This document shows, in pieces, positions 1 to 64,000 of a stretch of DNA of 64,000 bases. Within the stretch, counting starts at the first letter, position 1; each line of letters opens with the position of its first letter. The translations under genes were made by a program, and so were the position numbers. The notes beneath the pieces are model-generated. The model was not told the origin of the DNA, ran no database searches, and saw only the letters and a list, made by a program, of their open reading frames with translations. The DNA lies in the IMG/VR virus record IMGVR_UViG_3300027278_000012, positions 1-64,000 of that record; one strand, 5' to 3'. The stretch is from a virus (taxonomy: Duplodnaviria > Caudoviricetes).

Positions 1-1
1 A

Positions 2-3000
2 GATTCTTCAAAAGGTTTAGCTGGTCTAGCTGTACAAAATGATTATGTATATCCAATAGGAGTTAGATTAGATACTGCGCAAGTTAGTAATTTAATACAG
101 ACATCATCATTAACAGATGATCAGAAAGCTGATATAGTAGGATACAAAATAGTAAGAGGAGATAGAGGAACAAATAAATCTATTGTAGCAAAAGGTATAT
201 TACGTAACGTAGGAGAATATAAAAGAGAAGAACAATCTTTTTACTTTCCTAACTATCCATATAACGATCTTAATGAAGATGTATTTCTTAATGCAACTAA
301 TAATGCTTGGTCTAATGAAACAACTCCTTGGTTAGTTACTTGTAATAGTATAGATCCTACATTAGGATATGCAAAAGTTTCCTATACAGATCCAAATACA
401 AATAGAGAGAATACATGGAATGTAAAATTAAATGAAACTGTAGAGTTTTGTTCAGCAACTAGGCCAATTACTGTTTTAGGAGTTTGTAACATTGGTCCAG
501 GAAATTATGATGTTTGGTACGCAACAGGTTGTTTAGGATGTAGAGGATATAACATATTCTGGGATGATCCCTTCACTATAGATAATTCAACAGTTAATCA
601 TAGACAAGATTATTTAGATGGAACTGGAGTACTTGATCTTAATAGTGGAGGTTGTGATACTACATATGCAACTGTTGAACAAGGATTTGGAATTGACAGT
701 GATTGTTCAAATGGCTTTTGGGATGGATTGTGTAAATGTAATTCTTGGGGTTCATTTGGTCTTGAAGCTATTTATTTAACTACTGCAGTTGATCAAGATG
801 AAGCTCAAATTCTTCCTAATGTAGGAAGAAGATCTAAATTAAATTGTAAGGTGCCAACACCTTTAAGTCCTATTAGCAGTAATACAGAACTTAGCAAAAG
901 ACAAATATTTAATTCTCCAGAAACTTCTTTTGGTCAACCGTTCTTAGGAGACATTCTTAAACTAGAGAATGTAATGTATGGTAAAGGATACGCACATTTT
1001 GTACAGGTAAAGAGTAATGCTAAGTATAGACTACTTACAAAAGAAGCGCAAGAAGATGCTTTAGAAAGCTCTAATAAATTAGGAAGTATTACAGATCCAT
1101 TTAATGCTACTGCTATGTTTACAGCATACCAAGCATATTTACAAATATATATAAATGGTATAACTAGAAGGAACTATGCATATTCATTTAACTCTACAGC
1201 TAGTTATGATTACAATGCAGATATTACTAATAGTGGAAACAAACAAAGAACATTAGATATTAAAAGATATTTAATTCCAGGAGTACAAAATGTAGGAGAT
1301 GATTTTAATATTAATAACTATCAACGAGAATCTTCTGTTTATTTAAGAACAGATGAAAATAAAACTGGATTACCATTTCCTAGTGTTAGTGGAGTTACAG
1401 ATAAATCTAGATTAACAATAGGAGGTAGCGGTGCTTGTGCTACTCCTGCAAGAGAACAAGATATAAGTGTTGTTTCTTATTATGCATCATTAAAGAATAC
1501 ATTTGTAAATCAATATGGACAAATATATTCTTATGATACAATTGATACAGGATTTCAAACAAGTGTAACATCTAATACTACTGCTGTAGTATTTGGAGGA
1601 GATACATTCATATCTAGGTTTGCATTTAAAACTAAACTTCCTTTCTTTATAGATAATAGAGTTAATGCTCCTGATGATAGTGATATATTCTATGATGAGA
1701 TAGGTAATGTAGCTTATCCAAAATACTGGCACTCGGCTAGATCTATATTAAGTAATTTTGATCTTACTAATACTCATGGTGGTACACCTACATTAACAAA
1801 TATTATTTCATATAAAGCACATAACTTTGATTGTCCTAATGATCCATTACCTGCTGAGGGAACTGGTAGAACATTCTATGATGGATATTTCTATTTGTTT
1901 GCTTATGGTATTCCTAATTTCTATTGTGAGAGTTCTTATAACACAGATCTAAGACAAGCATTTAATAATAAAGAAGGAGACTTCTGGCCACATGTATCTA
2001 CAGGTATTCCCGATGATTGGGTACAAGAAGATTTTGTATCAATAGCAAATGATAATACATATACATATAATGTAACATTCTCTAAACAGAATAAAGAAAA
2101 TACATTTACACATTTACCAGCAGATTATGATGGAAATCCATGTTATACATACTATCCATTTAGAGCTGTATATTCAGATGCACAGAACACTGATGCTGAT
2201 AACAGAGTAAATAGTTGGTTAACTTATAGAGCTATTTCTTATTTTGATTTTCCTCAGAACTATGGGGCACTTATATCATTAGATGGTATTCAAAACAAAG
2301 CTGTATTAGCTAGGTTTGAGAATAAAACATTAATGTATAACAACCTCCTTACAATTGACACGAGTAATCCACAAGCTGCATATGTAGGTAATCCTAATAT
2401 GTTTAAAGGAGCACCTCCTATTGACTTTGCAGAAACAGATCTTGGATATGTAGGTAGCCAAAATAAAATGTTATTGAAGATTCCTCAAGGACAGATAACA
2501 GTTGATGCTAAAAGAGGACAAGTTTTTCTTATTCAAGGAACACAAGTAGAAGACTTATCTGCATTTGGTTCTGGAATGAATAGATTCTTCACAGACCATT
2601 TAGCTTTTGAAATCTTGAGATACTTTCCAAAGGTAGATACAGATAACAATTTTAATGGTGTAGGATTGCATGGTGTGTATGATAGTAAGTTTGATAGAGT
2701 GATACTTACTAAGTTAGATTACATTCCATTGAGTAATGATATTAAGTATGATACTACAACAAGAGATTTTTATATAGAAGAACCATTAGGTAATAATGTT
2801 TTTAATAAATTAGTTGTAAGTTTAAAAGACTCAGATTACTTTTGTAATAAGTCTTGGACACTTTCATTTAATGTAAATACTAAAAGCTGGATATCTTTTC
2901 ATAGTTATATTCCTAACTGGTATATAGCAGAAAACAATTTCTTTTATTCTGGTATTAATGGATGTTGTGATGAGTTTGATTTTATTGCAGGATCTATTGT

Positions 3001-3715
3001 ACCTACACCAAGTACAACAACAACTACTTCTTCTTCCACTTCAACATCAACTACTACTTCTACTACTACAATAAAAGATTGTACAATAGAAGGACAATTA
3101 ATATTAACTAATTGTGATATAGAAGGAGAAGGTTACATAATTCCACAACCATGTCAAAGACCTATGAACTTACTAACATTTGCACTTATACCAGGATATG
3201 TAATAATATCTCCTCCTTCAACAGTAGTTTCTACAGGAAGTCAAGAAGATGCATGTAATGCCATCTCTTATTTAAAGTCACTTACTAATGATACTACTGC
3301 AAGTGTTACTAATCTTTTAGCTAGTGCTGTAAGTTTAACAGTTGGACAGACTTTATACAACACTTCAACAGGAACAGATTGTACATTGATACCTGATGGT
3401 TGGTATTTTACAGCAAGTACTATAGAGAGTGAAATAGTATACAATGTAGTAAATGGTGTAATAACTGAAATAGTTAATTGTAATCCAGTTACTACAACAA
3501 GTACTACTACAGCATCAAATTGTTTCTCATTCACAATACGTAAATCATCAATTGGTGTTGTAGCAGTAACTTATACTAATTGTTCAGGAGTAGCATCAAG
3601 TATAAATATTGGTAACCCAACACCAGGTGGACCTTCTGAAGCAACGTTCTGTGCACGTAATGGTAGCATAACTGTACCTCCTGATGTATCGTTAATTAAT
3701 AATGGATCTTGTTAA
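2..3715 (+). CDS. Tail (muzzle/stabilisation-type) structural protein, 5'-truncated by the window edge, with a C-terminal Thr/Cys-rich extension
   Basis: Frame 2 is open from base 2 (DSSKGLAGLAVQNDY...YKIVRGDRGTNKSIVAKG...), so the TTG at 728 in the ORF track is not the start. Segments such as DFPQNYGALISL, GPPIDFAETDLGYVGSQ, GVYDSKFDRVILT and WISFHSYIPNWY resemble crAss-like/P22 gp10-type tail proteins (recalled). Lies upstream of the cargo genes. Confidence 0.6.
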   Translation, partial: DSSKGLAGLAVQNDYVYPIGVRLDTAQVSNLIQTSSLTDDQKADIVGYKIVRGDRGTNKSIVAKGILRNVGEYKREEQSFYFPNYPYNDLNEDVFLNATNNAWSNETTPWLVTCNSIDPTLGYAKVSYTDPNTNRENTWNVKLNETVEFCSATRPITVLGVCNIGPGNYDVWYATGCLGCRGYNIFWDDPFTIDNSTVNHRQDYLDGTGVLDLNSGGCDTTYATVEQGFGIDSDCSNGFWDGLCKCNSWGSFGLEAIYLTTAVDQDEAQILPNVGRRSKLNCKVPTPLSPISSNTELSKRQIFNSPETSFGQPFLGDILKLENVMYGKGYAHFVQVKSNAKYRLLTKEAQEDALESSNKLGSITDPFNATAMFTAYQAYLQIYINGITRRNYAYSFNSTASYDYNADITNSGNKQRTLDIKRYLIPGVQNVGDDFNINNYQRESSVYLRTDENKTGLPFPSVSGVTDKSRLTIGGSGACATPAREQDISVVSYYASLKNTFVNQYGQIYSYDTIDTGFQTSVTSNTTAVVFGGDTFISRFAFKTKLPFFIDNRVNAPDDSDIFYDEIGNVAYPKYWHSARSILSNFDLTNTHGGTPTLTNIISYKAHNFDCPNDPLPAEGTGRTFYDGYFYLFAYGIPNFYCESSYNTDLRQAFNNKEGDFWPHVSTGIPDDWVQEDFVSIANDNTYTYNVTFSKQNKENTFTHLPADYDGNPCYTYYPFRAVYSDAQNTDADNRVNSWLTYRAISYFDFPQNYGALISLDGIQNKAVLARFENKTLMYNNLLTIDTSNPQAAYVGNPNMFKGAPPIDFAETDLGYVGSQNKMLLKIPQGQITVDAKRGQVFLIQGTQVEDLSAFGSGMNRFFTDHLAFEILRYFPKVDTDNNFNGVGLHGVYDSKFDRVILTKLDYIPLSNDIKYDTTTRDFYIEEPLGNNVFNKLVVSLKDSDYFCNKSWTLSFNVNTKSWISFHSYIPNWYIAENNFFYSGINGCCDEFDFIAGSIVPTPSTTTTTSSSTSTSTTTSTTTIKDCTIEGQLILTNCDIEGEGYIIPQPCQRPMNLLTFALIPGYVIISPPSTVVSTGSQEDACNAISYLKSLTNDTTASVTNLLASAVSLTVGQTLYNTSTGTDCTLIPDGWYFTASTIESEIVYNVVNGVITEIVNCNPVTTTSTTTASNCFSFTIRKSSIGVVAVTYTNCSGVASSINIGNPTPGGPSEATFCARNGSITVPPDVSLINNGSC

Positions 3716-3724
3716 TAAATTAAT

Positions 3725-4591
3725 ATGTCAAAAATAATAACAATAAGGTTAACTCAAGTGTCACCATCTTCTGGACCATTTACAATCTATGATCAGTTTG
3801 GGAATGTGATAGCAGAAGGTGTGACTAAGAAAGCTCTCATTGATGGGATTAACTATTCTGTGGATGATGATGTGTTATCAATTACATTAAAATCTACAGG
3901 TAATTGTAAAATACAAAAGACAGTGTATGTAAGTGACATTACAGAAGAGGAATATATTAATATCAAATTAAAACAAATTGTAACAGGATGTATATGGAGA
4001 CACTTAACTAATATACAATTATACAATTCTTACTATGGTGTTACAGAACCATACATAATTGAATATCCATTTGCTTATAGTAACCAAGATGAGATCTTAC
4101 AGAACGTAAAAGATTACACTAAAGCATATGAATATATATCTATACCAGATGGTGTCTTTAATGATAACACAAGAATAGAAACAAACAACAAGTGGTTTAA
4201 CAAAGCTATTTTATATAATGGACAACAGAGTTCAGGAGTGTTAACTCTTGTTGCTAAACCTCTTAATGATATGCGTGCATACATGCAATATCCAATATTC
4301 AATACAGATAGTAAAACAATCACGTACACTAAGAGTGATAACTTCTATCAGTATAATACATTCTGGGCTCTACAGAAAAGTTCTCAAGTTCCATTGTTTA
4401 ATACAGGATGTGAAAGTCTTTCTATTGATAAGGTGATTAACCAAAGCAATATGGATTATGGATCCAGAAGTTTCAAGAAAGCTACACTAAGAGCTAAAGA
4501 ACTCAAGATACGTCATATATTAGATGACAATTGTACAACTCATCTTGTCTCACAATTTATCCTAAGCCCTAGTCAAATCAGTTACAAGTAA
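3725..4591 (+). CDS. Probable separated C-terminal part of the preceding tail protein
   Basis: Starts 9 nt after the previous stop. GCIWRH...YNSYYGVTEPYIIEYPF and a basic C-terminus (KKATLRAKELKIRHIL) resemble the usual C-terminal portion of this tail protein family. Confidence 0.5.
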   Translation: MSKIITIRLTQVSPSSGPFTIYDQFGNVIAEGVTKKALIDGINYSVDDDVLSITLKSTGNCKIQKTVYVSDITEEEYINIKLKQIVTGCIWRHLTNIQLYNSYYGVTEPYIIEYPFAYSNQDEILQNVKDYTKAYEYISIPDGVFNDNTRIETNNKWFNKAILYNGQQSSGVLTLVAKPLNDMRAYMQYPIFNTDSKTITYTKSDNFYQYNTFWALQKSSQVPLFNTGCESLSIDKVINQSNMDYGSRSFKKATLRAKELKIRHILDDNCTTHLVSQFILSPSQISYK

Positions 4592-6906
4592 TGAAAAAGA
4601 ATACACAAACATCAAACTGGTTAGAGAATTATAATGATTCTAATGTAAATTTACCTCAAGGATATGTAGGAGAAGGAATATTCAATGGTCCTATATTTGA
4701 AAACCCTGCTGTTAAAGGACAATTTCAAATGGGTGGTAATATACCAGGAGCTGTAGGACATATGTATGCTAGAACAGGAGCTCCTAGTAAAGGACCACGT
4801 AGAAACCAAACTGATGTTACAGATGCTTCTGCACAGAATGGCAAAGAGATGCAATACTACCAACAAGGATTAGATTGGAAACCTAAATCTATTAGTCAAA
4901 ATGGAAGTTATAATACTGGGGATAAAGTAACTTATGGAACTCCTGAATATAGAGAAGCATATAATAGAGGTGAGGTGATTACAGATGAAGGAGTTCGTTC
5001 TCCTATACAATTAGATGAAGTAGTAATAAAAGGAAAGAAGAAAGATAAGAATTGGTTAGAACAATATGCAAGTAAGATTGCAGAAGAGAATAGAGATGCT
5101 GGGCTATTAGGTGCAATCATTGGTACACCTATTTCTGCTATTACAAGTCTTCCTCAACTTATGGGAATGAAAGCTTTAACAGGAGAAATGCAAAGACCAT
5201 CAGAAGGATTAGATATTAAAAATCCTTATGGAGCTATGGCAGTTGATGCTATAGCAGATCCTTCAACCTGGATAGGTGTTGGTGAGTTATCAGGATTAAG
5301 TAAACTAACTAAAGAAAAAGCTCTTGCAAAATTATCTAATCTAAAAAATATAAATGCAGAAGGTAAGATATTTAGTGGAATGAACAATCAACTAAATAGT
5401 ATTGTTAAAAATACTGCAAACACATCAAAAAATTTAGAAGACTTAACTCATGCTAAAGATTGGGCAAAACAATATGGATATGAATTACCAGAAAACTTAG
5501 AAAGAATTGCTCAATCTGATGAACTTACTAATAGAACTGTAAGAGGTATGATGAATAGACATAATACTTTTGTTAGAGGCGTGAGTACTAACTGGGATGA
5601 ACTTGCAACAAGAAATCCTGAAATATTAAGACATCTTGAAGGAAAAGGAATTGATTGGCAAAATAACCCAAAAGCAGCTGCAGAATATATGGCAACGCAT
5701 GTTCCTATACAAACAGGGTATGGTAGAGCAGACCTAAATCAGCAAGTTTTTGGACAAGGGTTAGATGCAATTTATACATCTAATTCTATCCCTACTGCTG
5801 AAGGTTACACTTATGGACAAGGTTATATAACAAAAGTTAAAAAACCAACTGACTTTTCTTCTTTAGATAGAAAAGATTGGATTACTAAAAATAATCCAGA
5901 ATATTATGAAAATTCATTACCATCATCAAGAGTATTTAGTGTTGAAAATTTAGATCAACTTAATCCTAAAATTGCAAGTGATTTTCTTGAGCAAGGAAGA
6001 ATCAACAATGATGAATATAAAAAAATGTTAAAATATTTTGAAGAATCAAATAATAAACATGTAGATTTACATAAAGAACACAAAATAAGTGAATTACCAG
6101 AAAGCATTTGGGATCAAACTCCTGAGCATGATGAAATATTTGATAATTATTATAATGCATTAAAAAAAGAAAAAGAAGCAATTGCTAAAAATCTTTTTTT
6201 TGAAGATTATAGTGGTAAAACATTAAGAACGGAAAGAGCTCCTATTTCTAATTCAGTTTTTCATACTAATAAAATAATTGACAAATTTCTTGCAACTAAA
6301 GGTAAAAATACTTGGAGCAGTGCAAAAGGTACTTCTGAAGGAGAGAAATTATATCAAGATATAATAAATATTCAAAAAAATAATCCAGATAATAATAAAG
6401 CAGTTTTAGATTTTATACAAAAAAATTATCCTGAGTTTGATCCTATAGATAGATATTCACATTATATACATTTAGGAACTCCAGGTGAAAAAATATTAGA
6501 ACCAATTAAAAGCTGGGAGATTACTCCTGATATATGGAAGAACAAAAGTAGAGCACATACTAATGCTTATTCTAAGAAATTATCAGCAATGGAAGAAGGA
6601 GGAATCATTAAAGATGATAGAGGACAATGGGATCATCCAGGAGAGATAACAGAAATAGGAAGTAATGAAATAACAATGGAAGGAGTTCATTATGATGTTC
6701 TTGGTGTATCAGATACTGGTGATACTAAACTAATGAAACCAGGAAAGAATTATAAGTTCAAAGGAAAGAAGGTGACAGAATATCCTATGGCTAAGAATGG
6801 TGTAAACCAACAAGATCAAAAAACTTTGCAACAATTAGATCAATTGACTAACTTTACAAATTATAATAAACCACAACCAGGAGGTTGGTTAGAAGCTTAC
6901 AAATGA
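4591..6906 (+). CDS. Virion cargo/internal protein with a variable central domain (possibly ART-like)
   Basis: Repeated FQMGG/AQNG/MEEGG/AKNG motifs. The C-terminal block RGQWDHPGEITEIGSNEITMEGV...LMKPGKNYKF is of a type seen in crAss-like structural proteins (recalled). WLxxY occurs at both ends and in the middle. Confidence 0.5.
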   Translation: MKKNTQTSNWLENYNDSNVNLPQGYVGEGIFNGPIFENPAVKGQFQMGGNIPGAVGHMYARTGAPSKGPRRNQTDVTDASAQNGKEMQYYQQGLDWKPKSISQNGSYNTGDKVTYGTPEYREAYNRGEVITDEGVRSPIQLDEVVIKGKKKDKNWLEQYASKIAEENRDAGLLGAIIGTPISAITSLPQLMGMKALTGEMQRPSEGLDIKNPYGAMAVDAIADPSTWIGVGELSGLSKLTKEKALAKLSNLKNINAEGKIFSGMNNQLNSIVKNTANTSKNLEDLTHAKDWAKQYGYELPENLERIAQSDELTNRTVRGMMNRHNTFVRGVSTNWDELATRNPEILRHLEGKGIDWQNNPKAAAEYMATHVPIQTGYGRADLNQQVFGQGLDAIYTSNSIPTAEGYTYGQGYITKVKKPTDFSSLDRKDWITKNNPEYYENSLPSSRVFSVENLDQLNPKIASDFLEQGRINNDEYKKMLKYFEESNNKHVDLHKEHKISELPESIWDQTPEHDEIFDNYYNALKKEKEAIAKNLFFEDYSGKTLRTERAPISNSVFHTNKIIDKFLATKGKNTWSSAKGTSEGEKLYQDIINIQKNNPDNNKAVLDFIQKNYPEFDPIDRYSHYIHLGTPGEKILEPIKSWEITPDIWKNKSRAHTNAYSKKLSAMEEGGIIKDDRGQWDHPGEITEIGSNEITMEGVHYDVLGVSDTGDTKLMKPGKNYKFKGKKVTEYPMAKNGVNQQDQKTLQQLDQLTNFTNYNKPQPGGWLEAYK

Positions 6907-7526
6907 AAACAGGTATATATACAATAACTAATACTATTACAAACCATATATACGTGGGAGCTGCTTCTGACATTCTAAAAAGATTAAATCAACATTTATT
7001 AGGATTAAGAAGAAATAATCATGATAACGATTATTTACAAAATTCTTTTAATAAGTACAAGGAAGAAAGTTTTATCTTTGAAACATTGGAAGAATGTAAC
7101 AAAAAATACTTGTACTCTCAAGAACATTATTGGTGTAATATGTTAAATACACATAATAAAAGTTTTGGATTTAATTTAAAACCAACACATCCAGATAACC
7201 TATCTTTGTGTAGTGAAGAAACTAGAACAAAAATTAGATTAAAGGCTACTGGTAGAAAATGGTCTGATGAATATAAACAATTGTTTAGAGAAAAACAATT
7301 AGGAAAAAAACAATCAGAAGAACAAATTACAAAATCTAAAGAAAGCAAATACAAAAAAGTTTATCAATATTCTTTAGAAGGGAAGTTAATTAAAGAGTGG
7401 CCTTCAGCTCAACACATAAAAAAAGAATTAAACATACCAGCAAATAACATATCTAATTGCTGTAATAATAAAAAGTCTTGTAATACTGTAAAAGGTTTTA
7501 AATGGACATATATAAATCAAGGCTAA
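6903..7526 (+). CDS. Free-standing GIY-YIG homing endonuclease with NUMOD3-like and C-terminal HTH (NUMOD1/IENR1-like) modules
   Basis: GIYTITN...YVGAA...KRLNQH at the N-terminus; SEETRTKI and YQYSLEGKLIKEWPSA...ISNCC further on. ATG at 6903 overlaps the upstream TGA (ATGA). Confidence 0.9.
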   Translation: MKTGIYTITNTITNHIYVGAASDILKRLNQHLLGLRRNNHDNDYLQNSFNKYKEESFIFETLEECNKKYLYSQEHYWCNMLNTHNKSFGFNLKPTHPDNLSLCSEETRTKIRLKATGRKWSDEYKQLFREKQLGKKQSEEQITKSKESKYKKVYQYSLEGKLIKEWPSAQHIKKELNIPANNISNCCNNKKSCNTVKGFKWTYINQG

Positions 7527-7539
7527 ACAAATATAAATC

Positions 7540-10500
7540 ATGAAAGCACAAATTTTAAAAATTGCAGGAGTTAAATCTGAAAAGGAGTTCTATAAAAAGT
7601 TTCCTTCAGAAGAAGCCTTTATGAAGAAACATGGTAAAGAGTTTAAGAAAGCTCAGACTGGTGCTGCAATTAATGCATCACAAGTACGTCAACCAGCTTT
7701 CAAACCTTTAAGTTATCAAGATCAAGTTGATGATGTTGACAAAATGTTAACAGGTTCAACAGCTGCACAAAGACAAGAGCTTGCACTTAAACAACAAGCT
7801 GCTTCAAAAGATAGTGGTAGTGGTGGAGGTTTTGACATTGCTGGTCTTATGAAACTAGCTGGAGGTGCTATGCAAGGAGGAGAAGGCATGGAAGGCATAG
7901 GTGATTTGGGTGGAGCTGCAAGTGGTGCTGGAGCAGGTGTAGCAGCAGCAGCAAGATATGGAGCAGATATTCCTATGGCTCAAGATGGAGATTGGTATTC
8001 TAAGAATCCTATAGGAGGTTCAACTAGTTATGGACAAGTGCAACCTGTAAGTGGATTAAAATCTGCAGGTTCTACAAATCCTTTAGCTACTGGTGGAACA
8101 GGAGGATTTGATGTTTCTAAATTAGGTCCTCAAGGAGTTGGTTCAAAAGCAGAAGATAATACATGGTCTAAAGTGGGAGGAGCGTTAGGTAAATATGCAG
8201 GACCAGTTGGAGATGTTATTAGTGGTATTGGAGAATTAAAGAAAGAGAAAGAAGCAAGAAAAGCTGCTGAGCAAGCAAGAGATGTAAGTAAAATATCTCT
8301 TCAAGCAGCAACAAGTGTTGATGTAGATGCAAGAAGACAACAATCTGAAAACATAGCTAAGCAAAGAGAAGCACAAATGCCAGTTAATACAGGAGAAGAA
8401 TTCTTTCCTATATATGGTGTAGGTACAAATGTTCTTGCTAGAAATGGTATGATGTTACAAGGTGGCGGTGAAATACAAAATACATATGATCCATATGATA
8501 TATATGAAGATAGTGGATATGAGCCATTGAATGATAGTAACGTGAAACAATACTACCATGGTGGAAGATTACATAAAATGCAAGATGGTGGAGGAACTCC
8601 TTGGGGAGCTATTGGACAAAAAGCTACAGGCATAGGACAATCATTAATGGGTGGTCAAAATGCTGGTGGTAAAATTGGTGGTACAATAGGTTCAAGTATT
8701 GGTAATGCTATTGTTCCAGGACTAGGTGGAGCTATTGGTGGATTTGTTGGAGGATTAGCTGGTAATGCTTTAGATACTAATGCTAAGAGAATGAAGAAAG
8801 CACAAGATGCTACACAAAGAAATATGCAAGGAATGGCTAATGCTAATATGGCTAAAGGTATTCAAGCACAGAACCAATCATATATGGAAGATGGTGGATG
8901 GGTATCTAACGATTGGACTCCACAAGTTATAGCTTCATTCGGTGGTCTCGATGAACAAGAAGTATATGACTATGCACATGAAGGAATGGATACACTAAGA
9001 GCTGGTGGACATTTAAGAGATTACACACCTCCTAGTGATAGAGCTATGGAAATATATGAAGATGGTGGAGAGATTCAATCTTATGGATTAGGTGGAGAGT
9101 TACAAACACATTGGGGTGGAGGAGCTGAAACTATTTCACGTAACCCTTACTTACCTGGTACAGGAGAAACAATTATGTTTAGAGGTAAGAGTCATGAAGA
9201 ATATTCTCCAAATGGAGAAACAGGAATTGGTGTTACATATGGTGGTAACCCAGTAGAAGTAGAAAGAGGAGAACCTATGGTAGAATTAGAAGAAGGTGGA
9301 ACAATAGATCCTGAAACAGGAGAAGTTCAAAAATCAGGAGTGGTGTTTGGTAATCTTCAAATACCTAATCAATATATAGATATGTTAGGAGATAAAAATG
9401 CAAAAGGTAAAAAGTTTAAAAACTATGTAGCTGATTTATCTAAGATAGAAGAAAAACAAAATACTATCATAGATAAATCATCTAAAGAACTTAATGCTCT
9501 TGATCCTGTAAACTCTTTTGATAAATTAAAACTTACAGCATTGCAAGCTAATATACAAGGAGCTAATATGAAACTTAAAGATCTTGCTGATAAAAAGATA
9601 AATGCAGCTTCTCTTCAGAATGCTATCAATGATACAGCAGAAGAACATGGATTAGTTGCTGATGATCTTGCTAGAGGTAAAGCAAAGGTTGATAAAAAAG
9701 CTTTACGAGACTATGCTGAATATGGTAAACAAATGTTTGCAGATGGTGGTTCTATAATTGATCCTTTAGAACAATTAAAAGAATTACTAGGAAATAAAGG
9801 ATTTGATTATAAACAATCAAGTGGTATAAGAACAGGTTCAAAAACTAAACAAGGAAAAGCATCTAGACATAGTACTGGAGAAGCTATGGATTTAACATTT
9901 CCTAAATTAGGAAAAGATTCATACAACGCAATGTTACAAGATCCTGAGATAGCTCAATTCATGTTAGATAATAATCTTACAGCTATAGATGAATATGATG
10001 ATGACATAAGAAAACAAACAGGAGGATCTGGAGGACATTTGCATATTGGATTAGATAAGGGTACAGCTGTTGCAGATAGATTTAGAAATCAAGCTCAAGC
10101 ATTGTATGGTGCTAAAACACCAGCTACTACAACTGACAATACTACTAGTGCAGCAACTACTACAACTGAGATTACTAAACCTCCAAAAATGACAACAGCA
10201 GAAGCTATTAGTAAAGGATTTAAATACAATCCAACAACTAAGCAATATGAAAAAACAGTTAAAGGAGTACAAGCAACTGATACTGCAACAAATGAAGGGA
10301 CAGCATTAGAGAAAATTCCTGCAGGACAAAAACGTGGTACATCAGGTTTGTATGGTAAAGTGACACAAGAAGCTTTTGATACAGCTAAAAAAGAAAACCC
10401 TTGGTTTGATTGGACAGGTTTTGATCCTTCTAAGAAAGCAGATGTATTACGTTATCAAAATGCATTTAACACTAAAGCTAAAGAGATTGGATCAAAAGCT

Positions 10501-11421
10501 TATGTTAAACCAGATAGTGCATTTGGAGAACAAACAGCAAGTGCTAGAATAGCTCAAGCTAAACAACAAACTCCTCCTGCTGATAGAGTAGAGATAGCAG
10601 ATGTATACGAACCTGAAGCAACAACAACTACAGAAGAAACTACTAAAACAAATTGGTGGGACACAGCATCAACTGCATTTAATGCAATACTTCCTAGTAT
10701 TAGACCAAGTGATGCAGAAGGATTAGATACAGCTCAGTTATATCCAGAGATGTTTGCTATGGCTACTAACCAAGTGGCTCCTGTACAAGCACAAACATTC
10801 CAACCTGATTTAGGAGTTCCTTATGATATATCATATCAAGATCAGTTGAATGCTAATCAAGCAGACTATAGAGCAGCACAAAGAATGATGGGTTATAACC
10901 CAGCAGCTCAAGCTAATCTAAATGCACAGAAGTATCAGGCTAACCAATCTGTATTAGCTGATCAGTTCAGAGCTAACCAAGCAATGAAAGATAAAGTGTA
11001 TGGTGAGAATAGAAACATGCTTAATCAAGCTAAACTTACTAACCTTGGTATCTTTGATAAGCAATACGAAAGACAAACAGAAGCATTAGCTAATACAAAA
11101 GCTACAACACAAGCTGCTTTGAATTCTATATCTGATAAGTATGCTAAGAATAAATTAGAGAACAGAGAGTTGAAAACATATGAGAATATGTACAACTATA
11201 GATTTGGTCCTAACTTCAGAGCACAGAACATGAATCCTTTAGCACAGTTTGATACAGATTATAAAGGAGCTTCAGCAGAAGAACTCGATGCTATGTCAGC
11301 TTATAAAAAAGCATTAGCTAAAAGAGAAGCTGCTGAAGAAAAGAAAAAGAAACCTTCATTAGCTGGAGAAAGTATTGCCAAAAGAAATGGTTCTATCGTA
11401 AAATCTTACAAGAATATATAA
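7540..11421 (+). CDS. Virion cargo/ejection protein with an internal M15-family (Zn DD/LD-peptidase-like) domain at about 9790-10060
   Basis: SGIRT...SRHSTGEAMD...GHLHIG matches M15/hedgehog-type Zn ligands. Also contains Gly-rich hydrophobic segments, a GKSHEE...GIG...VEVERGE block and many xxxGG motifs. Confidence 0.65.
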   Translation: MKAQILKIAGVKSEKEFYKKFPSEEAFMKKHGKEFKKAQTGAAINASQVRQPAFKPLSYQDQVDDVDKMLTGSTAAQRQELALKQQAASKDSGSGGGFDIAGLMKLAGGAMQGGEGMEGIGDLGGAASGAGAGVAAAARYGADIPMAQDGDWYSKNPIGGSTSYGQVQPVSGLKSAGSTNPLATGGTGGFDVSKLGPQGVGSKAEDNTWSKVGGALGKYAGPVGDVISGIGELKKEKEARKAAEQARDVSKISLQAATSVDVDARRQQSENIAKQREAQMPVNTGEEFFPIYGVGTNVLARNGMMLQGGGEIQNTYDPYDIYEDSGYEPLNDSNVKQYYHGGRLHKMQDGGGTPWGAIGQKATGIGQSLMGGQNAGGKIGGTIGSSIGNAIVPGLGGAIGGFVGGLAGNALDTNAKRMKKAQDATQRNMQGMANANMAKGIQAQNQSYMEDGGWVSNDWTPQVIASFGGLDEQEVYDYAHEGMDTLRAGGHLRDYTPPSDRAMEIYEDGGEIQSYGLGGELQTHWGGGAETISRNPYLPGTGETIMFRGKSHEEYSPNGETGIGVTYGGNPVEVERGEPMVELEEGGTIDPETGEVQKSGVVFGNLQIPNQYIDMLGDKNAKGKKFKNYVADLSKIEEKQNTIIDKSSKELNALDPVNSFDKLKLTALQANIQGANMKLKDLADKKINAASLQNAINDTAEEHGLVADDLARGKAKVDKKALRDYAEYGKQMFADGGSIIDPLEQLKELLGNKGFDYKQSSGIRTGSKTKQGKASRHSTGEAMDLTFPKLGKDSYNAMLQDPEIAQFMLDNNLTAIDEYDDDIRKQTGGSGGHLHIGLDKGTAVADRFRNQAQALYGAKTPATTTDNTTSAATTTTEITKPPKMTTAEAISKGFKYNPTTKQYEKTVKGVQATDTATNEGTALEKIPAGQKRGTSGLYGKVTQEAFDTAKKENPWFDWTGFDPSKKADVLRYQNAFNTKAKEIGSKAYVKPDSAFGEQTASARIAQAKQQTPPADRVEIADVYEPEATTTTEETTKTNWWDTASTAFNAILPSIRPSDAEGLDTAQLYPEMFAMATNQVAPVQAQTFQPDLGVPYDISYQDQLNANQADYRAAQRMMGYNPAAQANLNAQKYQANQSVLADQFRANQAMKDKVYGENRNMLNQAKLTNLGIFDKQYERQTEALANTKATTQAALNSISDKYAKNKLENRELKTYENMYNYRFGPNFRAQNMNPLAQFDTDYKGASAEELDAMSAYKKALAKREAAEEKKKKPSLAGESIAKRNGSIVKSYKNI

Positions 11422-11462
11422 TTAAACTCATTATAAAACATTACTACAAAATGTTATTAAAT

Positions 11463-11493
11463 TTTGATAGTATAATAATTTAAATTAAATTTG
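11463..11493 (+). promoter_or_regulatory. Bacteroidota housekeeping-sigma promoter (-33 TTTG, -7 TAAATTTG)
   Basis: TTTG at 11463-11466, a 19-nt spacer, then TAAATTTG at 11486-11493, 37 nt upstream of the ATG at 11531. Confidence 0.75.
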
Positions 11494-11530
11494 CTAATCT
11501 ACATATTTATATGTATTAAAATAACAGACT

Positions 11531-14059
11531 ATGGCTTCATGGGCAGATAAAATACCAACTTTCAATCCTTACGTACAACAACTTCCTGTAGATGCTATGG
11601 TGAAGGTTGGTATGGCTAAACAAGCTCAGTATGAGGAAGGGGTACAAAAGATACAAACAAGTATTGACAATGTTGCAGGACTTGATGTTGCTAATGATGT
11701 AGATAAAAAGTATTTACAATCTAAACTTAACTCATTAGGTAATAACTTAAAATTGGTAGCTGCTGGAGATTTTTCTAATTTCCAGTTAGTCAACTCTGTT
11801 TCTGGTATGGCTAAGCAAATTACCAAAGATCAGAACGTAATCAATGCTGTAAGTTCTACATCGTGGTTGAGAAAGCAACAAGCTGAAATGGAAAAAGCTA
11901 TTTCAGAAGGAAAATCTTCACAAGCTAATCAATGGGACTTTGGAGAAAAGGCAAATAGATATTTAAATTCTACTAAAGCTGGAGAAAAGTTTAATGGAAG
12001 ATACACTCAATATACAGATGTAAACAAAAAATGGTTAGAAGTTTTTAAAACTTTACATCCTAGTATAACAGAAGAGGATATGCCATATGTTAAAAATAAT
12101 GATGGCACTATAAATTATGGTAAGACAGCTGCAGCAATGACTGAAATAAGTAAAGAAACAGTATCTGAACAACAGATAGCAGATGCATTACGTTCTAGTT
12201 TAACTCCTGATGATCTAAATCAATTATCTATAAATGGTAGATACCAATTTCAAAGTGCTGGTCCAGAACAATTAAATCAATACTCTACAAAAAAATATGA
12301 AAGTGCAGTTAAAGGATATGATGGTTATATAAAACATTTTGAAGGTCTTGCTAACATGAGCAATGCTGATCCTGAAGTAAAGAAACAAGCATTAGCATCA
12401 ATTGATTATTATAAAAAAGCTAAAGAGAATGCTAAGATAGAATTATCAGAAGATCTTGAATTGTCAATTAGTAATCCCGATGAAGCTAAATCTAAAATTT
12501 ATAAGAATGGAGCCATAGAAGAATTTGCACATGCCTATTCTTGGGAAAGTAATAAATTAAAAATTTCAGAAAATCCTATATTAAGTGCTGAGTACAAAGA
12601 AAAGAATTATCGTTTAGACGTGGCTAAATATGATTTATCTGTTAAAGCTGAAAAATTTAACCAATGGAAAGATATAAAAACTTTAGAAAATTCAGATAGA
12701 GATTATGATTTAAAACTTAAAGAGTTAGTTCTCAAAACTACAGGAAGTCAAAGTGGTGCTGTTGTATATGGTGGTAAAGCTACAAATATAAAAGATCCAT
12801 TAACAGCTATGAATAATGATGCTGTAGAGTCTGACGCTGCTGCTAATTCTATTATATCTAAGTATGCAAAAGCAAACAATGTTAATTTTGATACAGCACA
12901 GAAAAGATTTGAAGCATACAGAAGAGGAGATAAAACTGCTATTGATAGTAGATGGCAAGGTGAAGCTCAAAACTGGAAAAAGAATACAACAGAATCTGAA
13001 AATATTTTAGAAGCAATTGCCTTAACTAAAAAAGAAGTATATAGTTCTGATGAAGCTAAAATAGCTAACGCTAAATTTAAAGCTGATGTTAATGCACTTC
13101 CTGCTTTAAAATATAATATTAATGGTAAAGTGTACTCTTTTACGAAAGAAGAATTAGTTGAGTACACAAAAAAAACTAAACCTATCACTGCAACTTATGG
13201 TTTAAATATTACTAATAAACCATTAACATTAAAAGAAAAAATTCTAGATAGTATTTCAAAAAATGATATTACAGCAGCAAATAATTTAAATAGATATCGT
13301 GTTGCTGTTGATAATAACTATAGAAATATTAAAAAATTAGATGATAGAGTTAATGAGATATTGTTAGATAGAAATGGATCATATGTTCCAGCTGTCTATA
13401 ATATGAATGTAACAAATAAAGAAGGTGCTACGTCTAGAGATAATATGGAAGGAATAGCTATGAATGCATTATTAAAATTTGGTACAACACTAGGAGGTCA
13501 AAAAGGAGGTGCAGAAACTTTAAGTGCTGACAAAGTTAATATAGCAAGAGGGTGGTTAGCTGGAGAAGGTAAAGATGATATACAGTATAAAAGACTTAAA
13601 CAAGGTAAAAAGCAATATATTGTAATGATTAAAGGTGCTGAAGAAATTGTTGTACCATTAACAAATGAAGAAATACCGTTTCTACCTAAAAATGAAAATG
13701 AACCTTCTCCTGTAGAAGCTGATGTAATATCATTACAAGAAAAATTTAACGGTACAACAAATTATAAACATATTCCTCATAAAGGATATTTTCAACCAGA
13801 AGATTTTACAAATGTTAAAAACTTAAATGTAACAGCTGATCTTGAATGGGATGAAAGTAATCATTCATTGAATTACATTAACTATAATATTAAACTTCCA
13901 TCAGGTTGGTATTACATGCAACTAGAAGGATATAAAATGAGTGCTGATGAAGCTGCAAAAGTTATACAAGGAAATACAGATAATCAGATAAAGCAACTGT
14001 TCTTAAATAATCCTAAAGTTGGTTCAAAGATTAAAAAAGAAATACTAAACCTTAAATAA
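11531..14059 (+). CDS. Putative ejection/internal virion protein preceding the virion RNAP
   Basis: 842-aa helical protein starting FNPYVQQLPVDAM, directly upstream of the giant RNAP gene. This position matches crAss-like gene order. Confidence 0.5.
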   Translation: MASWADKIPTFNPYVQQLPVDAMVKVGMAKQAQYEEGVQKIQTSIDNVAGLDVANDVDKKYLQSKLNSLGNNLKLVAAGDFSNFQLVNSVSGMAKQITKDQNVINAVSSTSWLRKQQAEMEKAISEGKSSQANQWDFGEKANRYLNSTKAGEKFNGRYTQYTDVNKKWLEVFKTLHPSITEEDMPYVKNNDGTINYGKTAAAMTEISKETVSEQQIADALRSSLTPDDLNQLSINGRYQFQSAGPEQLNQYSTKKYESAVKGYDGYIKHFEGLANMSNADPEVKKQALASIDYYKKAKENAKIELSEDLELSISNPDEAKSKIYKNGAIEEFAHAYSWESNKLKISENPILSAEYKEKNYRLDVAKYDLSVKAEKFNQWKDIKTLENSDRDYDLKLKELVLKTTGSQSGAVVYGGKATNIKDPLTAMNNDAVESDAAANSIISKYAKANNVNFDTAQKRFEAYRRGDKTAIDSRWQGEAQNWKKNTTESENILEAIALTKKEVYSSDEAKIANAKFKADVNALPALKYNINGKVYSFTKEELVEYTKKTKPITATYGLNITNKPLTLKEKILDSISKNDITAANNLNRYRVAVDNNYRNIKKLDDRVNEILLDRNGSYVPAVYNMNVTNKEGATSRDNMEGIAMNALLKFGTTLGGQKGGAETLSADKVNIARGWLAGEGKDDIQYKRLKQGKKQYIVMIKGAEEIVVPLTNEEIPFLPKNENEPSPVEADVISLQEKFNGTTNYKHIPHKGYFQPEDFTNVKNLNVTADLEWDESNHSLNYINYNIKLPSGWYYMQLEGYKMSADEAAKVIQGNTDNQIKQLFLNNPKVGSKIKKEILNLK

Positions 14060-14066
14060 TAAACCT

Positions 14067-17000
14067 ATGCCAGATTTTGATAAAAATCTTCAACCTATAA
14101 TTGAAAGTACAAAGTTTCCTGGATTTGATTTAAATGTACAAGAAGTAAGACCACAACCTATGCCAGATCTGTTATCAGGGTTTGGTGGAGGAACTTCTGA
14201 TCATACTGAAAAAGATATTTATGATATATTAGGACAAGCTCAAGCAAATTCTAGACAGAAAGGTAGAGGTGTTAGGGTTATGGATGCTCAATTAGTAGCT
14301 AATAAAAGATATGATTTCTTTAATCCTACTATAGAGAACTATGAAGACTTTGCATCTTATGGTCAATCTGGTTGGGAGAAAGCTAGGAATGGTGTACTTA
14401 AAGGAACTAATCTAGCAGGTACAACAGTACTTGGTGGGTTTGGTATGTTATATGGTATAGGTAAATCTTTGTTTGGTTCAGAACATAAACTATCTAGTAT
14501 ATGGGATAATGAGATTATGCAAGGGTTAGATAAATGGAATAACAAAGTTGATCAAGAGTATCTACCTAATTACTATTCTGAAAAAGAAACAAATGCAGAT
14601 TGGTATGATAGAGATAACTGGATGACTACTAATTTTCTATTTGATAAAGTTATTAAGAATGCTGGATTTGCTGTAGGAGCAGTATATTCTGGTAACATAG
14701 CTAATGGAGTGTTAGGTGCAGCTGGTGCTGTTATAGGAGAGTCAGCTATGGCTAGAGCTATAGCTATGGAATCTTCTCAAGTATTCAAAGCATTTGCTCC
14801 ATTATTAAAGAATACAGCAAGAGCTTTTTCTAAAGCTAAAAATATTGAAGCTTCGGAAGTATTAAAAAAAGGTATAACATCTATTGCAGATGTAGCAGAC
14901 CAATCTTCACAGATAGCAAAAATTGCTAAGATAACAAATCAATTTAATAATTTTAGTGATGCTGCAAGAAGAACAGCAATAGCTGCTTATTCATCAGGAG
15001 GTGAAGCTACATTTGAAGCATTACAAACTTCTAATGAGCATAGAACTAATTTAATTAATAATTATAAAAATACACATGGAGGAGTTGGTCCTACAGGAAA
15101 AGATTTATCAGATATTGATAATGAAGTTGCTGATGTAGGAAGAGCTTCTTTCTTAGGTAATATGGCTTTGTTATCTATAACAGAATATGTGCAGCTTCCT
15201 AAGTTATTAGGAAGTTCATACGCTGCTGAGAGACAAGCTTCAAATAGTTTATTAGGGAAAGCAGATGATGTTCTTCTTGACAAAGGGAAATATATAGCTA
15301 AAGAAGCTACAACTAAGTTTGGTAAATTATATAACAGAGCTGCAGGAGTAAGTAGATATGTTTTTGATCCTAAAGAAGGTGGTCAAGAATTAGGACAATA
15401 TGCTTTACAAGTAGGAACACAAAACTATTATAAAAAATCTAGAGAGACAGGTGCTGCAAATATGTGGACTGATGGATTTGTTTATGGATTTGTTGGAACA
15501 GATGAAAAAGGAGAAGATGTTGGAGCTTTAACTTCTAAAGCAGGTGCTGAAGGTGGTATAATAGGTGCATTTACTGGAGGAGTTATGCAAGCAAGATCAA
15601 CTTATGCTACAAAGAAACAAGCTAAAACAGGAACTGCTAACTTTTTAAATTTACTTAATGATGCACCAACATTTAGAGATGCATTTAAAGATAAATTAGA
15701 TTCAGCTAATAGAGGTATTAAACTTCAAGAACAACAACAAGATGCTGTACTTAGTGGTGATAAATTAGAAGCTATTGATTTAAGATCAGACATGGCTATA
15801 AACTATTTATCTGCTCGTATCAAGTATGGTAGAATGGATATGGTACAAGATGATATTGCTGACTTAAGACAATATAGTATAACAGAAGAAGGACTTGCAT
15901 CATTGAAAGAACAAGGACTTGCTAATATAAATGATACAAGAGAATCATATCAAAAAAGACTTGATAGTTTTGAAACTATGTCTAAGAACATAGAACAAAT
16001 ATACAAAGCAACTGACTTAATGTATAGTGGTGCTATACTAAAAGATGAAAAAGGTGATCCTGTAGTATCTCCTGATGGAAAACAATTAAGAAAATATTCT
16101 CCACATGTAATTGATAAAATGGTTTATTCAGCCAGTAAAATTACAGATTATGATCTTCGTATACCAGCAGTCAATGCATCACTTATAGCTGCTGGTGTTA
16201 ATACAATGGATGTATTACAAAGTATCATATTAAACAATAAACCTAGTAGGGAAGCTACAGATGCAGCATTAAAACAAATTAATGAACTTGACATACGCTC
16301 TGACTTGAAAGATCAACTTAAAGCAGATCTATCAGATGTTATTGAATTATCTTTACGTAGAAAACTATTCTTACAAGAGCATGCTGATATAACAAAGAAC
16401 CCATTAAATTATGAATACAATCCAGAATTTGAATTTGGTGAGTCTGAAGAACTAGATGTCAAAGTAGAGCAACAAGAAAAAGTTAAAGGGAAAAGAAAAC
16501 CTTTAATCACAGAGAAAGAGTTAGAAGTTAACAAAGAGTATTCATTAAAGGAACCTTTAAGAAAAGAAGGGTCTACATTACAGCTTGCTCCAAAGATCAC
16601 TGTGCTTTCTCAAACATTAGGTGGTGAGTTTGAGGTGAGACTTCCTAATGGTCAAATAAAGTTTCTTACACCAACAGAGTTTAAAGAATATAACATTTCA
16701 GATGAAGATAATACTTCTGAAGAAATGGGTGATATCTTAGATAAAGCTATTGACACTGTATTAGATAAAGAAGAATATGCTGATTACAAAGATCAATTAG
16801 AAATAGCTGGTGCTGAAAATGTCTTTAGTAAACGAGAATTTATAAATGATCTAGATGATCAAAAGTTAATTGATGCTATTGAGAAAGAGTTCAACGCTAA
16901 AACAAAAGATTTATTAGCACAAAGAGAAAAAGAAAGAATAGCAAAAGAAAAACTTGCTGCCACTAAAGAAACTCTTGATAAAGAATTAGAAAAGTTAGCA

Positions 17001-20000
17001 CCTACAGGAGGTTCTGTAGAAACTGTTAATATTGTTGCAGGAGAAATTATTGGTACTGAAGATAAAAGACCTGATGTTAGTATAGTTTTTTTAAAAACAA
17101 TTTCTCCTTCTGAAGAAGAAAAGAATAAAGAAACTAATAATATTCCTCATATAAAAAGAGCTAGAACGTTCTTGAATAATTTGAAATTCTTTAAGAATAG
17201 AAATAAAATAAAAGCAATTATTGTCACTCCTAATAATGCTGAAGCTTTAGGATTAAAAGGAATTGTACAACTATCAAACAACAAACTTGAATTCAATGAA
17301 GATGGTAGTGTAATAGATAATCTTACAAAAGAAGAAACTGATGTTGAAATGGGTTTCATGGCTCAAGTGTTTATTACACAAACAGCTGAAGGAGATTTCT
17401 TTGTTAATGAAAAAGGAGAGAAGTTAAGTAAAATAGGTCCAGGTAATCCTACTATACTTAATGATGTTGTATTTCAAACAATGACTTCTGCTAGTTTAAC
17501 TACAGAGGGAGGATATACAAAAATTAGAAAAGGTCAAGAGGAAAAAGCTGAAATAGCTTTAGAAGCATATAAGATATTTAGAGCTGATGTATTTGCTCAA
17601 GAAGGATATACACCTTATTCATTTTCTATATCAAGAGGTATACCAAATCAAATTGTAGTTAATGGTGTATATGAAGACAATCACATGTCTGATATACTTG
17701 GACCAAATGCAGAAAAAATAATAGCTGAACATAATGGATTGATTGAAGTTGTAACTACTGGACAAGTAGAAAACAATGCAGAACTATTATCTTTTAATGA
17801 AGGAACAGCATTAATTAGATTTGGTGATCTTTTAGATTTTGCAAACAACAAAGTCTTAACTAATAAACAAGCTCAGAATGTATTTGCTGTAATAGATGCA
17901 ATGGCTAAAGATTTAATTGCTAAATCTAGTACAGCTAAAGCAGGAAGACCAGACTATGGATATATTACATTCTTGAAAAATGTTCTGTATTTTAAATTTA
18001 AAGGAAACCCAACTACTCCTAGTCAAATAAGTCTTGATACTAAAACAATGGAGTTTAGAATTGGAGACAAATCTTTTGATTTATTTAAAATTGCTGACAA
18101 TAAACAAGCAATAACAAATGCTCTTCAAGATGCATTTATTAGTGTTAACAATAAAACATTAGCTGAAGGAACATCTAAAAAGTTTACAGAATATGTAACT
18201 GATAAAGATGGAAATTTAACAAAGGTTGTATGGACAAATTATCAATCATTTTTATTATCTGGTAAAAATCCTGATGGTTCTAAAAGATCTACAGGAGAAA
18301 CTCCTTTGATTACACATACAGCCAAGCCTACAGATAATTTAAATTCATACAAACAGAAGTATGCATTTATAACAGATACAGGTGTTCTTCCTTATGATAG
18401 AGTGCCAGTTAAAGAAGTTAAACCAGCTCCTGTTGCAACAACACCAGGTGTAAAAAAAATTGGTAAGTATGAAGTAAATAATGGTAAAGAAGAAACTCTT
18501 GAAGTTGGATCAGGTCCTGTATTATTTACAGCAACATTATCTCCAGAAGGAGTGATTGATGTGGATATGAAAGATAATGACACAATAGAGGCATTGTCTA
18601 CAAACCAAGGAAAACTTAATGAGTTTGAACAAAAACTTACAAGTGGTGCATCTAAAGAATACAAAGATGCATATGAAAAACTTTCAAATGAGGAACAAGT
18701 TAAATTATTTCTTTCTACAGCAATAAAACAAATGCTGGAAAAAGAATATGCAACACAATTAGAAGCTCCAGTAGTTGAAGAAGTGGTACAACCAATAGCT
18801 CCACCAGAAGTTGTAGCTCAACAAGATGTAGAAGCTAAGAAAGCTGATATAGAAAATAATGATTTTGTAATTAAAATAAAAAAGATAGGACAGAGCTATG
18901 CAGGAGGAAAACAGTTTGTTAATACAAAACAAACAGGAAAAGAATTTTTAGAACAGGTTAATTATGAAATGTATGGTGAAAAAGTTCAAGCAGAACATTT
19001 ATTATATTTTAAAGATAAATTTGATGGAGCATTATATGATTTAATTAATAGAGGATATAAAGAGCTTACTGGTAAAACTTTTGAAGAGTATGATGCAGAA
19101 CTAGCTGCTTTAGAAGGTGGTGAAGAAACAAATATAGGTAAAGAGATTACAGCTGTTGCACCTTTCAATAAAGGAACCATCACTGGTAAAATAATAAGTG
19201 TAACAGAAAACAAAGCTAAAAAAGGATTATATTCTATTACATTAGATAATGGAGAAAGAGTTTCAGGAAGTTTTGAAGATAATAAATTTACTTGGATACA
19301 GAATGAAGATACTCCATCAGAGAAACCATATGATCCTTCTAAGTTAAAAGGAAGAGATGATGCTCCTGAGTTTAGAATGGTGGGAGCAGCAGATGTTTCT
19401 GATAGAATGACTAACGCTGAGTTAGAAATATTCAAACAATGGCATGCAGAAAAAGTTCCTTTCATTCCTTTTGAAGTTCTTGAAAGAATGGTTAATGTGA
19501 ATGACACTGAAGAAGCTTGGGGTGTATTTGAAAATGGTGTAGCTAAGTTTGTAAGAGGTGGATTAAGAGGTACAGAGTATCATGAAATTGGTCATGGTAT
19601 ATGGACTATGTTATCTACTGAAGAACAAGAAGCTTTATTAAATGAATTTAGATCTAAACCTGGTACATTTACAGATAGACAAAGTGGTAAGAAGATTGAG
19701 CATATAGATGCTACAGATACTCAAGCTGAAGAAAGAATATGGGATGACTTCTCTGATTTTAGACTTGGTAAACTTCCTGCTAGATCATTAGGAGAAAGAG
19801 TTCGTAGATTATTTAAAATGGTTATGGACTTCTTCAAATCATTTGGAAGTAAACCATCATTAAAAGATGAATTATTTGAAGCAATTGAAGCTGGTAGATT
19901 TAAAGAAACAAAACTATCAAAGAGAGCCAAGACTATGGCTCCTAAATATAGAGCAATAGAAGGACTAACAGAAGAGCAAACTAACAACTATATCAATGAT

Positions 20001-23000
20001 ATGGTGGTTCAAGCTAGTCGTATTATTTTTAGAGAAGGAAACAAAGATGTTTTATTCAATCCTGAGAAACTCACAGGAAGTCAAGTATTTGATAAAGTGA
20101 GAGAGGATTATGAATCACGTGGAGCAATAACTGCATTAGGAGAAAAAAGATATAATGAACTTGTTAAAAGAACCATTGATTCAATAAGAACAAGAGGTAT
20201 ATCATTTAATGCAGAAGAAGTTGTATCTATAAATGATGAGAACGCTAATGGAAAAGAATATGCACAAGATACATTCTCTGTAGATTGGAAGAAACATTCT
20301 ACAGGAGCACTTAAGTTCTTACTATCTACACTAGCTGAAAGAAAAGCATTAAATCAAAATAATGTTCAAAAAGGAACACCATTAAAACCTGCAGAATTTA
20401 ACTTCTCTAAGGAAGGATATAAAGTATTAAACTTCAATAGAGTGTTTGCTACATTGTTAGATAGACTGCATGGTACAAATGATCCTGCTGAGTTCACTGA
20501 AAAATTCATACAACTTGCAAAAGAAGATTCAAACTATCTTCCTTTGTTTGTATCATTAGGTGGTAACCCAGTTACACATACATTTGATTTTGCTGATCCT
20601 AATAAATTTAAAGAATCAGATTGGAAACTATTTATACAGTTCTTTAATACATTTACAAGACAAAAACCTGATGCATTGATTCAATACATCTCTGAAGAAG
20701 GAGATGTATATACAGGATCTGCAAACATATTTACAACAGTTAAAGCAACAGTTGATAGTTGGGTAGATAACATGAAGGTTATTGGAAAAGGTCCAGGTGG
20801 ATTGATTAGTTATGATAAGGCTAATAAAGTTTATAAAATAGACACTACACTTAAAACAGGAATTAAATCTCTTCCTACCAAACAATATCAAGACATGTTA
20901 AGTTTCTTAGGTAAGATAGGTGTAGAGTTTCCTATTGGAACTTATCAAGCATTAACTAATAGAGAGATTATTGTAAAAGGAGAAACAACTACAGAGATAA
21001 AAGAATTTAATAAAGCTGTAGCTCAAATAAAAGCTTATTTAGGAAAGAATAATGAACTGATGACATTTGATGCTAAGAAATTAGACATTGGTGGTCCTCT
21101 TAGAACATTAGCTGGACTATATACTAGAGTGAACAATCCTAATCAAGACTCTACATATTTTGGTGTAGAGGGGCAACGTATTGGTTCATTCTCAGAAAAT
21201 AATGCTCCTTCTTATTTTGAAAATACATTCAATGAATCAAAAACATTAACTGAGCTTTTAGAAAAAATGCCTCAGTTAAATGATGTATATTCTAGAGGAA
21301 GTGAAATATTAAAACCAGGTGGTCTATTCTTCAATAAAGATGGAGAAAGAATAGCTACAATATCTGTAGGATATATTCAAGGAAGTAAGAATGAACTTAC
21401 AGGAAAAGATAAATCTACAGCTAAGTTAGCTAAAGGAGAAAGATTTGTGCAAGAGATGAATCAAAACATTAACGGTAACTATTATGTTCTTATTCCTGGA
21501 GATAGTTCAACAGAATGGATGATGAACTTAGGTAATGTCATATCTATGGATGATGTTATGTCAGGAGATCATTGGGGTAAAGTGTATAGTATTTATAGTA
21601 ACTATTTAACTGATGATATTAATTTAGCATTAGAGAATAGAAAACAAAATATATATCAAAGAGCCAGGTCTCAAGAACTTAGAATCATGAGAGATATTCT
21701 TCCTCAGAATATTGTTGAGGACATTGAAGAAATGATTGAAAATATTAATTTAAATTTTGAAGATTATACTTATGATGATATACAAGATTATATTTCTGCT
21801 AACAAAAAAGAAATAGATGCTTCTGTAAAATCTTTTATAGAAGGAACATCAGAAGGAACATTTGATACATTAATTAACTCCAATCAAATAAGAATGGTGG
21901 GAGAAAATAAATATAGTCTTGATAAATTTGATACAGAGTTTTTGAAAAAGTATAATTTAAATGGACAAGTTTCACTTGATGAAGTGATGAATCTTATAAA
22001 CTTCACTAACATTAATTATGCAATAAACAATCAAGAATATCACAAAATACTGTTTGGAGATCCTTATCAATTCAAAACTGAGAAAGGAAAACTAGATGAA
22101 ACAAAACGTATCAAATCATTTCTTTCAGGAAGAAGAAGAACATTTGATCATCCAGATTATAATAACTTCTTAAAGACAACATATAATAATGTAGATGGTG
22201 TTGAGTTAGATGATAAGACACCAGGATATCATGAGTACAAAGAATACGCTAACACTATTACATTTGATGATGTAGAGATTGTTGGTAGCACTGTAAATAT
22301 AAATACTGATTATGCTAAAGTTAATGAGACAGATGCAATGTCTTGGTTAATGGATGCTACGCACAAAGAGATTGCACTTAAAGAAGGACAATGGAGTGAT
22401 GAAGCTGAAGCTTTTCATCAATGGCACATGGCTTATACAAGAAGAGCATTTGATAAAAAAGGAATTAAAGCATATACAAGTGAACAATTAAAAGCAAAAG
22501 ATGCTAAATTGTTAGAATCTCCTATACCTAAGCACAAACTTGCTGTAAGAAAACCTATCATCTCTGGTAATAAAAACAATAAAACAGAATTAGATATTGT
22601 ATTAGATAAGACATCACAGATGCCTCTTTACTATCACATGGTTGAGGATACTAGTTTAGGAACAATATATGAGCAAATGTTTGATCAAAACATTGGTTAT
22701 GGTATTGTTATATCTGGTAGAAAGGTAGGGTCTGAAGGAAATCATAATATATATGTAGATGGTAAAGTTAATACAGCTAAGTTTGAAAACATAGTAGAGG
22801 TTCCTTGGAAGATATATGGTACACAAGTAGAAACTATGTCTGAAGGAGAAAAGACACAAACTAGAGGTTCTCAACCTACAAAGGTGGCTACTATGGATCT
22901 TTATGAAAATGGAGAACCAATTGGTGATACTCCTGAAAGAAAAGAGGTTATTAGAAAAGCTGTTAAAAGACATGATGGTACTTTAGACATGCTTAATGAA

Positions 23001-26000
23001 AATGCATACAATGAGTTATTGAATAGACTTGGTGTTGTAGATCTTGGAGATACATATGCTCTTGAGAATAATCAAATCATATCAGAAACTCTTATGTATG
23101 AGATGATGAGAAGAGATCTTTCTGAGAATGCTAAAGATACAATTCAGCTAGATGAGAATGGTGAATTCCCAATACCATTTGAAGCATCTCCTTCTTATAT
23201 ACAGATTAAGAATATTCTTTATTCTATGGTGAATAAAGCATTAATTTCTCCTGCAATGAGTGGAGCTCCACATGTACAGGCTCCTGTTACAATGTTTGAA
23301 CAAGCTACAGAGGGAAGAAGTTTTGCTAGAAAGATTGATAACAAATGGGTTAAGATTACTAAAGCTCAATATAAAGCTCTTACAGAAGAAGAAAAGAAGG
23401 GTGTGATGCTTACAGACGATACACTTAAGTTCTATGAAGATAAAGATGGTAAACGCTATTGTGAAGTGTTACTTCCTCATTGGTTTAAGAATAAGTTTGG
23501 AAAGATGACAGATGACCAAATTCTTAAGTATTTAGATACAGATGAAGGTAGAAAGATATTAACTGGTATAGGTTTTCGTATTCCTACACAAGCTCTTTCA
23601 TCTATGGAAGTATTTAAAGTGAAAGGATTCCTTCCTCAATATATGGGCTATACAGTGATAGTTCCTTCTGAAATTACTACTAAAGCAGGATCGGATTTTG
23701 ATATTGATAAATTGAACATGTACCTTAAATCTATATACACAGATAAAAATGGAAATGTTAAATTAGTTAAATGGTTAGGAACAGAACAAGCTACAAAAGA
23801 TTTCTTCACTAAGGTGTATGATGAATCAACAGAAAGAAAAGCTTTAAAGAAAGCAGAACTTATAGAAGCTGTTGATACATTGGTCTATGGACTAGATGAT
23901 ACAAAAGGATTAATAAAGAAATATGGAGAATACATTCTATCTATACAAGATAAGTATGATGATCCTTTTGCATTTAGAGCTGAGATGGAAAAAGAGTTAG
24001 ATAAACTAACTGATGATAATATAAATGCTGAATTGAGACAAGCTTATATAAATAATATGTATAAGAAATCTCTTGAGAATGAATACTATGATTCATTAGA
24101 AGAACTTCTTACACTTCCTGAAAACTTCAATAGATTAATTACACCTGTTGATGATGCAGGTCTTGAGAAAATTGCTGAGTTGTTAGATGAAAAAAGAGGA
24201 TATAATGAATCAAATATAAAAGGAAGACTTATCAATAGAAACTTCATGACCAATATGCGTCATGCATTTATCACTGGTAAGAGATGGGTAGGTATTGCAG
24301 CTGTTAATATTACAAACCTTTCATTAAGACAGAAGAGTAAAGTGTATTTAGATCCTTCTAAGATTACATCTTTATCTGCAAGAGAACGTGAGTTTGTAGA
24401 AGACCTTGTAGGAAATATTAGCATAGTTCTTCCACATAATACATTAGATGTTGAAGGAAAAACATATGTTTCGTTATCTGGAACAAGAACAGCTGATCTT
24501 AAACAACTTATTTCACAAAGACTATCTGGATATGCTACAGCATTTGTGGATATTGCTAACAAACCTTTCATCACTAAGATTATAAAAAGTGATACAGTGG
24601 TGTCTACATTTATGTTCTTAGAAGCTATTGGTGCTGGTAATACAGGAATCTATTTCTTAAACCAACCAATCATTGAGAAGTATTTAGAATACTTAGATAG
24701 TATTGGATCAAAGAGTGTTATGGGAAAAGATAATCTTTCTTATATTAGAGATCAATTCCCTACAACAGAAAAAGCAATGAGAGATGCTAGAATATCTGTA
24801 GATCAATTATTAGATAACATACAAGAGTATAGTGAGAAAGGTGAATTTGATCAACGTAAAAATGCTGAGCAACAATTGATATTGAATGAATTCATTAAAT
24901 ACAAAATATTAGCAGATCAATTATTTAGTTATACACAGTCTACAAACTATGATACAACAAGGTTTGGTAGTTCAGATGCTCTTCTTAAGAAAGAATGGGC
25001 TACATTCAACACTAGCAACTTTAACTTGATATCTAATGTAGATGAGGTGTTGGCTAATACATTTATAGGTAAACAAGCTGAACTTCTTTCTAAATCATTT
25101 GCATCCTTTGGTGCTATAATGAAGACAGAACTTCCTGAGATAAAAGCATACACTATTGCTACATTGAAAAAATATGCTACAAGAAAATACATGTCATCTG
25201 ATGATTATGAAAAGATAGCTAACTTAATCAAGAATTCTTTTGTAGATTATGTTATTCAGAATAATACAACTATATCTAACATGGTTGAACCTTTGCTTGT
25301 GAATTCTGAAACTGCAGTGGTTAATCAATTAGAACAAGCTAAGCAGAAGTATCCTAATATGCAGATACTAAAAGATCTTATTCCTGTACTAGGGAATAGA
25401 GATGGAAGTGCTAAGTCTATACAGCTTAAAGCAAATGTTAAAGATGCATATAGTGAGAACTTATATGTAGGTATGATGAGAGAGATGAGAGACATTCCAG
25501 AACTTAATAATCTGTATAATAACATTGTCAATGTTGCTATATTACAAGGAGTGGGTCAATCTGCTATATCTATAAGAAACATTATTCCTGTAGAAGATTA
25601 TGCAGCTAAGATTGCTCCTATTATACAACAGCTTACACCAAACCCAACATTAGATGCTTTCGAGAATGGAATGTTTGAAAGAAACAATTTCACAAACAAA
25701 GATGTAATCACTGATTTCACACCATATGTGTACACACCAGAGCCTGATGAGAATGGACAATACAATGAACTAAGTATAAGAACTAATCCTAATACAGGAG
25801 AAGATGAATTAGTTCATTTCTTACCAGCATTTACATCAATGAAAGGAGTTTCTAAAACATCAAGAAGATTATTAATGTTAAGTGATAGATTTAATTCATT
25901 TCAGTTGTCTTCTGATTTCTTAAGAATACCTAAAGTGATCACTGATAAGAATAGTGATGATGGTAAGAAGGTTAATGTAATGACAGGAATAGAAGTTACA

Positions 26001-27197
26001 AAAGCTGACTATGCTAAAATGAAACAAAAAGGTTCACAAGATCTTTATGATTCATATTATTATAAGAAGGTGTACACAACTAACAAAGATAAGTTTGGTA
26101 ATCCTATTCCATTAACAACCATTGGTGCTACTAAGCAAGGTGACCCTTTGACTAATTACTATTATAAACTAATCAATGTGTATGGAGATGGTAATAGAGC
26201 TGTAGAGTTTAATAAAGAGTTTGGCCCTTCTGTTATTGATAATGGATCAATGAGAATCAAGCAAGAGTTGAATGATCAAGATATTGTTAATCAATTTGCT
26301 TCACAGATTGCAGAAGAAGTTGTATCTTTACCAACAGAAGAAGAAATAGTTGCACCTACACAAATGATTGGAAAACCAAAAGGAGTAGAAGTTAAAGAAG
26401 GAATCTATGTAAACCAAGAAGCTTTGTCTAAAGATGAGCAACTTGAATTATTTGATTATCTAAAACCATTCTTAGAAGAACAAGCTGCTAAAACTAATAA
26501 AGGAGAAGCTGCTAGTAAAATGATTGGATTAGGATTGAGATGGGATTATAAGTCAAACAATCCTGGAAAACAAGCTATGAATATTCCAGATGTTATCAAT
26601 CCAGGAAACAAAACTAAATATGGATACTATGATAGTTCTATTAACAATCAACCTTTGGCACCTATCACTCCTCGTTTTAGAGAGTTAATGCAAAAGGCTA
26701 CAGGTGTAGATATGACTAATTATGATGGTGCCATTATTAATCTTTATGAACCTAATAGTTTTATTAGTTCTCATAATGATGTAGATGAAAGTAGATCCGC
26801 AATTGGTTATCCTGTAATAGGAATTAACATTGGTGGTACAGGAAACTTCTCTATTGAATCAAGAGATGGTGCTCCTAAACAATTAAATCTTAAAGCAGGT
26901 GCAGGATATGTATTTGGTGTTGATGGTGTAAACAGAGAAGTTTATCATAGAACTTTTGCTAAACCTCAAGATAGTTTCTTACCAGAATTAACAACTAAAT
27001 TAGATGGTAAAGCTTACGAACCAGGTTCATATAGAGTGACAGTTACAATGAGAAGAGTATTGCCTTTAGAACTAGGTATGCCTAGTAAACCAACTATTAT
27101 ATCTACAGAAACTATAAGTGAAAAACCTGAAGGAATAACTCAAGAAGAATGGGATGGCTTATCTCAAGAAGAAAAGAATAAAATAAACGAATGTTAA
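14067..27197 (+). CDS. Giant virion-encapsidated RNA polymerase (crAss-like single-chain two-barrel RNAP) with a zincin HExxH motif and a C-terminal AlkB-like 2OG-Fe(II) dioxygenase domain
   Basis: GFRIPTQ...PSEITTKAGSDFDIDKL, with DFDID at 23694-23708, is the catalytic motif of the phi14:2 gp66-type vRNAP. HEIGH lies at 19581-19595. AlkB motifs are HND (26772), YHR (His at 26946) and RVTVTMR (27033-27053). Confidence 0.9.
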   Translation: MPDFDKNLQPIIESTKFPGFDLNVQEVRPQPMPDLLSGFGGGTSDHTEKDIYDILGQAQANSRQKGRGVRVMDAQLVANKRYDFFNPTIENYEDFASYGQSGWEKARNGVLKGTNLAGTTVLGGFGMLYGIGKSLFGSEHKLSSIWDNEIMQGLDKWNNKVDQEYLPNYYSEKETNADWYDRDNWMTTNFLFDKVIKNAGFAVGAVYSGNIANGVLGAAGAVIGESAMARAIAMESSQVFKAFAPLLKNTARAFSKAKNIEASEVLKKGITSIADVADQSSQIAKIAKITNQFNNFSDAARRTAIAAYSSGGEATFEALQTSNEHRTNLINNYKNTHGGVGPTGKDLSDIDNEVADVGRASFLGNMALLSITEYVQLPKLLGSSYAAERQASNSLLGKADDVLLDKGKYIAKEATTKFGKLYNRAAGVSRYVFDPKEGGQELGQYALQVGTQNYYKKSRETGAANMWTDGFVYGFVGTDEKGEDVGALTSKAGAEGGIIGAFTGGVMQARSTYATKKQAKTGTANFLNLLNDAPTFRDAFKDKLDSANRGIKLQEQQQDAVLSGDKLEAIDLRSDMAINYLSARIKYGRMDMVQDDIADLRQYSITEEGLASLKEQGLANINDTRESYQKRLDSFETMSKNIEQIYKATDLMYSGAILKDEKGDPVVSPDGKQLRKYSPHVIDKMVYSASKITDYDLRIPAVNASLIAAGVNTMDVLQSIILNNKPSREATDAALKQINELDIRSDLKDQLKADLSDVIELSLRRKLFLQEHADITKNPLNYEYNPEFEFGESEELDVKVEQQEKVKGKRKPLITEKELEVNKEYSLKEPLRKEGSTLQLAPKITVLSQTLGGEFEVRLPNGQIKFLTPTEFKEYNISDEDNTSEEMGDILDKAIDTVLDKEEYADYKDQLEIAGAENVFSKREFINDLDDQKLIDAIEKEFNAKTKDLLAQREKERIAKEKLAATKETLDKELEKLAPTGGSVETVNIVAGEIIGTEDKRPDVSIVFLKTISPSEEEKNKETNNIPHIKRARTFLNNLKFFKNRNKIKAIIVTPNNAEALGLKGIVQLSNNKLEFNEDGSVIDNLTKEETDVEMGFMAQVFITQTAEGDFFVNEKGEKLSKIGPGNPTILNDVVFQTMTSASLTTEGGYTKIRKGQEEKAEIALEAYKIFRADVFAQEGYTPYSFSISRGIPNQIVVNGVYEDNHMSDILGPNAEKIIAEHNGLIEVVTTGQVENNAELLSFNEGTALIRFGDLLDFANNKVLTNKQAQNVFAVIDAMAKDLIAKSSTAKAGRPDYGYITFLKNVLYFKFKGNPTTPSQISLDTKTMEFRIGDKSFDLFKIADNKQAITNALQDAFISVNNKTLAEGTSKKFTEYVTDKDGNLTKVVWTNYQSFLLSGKNPDGSKRSTGETPLITHTAKPTDNLNSYKQKYAFITDTGVLPYDRVPVKEVKPAPVATTPGVKKIGKYEVNNGKEETLEVGSGPVLFTATLSPEGVIDVDMKDNDTIEALSTNQGKLNEFEQKLTSGASKEYKDAYEKLSNEEQVKLFLSTAIKQMLEKEYATQLEAPVVEEVVQPIAPPEVVAQQDVEAKKADIENNDFVIKIKKIGQSYAGGKQFVNTKQTGKEFLEQVNYEMYGEKVQAEHLLYFKDKFDGALYDLINRGYKELTGKTFEEYDAELAALEGGEETNIGKEITAVAPFNKGTITGKIISVTENKAKKGLYSITLDNGERVSGSFEDNKFTWIQNEDTPSEKPYDPSKLKGRDDAPEFRMVGAADVSDRMTNAELEIFKQWHAEKVPFIPFEVLERMVNVNDTEEAWGVFENGVAKFVRGGLRGTEYHEIGHGIWTMLSTEEQEALLNEFRSKPGTFTDRQSGKKIEHIDATDTQAEERIWDDFSDFRLGKLPARSLGERVRRLFKMVMDFFKSFGSKPSLKDELFEAIEAGRFKETKLSKRAKTMAPKYRAIEGLTEEQTNNYINDMVVQASRIIFREGNKDVLFNPEKLTGSQVFDKVREDYESRGAITALGEKRYNELVKRTIDSIRTRGISFNAEEVVSINDENANGKEYAQDTFSVDWKKHSTGALKFLLSTLAERKALNQNNVQKGTPLKPAEFNFSKEGYKVLNFNRVFATLLDRLHGTNDPAEFTEKFIQLAKEDSNYLPLFVSLGGNPVTHTFDFADPNKFKESDWKLFIQFFNTFTRQKPDALIQYISEEGDVYTGSANIFTTVKATVDSWVDNMKVIGKGPGGLISYDKANKVYKIDTTLKTGIKSLPTKQYQDMLSFLGKIGVEFPIGTYQALTNREIIVKGETTTEIKEFNKAVAQIKAYLGKNNELMTFDAKKLDIGGPLRTLAGLYTRVNNPNQDSTYFGVEGQRIGSFSENNAPSYFENTFNESKTLTELLEKMPQLNDVYSRGSEILKPGGLFFNKDGERIATISVGYIQGSKNELTGKDKSTAKLAKGERFVQEMNQNINGNYYVLIPGDSSTEWMMNLGNVISMDDVMSGDHWGKVYSIYSNYLTDDINLALENRKQNIYQRARSQELRIMRDILPQNIVEDIEEMIENINLNFEDYTYDDIQDYISANKKEIDASVKSFIEGTSEGTFDTLINSNQIRMVGENKYSLDKFDTEFLKKYNLNGQVSLDEVMNLINFTNINYAINNQEYHKILFGDPYQFKTEKGKLDETKRIKSFLSGRRRTFDHPDYNNFLKTTYNNVDGVELDDKTPGYHEYKEYANTITFDDVEIVGSTVNINTDYAKVNETDAMSWLMDATHKEIALKEGQWSDEAEAFHQWHMAYTRRAFDKKGIKAYTSEQLKAKDAKLLESPIPKHKLAVRKPIISGNKNNKTELDIVLDKTSQMPLYYHMVEDTSLGTIYEQMFDQNIGYGIVISGRKVGSEGNHNIYVDGKVNTAKFENIVEVPWKIYGTQVETMSEGEKTQTRGSQPTKVATMDLYENGEPIGDTPERKEVIRKAVKRHDGTLDMLNENAYNELLNRLGVVDLGDTYALENNQIISETLMYEMMRRDLSENAKDTIQLDENGEFPIPFEASPSYIQIKNILYSMVNKALISPAMSGAPHVQAPVTMFEQATEGRSFARKIDNKWVKITKAQYKALTEEEKKGVMLTDDTLKFYEDKDGKRYCEVLLPHWFKNKFGKMTDDQILKYLDTDEGRKILTGIGFRIPTQALSSMEVFKVKGFLPQYMGYTVIVPSEITTKAGSDFDIDKLNMYLKSIYTDKNGNVKLVKWLGTEQATKDFFTKVYDESTERKALKKAELIEAVDTLVYGLDDTKGLIKKYGEYILSIQDKYDDPFAFRAEMEKELDKLTDDNINAELRQAYINNMYKKSLENEYYDSLEELLTLPENFNRLITPVDDAGLEKIAELLDEKRGYNESNIKGRLINRNFMTNMRHAFITGKRWVGIAAVNITNLSLRQKSKVYLDPSKITSLSAREREFVEDLVGNISIVLPHNTLDVEGKTYVSLSGTRTADLKQLISQRLSGYATAFVDIANKPFITKIIKSDTVVSTFMFLEAIGAGNTGIYFLNQPIIEKYLEYLDSIGSKSVMGKDNLSYIRDQFPTTEKAMRDARISVDQLLDNIQEYSEKGEFDQRKNAEQQLILNEFIKYKILADQLFSYTQSTNYDTTRFGSSDALLKKEWATFNTSNFNLISNVDEVLANTFIGKQAELLSKSFASFGAIMKTELPEIKAYTIATLKKYATRKYMSSDDYEKIANLIKNSFVDYVIQNNTTISNMVEPLLVNSETAVVNQLEQAKQKYPNMQILKDLIPVLGNRDGSAKSIQLKANVKDAYSENLYVGMMREMRDIPELNNLYNNIVNVAILQGVGQSAISIRNIIPVEDYAAKIAPIIQQLTPNPTLDAFENGMFERNNFTNKDVITDFTPYVYTPEPDENGQYNELSIRTNPNTGEDELVHFLPAFTSMKGVSKTSRRLLMLSDRFNSFQLSSDFLRIPKVITDKNSDDGKKVNVMTGIEVTKADYAKMKQKGSQDLYDSYYYKKVYTTNKDKFGNPIPLTTIGATKQGDPLTNYYYKLINVYGDGNRAVEFNKEFGPSVIDNGSMRIKQELNDQDIVNQFASQIAEEVVSLPTEEEIVAPTQMIGKPKGVEVKEGIYVNQEALSKDEQLELFDYLKPFLEEQAAKTNKGEAASKMIGLGLRWDYKSNNPGKQAMNIPDVINPGNKTKYGYYDSSINNQPLAPITPRFRELMQKATGVDMTNYDGAIINLYEPNSFISSHNDVDESRSAIGYPVIGINIGGTGNFSIESRDGAPKQLNLKAGAGYVFGVDGVNREVYHRTFAKPQDSFLPELTTKLDGKAYEPGSYRVTVTMRRVLPLELGMPSKPTIISTETISEKPEGITQEEWDGLSQEEKNKINEC

Positions 27198-27198
27198 T

Positions 27199-30100
27199 AT
27201 GGCACATTGTGTAAATAGAAGTTCTCCAGAATTTATAGCATTAGCTGAACAATCTAATATCAATCCAATAATTCTTGCTGCAAAGGTTTCTTTGTGGCAG
27301 GAAGAAAACGGATTAGATAATTTTCCTGCATTAGAAGATGTAGTAAAAACTACAGAGGAAGAAGTTATAGAACAGGAAGCTTCTCCAAAACTAATTAGTT
27401 TAATGAAGGAATTCATTAAATCAATTGGTGTTGATTACAAACTTGTTAGCGATATTGTTGTAGATGGTGTTAAACAAGATGCAAATGGTGTAGCTCTTAT
27501 AATGCAAAAGCTTATTCAAGTGGTAGAAGGACAAGAAGATGTAGCTCTTCCAGAAGAAGCTATGCACTTTGCTGTTGAGATTATAAGACAAACTAATCCA
27601 AAACTATATCAACAATTACTAAAAGAAATAAATGGACATCCTAAGTTAAATGCTGTAATAGCTTTATATGGTAATGATCCAGCTTATCAGAAAGATGGAG
27701 TTAGAGATATAGTAAAACTTAAAGAAGAAGCTATTGCTCAAGTGTTAGCTAATAGATTAGAAGATGTTGTAGGAAGAACTTGGTTTCAAAAAATTATTGA
27801 TTTTCTAACACCTAGATTCATGAAAGCTGGATTTGATAAAGCTTCTATGGATGTTCTATCAGGTAAGATAGCTAGTGTAGAAGATATAGATGTTTCTCAA
27901 AGAGGTGCTTATTTCCAACTCTCTACTGGAGAAAGAGTGTTTAATGATTTACTAGAAACATCTAAGAGAATAAAAACAAAAGATGGAGGATATGAATTAG
28001 ATGGTATAAAATCTGTAAGAAGGGTTTCTGATTTTGCTAAAGAATTCTATGAAAGAATATTTCCACCATCAGCTAAGTCTGAATTTGAAGATGCTGTAAA
28101 CTCACTTAAAGCAGAGAAAGGAACAGCAGGACATACTGATATTGAATATGCACTTAAGATGCTTGTAGATCCTACAACAGGACTTCTTAGAGAAGAAATG
28201 GAAGATGATAGTGATTACATATCAAAGCTTAATCCTAATGATAGAAGGATGTATGAGATACTTAGAGATAATCTAAAAGAACGTCTATTGGCTATTGATG
28301 AGAAGGCTCCTGGAACTAGATTTATGTCTGAGGTAAAGATATTTGATAAGAAAAGAAAAATTGCTGGTACAGTGGATTTTATTGCTGTTACTCCTGATGG
28401 AAAGACTAGCATTCTTGACTGGAAGTTTATGGATCTTAATACAGATAGGTATGAAGATGTTCCTTGGTATAAAGTGGAAGCTTGGAGAATACAGATGGGT
28501 AAGTATAAAGATATCATCTCTACTAACTATGGTGTAAAGAGTCAAGACTTTGATCAAACAAGAATGATTCCTATATTGGCTAAATATACAAAAGCTGATT
28601 TTGAAAAACAAATTCTTCCTAGACTTTTAGAAGTGAAAATAGGAAGTGCAAACATTCAAAACATTGAAGAAGATTACTTACTTCCTGTAGGTTTAGCAGA
28701 TGAGAAAACAGGAAACAAAAAGATTGATAAATTAATTGAGCAGTTCAATGCTACTTACAGAAAACTTGCTGAAGAAAAAGTTAATGAATCTGAAAGATCA
28801 AGTAAAGCTGAACAATTAAATGCTTTGTATAAAGCTATTAGACATTTACAAATTAAAGGAAACGTTGTTCCATTAATTAATCAAGCTAAGATATTAAACA
28901 AACAAGTGTCAATGTTGTTGAAAAGATACAACACTGACTTTGAAGGAAAGGACCCTTCAGAAGTAGATGCAGATAAGATAAATGCTTTTGCAGGAATGAT
29001 TAGAATTCACTTAGAAGCATTGCAACCATACTTAAATCTTAAACAATTAGGAACATTACTTACTGATGAAACAGAAGAAAATGATAAACTAAAACTAGAA
29101 CTTGGAGCTACAAGAGATAAAGTTGAAGATTATATATTTCAACTTGAAGAACTAGATGAAACTTTTGGAGAGAAATTTAATAATACTAGTAGTACACCAG
29201 AAAAAGTTGTAAAAGGTATTACTAAATGGTTCTCTAGTATATCTACAATACAAGTTGCAAACATTCAAACATTATATAAACTTGCTAATAAAGCATTTGG
29301 TTTATCTAATATAGAAACTTTAGAACAGGTAAAAAGATTAAATGTTTTAAAAGATGAATACACTAAGTGGGCATCTAGTAAAGGATTGAGTATTGGTAAC
29401 TATTTTAATATTCTTATGAAGAAAGATAAGAATGAACTAATAGATCAATACGATAAAAAGTTTTATGATGAGTTGAAATCAAGAATAGCAAAAAAAGATG
29501 TTGATTGGATTTTAGATAATGTTAACAAAGATTTATATAGAGAGCACTTAGAAGAACTAACAGAAAAAGAAATACAATATATATTATCAAGACCTAGAGT
29601 TGGTACAGAAGAAGAAGTTAAAGCTTCTATCAAAAGAGACATGGCTAAGGTTTATGCTAAATATGATATTCAGAACAAAAATTCTAATGGTTGGTTGATG
29701 TATAAAGAAGTTAGGCAGTTCCCAAAAACAGATAAATGGGAATCTGAGGAATGGAAAGAACTAAACAAACCAGAGAATGCACCAGCTAAAAAATTCTATG
29801 ATTATATTGTAGAAAGAAATAAATATTTCCAATCAGTAGAATACTTAAATGGTAAAGCTTCAAGAAAGTTTCTTCCATGGATAAGAAAAGGTTTTACAGA
29901 AGGACTTGTATTTGAAGGTAAGTCTAGAGGACTTGGTGAACAATTCCTTAGAAACATATCAATGGATGAGAATGAAGCTGGATATGGTCAAACAGATCCT
30001 ATTACAGGAGAGTTAATAAATTCTGTTCCTAAGTATTTTACAAAAGATCTTGGAGAAGGTTATTCTACAGACTTGTTTAAAACAATGGCTTTATATAATG

Positions 30101-31878
30101 AATATGCTATTAAGTTTAAGAATTTAAAAGACATCGAAGAAAGAAGTTTACAATTGTTAAGAATAGAAAGAAATAAAAAATCTATCATGACTTCAACTTT
30201 TGGATCTTTATTAAAAGAAGGAGATGATTTAAAATACAATCCTAATAACTTAGAGAATTCTAAGCTTCTGGAAGACATGATCAAATCTGTTGTGTATCAA
30301 CAGAAATATATTCAAAGCGAAGTGTTTGATGTAGCTCTTGGTAAAATATCTGGATTTGGCAAAACTCTTAATGAGAAACTAGGAATAACTTTATTTCCAG
30401 AAAATCTTGAAGAAAGACAATTGTCAGCAAATAAATTTTTAGATACAATAAATACACAGTTTCAATTAAATACATTAGGACTTAATCCTCTATCTGCTAT
30501 ATCCAACTTATTTGGTGGTACAGCAAATGGTTTAATTAATGCTGGTAAGTATTTTACAAAAACAGATTTCTTAAAAACACAAATGTGGATGCTTGGAGGT
30601 AAAATGACAGGTGGTGAAGATAGACAAAAAGCATTAGCTGCTCTTGATTACTTTGTCCCTTTTGTAGAAAGTTATAATAAGAACGCTGCAAGAAAACTTT
30701 CATTAAATAAAATAGATGAACAAGCTGTACAAGATTATCTAATGTTCTTGATGAGAAATGGTGATGAAGGTGTACAAGCGTTAAACTTTTATACATTTAT
30801 CAAAAATACAATTGTTCAAGATGGAAAAATAGTTAATGTTAGAGAGTATTTAAGAAGCACAGATGAATACAAAGCTTTTTATTCTGGAACACAACAAGAA
30901 AGAAAAGAGAGAGCTGATAAGTTTGAAAAAGATGTACAAGAATTATTAGATGATAAAGGAGTGTTGAAACTTGGAGAGGTAGTAGATGGTGAATTTGTTA
31001 TTCCTGGTGTAGATAAGAAATCTGATTCTGTTATAGAATTTAGAAGAATTGTTCAAAGTTTTACAGCAGATGCTCTTGGTTCTATGAGTGAAGAAAATAA
31101 AAGACTTGTAAACATGAATGTGTATGCATCTTCTATGATGGTATTTAAAAACTGGATACCTAGACTTGTTGATGTTCGTATTGGAAATATAAAATACAAT
31201 GCTGCATCAGATGCTTATGAATGGGGAAGAATGAGGATGATCTTTGGTATGGTATTTACAGACACTTTAAAATCAATCAATAGTTTACAATCTGCATTAG
31301 GAGGGAACAATGATGTTTGGTTAGAGCAAGTTAGGGGTCTTTATGAAAGAAAGCAATCAGAGTATGAAGCTAATACAGGAAAGAAACTTGATATGACTGA
31401 AGATGAATTTATAGCTCTTGTAAATCAAAACATTAAAAATCAAGCAGTAGATTTAATTATTTTGTTAGGTTTAATATCTTTACTGGCAGGTTTAAAAGCT
31501 GCAGCTCCAGATGATGATGAAGATGTTCTTGTTAGAAATCAATATAAGTTTTTATTAAAAGCTACAGATAAGTTAACAGATGAGCTTATGTATTTCTATA
31601 ATCCAACCACTCCTCTTGATTTAATTTCAGGTAAAGGAGGTATATTTCCTTCTATAGGATTATTGGATAATTACAAAAAGTTTTTTACAAATTTTGTTTC
31701 AGAGAACTATGGGATAATTACTAATAACGAAGAGATACAAGATGATGCTACACCAATTAAATATTTAATGAAATCATTTCCTATAGCAAGTCAAGCATCT
31801 GGATATTTACCAATGTTCTATCCTAGCTTAGCTAAAGATCTTGGGATCAAAATGCAATCACAATATGGAATTAGATAA
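27199..31878 (+). CDS. Large ejection protein with a PD-(D/E)xK (RecB/Cas4-like) nuclease domain and an EExxH zincin-like motif
   Basis: GTAGH...SEVKI...AGTVDFI...ILDWKF...QMGKY at about 28110-28580; EEAMH at 27553-27567; long helical C-terminal region. Confidence 0.7.
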   Translation: MAHCVNRSSPEFIALAEQSNINPIILAAKVSLWQEENGLDNFPALEDVVKTTEEEVIEQEASPKLISLMKEFIKSIGVDYKLVSDIVVDGVKQDANGVALIMQKLIQVVEGQEDVALPEEAMHFAVEIIRQTNPKLYQQLLKEINGHPKLNAVIALYGNDPAYQKDGVRDIVKLKEEAIAQVLANRLEDVVGRTWFQKIIDFLTPRFMKAGFDKASMDVLSGKIASVEDIDVSQRGAYFQLSTGERVFNDLLETSKRIKTKDGGYELDGIKSVRRVSDFAKEFYERIFPPSAKSEFEDAVNSLKAEKGTAGHTDIEYALKMLVDPTTGLLREEMEDDSDYISKLNPNDRRMYEILRDNLKERLLAIDEKAPGTRFMSEVKIFDKKRKIAGTVDFIAVTPDGKTSILDWKFMDLNTDRYEDVPWYKVEAWRIQMGKYKDIISTNYGVKSQDFDQTRMIPILAKYTKADFEKQILPRLLEVKIGSANIQNIEEDYLLPVGLADEKTGNKKIDKLIEQFNATYRKLAEEKVNESERSSKAEQLNALYKAIRHLQIKGNVVPLINQAKILNKQVSMLLKRYNTDFEGKDPSEVDADKINAFAGMIRIHLEALQPYLNLKQLGTLLTDETEENDKLKLELGATRDKVEDYIFQLEELDETFGEKFNNTSSTPEKVVKGITKWFSSISTIQVANIQTLYKLANKAFGLSNIETLEQVKRLNVLKDEYTKWASSKGLSIGNYFNILMKKDKNELIDQYDKKFYDELKSRIAKKDVDWILDNVNKDLYREHLEELTEKEIQYILSRPRVGTEEEVKASIKRDMAKVYAKYDIQNKNSNGWLMYKEVRQFPKTDKWESEEWKELNKPENAPAKKFYDYIVERNKYFQSVEYLNGKASRKFLPWIRKGFTEGLVFEGKSRGLGEQFLRNISMDENEAGYGQTDPITGELINSVPKYFTKDLGEGYSTDLFKTMALYNEYAIKFKNLKDIEERSLQLLRIERNKKSIMTSTFGSLLKEGDDLKYNPNNLENSKLLEDMIKSVVYQQKYIQSEVFDVALGKISGFGKTLNEKLGITLFPENLEERQLSANKFLDTINTQFQLNTLGLNPLSAISNLFGGTANGLINAGKYFTKTDFLKTQMWMLGGKMTGGEDRQKALAALDYFVPFVESYNKNAARKLSLNKIDEQAVQDYLMFLMRNGDEGVQALNFYTFIKNTIVQDGKIVNVREYLRSTDEYKAFYSGTQQERKERADKFEKDVQELLDDKGVLKLGEVVDGEFVIPGVDKKSDSVIEFRRIVQSFTADALGSMSEENKRLVNMNVYASSMMVFKNWIPRLVDVRIGNIKYNAASDAYEWGRMRMIFGMVFTDTLKSINSLQSALGGNNDVWLEQVRGLYERKQSEYEANTGKKLDMTEDEFIALVNQNIKNQAVDLIILLGLISLLAGLKAAAPDDDEDVLVRNQYKFLLKATDKLTDELMYFYNPTTPLDLISGKGGIFPSIGLLDNYKKFFTNFVSENYGIITNNEEIQDDATPIKYLMKSFPIASQASGYLPMFYPSLAKDLGIKMQSQYGIR

Positions 31879-31965
31879 TCGAACGCTATATTATACCATC
31901 TATTTTTCATAACACTTTGACGTTAAGTTTATAAACATTATTTTTACACATTATACAACATACCC

Positions 31966-34839
31966 ATGAATCAATTTTGTGAAGCTATTCCATGTCCTGT
32001 TATACTAAATGCTACCTGCGTATTCTACGAAGGAGCTAGTTTAGTATGTTCAGGAATCAATACTAATGACACTCTTGAGACTGTCATAGTTAAGTTAAAT
32101 CAAAAACTATGTAATGTTAGTGGAACATCTGGTACAAGTGGGACCAGTGGGACTAGTGGTACAACTGGTACATCAGGATCTAGTGGGTCTTCAGGCACTA
32201 GTGGCTCAAGTGGTACATCTGCAACTAGTGGTACCACAGGTACTAGCGGATCTTCAGGTACAAGTGGATCAAATGGTGATAGATATAAAACATCTTCTAC
32301 AACAGATTTCACATTAGGATATGCAGGAACGCTCACTGTTGATACTGGATTAGCATATACAACAGGACAATCTATTATAATAGTTCATGATATTAATAAT
32401 TATCAAGAGTGTGTTACTATTTCTTATAATACACTCACAGGTATATTAGTATTTGGTACACCAAATTTAACTGTAGGAGCAGGAGCATTTACATCATGGA
32501 TTGTAAATCTTGATGGTGCTACAGGTGGTGATGGTTCTTCAGGAACATCAGGAAGTAGTGGAACAGCTGGTACATCTGGAACCACAGGTACAAATGGTAC
32601 AAGTGGAACTACAGGAACATCAGGTAGTACAGGTTCTAATGGTACATCTGGAACAAGAGGCTCAAACGGAACAAGTGGCACAACTGGTACTTCTGGTTCT
32701 TCTGGTACTACTGGCACTAGTGGAAGTAACGGAAGTAATGGTACATCAGGTACCACAGGAACAAGTGGTTCTAATGGATCTAATGGTACGTCAGGAATAA
32801 ATGGTATAAGTGGTACATCTGGATCTAATGGAAGCAGTGGAACATCAGGATATGATGGAATAAATGGAACTAGTGGAACTACAGGTACAAGTGGAACAAG
32901 CGGAACAAGTGGAGATACTGGTAGCAGCGGAACATCTGGTACAACAGGTACTTCTGGAACTACAGGTTCAGGTGGAACTTCTGGTACATCAGGGACTACA
33001 GGAACTAGTGGTACTAGTGGTGCAAATGGTATATCATCAGGACAGATTTATTATTTTAATGAATCTCAACCATCAGGAGTTAATACTTATAAAGTGTTAT
33101 CTCCAACACCATCAGCAGCAGCTGAACAAATTGTAACTAAAACATTAACTAACACTCAACAGAATGTATTAATTTCAAGTTTTATAACACCACAGCTAGG
33201 CTTCTCAGTGATACCTGGAGGCTTACAAAGATTTCATTATCATTTCTTAAAACCAGCTAGTAACGATAATATTGATGTTTATGCAACTATACAATTAGCT
33301 GATAGTGCAGGGACACCAATTGGACCAATTATACCTACAGGTGTTTCTGCAATTGGATGGGTTACTTCTACTATACCTGTTGAGGTGACAACAGATTTAA
33401 CATTAACAACAACAACAATTGATCCTACAACTAGGGTGATTGTTAAAATTTATGCAAATAATAATGATAGTGCTTCACATATTTTAAACTGGTATACAGA
33501 AGGATCTTCATATTATTCATTTATTGTTACATCTGTTGGTGTTGTATATGCAACTTCAGGCACTAGTGGATCTTCAGGAACATCTGGTGCAATTGGTTCA
33601 ACTGGAAGCTCTGGAACAAGTGGAAGTAATGGATCTTCAGGTACTAGTGGTAATACAGGATTACCTGGAACAAGTGGTACATCTGGATTATTAGGATCAT
33701 TATCTGCAATAGGAAGTGTTCCTAATGCTAATGCTGCTACATTAACAGGAAATGTATTAAATCTTCAACCTGCATCAGCTTCCTTTGGTGGTGTTGTTAC
33801 AACGGGTACACAAACTATAGCTGGAGATAAAAGTTTTACTGGAGCTATAGATATTAATAATAGTGGAAATTCTTTAAAAGTAACTTCAGGTCAAGGAACT
33901 GCATTGGATATTGTGGGTGGAAATAATAGCAATTCAATAGCTAAATTTACAAATGTAACTGGAACTGTAGAGGTGGGAAGATTCGATGCAACGGGTTTAA
34001 AGTTACAGTTAGAAACAGCATCTACAATAGCTTCATTTGATGCTAATAAAAATGTGGTTAGTTTGACTACAGCAAATGGTTATCCAACATTAACAGAGTT
34101 GAAATCTCTTGTTGGAGTTAGTGCTACAGCTATTCAAACACAGTTAAATGGTAAGCAACCGATTAATGCAAATCTTACATCTATATCAGCTTTAAGTACA
34201 ACAAGTGGAGCCTCATTTGTAAGAGTGTTTAATGGAACTTATTATTTAGACAATGGAAACTATTTAACTTCTGTTGGAATAGCAAATTTAACTGCAACAG
34301 GTACACCATCTGCTACAACTTATTTACGAGGTGATAATACTTGGTCATCAATTCCAGTTTCATCTCAAAGTGCTTATACAGTATTAGCTAATAATACAAA
34401 TGCAAGTGCAGTACCAACCGAACAAGTATATAAAGACGTAGGTCAACAAACCTATACAGCGACACCTACTTGGTCAACATCAGCTCCAACAACTATATTG
34501 GCAAACACATACGAGTGGACTCAAATAGGAAGTACGGTAAATGTTAGAATAAGTTTAAGTTATAATACTGGTGCAGTTAATTCAAGTGTAATACTTCCAA
34601 TGCCAGCCGACATGCCAGTACCATCATCTATAACTGGATTTACTGGGGCATTAGATATACTTGCTTATGGAAGTGGTATGATGGTAAACGCTACAAATCA
34701 AAATCCTCCAGCAGTAACAGGAGCTAGAAACTGTTTGTTAAGAAGGAACGCTGCAAACACTGGATATGAGTTCTTTGTAAACATAAGTGTAACTGTAACC
34801 ACAAAAGTAGTAATTGTTAATTTAACATATTTTGCATAA
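31966..34839 (+). CDS. Tail fibre/spike protein with three Gly-X-X (Ser/Thr) repeat blocks
   Basis: Cys-rich N-terminal anchor (CPVILNATCVFYEGASLVCSGINTNDTL), (G-T-S/G-S-S/G-T-T)n blocks, and a fibre-like C-terminus (TYLRGDNTW, WTQIGSTVNVRI). Confidence 0.75.
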   Translation: MNQFCEAIPCPVILNATCVFYEGASLVCSGINTNDTLETVIVKLNQKLCNVSGTSGTSGTSGTSGTTGTSGSSGSSGTSGSSGTSATSGTTGTSGSSGTSGSNGDRYKTSSTTDFTLGYAGTLTVDTGLAYTTGQSIIIVHDINNYQECVTISYNTLTGILVFGTPNLTVGAGAFTSWIVNLDGATGGDGSSGTSGSSGTAGTSGTTGTNGTSGTTGTSGSTGSNGTSGTRGSNGTSGTTGTSGSSGTTGTSGSNGSNGTSGTTGTSGSNGSNGTSGINGISGTSGSNGSSGTSGYDGINGTSGTTGTSGTSGTSGDTGSSGTSGTTGTSGTTGSGGTSGTSGTTGTSGTSGANGISSGQIYYFNESQPSGVNTYKVLSPTPSAAAEQIVTKTLTNTQQNVLISSFITPQLGFSVIPGGLQRFHYHFLKPASNDNIDVYATIQLADSAGTPIGPIIPTGVSAIGWVTSTIPVEVTTDLTLTTTTIDPTTRVIVKIYANNNDSASHILNWYTEGSSYYSFIVTSVGVVYATSGTSGSSGTSGAIGSTGSSGTSGSNGSSGTSGNTGLPGTSGTSGLLGSLSAIGSVPNANAATLTGNVLNLQPASASFGGVVTTGTQTIAGDKSFTGAIDINNSGNSLKVTSGQGTALDIVGGNNSNSIAKFTNVTGTVEVGRFDATGLKLQLETASTIASFDANKNVVSLTTANGYPTLTELKSLVGVSATAIQTQLNGKQPINANLTSISALSTTSGASFVRVFNGTYYLDNGNYLTSVGIANLTATGTPSATTYLRGDNTWSSIPVSSQSAYTVLANNTNASAVPTEQVYKDVGQQTYTATPTWSTSAPTTILANTYEWTQIGSTVNVRISLSYNTGAVNSSVILPMPADMPVPSSITGFTGALDILAYGSGMMVNATNQNPPAVTGARNCLLRRNAANTGYEFFVNISVTVTTKVVIVNLTYFA
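32119..33696 (+). repeat. Three in-frame Gly-X-X Ser/Thr repeat blocks (about 32119-32277, 32515-33042, 33553-33696)
   Basis: Gly every third residue with Ser/Thr/Asn at X positions and almost no Pro. Synonymous codons are mixed, so this is a protein-level repeat. Confidence 0.9.
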
Positions 34840-35255
34840 TGAGACACATAAGACAAATAAATAGTGTAGGAACAAATAGCTACACAGTAGTTGTAGCTGA
34901 AGAGCCATTAGAGAGTCACAGATCAATTATAAATCATTCAGATCTTTTTGAGATATCAGAGGATGAATTACCTGAATTTGTACAGTATGTAGACATGCAG
35001 CCACCAACAGTACCATACGAAGTACAACTATGGAGAATTAGAACTGTGTTAAAGTTGATGCAGCTAGAGGCACAGATAGAGTCTGCTATAGACGCTATGC
35101 CAGAACCTTCTAAAACTGCTGCAACATATATATGGAAGTTTGGTACAACTGTAGAGAGAGCAAGTCAGACGGTTATGTTGCTACAGTCTGCATTGCAACT
35201 TACGGACGAACAGGTAGATGATTTATTCATACAAGCAGAAGCAATCTTATTATGA
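34839..35255 (+). CDS. Tail fibre assembly/chaperone-like protein
   Basis: Directly follows the fibre gene; ends in a LQLTDEQVDDLFIQA-type C-terminus common in genes downstream of fibres. Confidence 0.5.
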   Translation: MRHIRQINSVGTNSYTVVVAEEPLESHRSIINHSDLFEISEDELPEFVQYVDMQPPTVPYEVQLWRIRTVLKLMQLEAQIESAIDAMPEPSKTAATYIWKFGTTVERASQTVMLLQSALQLTDEQVDDLFIQAEAILL

Positions 35256-35569
35256 TACTATTTACAATAGCATATGTACTCTATCTTCCACTAACTCTAA
35301 TCAACTGGCTATTCGTTAAGGAAAAGTCTGGATACTTTAAGAGCAGTGCTGTTAACTTAGATAGGTTTGGTAATAGAGAGTTCAGGACCTTGTTTAATAA
35401 AGTACTTATAAATAATAATGGGCATAGATTTGGTAATATTGAAGAAACCATATCTAGTGTTTTAGGAAAGAATCAACTAACAGGTACACTCACTTGCGCT
35501 GGAAAGATCTTAGTTTGGGTGTTAGACAAGATAGATAACAATCACGCAATAAAATCAATCAATGAATAA
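35252..35569 (+). CDS. Conserved phage hypothetical protein with an N-terminal hydrophobic helix
   Basis: LDRFGN...FGNIEETISSVLGKN...LDKIDNNH pattern; ATGA-coupled to the upstream gene. Confidence 0.5.
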   Translation: MILFTIAYVLYLPLTLINWLFVKEKSGYFKSSAVNLDRFGNREFRTLFNKVLINNNGHRFGNIEETISSVLGKNQLTGTLTCAGKILVWVLDKIDNNHAIKSINE

Positions 35570-35825
35570 ATTTATAGAAGAAAGATGGTACATGCACCTA
35601 ATAGGTGGAGCCATTACAGTAACACCAATAATTTGGTTGTTGATTAAATTTGACCCATCTTTTGATATAGGTAAGATAGCTCAGGTATTTATTGCTGGCT
35701 TCTTTGCTTATTGTATTGGATTTATGTGGGAGTATTACTTTGCTAAATTTCATGAAGCTCCATTTGATTATAATGACATTTGGTTCACAGTGTTAGGTGC
35801 ATTAATCGGAACATCATTATTATAA
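35562..35825 (+). CDS. Small multi-pass membrane protein (VanZ/YfiM-like)
   Basis: Three hydrophobic segments with H...WE...D..D polar residues. Confidence 0.45.
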   Translation: MNKFIEERWYMHLIGGAITVTPIIWLLIKFDPSFDIGKIAQVFIAGFFAYCIGFMWEYYFAKFHEAPFDYNDIWFTVLGALIGTSLL

Positions 35826-35826
35826 T

Positions 35827-35849
35827 AAAACCCTCTACATGAGGGTTTT
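35827..35849. terminator. Bidirectional rho-independent terminator
   Basis: Perfect inverted repeat AAAACCCTC-TACAT-GAGGGTTTT between convergent genes; it overlaps the stop of the - strand glycosyltransferase. Confidence 0.8.
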
Positions 35850-37931
35850 TATTTTTTCTATCACCATCTCTGGAGTTATACTAGTCTGACATTCAAACTG
35901 TCTATCTGTACCTTTGTGAACAGGGCACCAATTCCAATCTCCTTTATCAAACTTATATTGTGGATCATTCCAACATCCATGGCATACATTTGTGTTAACT
36001 GGTCTATGGCATGAGAACTCATGTTGTTTGTCAGTGAAATTACTGATCATTATCACTGGTACATCTAATCCCCAAGCTAACCAACTTAGTCCACTAGATA
36101 GTCCTATAAAGAATTCACTTTGTGTTATCCATTCTATTGTGCTCTCAATTGATTTGTCAAGTAATGCATCACAGTTGTCAAATGGATTGCTTTCTAGTGA
36201 TACATTCTTCACTATATATCCTTGACCATGTAAGTAATTAATCACTTCTTGCCAGTTCTCTCTGGTCCAGAACTTACATCCAGCTGTACTATTTGTAGCT
36301 ATTGTAACTAGTTTATAGTTTGCTTTAAGTCCTGAGTTATGTATTCTAGGTTTGATTTCTTTATAAGGAAGTCCTAGAATGTTTGTAGCTGTTTGCTGAA
36401 GAGGAATTGTATTAGGAAGAACAGGTTCTTTATTATCATTATAGAACCAACCAATCTTATACATTGCATACAGATTATTAACTGTAGTTCCTGGTTCCAC
36501 AAATTCTAACATTGGATATTCTTTTTCAAATAAGAAGTTCTTAAATGTACTTACAATAACTTCACAGTTATGTAGACATCTAAACTCTTCTACATAAGGC
36601 ATCCAAGCTATAGTATCACCTAGAGATGAACTATCAAAAGCTATATACACTCTTCTGTTCTCTAGATTTAGTATGTTATTATACACTTCCACACCATCCT
36701 TATACACTATAGTTTGCCATCTAGTAAAGTATTCTCTGTTAAGTCTTATCCAATGGTTGCACTTTATTGTATCATAATGAACTAATTTATCACTTTCTAG
36801 ATCATAAAACTCTACATCAAATGTGCTATTGCTAGTTCCTGTTATTTCAAGGAATGGTTGTCCAACAAAGTTTTGTATGATATTATAATCATTTATAGGC
36901 TTTTTGTTCGGAATAACGGACATTGCTTTCTCATATAATGATATGTGATGTTTAGCAAAATCATCAGTTGTATTATTAGTTAGTATATGATAATTTGTAT
37001 GATCTGTTAACATATCTTCTACCTGACGTTTTAATTTTATAGGATTTAGAGTTGTAATATACCTAGTGAACATGTTCTTGTATTGAGGAAGATCTCTAGC
37101 AATAATCTTTTTACCATAACTAATAGCTTCTCTTAATACTAATGGATTACATTCCCATGTACTATTAAACATGAATATATCAGCAGCCATTAGAAAATAT
37201 TTAGCATCATCTCTTTCTCCCCATATCTTTACATTCTCAGGAAGATCTTTCATTAATGGTTTCCAATAGTCTTCAAAGTTACCAGCTTGATTACCTACAA
37301 AGTGAAACCCTATATTTGGCATTTGTCTAGCTAATTCAAGCATCTCTCCTTGATTCTTTCCAGGAGTCCATAAACCAATGTTTACAACATGTTTCATCTT
37401 TAGATTCATACCAAGAGCTATCTTAGCTTCATAACAGTTATCTTCTGACACTCTATAGTTATCAATGGGGAACTCAATCACTTCTCTATAACCATCTACA
37501 TCTTTAAATGTATCTAAGTGATAAGGACTGCAGAAAGCATATGCATCAGGTGTGAATATCTTCTCAGAAGGATTGAAAGAAACATCATGACATGTCTCAA
37601 CTATTCTATATTTCCTATCAGGAGAATATAATCTTGTCACCATCTTAAGATCTAGTCTTTCAGACATCTCATCTATATGTATAATGTCTGGTTTAAACTC
37701 TTCCACCACCTTGAAGATTCTCATCTTATCTTCATTCAGTGTATATAAACCTGTGAGCTTTATAATTTCATCTCTCTGTACAACATAATCTTTGCTGTAA
37801 CATTGATATTCTACCACTTGAATAGATACATTTGGCAGAGTTTGCAACGCTTGTATTCTCTTAAGAAGGAATGCAGGCATACCACCTGTAGATAGGTGAG
37901 GAGCAACAAATAATATTTTTAGTTTAGACAT
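35835..37931 (-). CDS. Bifunctional glycosyltransferase: N-terminal GT4 (GT-B) domain fused to a TibC/AAH-type autotransporter O-heptosyltransferase (BAHT) domain
   Basis: GT4 motifs are HLSTGG, KNQ and STWECNPLVLREA. BAHT motifs are RRVYIAFDSSSLGDTIAWMPY, FIGLSSGLSWLAW and the four-Cys iron-finger CHGCWND...WCPVHKGTDRQFEC (recalled AAH/TibC pattern). Confidence 0.85.
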   Translation of the reverse strand: MSKLKILFVAPHLSTGGMPAFLLKRIQALQTLPNVSIQVVEYQCYSKDYVVQRDEIIKLTGLYTLNEDKMRIFKVVEEFKPDIIHIDEMSERLDLKMVTRLYSPDRKYRIVETCHDVSFNPSEKIFTPDAYAFCSPYHLDTFKDVDGYREVIEFPIDNYRVSEDNCYEAKIALGMNLKMKHVVNIGLWTPGKNQGEMLELARQMPNIGFHFVGNQAGNFEDYWKPLMKDLPENVKIWGERDDAKYFLMAADIFMFNSTWECNPLVLREAISYGKKIIARDLPQYKNMFTRYITTLNPIKLKRQVEDMLTDHTNYHILTNNTTDDFAKHHISLYEKAMSVIPNKKPINDYNIIQNFVGQPFLEITGTSNSTFDVEFYDLESDKLVHYDTIKCNHWIRLNREYFTRWQTIVYKDGVEVYNNILNLENRRVYIAFDSSSLGDTIAWMPYVEEFRCLHNCEVIVSTFKNFLFEKEYPMLEFVEPGTTVNNLYAMYKIGWFYNDNKEPVLPNTIPLQQTATNILGLPYKEIKPRIHNSGLKANYKLVTIATNSTAGCKFWTRENWQEVINYLHGQGYIVKNVSLESNPFDNCDALLDKSIESTIEWITQSEFFIGLSSGLSWLAWGLDVPVIMISNFTDKQHEFSCHRPVNTNVCHGCWNDPQYKFDKGDWNWCPVHKGTDRQFECQTSITPEMVIEKIKTLM

Positions 37932-37954
37932 TGTTTAGACATTTGTTTAGACAT
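37922..37954 (-). repeat. Three direct repeats of ATGTCTAAAC covering the start codon of the GT4-BAHT gene
   Basis: GTTTAGACAT on the + strand at 37922-37931, 37933-37942 and 37945-37954. Confidence 0.9.
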
Positions 37955-37968
37955 TCGACTTTTAAAAA

Positions 37969-37976
37969 CAAAGATA
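37969..37976 (-). promoter_or_regulatory. Candidate Bacteroidota -7 element (TATCTTTG) for the GT4-BAHT gene
   Basis: Matches TAnnTTTG 38 nt upstream of the ATG; no clear -33 element. Confidence 0.5.
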
Positions 37977-38051
37977 TAAAAATATATTTAGCTTATGCTA
38001 TATTATGAAGGAAATGTGAGTTGACCATTTTATTATATGGAATATATGATT

Positions 38052-38059
38052 TACATTTG
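38052..38059 (+). promoter_or_regulatory. Candidate -7 element (TACATTTG) for the lysis cassette
   Basis: TAnnTTTG upstream of the ATG at 38142, divergent from the GT promoter; no -33 at canonical spacing. Confidence 0.45.
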
Positions 38060-38141
38060 TTATAAATTTTTATAATTATTTCTTCTGCGCAATCACACTC
38101 TGTGATTGTCTATTATTATAATACTCCCACCATCTGCAATT

Positions 38142-38465
38142 ATGGAAAACACATTTGAAAAACAAGTAGAACAAGAATTAAAAAGCATGGACCAACGCCT
38201 ATATGATCTAGAGGAGAAGATGACTTCAATAGACACAAAACTAACACAAGTTGTAGACGCTATATTAGGAAACGCATTAACAAAAGCAGGAGGATTTGTT
38301 GCTGAGTTGAATGAATTAAAGGGCAAAATAAAAACCCTAGAGGATAAATTAAGCAGACAAGAAAACTTTAAAAACAAAGTTATGTGGACTGTTGGTGTAG
38401 TGGTAGCTATAGGTGTTATACTACAATATTTAGCAAGTATATATTATAATATAAAACGAGTATGA
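38142..38465 (+). CDS. Holin-like/XhlA-like coiled-coil protein with a C-terminal TM helix
   Basis: Heptad coiled coil followed by WTVGVVVAIGVILQYLA. The ATG at 38142 is preferred over the TTG at 38106. Confidence 0.55.
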   Translation: MENTFEKQVEQELKSMDQRLYDLEEKMTSIDTKLTQVVDAILGNALTKAGGFVAELNELKGKIKTLEDKLSRQENFKNKVMWTVGVVVAIGVILQYLASIYYNIKRV

Positions 38466-39073
38466 TGTTTATAAAAAAGAACTACTTATATTTAATCATA
38501 GGCATTCTAGTGCTTGTGATATTTTTACAGAGATGTGACACTGATAAACCTATCACTCCTGTACCACCAACTGTAGAAATAGACACTGTATGGGTGAAAC
38601 ACGATAGTCTTATATATTCTAAGCCTAAAGTGATTACAGTTATCAAAGGAGTTCCTGAGATACAATATGTACCAGATACATCTTATGCAAAACTTGTTAT
38701 ACAATATAAAAGTTTAGTTGATCTGTGCACAGCAAAGAATGTATACTCAGATACATTGAAAATAGATTCTATTGGATATGTAAATGTTTTAGATACAATT
38801 TCAAAAAACAGAATACAAGGAAGAAGATTCAAGTATGATTTAAAATATCCTGTAGTCACAAAGACCATCACTCTTCAAGCACCTCCTAAAACACAAGTGT
38901 ATATAGGTGGAGGCTTACAAGGAAACCAGTATAACATAGTTAATCAGTTTAGTGCAGGATTACTCCTCAAGACTAAGAAAGATCAAATCTATGGAGTGTA
39001 TACAGGAATGAACACAGATGGAAAAGTACAATATGGCTTACAAAGCTATTGGAAAATCAAATTAGGTAAGTGA
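38462..39073 (+). CDS. Putative spanin-like lysis protein
   Basis: N-terminal TM/lipobox-like LVIFLQRC and a beta-rich C-terminus ending YWKIKLGK; located in the lysis cassette. Confidence 0.5.
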   Translation: MMFIKKNYLYLIIGILVLVIFLQRCDTDKPITPVPPTVEIDTVWVKHDSLIYSKPKVITVIKGVPEIQYVPDTSYAKLVIQYKSLVDLCTAKNVYSDTLKIDSIGYVNVLDTISKNRIQGRRFKYDLKYPVVTKTITLQAPPKTQVYIGGGLQGNQYNIVNQFSAGLLLKTKKDQIYGVYTGMNTDGKVQYGLQSYWKIKLGK

Positions 39074-39333
39074 TAAAACTATTTAAATACATAGAACCAT
39101 TATGGTTAGGAACCAACAATAAGATATCTATACGCAAGATTTTATCGTTGGCTTTTTCTATTGATTTTGTAAGCAACATTTCTTTTGTTATACATAAATG
39201 GGAAATAGGAAAATCATATTCTGATGTAGCTATGTTACTAGGACTAGAAGCTGCTCTTATAGCTGCTCTTCTATCACTCACCACATATTCAACTATGGTG
39301 GCAAATAAAAACTCAAACACAGAAATAGACTAA
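39070..39333 (+). CDS. Holin
   Basis: 87 aa with two hydrophobic helices, immediately upstream of the endolysin. Confidence 0.6.
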   Translation: MIKLFKYIEPLWLGTNNKISIRKILSLAFSIDFVSNISFVIHKWEIGKSYSDVAMLLGLEAALIAALLSLTTYSTMVANKNSNTEID

Positions 39334-39752
39334 TGGTAACAAGTGCACAAGCTTTAAAGAAATACGGAGACCCAACTAAAGAATCTAGTATGACATTATG
39401 GGATGTACCAAAAGAATTAGAAATTGGTGTACTCCCTAAGAGATTGTATTGTAATAAAGATATGATCCTACCATTAACGAAAGCTTTTAAAAATCTTATA
39501 TCTACAGGATGTGTTAAAGAATTAAAAACTTGGGATGGATGTTTCAATATAAGAAAGAAAAGAGGACTTGCATCAATGTCATTACATTCATGGGGAATAG
39601 CTATTGATGTAAACGCTGCATGGAATGGATTAAACAAGGAGCCACAATTGAGTAAAGAGTTTGTTAATTGTTTTACATTAGCAGGATTTGATTGGGGTGG
39701 AACTTGGACTGGTAGGGTCGATGGTATGCATTTTCAGTTAAAGACTATATAA
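39333..39752 (+). CDS. Endolysin, M15-family peptidase
   Basis: FNIRKKR...SLHSWGIAIDVN...WGGTW...DGMHFQL. Confidence 0.9.
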   Translation: MVTSAQALKKYGDPTKESSMTLWDVPKELEIGVLPKRLYCNKDMILPLTKAFKNLISTGCVKELKTWDGCFNIRKKRGLASMSLHSWGIAIDVNAAWNGLNKEPQLSKEFVNCFTLAGFDWGGTWTGRVDGMHFQLKTI

Positions 39753-40273
39753 TGAAAAATAGAGAAGGTTATAGAGTATGTTCTTGTTGTAAGAAAGAAC
39801 AAGAGCTTATTTCTACTAACTTCTGTTCAGATAAAAACAGAAAATCTGGATTTTCTTATAGATGTAAAAAATGTGATGCTATTAAAAAAGATAATAGAAA
39901 AGAAAGATATAAAAAACTATCTGAAGAACAGAAAGAAGTATATAAAAGTAAAAATAGAAAATATACATCGGAAGGTTTGGGAAGAGCAACTTCACTAATA
40001 TGTGCTTATAGAAAAGTAGATAAGAAAAAAGGACAAGTTTGTAATTTAGATAGAGAGTTTATGATGACTCAAATTTTTAATAAGTCTTGTATTTACTGCA
40101 AGTCTATACAAAATATAGGTTGTGATAGAATTGATAACACTATAGGACATATAAAAACAAATGTAGTACCTTGTTGCAGAATTTGTAATACAACAAGAAT
40201 GAATAATTTTTCACATGAAGAAATGTTTTTATTAGGAGAAGTTATTCAGAAGATTAATAAAAACAAAAAATAA
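39752..40273 (+). CDS. HNH-type homing endonuclease with an N-terminal Zn finger
   Basis: CSCC...CKKC at the N-terminus; CIYC...GCDRIDNTIGH...NVVPCCRICN at the C-terminus. Confidence 0.8.
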   Translation: MKNREGYRVCSCCKKEQELISTNFCSDKNRKSGFSYRCKKCDAIKKDNRKERYKKLSEEQKEVYKSKNRKYTSEGLGRATSLICAYRKVDKKKGQVCNLDREFMMTQIFNKSCIYCKSIQNIGCDRIDNTIGHIKTNVVPCCRICNTTRMNNFSHEEMFLLGEVIQKINKNKK

Positions 40274-40728
40274 TGAGAAGATGTAATGATGTATATGAAA
40301 TAGTAACTGTTTACTATCCCACTGGCTGTGTTAATACAACTAGTACACCTACATCAACTACAACAACTACATTACCACCAACTACTACCACAACAAGTAG
40401 TTCCACTAGCACTAGCACAAGTACATCAACATCTACATCAACAAGTAGTACAACTACAACCACAACAACAAGTAATTATAATTCATATAATTATCAAGCA
40501 CAATATTATGATTGTGATACATGTGTTAATATTGGAGGACTATCTTTAGCTAATATTGAACCTTTAACAGTTGGAAAGTGGTATAATTATACTAATAGTA
40601 TTACTAACATTTCAAGAAAAGTACAAATAGTTACATATCTAGGACCTAGTTTAAGTTCACCTAATACTATTATATTAGATTCAACTAAACAAGATACATG
40701 TGGTGCACTGCCACCATGTCCAGAATAA
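40273..40728 (+). CDS. Thr/Ser-rich (mucin-like) Cys-containing protein, probable virion decoration
   Basis: About 45-residue Thr/Ser/Pro tract flanked by Cys; no signal peptide. Confidence 0.6.
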   Translation: MRRCNDVYEIVTVYYPTGCVNTTSTPTSTTTTTLPPTTTTTSSSTSTSTSTSTSTSTSSTTTTTTTSNYNSYNYQAQYYDCDTCVNIGGLSLANIEPLTVGKWYNYTNSITNISRKVQIVTYLGPSLSSPNTIILDSTKQDTCGALPPCPE

Positions 40729-40741
40729 ATAATTTAAAACC

Positions 40742-40879
40742 ATGGCAAAACAAACCAATTCAGTACAAAAGAGAGTGAAGGTTAAAATAAGTAGACCAGG
40801 CATTCATTCTAAAAACAAAACATCTAAACTTAAATCTTCCAAGAATTACAAAAAAAGTTATTCTGGGCAAGGTAGATAA
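40742..40879 (+). CDS. Small basic protein (45 aa), missing from the ORF track
   Basis: MAKQTNSVQKRVKVKISRPGIHSKNKTSKLKSSKNYKKSYSGQGR; A-rich leader. Confidence 0.7.
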   Translation: MAKQTNSVQKRVKVKISRPGIHSKNKTSKLKSSKNYKKSYSGQGR

Positions 40880-40966
40880 CTTTTTTGATTATTTTAATTC
40901 ATTAACAATCATGTATGTTTACATAAATTATTCATATTTTTGTAACTACCAAACAAACAATCAATT

Positions 40967-41110
40967 ATGGCAATACCAGCTAAACAAGTCGGACAATCAG
41001 CGGAAGCTAATCTATTGTGGCAAATATCTAAGCAGTTGGAACTTTTAATTAAAGTGACAGCAGCTGGTGTAATCACTACCACCACTACTACAACTACAGC
41101 AGCACCATAA
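40967..41110 (+). CDS. 47-aa protein made of a shared N-terminal module plus a poly-Thr tail, missing from the ORF track
   Basis: MAIPAKQVGQSAEANLLWQISKQLELLIKVTAAGVITTTTTTTTAAP, paralogous to the N-terminus of the next gene. TATTTTTG (-7-like) lies at 40935-40942. Confidence 0.8.
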   Translation: MAIPAKQVGQSAEANLLWQISKQLELLIKVTAAGVITTTTTTTTAAP

Positions 41111-41120
41111 TAATATAAAA

Positions 41121-41846
41121 ATGGCTATACCAAGTAAACAAATAGGTGGAAGTATAAACTATAATCTTCTTTGGCAGATATCTAAGCAATTAGAAAGATT
41201 AATTGAAGTTAGATCAAATGTTACTACATCTACTACTAGCACATCAACAAGTACAACCACTAGCACAACTACATTAGATCCTAATCTTATACCTATAGGT
41301 ACCCAAATATGGACTAATAGAAACCTTGATGTTACAACATATAGAAATGGTGATGTGATTCCTCAAGTAACAGATCCAACTGCTTGGGGAGCATTAACAA
41401 CTGGTGCCTGGTGTTATTACAACAATGACCCTACAAATAATGCAGTTTATGGTAAATTATACAATTGGTATGCTGTTAACGATGCAAGAGGATTAGCACC
41501 TTTAGGCTATCATATACCTTTAAATAGTGAGTGGACAACATTGATTTCATTTTTAGGAGGGACAAGTATTGCAGGAGGGAAAATGAAATCAACAGGAACG
41601 TCACTTTGGCTAAGTCCTAATACTAATGCAACAAACTCTAGCGGTTTTACAGGTCTTCCTGGAGGTTATCGCGTCAGTGATGGTAGTATATTCTACGGCA
41701 TTGGTGAGACCGTTTACTGGTGGACTTTTTCGCAGTCCAATATTATAAACGCAGTGACCAGGTTCCTGGTTTACTATGCTGGTGCTATTAGTGTTACCAC
41801 CTACGATAAGAAAGGTGGTTTCCCAGTAAGATTAATAAAAGATTAA
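41121..41846 (+). CDS. FISUMP (Fibrobacter succinogenes major paralogous) domain protein with a shared N-terminal module and Thr linker; candidate DGR target
   Basis: IGTQIWTNRNLDV...YGKLYNWYAV...HIP...EW...GFTGLPGGYR...YWW...GFPVRLIKD. Confidence 0.85.
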   Translation: MAIPSKQIGGSINYNLLWQISKQLERLIEVRSNVTTSTTSTSTSTTTSTTTLDPNLIPIGTQIWTNRNLDVTTYRNGDVIPQVTDPTAWGALTTGAWCYYNNDPTNNAVYGKLYNWYAVNDARGLAPLGYHIPLNSEWTTLISFLGGTSIAGGKMKSTGTSLWLSPNTNATNSSGFTGLPGGYRVSDGSIFYGIGETVYWWTFSQSNIINAVTRFLVYYAGAISVTTYDKKGGFPVRLIKD

Positions 41847-41868
41847 AAACATAATAAACCAACTACAT

Positions 41869-42885
41869 ATGAAAGATTTAAAATTTGTACAAAGCTGCCC
41901 AAGTGATGTATATTACACATGGCAAGTGCATTTATGGCTTGAGAGCTTAAGAAACATTGGACATAGTGATAAAGCTATATCAGTGATATTCACACCCAAG
42001 GGGAGAGAGAATAGAGACAAATGGAAACAGATAGAAGACCTCTATCCAGAATCAGAGTTTCATTATTATAATGATGAAGACAATTTAAATCAACTGTTAG
42101 GAATATACATTCCTGTACTAAGACCATATGTACTTTGGAAACATTTTAAAGCTAATCCAGAACTAAGTGAGAAAGCAATATTCTATTGTGATTCAGATAT
42201 TCTATTCACTAAAGATTTTAATGTAGACAAGTTCTTAGATGATGAGGTTAATTATCTATCTGATACAAACAGCTACATCAATGCTACATATTTTGATAGT
42301 AAAGAAAGAGATGTTCTCCCAGAGAAGCTAGAAGCATACAAAACAAGAGATGTTCTTGGAGAAATAGCTAGTGTTATTGGTATAGATAGAGCAACATGTG
42401 AAGCTAACAACCTACACTCAGGAGGAGCACAATATCTACTAAAGAATGTAGATGGTGAGTTCTGGAGTAAGGTGATGAATGATTGCATTCTTATTAGAAC
42501 CTATTTACAAACAGTGAATAGAGAATATTTTAAAGATGAGAATACAGGTTATCAATCATGGTGTGCAGATATGTGGGCTGTTCTTTGGAACTTATGGTTT
42601 AGAGAACAAGAAACAAAAGTGGTTCCTGAACTAGCATTTACCTGGGCAACAGATCCTATATCTAAACTAGACAGTCATACAATCTTTCATAATGCAGGAA
42701 TAACAGGAGTATCAATGAATGGATATCCTTGTTTCTACAAAGGAAAATATCATCAAGGGACTGATCCTACAAAGGATCCACATTTAGATGATGTATTAAA
42801 TAACATAGAATCACAGAAGTATTGCACATGGTTCTATGCAAACGAACTTAACAACATAAAACAAAAATATAAACTTAATTATTAA
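41869..42885 (+). CDS. GT-A glycosyltransferase resembling plant peptidyl-Ser galactosyltransferase / hydroxyproline arabinosyltransferase (SERGT/HPAT-like)
   Basis: YYTWQVHLWLESL, Y.PVLRPYVL, FYCDSDILF (DxD), GGAQYLL, WCADMWA and IFHNAG follow the recalled SERGT/HPAT motif order. Confidence 0.65.
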   Translation: MKDLKFVQSCPSDVYYTWQVHLWLESLRNIGHSDKAISVIFTPKGRENRDKWKQIEDLYPESEFHYYNDEDNLNQLLGIYIPVLRPYVLWKHFKANPELSEKAIFYCDSDILFTKDFNVDKFLDDEVNYLSDTNSYINATYFDSKERDVLPEKLEAYKTRDVLGEIASVIGIDRATCEANNLHSGGAQYLLKNVDGEFWSKVMNDCILIRTYLQTVNREYFKDENTGYQSWCADMWAVLWNLWFREQETKVVPELAFTWATDPISKLDSHTIFHNAGITGVSMNGYPCFYKGKYHQGTDPTKDPHLDDVLNNIESQKYCTWFYANELNNIKQKYKLNY

Positions 42886-42902
42886 TAACAAAAACAATTA
42901 TC

Positions 42903-43112
42903 ATGAGTAACAAGAGAGACCTTAAGGCCTATGTAAGATTCGATGGATCTGGCAGAATTGTAGCAGGAAGTTTAGTTCTAAGAAGAAGTAAACCAAAGGT
43001 TGGTAAGTGGCAAGAAATTACAGCATATGAATGTTGTAACTATACACCTACCACTACCACCACAACAACAGCAGCTCCTACAACAACTACAACAACAACC
43101 CCTGCACCTTAA
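42903..43112 (+). CDS. Small protein with a C-terminal double poly-Thr tail
   Basis: Ends ...CCNYTPTTTTTTTAAPTTTTTTTPAP. Confidence 0.75.
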   Translation: MSNKRDLKAYVRFDGSGRIVAGSLVLRRSKPKVGKWQEITAYECCNYTPTTTTTTTAAPTTTTTTTPAP

Positions 43113-43122
43113 TATTTAAATT

Positions 43123-43536
43123 ATGGCAATGAAATCACTATTCCCAGATGAAATGATGGGAGATAAAGGCTCTAGTCTTACATTAGAGACTATTGCAGGA
43201 AAGCTAACTTATTTTCATGAGCAGCTACATTTAACTCATTGGCAAACTAAATCATATGCAGAACATCAAGCTACTGGAGCATTGTATGATTATGTGCACG
43301 ATTTCAAAGATGGATTGATAGAGAAGATTATGGGATATACAGGTAAAAGACCTGGTCCATATAAAATAGAACCTCTTATAAACTGTACAGGAATGCAATG
43401 TGCATCAGATCTTTTATCTTTTGCTTCAGAGTTAAAAGCATATGGTGAAAAGAATTCCTATCATGATGTATGTAATCTAGCAGATTCATTATCTGGAGAA
43501 GCAGCTAAAACTAAATACCTATTAACACTGTCTTAA
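43123..43536 (+). CDS. Ferritin/Dps-like four-helix protein (DUF5856-like)
   Basis: LHLTHWQTKSYAEHQATGALYD...DGLIE. Confidence 0.7.
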   Translation: MAMKSLFPDEMMGDKGSSLTLETIAGKLTYFHEQLHLTHWQTKSYAEHQATGALYDYVHDFKDGLIEKIMGYTGKRPGPYKIEPLINCTGMQCASDLLSFASELKAYGEKNSYHDVCNLADSLSGEAAKTKYLLTLS

Positions 43537-43824
43537 ATGCTTGTAAATAAAAAACATTTTCCAAAATTGATGCAAGATAATGATGAAACATTTCTTGCTC
43601 ATTTGGAAGGTGTAATAAGCTCTGTTGATGAACTGTGTAGTCTGGAGATAACAAAGCTCTCAGACAGCTATAGATTTAGAATAGCAGCAAGCCTTCCTAA
43701 GTATAACAATATGCTTATAGAAGAAGTATTAAAATTTTGCAACATGTTCAACATAAGAGTTGATATGAGCAAAAGCATCAAGACTAGTTCTGTAATAACA
43801 TTTGAAATTAGTTTGGAAGTGTAA
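43537..43824 (+). CDS. Hypothetical protein
   Basis: Intact ORF abutting the upstream stop; no family recognised. Confidence 0.6.
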   Translation: MLVNKKHFPKLMQDNDETFLAHLEGVISSVDELCSLEITKLSDSYRFRIAASLPKYNNMLIEEVLKFCNMFNIRVDMSKSIKTSSVITFEISLEV

Positions 43825-43843
43825 CATATTTGTTATACATTTG
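43812..43843 (+). promoter_or_regulatory. Bacteroidota promoter (-33 TTTG, -7 TACATTTG)
   Basis: TTTG at 43812-43815, a 20-nt spacer, then TACATTTG at 43836-43843, upstream of the ATG at 43876. Confidence 0.75.
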
Positions 43844-43875
43844 TTACAATTATAAACCAATTAAATATTTACATT

Positions 43876-44130
43876 ATGGCAGAGTATAATCCTAACGCTA
43901 GGTATACATGGACTCCTGAAGACAAGTTTGAATTATCAGGACAAGAATTTGGTCTAATCCTTAATATGGTAAGATCTTATTTAGCATCAGAAGATGGCGC
44001 ACGTTTTCAATTGATGTCTCAAACTAACGAAGTTATTGAGAAAATCATGAAAGCTGGTGTTGAAGCAGATGTTATCAAGGAAGTCCTTGACACTCCTACA
44101 GAAGCTCTAGAAGCTGAAGTGATGCAGTAA
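43876..44130 (+). CDS. Hypothetical acidic protein
   Basis: Intact ORF behind a consensus promoter. Confidence 0.65.
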   Translation: MAEYNPNARYTWTPEDKFELSGQEFGLILNMVRSYLASEDGARFQLMSQTNEVIEKIMKAGVEADVIKEVLDTPTEALEAEVMQ

Positions 44131-44189
44131 ATCACAACATACCTGTTGGGTGACGAATAACAGGTGTTCTCGAACAAAAGCACTTCTCT

Positions 44190-44393
44190 ATGAGAATATA
44201 CGAACCAAAGAATAGAATAGATGTTATAACACCTAAGGGAGAGGGGGTAATATGGTTAGTGACTGATTATGGTCATGAAACTGATACTATCTATACAATT
44301 ATTATTAATACAACAGGTGAGATGTGGCAATACGCTCACAAAGATATAATCGTTAAACCTAATATAACATTTAAACGCTATGGCAAAGATTAA
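44190..44393 (+). CDS. Small hypothetical beta-rich protein
   Basis: TPKGEG...TDYGHETD...TGEMW; overlaps the next gene. Confidence 0.6.
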   Translation: MRIYEPKNRIDVITPKGEGVIWLVTDYGHETDTIYTIIINTTGEMWQYAHKDIIVKPNITFKRYGKD

Positions 44394-44814
44394 AAAAGCA
44401 CAAACAGGTAAAAAATTAACTGTTTCTAAAACTAGACAAGTAGCAGATTCTTTAGATAATGAAGCAGCTAGAAAAACTAGATTGATGTATAGACAAACTG
44501 AACAAAATAAAGGACAAGCTACAGATGAATCTGTAAAAAACTACAAGTCATCATCAAAAGATAAATCTAATGCAGATCGTTATAGAAAACTAGCAGATGC
44601 AGCTGAAAAGAAAAATAAAATGAAAAATGGTGGAAGTCTAACTGGACTTAAAGCCTCCAACAAAAGAGTTGGTCCTGTAGATCCTAAAGGAGCATACACA
44701 AAGGTACAAAAGAAAACATTAGCTGGTGCTAAAGGAAAAGCTTCTCTTACCAAAGACAAACAACTTGGTGCTACAAAAATGGCTAAATGTGGAACTAAAA
44801 TGTCTAAGAAATAA
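44380..44814 (+). CDS. Small Lys-rich protein with KKAQTG/MKNGG/AKCG motifs
   Basis: Very basic; motifs visible in the translation. Confidence 0.7.
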   Translation: MAKIKKAQTGKKLTVSKTRQVADSLDNEAARKTRLMYRQTEQNKGQATDESVKNYKSSSKDKSNADRYRKLADAAEKKNKMKNGGSLTGLKASNKRVGPVDPKGAYTKVQKKTLAGAKGKASLTKDKQLGATKMAKCGTKMSKK

Positions 44815-45164
44815 TGGCTGCTATTAAGAAAGCGCAGACTGGTAAGCGTGTAGATCCTAAAAAATATTTAGAAGAATCTCGTAAGAGAGTTGAGACTGTT
44901 ACAGATTCTGCTAGAAAAGCTGAAACACGTAAAGGTATCAATACTTATGACGATTACTTAAAGTCTAAAGTTAAAGAAAAATCTAAAGCTAAATCAGGAG
45001 TTACTATAGCCAAAGATGGTATGTGGATGCAAAAAGCTGCAGCATCTATCAAGAAGCGTGGTACTGCTGGTAAATGTACACCTATCACTAAACCTGGTTG
45101 TACTGGTAAGGCCAAGACTCTTGCTAAAACTTTCAAAAAAATTGCTAAGAAAAATAAGAAATAA
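44814..45164 (+). CDS. Small Lys-rich protein with KKAQTG/AKSG/AKDG motifs
   Basis: TAATG-coupled; C-terminal WMQKAAASIKKRG...LAKTFKK. Confidence 0.7.
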   Translation: MAAIKKAQTGKRVDPKKYLEESRKRVETVTDSARKAETRKGINTYDDYLKSKVKEKSKAKSGVTIAKDGMWMQKAAASIKKRGTAGKCTPITKPGCTGKAKTLAKTFKKIAKKNKK

Positions 45165-45406
45165 TGGCAAAGAATATAACTAAGGTTCCTGATGGTCCTC
45201 TTATTAAGAAGACAGGAAAATTCAAAGGAAGTACATTGAAAGCTGGTGGTATGATTAAACGTGCTGATGGTTCTTTTTCTAAACGTGGATTATGGGATAA
45301 TTTGAGAAGCAAAGCAGCTCAGAATAAAAAAACTGGTGCAAAACCTAAAGCTCCTACTAAAGCAATGTTGACTCAGGAGAAAAAAATAAAGTCTAAAGGA
45401 AAATGA
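45164..45406 (+). CDS. Small Lys-rich protein (GLWDNL motif)
   Basis: TAATG-coupled; LKAGG motif. Confidence 0.7.
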   Translation: MAKNITKVPDGPLIKKTGKFKGSTLKAGGMIKRADGSFSKRGLWDNLRSKAAQNKKTGAKPKAPTKAMLTQEKKIKSKGK

Positions 45407-46026
45407 TATTAGATATTAGTAATGAGCATAAACAAAAATACTTTTCTCAGAAAGAGAAAGGAGGAGTTGTTTATAAAATCACTAATCAAATTGATGGTAA
45501 GTTCTATATAGGAAGTACAAACAATTTGATAAAAAGATATTACACTCATATTAATCATATAAGAACTAGTAAATCTACATGTGTAAAACTAATTAGAGCA
45601 GTTAATAAGCATGGAGAAGATAACTTCACATTTGAAATTTTATGTGAATGTTCTACTCAAGAAATACTAAAGACTGAACAAAGTTATATAGATAGTTTAA
45701 ATCCTACTTATAACATTGCTAAGATTGCTGGAAGTAATCTTGGAATCAAAAGAACAGAAGAAGTTAAGCTTAAAAAATCTATATCTCAAAAAGAAAATTG
45801 GAAAGATGATGATTATAGAAGTAAGCATTTAAAAAATTTATCAAAGAATTGGAAAAGTGGAGCTTCTCATAGAATGGCTAAGCTTACAGAAAAACAAGTA
45901 ATTGAAATTAAAAAACAATTAGCAAGTGGTCTTCTTCCTAAACAGGTAGCAGACAAACTTGAACTTAGTTATTACTCTATAAAAGATATTCATAGAGGAA
46001 AGACTTGGAAAAATATAAATATTTAA
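45403..46026 (+). CDS. Free-standing GIY-YIG homing endonuclease with a C-terminal HTH
   Basis: GVVYKITN...FYIGST...KRYYTH; YNIAKIAGSNLG; AKLTEKQVIEIK...GKTWK. Confidence 0.9.
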   Translation: MILDISNEHKQKYFSQKEKGGVVYKITNQIDGKFYIGSTNNLIKRYYTHINHIRTSKSTCVKLIRAVNKHGEDNFTFEILCECSTQEILKTEQSYIDSLNPTYNIAKIAGSNLGIKRTEEVKLKKSISQKENWKDDDYRSKHLKNLSKNWKSGASHRMAKLTEKQVIEIKKQLASGLLPKQVADKLELSYYSIKDIHRGKTWKNINI

Positions 46027-46038
46027 AACTAAGAAATA

Positions 46039-46308
46039 ATGGCAACAGCAGCATGGACTCGTAAAGAAGGAAAGAATCCTTCTGGCGGATTAAACAAAAA
46101 GGGTGTAGCTTCATATAGAGCTGCTAATCCTGGTAGTAAATTAAAAATGGCTGTTACAACTAAACCTTCTAAACTTAAACCTGGAAGTAAGTCTGCTAAC
46201 AGAAGAAAATCTTTTTGTGCTAGAATGGGTGGCGTAAAAGGACCTATGAAGAAACCCAGTGGTAAACCTACACGTAAAGCATTAGCATTAAAAAAATGGA
46301 ACTGTTAA
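46039..46308 (+). CDS. DUF6321-like small basic phage protein
   Basis: AWTRKEGKNPSGGLN...RRKSFCARM...ALKKWNC. Confidence 0.7.
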   Translation: MATAAWTRKEGKNPSGGLNKKGVASYRAANPGSKLKMAVTTKPSKLKPGSKSANRRKSFCARMGGVKGPMKKPSGKPTRKALALKKWNC

Positions 46309-46372
46309 ACAAAAATGGGAAGCCTGGTCCTCCCCCTCCTCCTGGATTATAACAACTAAACAATAATATATT

Positions 46373-46933
46373 ATGGCAACAATAAAAAAAGCACAAAGCG
46401 GTGCTAAAACTACTAAAAAACCTAAAACTGTTTCTCAAAGAATTGGAGACATAACATTAAGAGATGTTAAAAATGCTGGCGAAGATGCCTTGAATATTTC
46501 TACACTTGGAGGTTATAGTAAAGTTAAAAAAGCTCTTGGAGGTGAATATAAATATAAAAAAATAGGAGAAAAAAAGAACGGTGGTCCTGTCAAAGCTAAA
46601 AATGGTAAATCATTCCCTGATCTTAATAAAGATGGAAAGGTTACAAAAGCAGACATCCTTAAAGGACGTGGTGTTATAGCTAAGAAAGGTGCTACAATTA
46701 AGAAAGCACAATCTGGTATTAATACATTATTACCTGGTGGGTATGCTCCTAAATCAAGAGAAGAAAGATACAACAACTATCCTAGTACAAAACCTAAACC
46801 TAAAGCTAAACCTAAAGCTAAATCTACTATTGAAGAAGCAACTCCTGAACAAGTAAAAAAATATGGAATGATGGGTTCACAACAGGCTAAATCAGGAGCT
46901 AAAATGAAAAAATGTAAAACTGGTTGTAAATAA
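46373..46933 (+). CDS. Lys-rich protein with repeated KKAQSG/AKNG motifs and an EF-hand-like FPDLNKDGKVTKAD segment
   Basis: Motifs visible in the translation. Confidence 0.7.
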   Translation: MATIKKAQSGAKTTKKPKTVSQRIGDITLRDVKNAGEDALNISTLGGYSKVKKALGGEYKYKKIGEKKNGGPVKAKNGKSFPDLNKDGKVTKADILKGRGVIAKKGATIKKAQSGINTLLPGGYAPKSREERYNNYPSTKPKPKAKPKAKSTIEEATPEQVKKYGMMGSQQAKSGAKMKKCKTGCK

Positions 46934-47094
46934 TGACTTCTGGTAAAGCAAAGAAATCAGGAGCACCAAGAAAAGCTCCTAAGGTTGGAATTCCTAGAAA
47001 GGATAAACCTTTTTCAAAGACTAAGTCAATGGATGATAAAGCTATTAGAACTTCTCCGCAACAACCAATGAAGCAAAAGAGATTATCAAAATAA
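46933..47094 (+). CDS. Small basic protein (53 aa), missing from the ORF track
   Basis: MTSGKAKKSGAPRKAPKVGIPRK...; TAATG-coupled and ends just before the terminator. Confidence 0.6.
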   Translation: MTSGKAKKSGAPRKAPKVGIPRKDKPFSKTKSMDDKAIRTSPQQPMKQKRLSK

Positions 47095-47098
47095 AAGA

Positions 47099-47124
47099 AA
47101 GCCCTTCTATTTCTAGAGGGGCTT
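47099..47124. terminator. Bidirectional terminator at the convergence of the late (+) and early (-) arms
   Basis: AAGCCCTTCTA-TTTC-TAGAGGGGCTT hairpin with one G-U pair. Confidence 0.75.
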
Positions 47125-47199
47125 CTTCATTTAATAGAATTGTAGTTCTATTAGCCAACATTTATTTGTTTTCACGAAGTTCAAATATACAACATTTAT

Positions 47200-47829
47200 T
47201 TATATATTATTTAATTTTTTTAATTTACTTCCCCAAGATGATATCCCTGAAGCATGATTTAAATAGTATTCCCATTCTTCTGGTATCTCATTCAAATACC
47301 AAGGGACATGCTTGATACAATAAGGCTTATCTAATCTGATTGCTTTATATGTGAACGGTGAGTTAGGTGGATACAATGCAAATGTAGTATCTATATCAGC
47401 AATCCAACCATGTTCATTTTTGTTAATCCAAAACTTACTCTCCCACTCTATTATATTCTGTTTTAGAGGTGTTTCAGGAAGATCTAAATCTAAAGAGAAT
47501 CCAACCTTCACATTGTTTTTTGCAATGTTTAACATTACATCTAACCAATCATCTGGAACTCCTTCATAAGAACAATCTGAATCAGCTATTATAAAATAAT
47601 CTGTCAAGTGTTGTTTTAAATCATTTCCCCAAACACTATGAGGACCTCCATTCACTTTAGAATATACAATCTCTACAGGACAAGTTTTATAGTATTCTAA
47701 TAATGGTGGGTATGTAGATTGTTGATCATATATAATCACATCTATTCTACTCTCTTTAGATAAGAACTCTACTGTTTCTTTTAATGTAGTTAGAAGATTT
47801 CTATTTACTATTATTGCTTTCACTGACAA
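47200..47829 (-). CDS. GT-A/GT2-like glycosyltransferase
   Basis: N-terminal IIVNRN, IIYDQQSTYP, and DxD-like IIADSD. Confidence 0.7.
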   Translation of the reverse strand: MSVKAIIVNRNLLTTLKETVEFLSKESRIDVIIYDQQSTYPPLLEYYKTCPVEIVYSKVNGGPHSVWGNDLKQHLTDYFIIADSDCSYEGVPDDWLDVMLNIAKNNVKVGFSLDLDLPETPLKQNIIEWESKFWINKNEHGWIADIDTTFALYPPNSPFTYKAIRLDKPYCIKHVPWYLNEIPEEWEYYLNHASGISSWGSKLKKLNNI

Positions 47830-56620: not shown

Positions 56621-56766
56621 AATGTTTCTTTATAAATTTTATCAATTACTTCCTCAAACTTTTTAGTTTGTTTCAGTCCTATTTTCTTAATAAGTTTAGT
56701 AATATTAATACTGGTCTCATCAAAATAATTACGTAATGCTTCAGCTTCTTCTTTTGTTAGTGTCAT
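56617..56766 (-). CDS. Small hypothetical protein (49 aa), missing from the ORF track
   Basis: MTLTKEEAEALRNYFDETS...; ATGA-coupled. Confidence 0.6.
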   Translation of the reverse strand: MTLTKEEAEALRNYFDETSINITKLIKKIGLKQTKKFEEVIDKIYKETL

Positions 56767-56993
56767 AATGTTTGTTTAAATGCTTCTATAATTTGTGGGT
56801 AAAGAGCTCTTACCTCCCTTGGTACTCTTGAGAAAAACCATCTCACCTCTAGTTCATACTGATCTCCATTTGAATCTAGTCCTTGTGGATGTATTAACCA
56901 GAAATAATGATATTTACCTTCATGCTCTACGTGGCCCTCATGCCATATTTCAGAGAATGAGGGAGTCTTGTTGATTGTTATTGCGTTAGTCAT
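56763..56993 (-). CDS. Hypothetical protein
   Basis: Intact coupled ORF. Confidence 0.6.
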   Translation of the reverse strand: MTNAITINKTPSFSEIWHEGHVEHEGKYHYFWLIHPQGLDSNGDQYELEVRWFFSRVPREVRALYPQIIEAFKQTL

Positions 56994-57399
56994 CTATTGT
57001 TATACTATTAATTATACGATAAGTTAATTCTTCTATTATTATATTCTCTAACCATGGAGCAATTCTACCTCCCAAGTCTTTTAGAATATTTGCAAGATGA
57101 GTATTTGACATATCAGCTATAGATTTGTATGACAATGGTGATCTACCATCTTTACCTCTATTACCCCAATGAGCAGCACTTCTATTCATCTCATGATCAT
57201 CTGATAGATATATTGTAGAACTAGCATCAACTAAATCTAGATCTTTTCCTCCATAACGTTGATACTCTGTACCACCATCTACCATTGTTTCATTCTCACA
57301 TTCACATGTTTTGTAATCATGTCTGTTATATGATGTGAGAACTTCTCCACAGTTTTTACACTGTACTCTGTTGAGTATTATTTGTTTTACTTCATTCAT
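56986..57399 (-). CDS. Zn-binding phage protein (DUF7695-like)
   Basis: CKNCGEVLTSYNRHDYKTCEC...VDGG..Y.RYGG. Confidence 0.65.
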   Translation of the reverse strand: MNEVKQIILNRVQCKNCGEVLTSYNRHDYKTCECENETMVDGGTEYQRYGGKDLDLVDASSTIYLSDDHEMNRSAAHWGNRGKDGRSPLSYKSIADMSNTHLANILKDLGGRIAPWLENIIIEELTYRIINSITIDD

Positions 57400-57727
57400 G
57401 ATTCAAGTTTTTTAAGTCTTCATCAATTCTTCTTAAAAATGATTCATCACCATCATCTCCTGATAATAACCAATCCATTCTATGCATATAGAGTTGTGCT
57501 TTTTTAATCATCATTGAAGAAACTTTAAACTGTTCAATCACTTCATCAGAATATTTATAATGAAACTTATCTTCAGGATATTTCTCATACCATTCATCAT
57601 CACACCATCTTTCTTCTTTGAGTTCTTCTTCAGTTTTAGGTTGACCATTTTTTTCAATTAATTTATCTATATCCTCTGCTACATCAGTAAGTCTATACTG
57701 TAAGTAGTCCCAATGTCCTCCGCTCAT
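57392..57727 (-). CDS. Conserved phage hypothetical protein (MSGGHWDY type)
   Basis: MSGGHWDY...DWLLSGDDGDESF. Confidence 0.6.
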   Translation of the reverse strand: MSGGHWDYLQYRLTDVAEDIDKLIEKNGQPKTEEELKEERWCDDEWYEKYPEDKFHYKYSDEVIEQFKVSSMMIKKAQLYMHRMDWLLSGDDGDESFLRRIDEDLKNLNHE

Positions 57728-57730
57728 AAT

Positions 57731-57829
57731 TTATTTGTTTTGTTTATTACAGGTTTTACATTTTAGTGTCTCTGGATCAAAGTTTCTCTCTGTCTTACAC
57801 TTGTCACAATATTGATATAATGTTATCAT
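57731..57829 (-). CDS. 32-aa zinc-ribbon peptide, missing from the ORF track
   Basis: MITLYQYCDKCKTERNFDPETLKCKTCNKQNK; ATGA-coupled. Confidence 0.6.
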   Translation of the reverse strand: MITLYQYCDKCKTERNFDPETLKCKTCNKQNK

Positions 57830-58215
57830 ATCTTCTTCTTTTTAGCTTGTTTCTCTTTTAAAGTTTTCTTATCATGGCAGGTCATACATAGCACCTGAAG
57901 GTTATCTTGTTCACAGAACAATCTCTCCACAAATAGTGGTAGGTCTTGTGATGTGTTTAAACTTCCTGCAGGAATGATATGATCTACATTAATATTTTTT
58001 TCAGTAGTCCAAGTTTTGCACTTGTTGCATTGATATTCATATTTCTGACGCTTACTAGGTCCTTTGTAATCTCTGCGTGCATTTAATTTACATACTGATA
58101 TGGGCTTCCACCATCTACTCTTCTGTCTCAAAGCACTTCTTATGAAGCTCCAGAAGGCTGCCTCACTCATTGTACCATTGCATCTTGTCTTTGGGACTAA
58201 CACTCTCTTTGCCAT
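57826..58215 (-). CDS. HNH endonuclease
   Basis: YQCNKC...NVDHII...NLQVLCMTCHDKKT. Confidence 0.85.
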   Translation of the reverse strand: MAKRVLVPKTRCNGTMSEAAFWSFIRSALRQKSRWWKPISVCKLNARRDYKGPSKRQKYEYQCNKCKTWTTEKNINVDHIIPAGSLNTSQDLPLFVERLFCEQDNLQVLCMTCHDKKTLKEKQAKKKKI

Positions 58216-58248
58216 ATTATTATAATTAAGTTATGTCGCAAATGTAAT

Positions 58249-58659
58249 CTAAATTTGTGAATTATTTATGTAGTTAATTGCTGATGTTAATATTGAAATA
58301 TCATCATTAGAAACTCCTAGTAATATATTACACTTAGTACACAATAGTCCTCTAACTTTTCCAGTAGTGTGACAATGGTCAATATACAATCCACCATGTT
58401 TTGATACTGTAGAATGTTCTATATTACATATCTTACATTTTTTATCTTGAGCAATGTATAAACTTTCTACTTCTTCTAAAGTTAAATTATATTTATTCAG
58501 TATTCCCCTATTTCTACTTTTTACATAGTCATAAGAACTCTTTTTCTGAATACTATTACAAGATTTACAGTAATGATGAACTCCATGCTTTCCAACTTTA
58601 TTTTTATGAAAGTCAGTCAGTTGTTTTTCTTCTTTACATTTACTACATATTTTTTTCAT
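58249..58659 (-). CDS. Endonuclease VII-like (homing) endonuclease
   Basis: CKIC...IDHCHTTGKVRGLLCTKCNILLG. ATG at 58659 (MKKICSKC) is the probable start; the track extends it to 58689. Confidence 0.85.
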   Translation of the reverse strand: MKKICSKCKEEKQLTDFHKNKVGKHGVHHYCKSCNSIQKKSSYDYVKSRNRGILNKYNLTLEEVESLYIAQDKKCKICNIEHSTVSKHGGLYIDHCHTTGKVRGLLCTKCNILLGVSNDDISILTSAINYINNSQI

Positions 58660-58776
58660 AATGATATATTTAAACAATAAAGATAACATACTCTTGTGAC
58701 AAATTGCGACAAAAGTATGTTAAATTTATGTTAAATAATCAATTACAAATTTGCGACACAACTGTAATTAATTTTA

Positions 58777-60291
58777 CTACTTAATCGTATTCACACGATT
58801 AGTAATCTTGGCTTTCATTTCATTAAGATTCAACACAATAGCATTGATCTCAGCTGCTGATATAGAAGGCATGTTAAACTCATGTTTCTTAGCTTCAGTT
58901 GCAAATCCTTCTTTCGCTTTTTCAGCTAAGCTTTCCAATTCACGAATAGCATATTGCTCATCCAATTGTAAGAAATCAAAGCTTCTATCGTTCATGATTT
59001 GATCTGCTTCAGCAACAGTGGTTAACATGAATGGAAGATATTCCCAACATCTACCTTTCTCTGTACCAATACCTACCACCTTCATAGGATTATGAAGAGT
59101 CATAACAGTGGTGTCACCACAAAGAACATAAGGAGCTGTATAACCTGCAAAGTGTAATCCTGCTGTAGCACAATCTTGTGTACTCCAGTTACATTCTTCT
59201 TTAGGCATACTAACAACTTGTCCCACACGAATATCAAATGTTCTAGTCCAGTTATCAGTGAATCTATTTTCTTCTCTATTAGGAAGATCTAGATAGATTT
59301 CTGTAAGTGTACCAATTCTTTGTCCATGGTCTATAGGCCATTCTTCATTATAAGTGTATTCTGCCACTTCTCCTGTTCCATCACATCTTTCACACTCTAC
59401 CCATTCTCCATCTTCCCATGCATCTTCATCTTCCCATCCACCATCACCTAAGCAATCAGGACATGTGGTTGTTGTATGAGGTTCAATCTTGGTTAGATTA
59501 TCTTTATGTACAAGTTTGTATTCTCCTTCTTCTAAGAAGATTGTATAATCATCTGGGTTCTTCTTCCACACAGCTTTCACTTTGTTGTAAGCATTACTTA
59601 CAAAGTATACAAGCTCTGGTGAACCATGAAGTGTTACAACATTTCTAAGAGCTACAAAGAATCCTTGTTTAGTAATCTTGAAACTATTGTCTGTTAAGAA
59701 TCTGTATAGTTCGTTAGCAACCTCAGCTCTTGGATTAAGACAACACCACATGAAGAAGTTCTTATGGGCCATGTAATCATCATCTTCATTCAATGAATCA
59801 GGAGTAAAACCAAATCCTTTGTGATATTTAACTCTATCAACTATCTCAATGAATTTCTCTACAAGTAATTGAGGCATACTTCTAGATGTTCCTGTTAGAT
59901 AAACAGAATTACCCTCTACAGTGAAATCAGGAAGATCACCAAGCAATTGAATTCCTTTCTGTAGAGCTTGTATTCTCGCTGCTTCAGCTTTTGCTTTTTC
60001 TACATCAGCTGCAACATCTTTAGAACCTATAATAGCATGTATTTCATGTGCACTTTTTGCTTCAATGATTGCATAGTAATCATCTTCTGTTGCTCCAGGT
60101 TTACTAAGTACAGTCCCATCAGTTAACACTACAGTGAGTGTGTCATTAGCTAATTGAATTCTAAGATAGGGTTTTACCCTTGGAGTTTCCTCTTCTTGCA
60201 TTAAACTCTCTAGCTTTTCAGCTACCACTTTAGTAATTGCAGATTCTGCTGTTTGCTTGAACCAGTCAAGACTTAAAAATTTGTTTTCCAT
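58777..60291 (-). CDS. rIIB: rIIB-like protein with an inserted DnaJ-type zinc-binding loop
   Basis: LNP...ELYRFL...ITKQGFFVALRNV and VGQVVSMP...CATAGLH; located downstream of rIIA. Confidence 0.75.
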   Translation of the reverse strand: MENKFLSLDWFKQTAESAITKVVAEKLESLMQEEETPRVKPYLRIQLANDTLTVVLTDGTVLSKPGATEDDYYAIIEAKSAHEIHAIIGSKDVAADVEKAKAEAARIQALQKGIQLLGDLPDFTVEGNSVYLTGTSRSMPQLLVEKFIEIVDRVKYHKGFGFTPDSLNEDDDYMAHKNFFMWCCLNPRAEVANELYRFLTDNSFKITKQGFFVALRNVVTLHGSPELVYFVSNAYNKVKAVWKKNPDDYTIFLEEGEYKLVHKDNLTKIEPHTTTTCPDCLGDGGWEDEDAWEDGEWVECERCDGTGEVAEYTYNEEWPIDHGQRIGTLTEIYLDLPNREENRFTDNWTRTFDIRVGQVVSMPKEECNWSTQDCATAGLHFAGYTAPYVLCGDTTVMTLHNPMKVVGIGTEKGRCWEYLPFMLTTVAEADQIMNDRSFDFLQLDEQYAIRELESLAEKAKEGFATEAKKHEFNMPSISAAEINAIVLNLNEMKAKITNRVNTIK

Positions 60292-60306
60292 TTTGTTTTT
60301 ATTTAT

Positions 60307-62607
60307 TTAGTTTATTAATTGTTCAATACTTACTTCGTCTAACACTTCATCATTTATTCTAATTTTATAATTCTCAAGATTCACTCTATGTTTGTGATAT
60401 TTGAACAAGTCAGTCATCAAGCTACATAATGGATCTTCAGCGTTAAAATAACCCATTCTTGAACACAAAGGATTCAAGAAATACAATTTATCAAGCAAAG
60501 CTTTCATCTCTAGATACTCTGTGTATATCAATGGATCAAATAGATTATGATCTTGTGCTACAGATAACATTGATTTAACTAATGCTGGATCACTTGTTAC
60601 ATAATTCAAACGCTTATATTGAACTAGCTTCTCTAGTTTATCAGCTAGATCTTTAGAAGTGTAAGCAATCATTTTTGCTTTATCAAATACATATCTATTT
60701 CTTTCAATCAGCTCATATACTAGCACTGATGTAATCATTCTTTTGAATGGTGCATTCTTTCCTTCCATAAATTTATCATATGATATTAAATTGTGTATCT
60801 CTAATTGGTTAACTATCTTTAATTCTCTATCTGAAAATGTAACCACTTCCATCACTTGTTTTTGCATCATTGCATAAAGAGAATCAAGTTTCAATGAATC
60901 TTCATGTTTAGCATATACAATCACTTGTTTACGTTTGTGTAACTCTTCCAGTTTATACAATTGAGAATCAAATTTACAGTTTCTACCATTACTATATCTA
61001 GCCAATGGAACACCTTTCTTACATATAATCTCTCCTTGAATCTTAAGTCTTTTACCACTAGCTACACCAGCTGTACTAACTTTCACTTTCTTTCTACCAT
61101 CAATAAATGATTGTGACACAGTAATTGCATCTAGATCAATGAAGTTTGCTTCAATAAGAGATAGAACATATTGATATTCCTTAATCACTTGTCTCCATTC
61201 ATGTCTTTTATACTGATGTAATTGTAATCTGTGGTAGTAAGTGTCTGAATCATAACTGCTAGGTTTACCTAGCTTCATAGGTTTATTTCGTTTAACAAAA
61301 CATTGCTGAACATCTGTTCTGCATATAGATTTCATATAGTCTTTCTTCAATTGAGAAATTCTATCTTCATATAAATACACATTAACCTTACCATTACATA
61401 TATTCTCTACGTTATACCCCCAACTATAATGCTTAGTAGCATCTTTCATCTTCTTATCCTTCAATGTGAATTTAAGAACATATGCACTATCTAGCATATG
61501 TGACTTAGTTCTACCATATATAGCAGGGAAATCTAATAGAGTTACACCTTTTAGTTCTGGGACAGCTGCTTTAATAGTGGCATATTTAATCAAAGGACTA
61601 ATGCTGAGTGTTTTATTATTTGTCATTTCAACAAAATGTCCATTCTTCTCCAAGTAATTAATCATAGATTTGATATCATCACTCTTGATTACAGTTTCAT
61701 TATACTTACCAATGAAATAATCTGCTACCTGTGCAAGTTTTTTCTTGATGATGTCTTTAGCCTCTTGTGTATATCTCAATGATTCTCTATTTGGTGTAGG
61801 AAACAATCCATCAGTTAAAGAGAATCTAAGAGCTAGAGGAAACTCAAGTCTGTCTATACCAAGTTTCTCAAAGTCTAGTGGATAATATACATTGTCTAAG
61901 CAGATGTGTAATCTAGTATCTGTAGACATTTCAGAGAATTGAAAATGTGGATGTCTGGATATTACAAAATCATTATTAATAGATGAATCTTCTGGTACAT
62001 CAAAATACACACTCTCGAAATAACACAATTGTTCTTTAATCTTTCTTTGGAAGTTATACTTATCACCATACTTAACAGGAATAATAATCTTTACACCATT
62101 AGCTTCTGTTGTTTCTGTTTCATACAAAAGATCAATAGTGTTAGTGTCTTCTCCTTCATACATCATATACTTACGTTCCATACCATCTTTTCTACATACA
62201 AAATAGAAACTAGAACTATATGCTAGAGGAGCCTTGAAGCCCAATCCCATCATACCTAATTCTGTAGCACTATTTCGTTTTGTACTCTTACCATACTTAC
62301 TAATGATGTTACGTACATCATCAGCATCTAGGCCTATACCAAAATCTTCTACACAAAACTCATAATTATTATATGATGCAGCTTTTAATGAAACCACAAT
62401 TGGTGTGTCCACACCAGCTCTTCTATGACTATCAAGAGCATTACTTGCGCATTCTCTAATAGCTGAGCCTATATCATCAGAATATAAATTCTTACTTAAC
62501 ATCTGCATCAATATCTGTGCAGAATCTAAGTCTAAGGACATACCAATACTTTCTTGTGTTTGTCCTTCTGTTAGGACGTGTGCTTCTGTCTGTTTTTCTA
62601 ATATCAT
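60307..62607 (-). CDS. rIIA: rIIA-like protein with an N-terminal GHKL (HSP90-like) ATPase
   Basis: LYSD...AIRECASNALDSH...EDFGIGL...GKSTK...GMMGLGFKAP. Confidence 0.8.
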   Translation of the reverse strand: MILEKQTEAHVLTEGQTQESIGMSLDLDSAQILMQMLSKNLYSDDIGSAIRECASNALDSHRRAGVDTPIVVSLKAASYNNYEFCVEDFGIGLDADDVRNIISKYGKSTKRNSATELGMMGLGFKAPLAYSSSFYFVCRKDGMERKYMMYEGEDTNTIDLLYETETTEANGVKIIIPVKYGDKYNFQRKIKEQLCYFESVYFDVPEDSSINNDFVISRHPHFQFSEMSTDTRLHICLDNVYYPLDFEKLGIDRLEFPLALRFSLTDGLFPTPNRESLRYTQEAKDIIKKKLAQVADYFIGKYNETVIKSDDIKSMINYLEKNGHFVEMTNNKTLSISPLIKYATIKAAVPELKGVTLLDFPAIYGRTKSHMLDSAYVLKFTLKDKKMKDATKHYSWGYNVENICNGKVNVYLYEDRISQLKKDYMKSICRTDVQQCFVKRNKPMKLGKPSSYDSDTYYHRLQLHQYKRHEWRQVIKEYQYVLSLIEANFIDLDAITVSQSFIDGRKKVKVSTAGVASGKRLKIQGEIICKKGVPLARYSNGRNCKFDSQLYKLEELHKRKQVIVYAKHEDSLKLDSLYAMMQKQVMEVVTFSDRELKIVNQLEIHNLISYDKFMEGKNAPFKRMITSVLVYELIERNRYVFDKAKMIAYTSKDLADKLEKLVQYKRLNYVTSDPALVKSMLSVAQDHNLFDPLIYTEYLEMKALLDKLYFLNPLCSRMGYFNAEDPLCSLMTDLFKYHKHRVNLENYKIRINDEVLDEVSIEQLIN

Positions 62608-62608
62608 G

Positions 62609-62974
62609 TTATATAAATTTAATTTGTTCTAAAATTTGTTTTGATTCTATATATCTATTTAAGTCTTCTGGATCTGTAAATAAACTCTCTGGGTTTTCTA
62701 TTTTCATCACTCTCCATTTCCAATTATTTACATATGATTTTGCTATCCAGTTTTTATTAAACTCTTCTGAATTAGCTTTCTCATGATCTCTATATGCTGC
62801 ATCAGCTTTCACTCTGTTATAATGATCTAAAGATGTAGTAGGCCAATGTGTTTCAAAATATTGTAATGTATTTTTACCTTCTCCACAATACCAACCAAGT
62901 GTAAGTCCACCTGAATAACTAATAACTATAAAGTCTCCTATTTTAAGATCACCTCCATAATTTACTGTTCTCAT
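62609..62974 (-). CDS. Hypothetical protein
   Basis: Intact coupled ORF. Confidence 0.6.
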   Translation of the reverse strand: MRTVNYGGDLKIGDFIVISYSGGLTLGWYCGEGKNTLQYFETHWPTTSLDHYNRVKADAAYRDHEKANSEEFNKNWIAKSYVNNWKWRVMKIENPESLFTDPEDLNRYIESKQILEQIKFI

Positions 62975-63315
62975 ATTGTTTCTCTTTTTACTAACCAGAT
63001 TTGTTTAAAGTTTAAGTCAAATTTCTCAACAGGACTATCCTCTTCAGGAGCTTCTATTTTATAACTCTTTATATCATATGTATAAGGAACACTTTGTCTT
63101 AATACACTATCCCATTTTTGACCTTGTCCTTGTCTGATAGTTACATTAACTCTACATTTTACACTTATGTATCTTTCATCAAGTGGTCTCCATTTATGCA
63201 CCACTTTACTCTTTCTAGGAACTTCCACCAATTTTAAATACTTAGGCTGTTGCGTAAGTGTTAAGATTTCATCTCCTATTTCAAGCTCTTCTATCTTTAT
63301 TAATTGATTTTCCAT
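62971..63315 (-). CDS. Hypothetical protein
   Basis: Intact coupled ORF. Confidence 0.6.
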   Translation of the reverse strand: MENQLIKIEELEIGDEILTLTQQPKYLKLVEVPRKSKVVHKWRPLDERYISVKCRVNVTIRQGQGQKWDSVLRQSVPYTYDIKSYKIEAPEEDSPVEKFDLNFKQIWLVKRETI

Positions 63316-63320
63316 ATTGT

Positions 63321-63638
63321 TTAACTTAATAATGATACTTTTTCTAATAATTGTTTAGTTGCTCTAGCAACCATTTTATCTTTAACAGACTTAGATATTC
63401 CTGCTATAAGTCCTTTTTCTACATGATATAATGATACGTGATTAAATGTTTCTGGTGTTTTAGAACCATTTCTATCTGCTGTCCATTTATCTACTGTATA
63501 GACATGATCTCCACTATAATCTCCATTATCTACAAGAAACTTTGTTATTTGTTCTCTTATACTTTTTGTAAATTCGCTGATCTTAGTATTTACTTTTTCT
63601 TCAATCAATCTGTCTAATTGTCCTGTTGTTTCTGCCAT
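63321..63638 (-). CDS. Hypothetical protein
   Basis: Intact ORF. Confidence 0.6.
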   Translation of the reverse strand: MAETTGQLDRLIEEKVNTKISEFTKSIREQITKFLVDNGDYSGDHVYTVDKWTADRNGSKTPETFNHVSLYHVEKGLIAGISKSVKDKMVARATKQLLEKVSLLS

Positions 63639-63657
63639 GTTTTCTATTTGTTTTAAA

Positions 63658-63900
63658 TTAATCTACTATCCCTCCTTTATAATAATTTTCAATTGTATTA
63701 TGTTTTGGTAAAAATTCTTTTCTATATCTTTCACTAACATCTTTATCTACAATAATATAATGACTTCCATTACAATATTTTAAGCTGTTGTTAGCATCAT
63801 AGAATTTAACAAAAGACTCTTCTGTATCAGGCCATTCTTCTGTTCTAGCTAATTCTGATTTTGCTCCTCCATAAGGAGAATTCCAATATTCTATTTTCAT
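63658..63900 (-). CDS. Hypothetical protein
   Basis: Intact ORF. Confidence 0.6.
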   Translation of the reverse strand: MKIEYWNSPYGGAKSELARTEEWPDTEESFVKFYDANNSLKYCNGSHYIIVDKDVSERYRKEFLPKHNTIENYYKGGIVD

Positions 63901-63909
63901 ATTGTTAAA

Positions 63910-64000
63910 TTAAAAAGGTACATCTATTGGCACCCATTGAACACTAAATCCGTTATTTTCTTCTAATAGTATGTCCACTTTACTGAACACACCCTCTGTA
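63910..64000 (-). CDS. 3' end of a gene truncated by the window edge
   Basis: Open frame ...TEGVFSKVDILLEENNGFSVQWVPIDVPF-stop. Confidence 0.5.
   Translation of the reverse strand, partial: TEGVFSKVDILLEENNGFSVQWVPIDVPF

Follow-up and report, generated by a model that had tools for sequence, protein, structure and literature searches.

The most abundant phages of the human gut belong to the Crassvirales, as do many phages from the environment. The RNA polymerase that phages of this group inject is the first of their enzymes to work inside the cell. In the window analysed here, a 64,000-nucleotide stretch from an uncultured crAss-like phage, a very large polymerase gene also encodes a domain resembling the repair dioxygenase AlkB. 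What is this domain, is it a fixed part of the polymerase, and what might it do there?

The carrier polyprotein

The main features of the carrier are as follows.

14067..27197, + strand: giant ORF (ORF list, translation) of 4,376 aa, the putative virion RNA polymerase polyprotein bearing the AlkB cassette
19581..19595, + strand: HEIGH, a putative HExxH (zincin-like) motif, aa 1839-1843, found by regular expression
21903..24845, + strand: homologue of the virion RNA polymerase gp66 of phi14:2, covering aa 2613-3593 (phmmer against PDB, tblastn)
23694..23708, + strand: DFDID at aa 3210-3214, predicted to bind the catalytic metal of the polymerase, aligned to DFDID of 6VR4

The ORF runs through its 4,376 codons without a stop or frameshift. 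Residues 2613-3593 matched chain residues 843-1729 of 6vr4_A (E=5.2e-17), and tblastn matched 115 crAss-like phage records, including phi14:2 g066, named 'Catalytic RNA polymerase subunit'. From this homology and the DFDID alignment we assign the carrier to the crAss-type virion RNA polymerases (phi14:2 gp66 family), in agreement with an earlier reading of the bare sequence (hereafter the sequence-only reading), which had proposed a fusion to the virion polymerase. The gp66 protein of phi14:2 travels in the virion and is delivered into the host, and RNAP-associated proteins of crAss001 (gp47/49/50) were detected as virion cargo (PMC10172136). Homology to these proteins and the gene neighbourhood suggest that the 4,376-aa polymerase is likewise packaged and delivered. 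The HEIGH site at aa 1839, which had no match in Pfam or PHROG, leaves proteolytic processing of the polyprotein possible.

Identity of the AlkB domain

The domain and its catalytic residues map to the following positions.

26409..27053, + strand: Pfam 2OG-FeII_Oxy_2 (PF13532, AlkB-like) domain, from profile search of the protein and of the six-frame record
26772..26780, + strand: H4236-N-D4238, HxD part of the iron-binding triad, with D4240-E4241 just after it (motif search, HMMER alignment to E. coli AlkB)
26946..26948, + strand: H4294 (YHRT), third iron ligand (motif search, alignment to E. coli AlkB)
27033..27053, + strand: R4323...R4329 (RxxxxxR), 2-oxoglutarate-binding Arg pair (motif search, alignment)

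The sequence-only reading had proposed a search with the 2OG-FeII_Oxy_2 profile. Residues 4118-4329 matched it with E=3e-14 and 54.1 bits, well over the curated gathering cut-off of 31.2. The match spans profile positions 4-194 of 194, position 194 being R4329, and is not due to chance. PF13532 is the sole Pfam family at E<=0.1 anywhere in the 4,376-aa protein, and a six-frame search of the record recovered it at the same place. All the peptides on which the domain had originally been recognized lie in frame in one ORF, from GIYVNQEAL, which starts at aa 4112 (nt 26400), to YRVTVTMRR, which ends at aa 4330 (nt 27056). The catalytic set stood exactly where it had been placed by eye, and H4236-N-D4238 is the single HxD in the last 326 residues of the polyprotein. 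In an alignment of relatives at 48-96% identity, H4236, D4238, H4294, R4323 and R4329 were invariant in all 30 sequences, as were the equivalents of N120/Y122 (N-x-Y, 2OG pocket) and of E136, this last being E4241; D4240 was at least 90% conserved. H4236, D4238 and H4294 align with H131, D133 and H187 of E. coli AlkB. The HNDVDE of the cassette aligns with HQDKDE of E. coli AlkB, in which the D-E after HxD reads the exocyclic amine of 1mA/3mC.

The sequence-only reading had staked the assignment on a double-stranded beta-helix fold, and the AlphaFold model of the domain has one (mean pLDDT 90.9, pTM 0.83). Foldseek matched the model to 245 PDB chains at E<=0.001, the best being E. coli AlkB (3khb_B, E=3e-12, TM 0.75 on target). 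Among the fold matches listed, the top 23 were all E. coli AlkB, followed by ABH2, ALKBH6, ALKBH1, ALKBH3 and ALKBH5, and ALKBH8 was also present; TM on target was 0.72-0.76 for E. coli AlkB as against 0.58-0.63 for ALKBH5. The predicted fold is thus closest to solved structures of the AlkB family. By profile, triad, Arg pair and fold, the domain is an AlkB-like 2OG/Fe(II) dioxygenase of the PF13532 superfamily, and the segment is predicted to be intact and catalytically competent.

It is not, however, an orthologue of bacterial AlkB, a candidate identity that we rejected: against the NCBIfam equivalogs TIGR00568 and NF011930 it scored only 37 bits (cut-off 231) and 23 bits (cut-off 267). Comparison of sequences places it in a separate clade, with 210 matches at E<=0.001 among 1.84 billion representatives. 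Since the divergence is large (18-21% identity to E. coli AlkB, in addition to these low scores), its substrate may differ from that of canonical AlkB.

Boundaries of the cassette and the C-terminal tail

The ends of the cassette were located by comparison with relatives.

about 26342..27106, + strand: AlkB cassette with short Pro/Lys-rich linkers of its own, aa ~4093-4347 (blastn and flank comparison)
27108..27194, + strand: conserved C-terminal tail (…EKPEGITQEEWDGLSQEEKNKINEC), 29 residues, ending in Cys4376, also present in AlkB-less relatives
27199..31878, + strand: next giant protein, 1,559 aa, with its lone cysteine at residue 4

The linkers read PKG...GIYVNQ at the start and MPLExGMPxKP at the end. 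With distant AlkB-bearing relatives the window shares only 26342-27106 (83-85% nt identity in blastn). In AlkB-less relatives homology stops at 26340-26387 and resumes at 27100-27124, and the linker runs straight into the same C-terminal tail or a NADAR module fills the gap. The domain had been described as lying between a linker and a conserved-looking tail, and these comparisons bear that out. It had also been called a fusion to the C-terminus, which needs amending: the cassette does lie near that end, but it precedes the 29-residue tail, and in 3-4 of 121 relatives (P0035, P0042, P0105 and the ambiguous P0099) the AlkB is N-terminal of the catalytic motif. With the AlkB placed differently in different polypeptides, it is unlikely to be coupled to the polymerase active site in one set geometry.

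Cys4376 is one of only two cysteines in the polyprotein, and nearly all relatives have a Cys within the last 1-4 residues. This terminal Cys pairs positionally with the single N-terminal Cys of the next cargo protein. The interval ~27100-27750 had 75-88% nt identity in relatives that share the tail and 65-70% elsewhere (blastn), a pattern that recurred in 34 of 35 relatives, and we read it as joint inheritance of the polymerase tail and the 5' part of the next giant gene. Co-packaging of the cassette is favoured because it lies upstream of a tail that is kept in AlkB-less relatives and whose variation goes together with that of the N-terminus of the following cargo protein.

Distribution, exchange and companion modules

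The sequence-only reading had suggested an accessory module variable among relatives and a survey of polymerase C-termini. Such a survey found AlkB in just 6 of 66 relatives of the polymerase core, others having NADAR, SF1 helicase, DUF7831 or none; the cassette would therefore be dispensable. In 39 extended C-terminal parts that were scanned, the slot held AlkB (6), NADAR (4), SF1 helicase (6), DUF7831 (4) or nothing recognized (23), and a further 22 relatives have no space for any cassette. On other carriers AlkB is accompanied by RNase H, GHKL ATPase or SLOG domains, or by ART-PolyVal just below the Pfam cut-off, and NADAR adjoins it in L071, L110 and P0013.

One phage whose polymerase core is only 49% identical has a cassette that is 99% identical, which shows recent exchange. 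We conclude from these comparisons that the AlkB is a discrete, optional and horizontally exchanged cassette, inserted in frame between the polymerase body and the terminal tail. It is under purifying selection, with dN/dS of 0.06-0.38 in 10 of 10 pairs. The clade is large, 172 giant-protein clusters being found in one search, and it appears almost confined to crAss-type polymerase polypeptides, since 119 of 121 AlkB-bearing giant proteins have the DxDxD motif in the same GSD-x-D-x-D context. The GenBank phage collection held no record matching the cassette, and our literature searches found no paper describing an AlkB cassette or clade on a crAss-type polymerase. Automatic pipelines already assign a name to this AlkB clade.

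Proposed function and alternatives

The reading that we favour, with slightly better than even confidence, is that the AlkB is pre-loaded and frees the single-stranded phage template or the early RNA of alkyl adducts; we infer its substrate and timing as well as its packaging, delivery and refolding. The polyprotein would be packed in the capsid as cargo, pass into the cell by extrusion before the DNA or together with it, and refold there; partial unfolding of such cargo during ejection is a proposal made for crAss001 (PMC10172136). Being part of a polymerase of a virion-packed type, this base-cleaning enzyme is probably brought into the host together with the DNA. Its co-injection and action before gene expression, as the sequence-only reading envisaged, are suggested by homology to phi14:2 gp66 and the crAss001 cargo and by the position upstream of the conserved tail. 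With Fe(II), 2-oxoglutarate and O2 from the host, the AlkB module would oxidise N-alkyl groups carried by bases on their Watson-Crick face (1-methyladenine / 3-methylcytosine type), releasing the alkyl group as an aldehyde and restoring the base. The substrate would be nucleic acid in single-stranded form where early transcription takes place, either the melted phage template, which this type of polymerase prefers, or nascent early RNA, or both.

As the source of the adducts, chemical damage and host-inflicted modification seem about evenly matched. Packaged double-stranded DNA is a poor target for alkylation of the 1mA/3mC type, which weakens the damage-repair version; we know of no defence by which a host alkylates these positions in phage nucleic acid, which weakens the counter-defence version. 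It is conceivable, if rather unlikely, that the cassette is specifically a counter-defence tool, an oxidative counterpart of the NADAR that shares its slot, undoing alkylation (methylation) that the host has inflicted on the Watson-Crick face of bases in early RNA or in phage DNA that is single-stranded. If so, an undescribed anti-phage immunity by base alkylation would be implied, as DarT works by ADP-ribosylation, and the polymerase slot would be a catalogue of the nucleic-acid modifications that hosts wield as weapons.

The delivered enzyme might instead act on host nucleic acid, erasing protective adenine methylation of host DNA, or m1A/m3C/m6A in host tRNA, rRNA or mRNA, and so disable the host or redirect translation. 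Sporadic spread (6/66) and lateral exchange would fit a conflict gene of this kind, and the RNA and tRNA demethylases ALKBH1, ALKBH5 and ALKBH8 are among the fold matches. Jumbo phages carry AlkB-like genes sporadically, and for these Iyer and colleagues proposed that methyl marks are reset or that protective host adenine methylation is the target (PMC7824862). The best fold and sequence matches here, however, are to E. coli AlkB and not to m6A erasers; the few enzyme molecules of a virion would be slow against a whole host genome or RNA pool; and neighbouring NADAR, helicase and RNase H modules suggest local work on phage DNA or an RNA:DNA hybrid. We consider a host target improbable. Equally improbable is that the cassette never enters a new host, either being cut off before or during packaging or being active only late, on the new polyprotein (for example, in cleaning replicating or packaged DNA). 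The HExxH motif and the flexible Pro-rich linkers, which a protease could cut, would allow this. Against it, the downstream tail is conserved, Cys-ended and co-varying with the next cargo protein, removal of the cassette alone requires two cuts plus a re-joining, and the polymerase bias of the clade (119/121) is hard to explain if physical linkage is irrelevant.

There is a slight chance that the substrate is not nucleic acid but a small molecule or a protein (host RNA polymerase, a defence protein or phage cargo), which the dioxygenase would hydroxylate or demethylate. Proteins are the substrates of some AlkB homologues, the divergence of the domain is too great for its substrate to be assigned by orthology, and polyvalent proteins often bear protein-modifying modules, such as the sub-cut-off ART-PolyVal of the relatives. 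Yet the D-E after HxD, with its role in base reading in E. coli AlkB, is kept, and the nearest solved folds are DNA/RNA repair members. A functionless cassette, inert or in decay, that recombination at the linker joints has carried along and spread would agree with the lateral movement and the absence from most relatives; we regard this as very improbable indeed, given the low dN/dS, the invariance of every catalytic residue and the uninterrupted reading frame.

Significance

What is new here is the AlkB as a discrete, exchangeable cassette on a virion polymerase, with bounds drawn by comparison with relatives. The polymerase has a slot with exchangeable contents, among them enzymes for the reversal of base adducts (AlkB, NADAR) and for the remodelling of nucleic acid (helicase, RNase H), and such a slot points to a struggle, in the first minute of infection, over the chemical state of the incoming template. 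If the substrate is a host-made modification, a new kind of bacterial immunity would be revealed. If it is chemical damage, the cassette would be the first known direct-repair enzyme pre-packaged in a phage virion; to our knowledge there is no earlier one.

Comparison with known systems

E. coli AlkB (PDB 3KHB, 2FD8, 3BI3, 3I3M and others) shares with the modelled cassette domain the double-stranded beta-helix fold, and the HxD...H triad, RxxxxxR, the N-x-Y residues of the 2OG pocket and the HxDxDE signature all align. The cassette domain differs in its low identity, in having a lid region with ~20 additional residues that separate the conserved Trp from the conserved Tyr (as read from the alignment) and in having no cysteines; moreover, E. 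coli AlkB is a free protein and the cassette is one module in a 4,376-aa virion polyprotein. The carrier resembles phi14:2 gp66 (PDB 6VR4) in its homologous polymerase core with DFDID, in the same neighbourhood of giant virion protein genes and in a Cys close to the C-terminal end (...QECK). The gp66 gene, however, is only 6,543 nt (~2,180 aa) and lacks AlkB, and the protein in the window has ~1,770 additional N-terminal residues.

The sequence-only reading aptly compared the fusion with the replicases of plant RNA viruses (Flexiviridae and others), in which an AlkB domain also lies within a viral polymerase polyprotein. According to van den Born et al. 2008 (PMC2553587), those domains were inferred to be a recent acquisition that then spread horizontally by recombination, and their demethylase activity was shown. 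They differ in being RNA-preferring enzymes made after infection, whereas the carrier here is a DNA-dependent polymerase of a dsDNA phage, packaged in the virion as judged by homology. Plant-virus polyproteins were matched at the level of fold only (BFVD; 11-16% identity, at most 18%) and were absent from the sequence-search matches of the cassette, and membership in the plant-virus replicase clade was rejected. With identity at most 18%, the likeness is a parallel and not common descent of the fusion.

Phage NADAR proteins strip the ADP-ribose that DarT1 adds to phage DNA (PMC11825919). The anti-DarT factor AdfN (Johannesman et al. 2025, PMC11825919) resembles the cassette in its proposed role, in that it reverses base adduction of phage DNA at an early stage of infection, and NADAR modules fill in relatives the slot that AlkB occupies here. 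AdfN has, however, a different fold and chemistry (glycohydrolase versus dioxygenase) and is a free-standing expressed gene, not virion cargo. A further likeness is to the polyvalent proteins of phages and conjugative elements (Iyer, Burroughs, Anand, de Souza and Aravind 2017, PMC5512222), the main text of which does not contain the words AlkB, 2OGFeDO, dioxygenase or crAss. These are giant multi-domain proteins, co-delivered with DNA, with fast-changing enzyme modules aimed at early conflict. The polyprotein studied here, for which delivery is probable, is by domain content a protein of this kind: one giant polypeptide with unrelated enzyme modules that vary between close relatives, which bear NADAR, SF1 helicase, RNase H, GHKL ATPase, SLOG and sub-cut-off ART-PolyVal. 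It differs from those described in that its predicted scaffold is the two-barrel crAss-type polymerase.

AlkB domain of the giant ORF

The AlkB domain is housed in a single uninterrupted ORF on the + strand (window 14067-27197; 4,376 codons). Translation and motif search placed the following elements in it, all in frame.

Residue 4112 (nt 26400), + strand: start of GIYVNQEAL
H4236-N-D4238, + strand: sole HxD within the final 326 residues
H4294, + strand: second histidine
R4323 and R4329, + strand: arginine pair
Residue 4330 (nt 27056), + strand: end of YRVTVTMRR

The Pfam family PF13532 (2OG-FeII_Oxy_2) matched residues 4118-4329 over profile positions 4-194 of 194, scoring 54.1 bits where the curated cut-off is 31.2. 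This was the sole Pfam family at E<=0.1 across all 4,376 residues, and its match at 26409-27053 was the single one in a six-frame search of the complete 72,120-base virus record. When PDB sequences were searched with phmmer, E. coli AlkB ranked first (E=0.002), with INLYEPNSFISSHNDVDES of the cassette paired to INRYAPGAKLSLHQDKDEP of E. coli AlkB; this alignment indicates that the N-x-Y pocket residues, the HxD and the subsequent D-E are all retained. Both His, the Asp, both Arg, the pocket Asn and Tyr, and the Glu are invariant columns in an alignment of 30 relatives (48-96% identity). The AlphaFold model derived from the same alignment had a mean pLDDT of 90.9 and a pTM of 0.83, and a Foldseek search of the PDB with it gave 245 matches at E<=0.001. 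Among the matches listed, E. coli AlkB entries occupied the top 23 places (best 3khb_B, E=3e-12, TM 0.75 on target), followed by ABH2, ALKBH6, rice ALKBH1, ALKBH3 and ALKBH5.

The sequence-only reading had claimed an AlkB-like dioxygenase fused to the virion RNA polymerase, and had suggested a search with the 2OG-FeII_Oxy_2 profile. Its peptides all proved to be in frame, each of its estimated His and Arg positions was exact, and the profile matched above its cut-off. The double-stranded beta-helix fold, whose absence would have spoken against the claim, is found in the predicted model, which is closest to solved E. coli AlkB.

Orthology with bacterial AlkB was considered and ruled out: the cassette scored 37 and 23 bits with the NCBIfam AlkB equivalog models, far below the 231 and 267 set as their cut-offs. 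Relatives at E<=0.001 numbered only 210 among 1.84 billion representative proteins scanned; the cassette belongs to a compact, separate AlkB clade. Neither the giant protein nor the cassette was usefully assigned by PHROGs. Since whole-ORF megablast and cassette tblastn gave zero matches in the GenBank phage collection (50,697 records), no cultured or deposited phage of those records is usable as a model.

The carrier polymerase and its surroundings

Residues 2613-3593 of the giant ORF matched gp66, the virion RNA polymerase of Cellulophaga phage phi14:2 (PDB 6VR4 chain A; E=5.2e-17), with DFDID at residue 3210 aligned opposite the DFDID of gp66. A tblastn search with residues 2501-3978 found 115 GenBank phage records, most of them crAss-like by name or otherwise recognisable as such, including phi14:2 g066, annotated as 'Catalytic RNA polymerase subunit'. 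By these sequence matches the carrier of the cassette is a crAss-type virion RNA polymerase, and the fusion read from the sequence alone thus stands. The gene surroundings are consistent with this identity: giant virion structural proteins flank the polymerase on both sides, together with a collagen-like tail fibre and then, on the opposite strand, a block with RecA/UvsX, PhoH, dNMP kinase, endonuclease VII and rIIA/rIIB. The gp66 protein has been described as virion-packaged and, in vitro, as efficient on single-stranded and denatured DNA and poor on double-stranded DNA (bioRxiv 10.1101/2020.03.07.982082). In crAss001, three polymerase-associated proteins were detected in virions by mass spectrometry and are regarded as cargo that must partially unfold to pass through the tail (PMC10172136).

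Residues 843-1729 of gp66 account for the aligned segment, so that aa 1-~1770 (window 14067-19400) are without a gp66 counterpart. This part may correspond to g067, a separate upstream virion protein of phi14:2; if so, the giant ORF would be a fusion. A HEIGH zincin-like motif is located at aa 1839 (window 19581-19595), and no Pfam or PHROG family was found over aa 1-~1770 or this motif. Homing-endonuclease-like genes of the GIY-YIG type, one of the two encoding a NUMOD1 domain, are present at 6885-7526, between giant virion-protein genes, and at 45403-46026. Among the 47 ORFs of the window, no DNA methyltransferase or base-modification partner genes for AlkB were found (Pfam, E<=1e-4).

Cassette borders and the occupants of the slot

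IMG/VR was scanned with the 272-residue C-terminal piece, giving 47 loci. L001-L036 have the AlkB domain, L037-L038 are truncated inside it where the contig ends, and the match in L039-L047 is confined to the final 24-42 residues; in all nine of the latter, the open frame encodes a close relative of the polymerase. The linker …VSLPTE… joins the tail …EKPEGISQEEWDGLSQEEKNKINEC directly with no insert in L039/L040, L041, L044 and L047. A NADAR domain upstream of the tail replaces AlkB in L042, L045 and L046, and a small module of ~55 residues with no Pfam match fills the slot in L043 (~9870-10050) and in L045, where it is downstream of the NADAR domain.

In relatives without AlkB, DNA similarity to the window ends at 26340-26387 and resumes at 27100-27124, and in three distant AlkB-bearing loci (L004, L005 and L011) the DNA in common with the window is 26342-27106 only (83-85%). 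From these similarity breaks and this common region, the cassette was delimited as ~26342-27106, residues 4093-4347. It has short linkers of its own, starting …PKG-x-x-VK-x-GIYVNQ and ending …MRRVMPLEPGMP-x-x-P, which reappear beside unrelated flanks in the giant carriers inspected. A 21-nt in-frame joint of near-constant DNA letters, encoding TQPSTSV, is found at the cassette borders of L012, L021, L029 and L031, with a copy at either border in L029. The borders of the window's own cassette lack it.

Distribution among relatives

When the polymerase core around DFDID served as query in a second scan, 70 loci were found, 66 of which reach the stop codon. AlkB is present in six of the 66 (L050, L058, L071, L073, L100, L110). 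In 22, only 572-630 residues lie beyond the core match, leaving no room for the cassette; L079 stops directly after the match and four are duplicates. The 39 distinct longer C-terminal parts were searched with Pfam, with the following results.

Pfam families in the 39 longer C-terminal parts
Family; number; loci
AlkB; 6; as listed for the core relatives
SF1 RecD/Pif1-like helicase; 6; L071, L076, L077, L091, L096, L110
NADAR; 4; L051, L071, L095, L110
DUF7831; 4; L089, L091, L111, L114
DUF7934; 1; weak match, under its cut-off
No family at E<=1e-4; 23

The order AlkB-NADAR-helicase occurs in L071 and L110. Additional modules in eight more giants with AlkB are RNase H, a GHKL ATPase, a YpsA SLOG domain in circularly permuted form, and ART-PolyVal; this last scored 29-30 bits, slightly under its cut-off of 31.2. 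The AlkB cassette is therefore optional, in a slot common to other nucleic-acid enzymes, and the survey of polymerase C-termini bears out the earlier suggestion of a variable accessory module.

A search limited to giant proteins of 2,406-7,658 residues yielded 1,150 candidates, 172 of which match the cassette at E<=0.001; the 120 listed have 51-100% identity, and precomputed Pfam results among them include NADAR (13), AAA_30 helicase (21) and DUF7831 (12). With the query added, DFDxD is found in 103 of 121, a form of the motif carrying Tyr, Leu or Met (such as …GSDYDIDKL…) in 16, and neither in two. The usual place of the cassette in this set is ~1,000 residues past the polymerase motif, but it is N-terminal of the motif in three giant AlkB-bearing proteins (P0035, P0042 and P0105), and its place in P0099 is ambiguous. 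Candidate free-standing relatives, sought at 129-413 aa, numbered 25; of these, 23 are on contigs of ~6 kb or shorter and are probably fragments. Among the best 150 of the 210 representatives, 55 have at least 2,000 aa and 30 fewer than 400. The AlkB clade appears almost restricted to crAss-type polymerases.

Lateral exchange and selection

For five phages, the cassette was compared with a 401-residue polymerase core piece from the same contig.

Identity in the cassette and in the polymerase core piece
Loci (cassette/core); cassette; core
L001/L100; 99% aa (98% nt); 49% aa (61% nt)
L003/L058; 94% aa; 65% aa
L002/L071; 95% aa; 71% aa
L011/L110; 84% aa; 49% aa
L028/L050, nearest relative; 96% aa; 83% aa

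Identical residues on the L001/L100 contig use the same codon in 94% of cases in the cassette versus 59% in the core, which rules out constraint alone as the cause of the high cassette conservation. AlkB is missing from four of the five most core-similar relatives: L048, L049 and L052 have nothing and L051 has NADAR (cores 82-85% identical). The fifth, L050, with 77% in that core scan, has AlkB. These sequence comparisons indicate that the cassette has moved laterally and recently. Despite this movement, the AlkB domain is under purifying selection, with dN/dS of 0.06-0.38 in 10 of 10 pairs.

The C-terminal tail and the next giant protein

Cysteine occurs just twice among the 4,376 residues of the polymerase, as C3132 and as the final residue, C4376 (window 27192-27194). 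The next protein (27199-31878; 1,559 aa) has a single cysteine, at position 4 (window 27208-27210), and cysteine is absent from the three giant proteins encoded upstream (771, 1,293 and 842 aa). The next ORF was readable in 35 relatives; its first cysteine is at residues 3-12 in 34 of them, and in 33 of the 35 it is the sole cysteine. Tail type and N-terminus of the next protein co-vary: …NKINEC occurs with MAHCVNRSS, …KSIC with MA(N/T)CPNKN, …KLK(D/E)CY with MACINPND, and …DSCVPF with MA(N)CNDKKKF. The C-terminal end of phi14:2 gp66 is …QECK. This pattern suggests an end-to-end tether, probably a disulfide, linking successive cargo proteins. Such a tether of the tail to the next cargo protein would explain why the cassette precedes the tail instead of forming the C-terminal end itself.

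The region at window ~27100-27750 is 75-88% identical (nt) in tail-sharing relatives versus 65-70% elsewhere, and the block 27122-27368 is swapped in L028, which is otherwise 90-98% identical to the window phage. The polymerase tail and the first ~180 codons of the next gene thus behave like a single inherited block. The 27199-31878 protein has no Pfam family; its residues 304-447 have a weak PHROG exonuclease match (phrog_298, E=1.2e-5).

Proposed role

We propose that the polyprotein would be packed as virion cargo, extruded into the host and refolded, and that the AlkB module would then draw on the Fe(II), 2-oxoglutarate and oxygen of the host to strip N-alkyl adducts of the 1-methyladenine/3-methylcytosine type. 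It would act on single-stranded nucleic acid where early transcription starts, that is, on the melted phage template and/or the nascent RNA. Adducts of this kind prevent base pairing; AlkB enzymes have a preference for single strands, and this type of polymerase for single-stranded templates. We lean towards this general mechanism of pre-loaded dealkylation with moderate confidence, and divide the weight about evenly between adducts inflicted by the host and adducts arising from damage. A conflict role is favoured by the presence of NADAR among the slot neighbours; phage NADAR proteins have been described as removing ADP-ribose placed on phage DNA by the defence toxin DarT1 (PMC11825919; PMC11543638). 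The sporadic distribution and rapid exchange of the cassette also favour it. Against it, no host system acting by alkylation of phage bases is known to us. A damage-repair role would have its precedent in the plant viruses, but double-stranded DNA, as packaged, is a poor target for lesions of this type.

Pre-loaded dealkylation presumes that the cassette enters the cell with the polymerase, for which the putative tail tether is the main argument; that the cassette is not delivered seems improbable. The module might instead be a host-directed eraser, as already proposed for jumbo-phage AlkBs (PMC7824862), which we consider unlikely here. A non-nucleic-acid substrate is very unlikely, and an inert passenger, in a domain under purifying selection, is scarcely credible.

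Comparison with known systems

The JGI pipeline labels several giant carriers 'alkylated DNA repair dioxygenase AlkB', so the domain call itself is not new; NCBI/JGI names for six relatives are only this label or nothing. Full-text searches found no description of AlkB on a crAss-like virion RNA polymerase, neither AlkB nor dioxygenase is mentioned in the text of Yutin et al. 2021, and nothing relevant on AlkB as phage counter-defence was among the literature matches listed. The passages on AlkB in the jumbo-phage literature (PMC7824862) describe stand-alone proteins only. The reading as an exchangeable cassette on a virion polymerase is thus undescribed so far.

BFVD includes proteins from giant viruses and uncultured phages in which the AlkB fold stands alone, all <=18% identical to the cassette. 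The same limit holds for A0A481YQG8 of Pithovirus LCDPAC02 (1,058 aa), which is named 'NADAR domain protein' and also has an AlkB fold; the AlkB-NADAR pairing therefore recurs outside phages. The carrier shares its architecture with the polyvalent proteins of Iyer et al. 2017 (PMC5512222), the main text of which does not mention AlkB, 2OGFeDO, dioxygenase, 2-oxoglutarate or crAss. The cassette is predicted to have the same mode of action as E. coli AlkB, but by its NCBIfam scores falls outside that orthologous group. The AlkBs of plant-virus replicases, described as active demethylases preferring RNA (PMC2553587), are a parallel to the cassette and unrelated to it beyond the fold. For these, van den Born et al. 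(PMC2553587) inferred recent acquisition followed by recombination-driven spread, the same pattern as that suggested here for the cassette.
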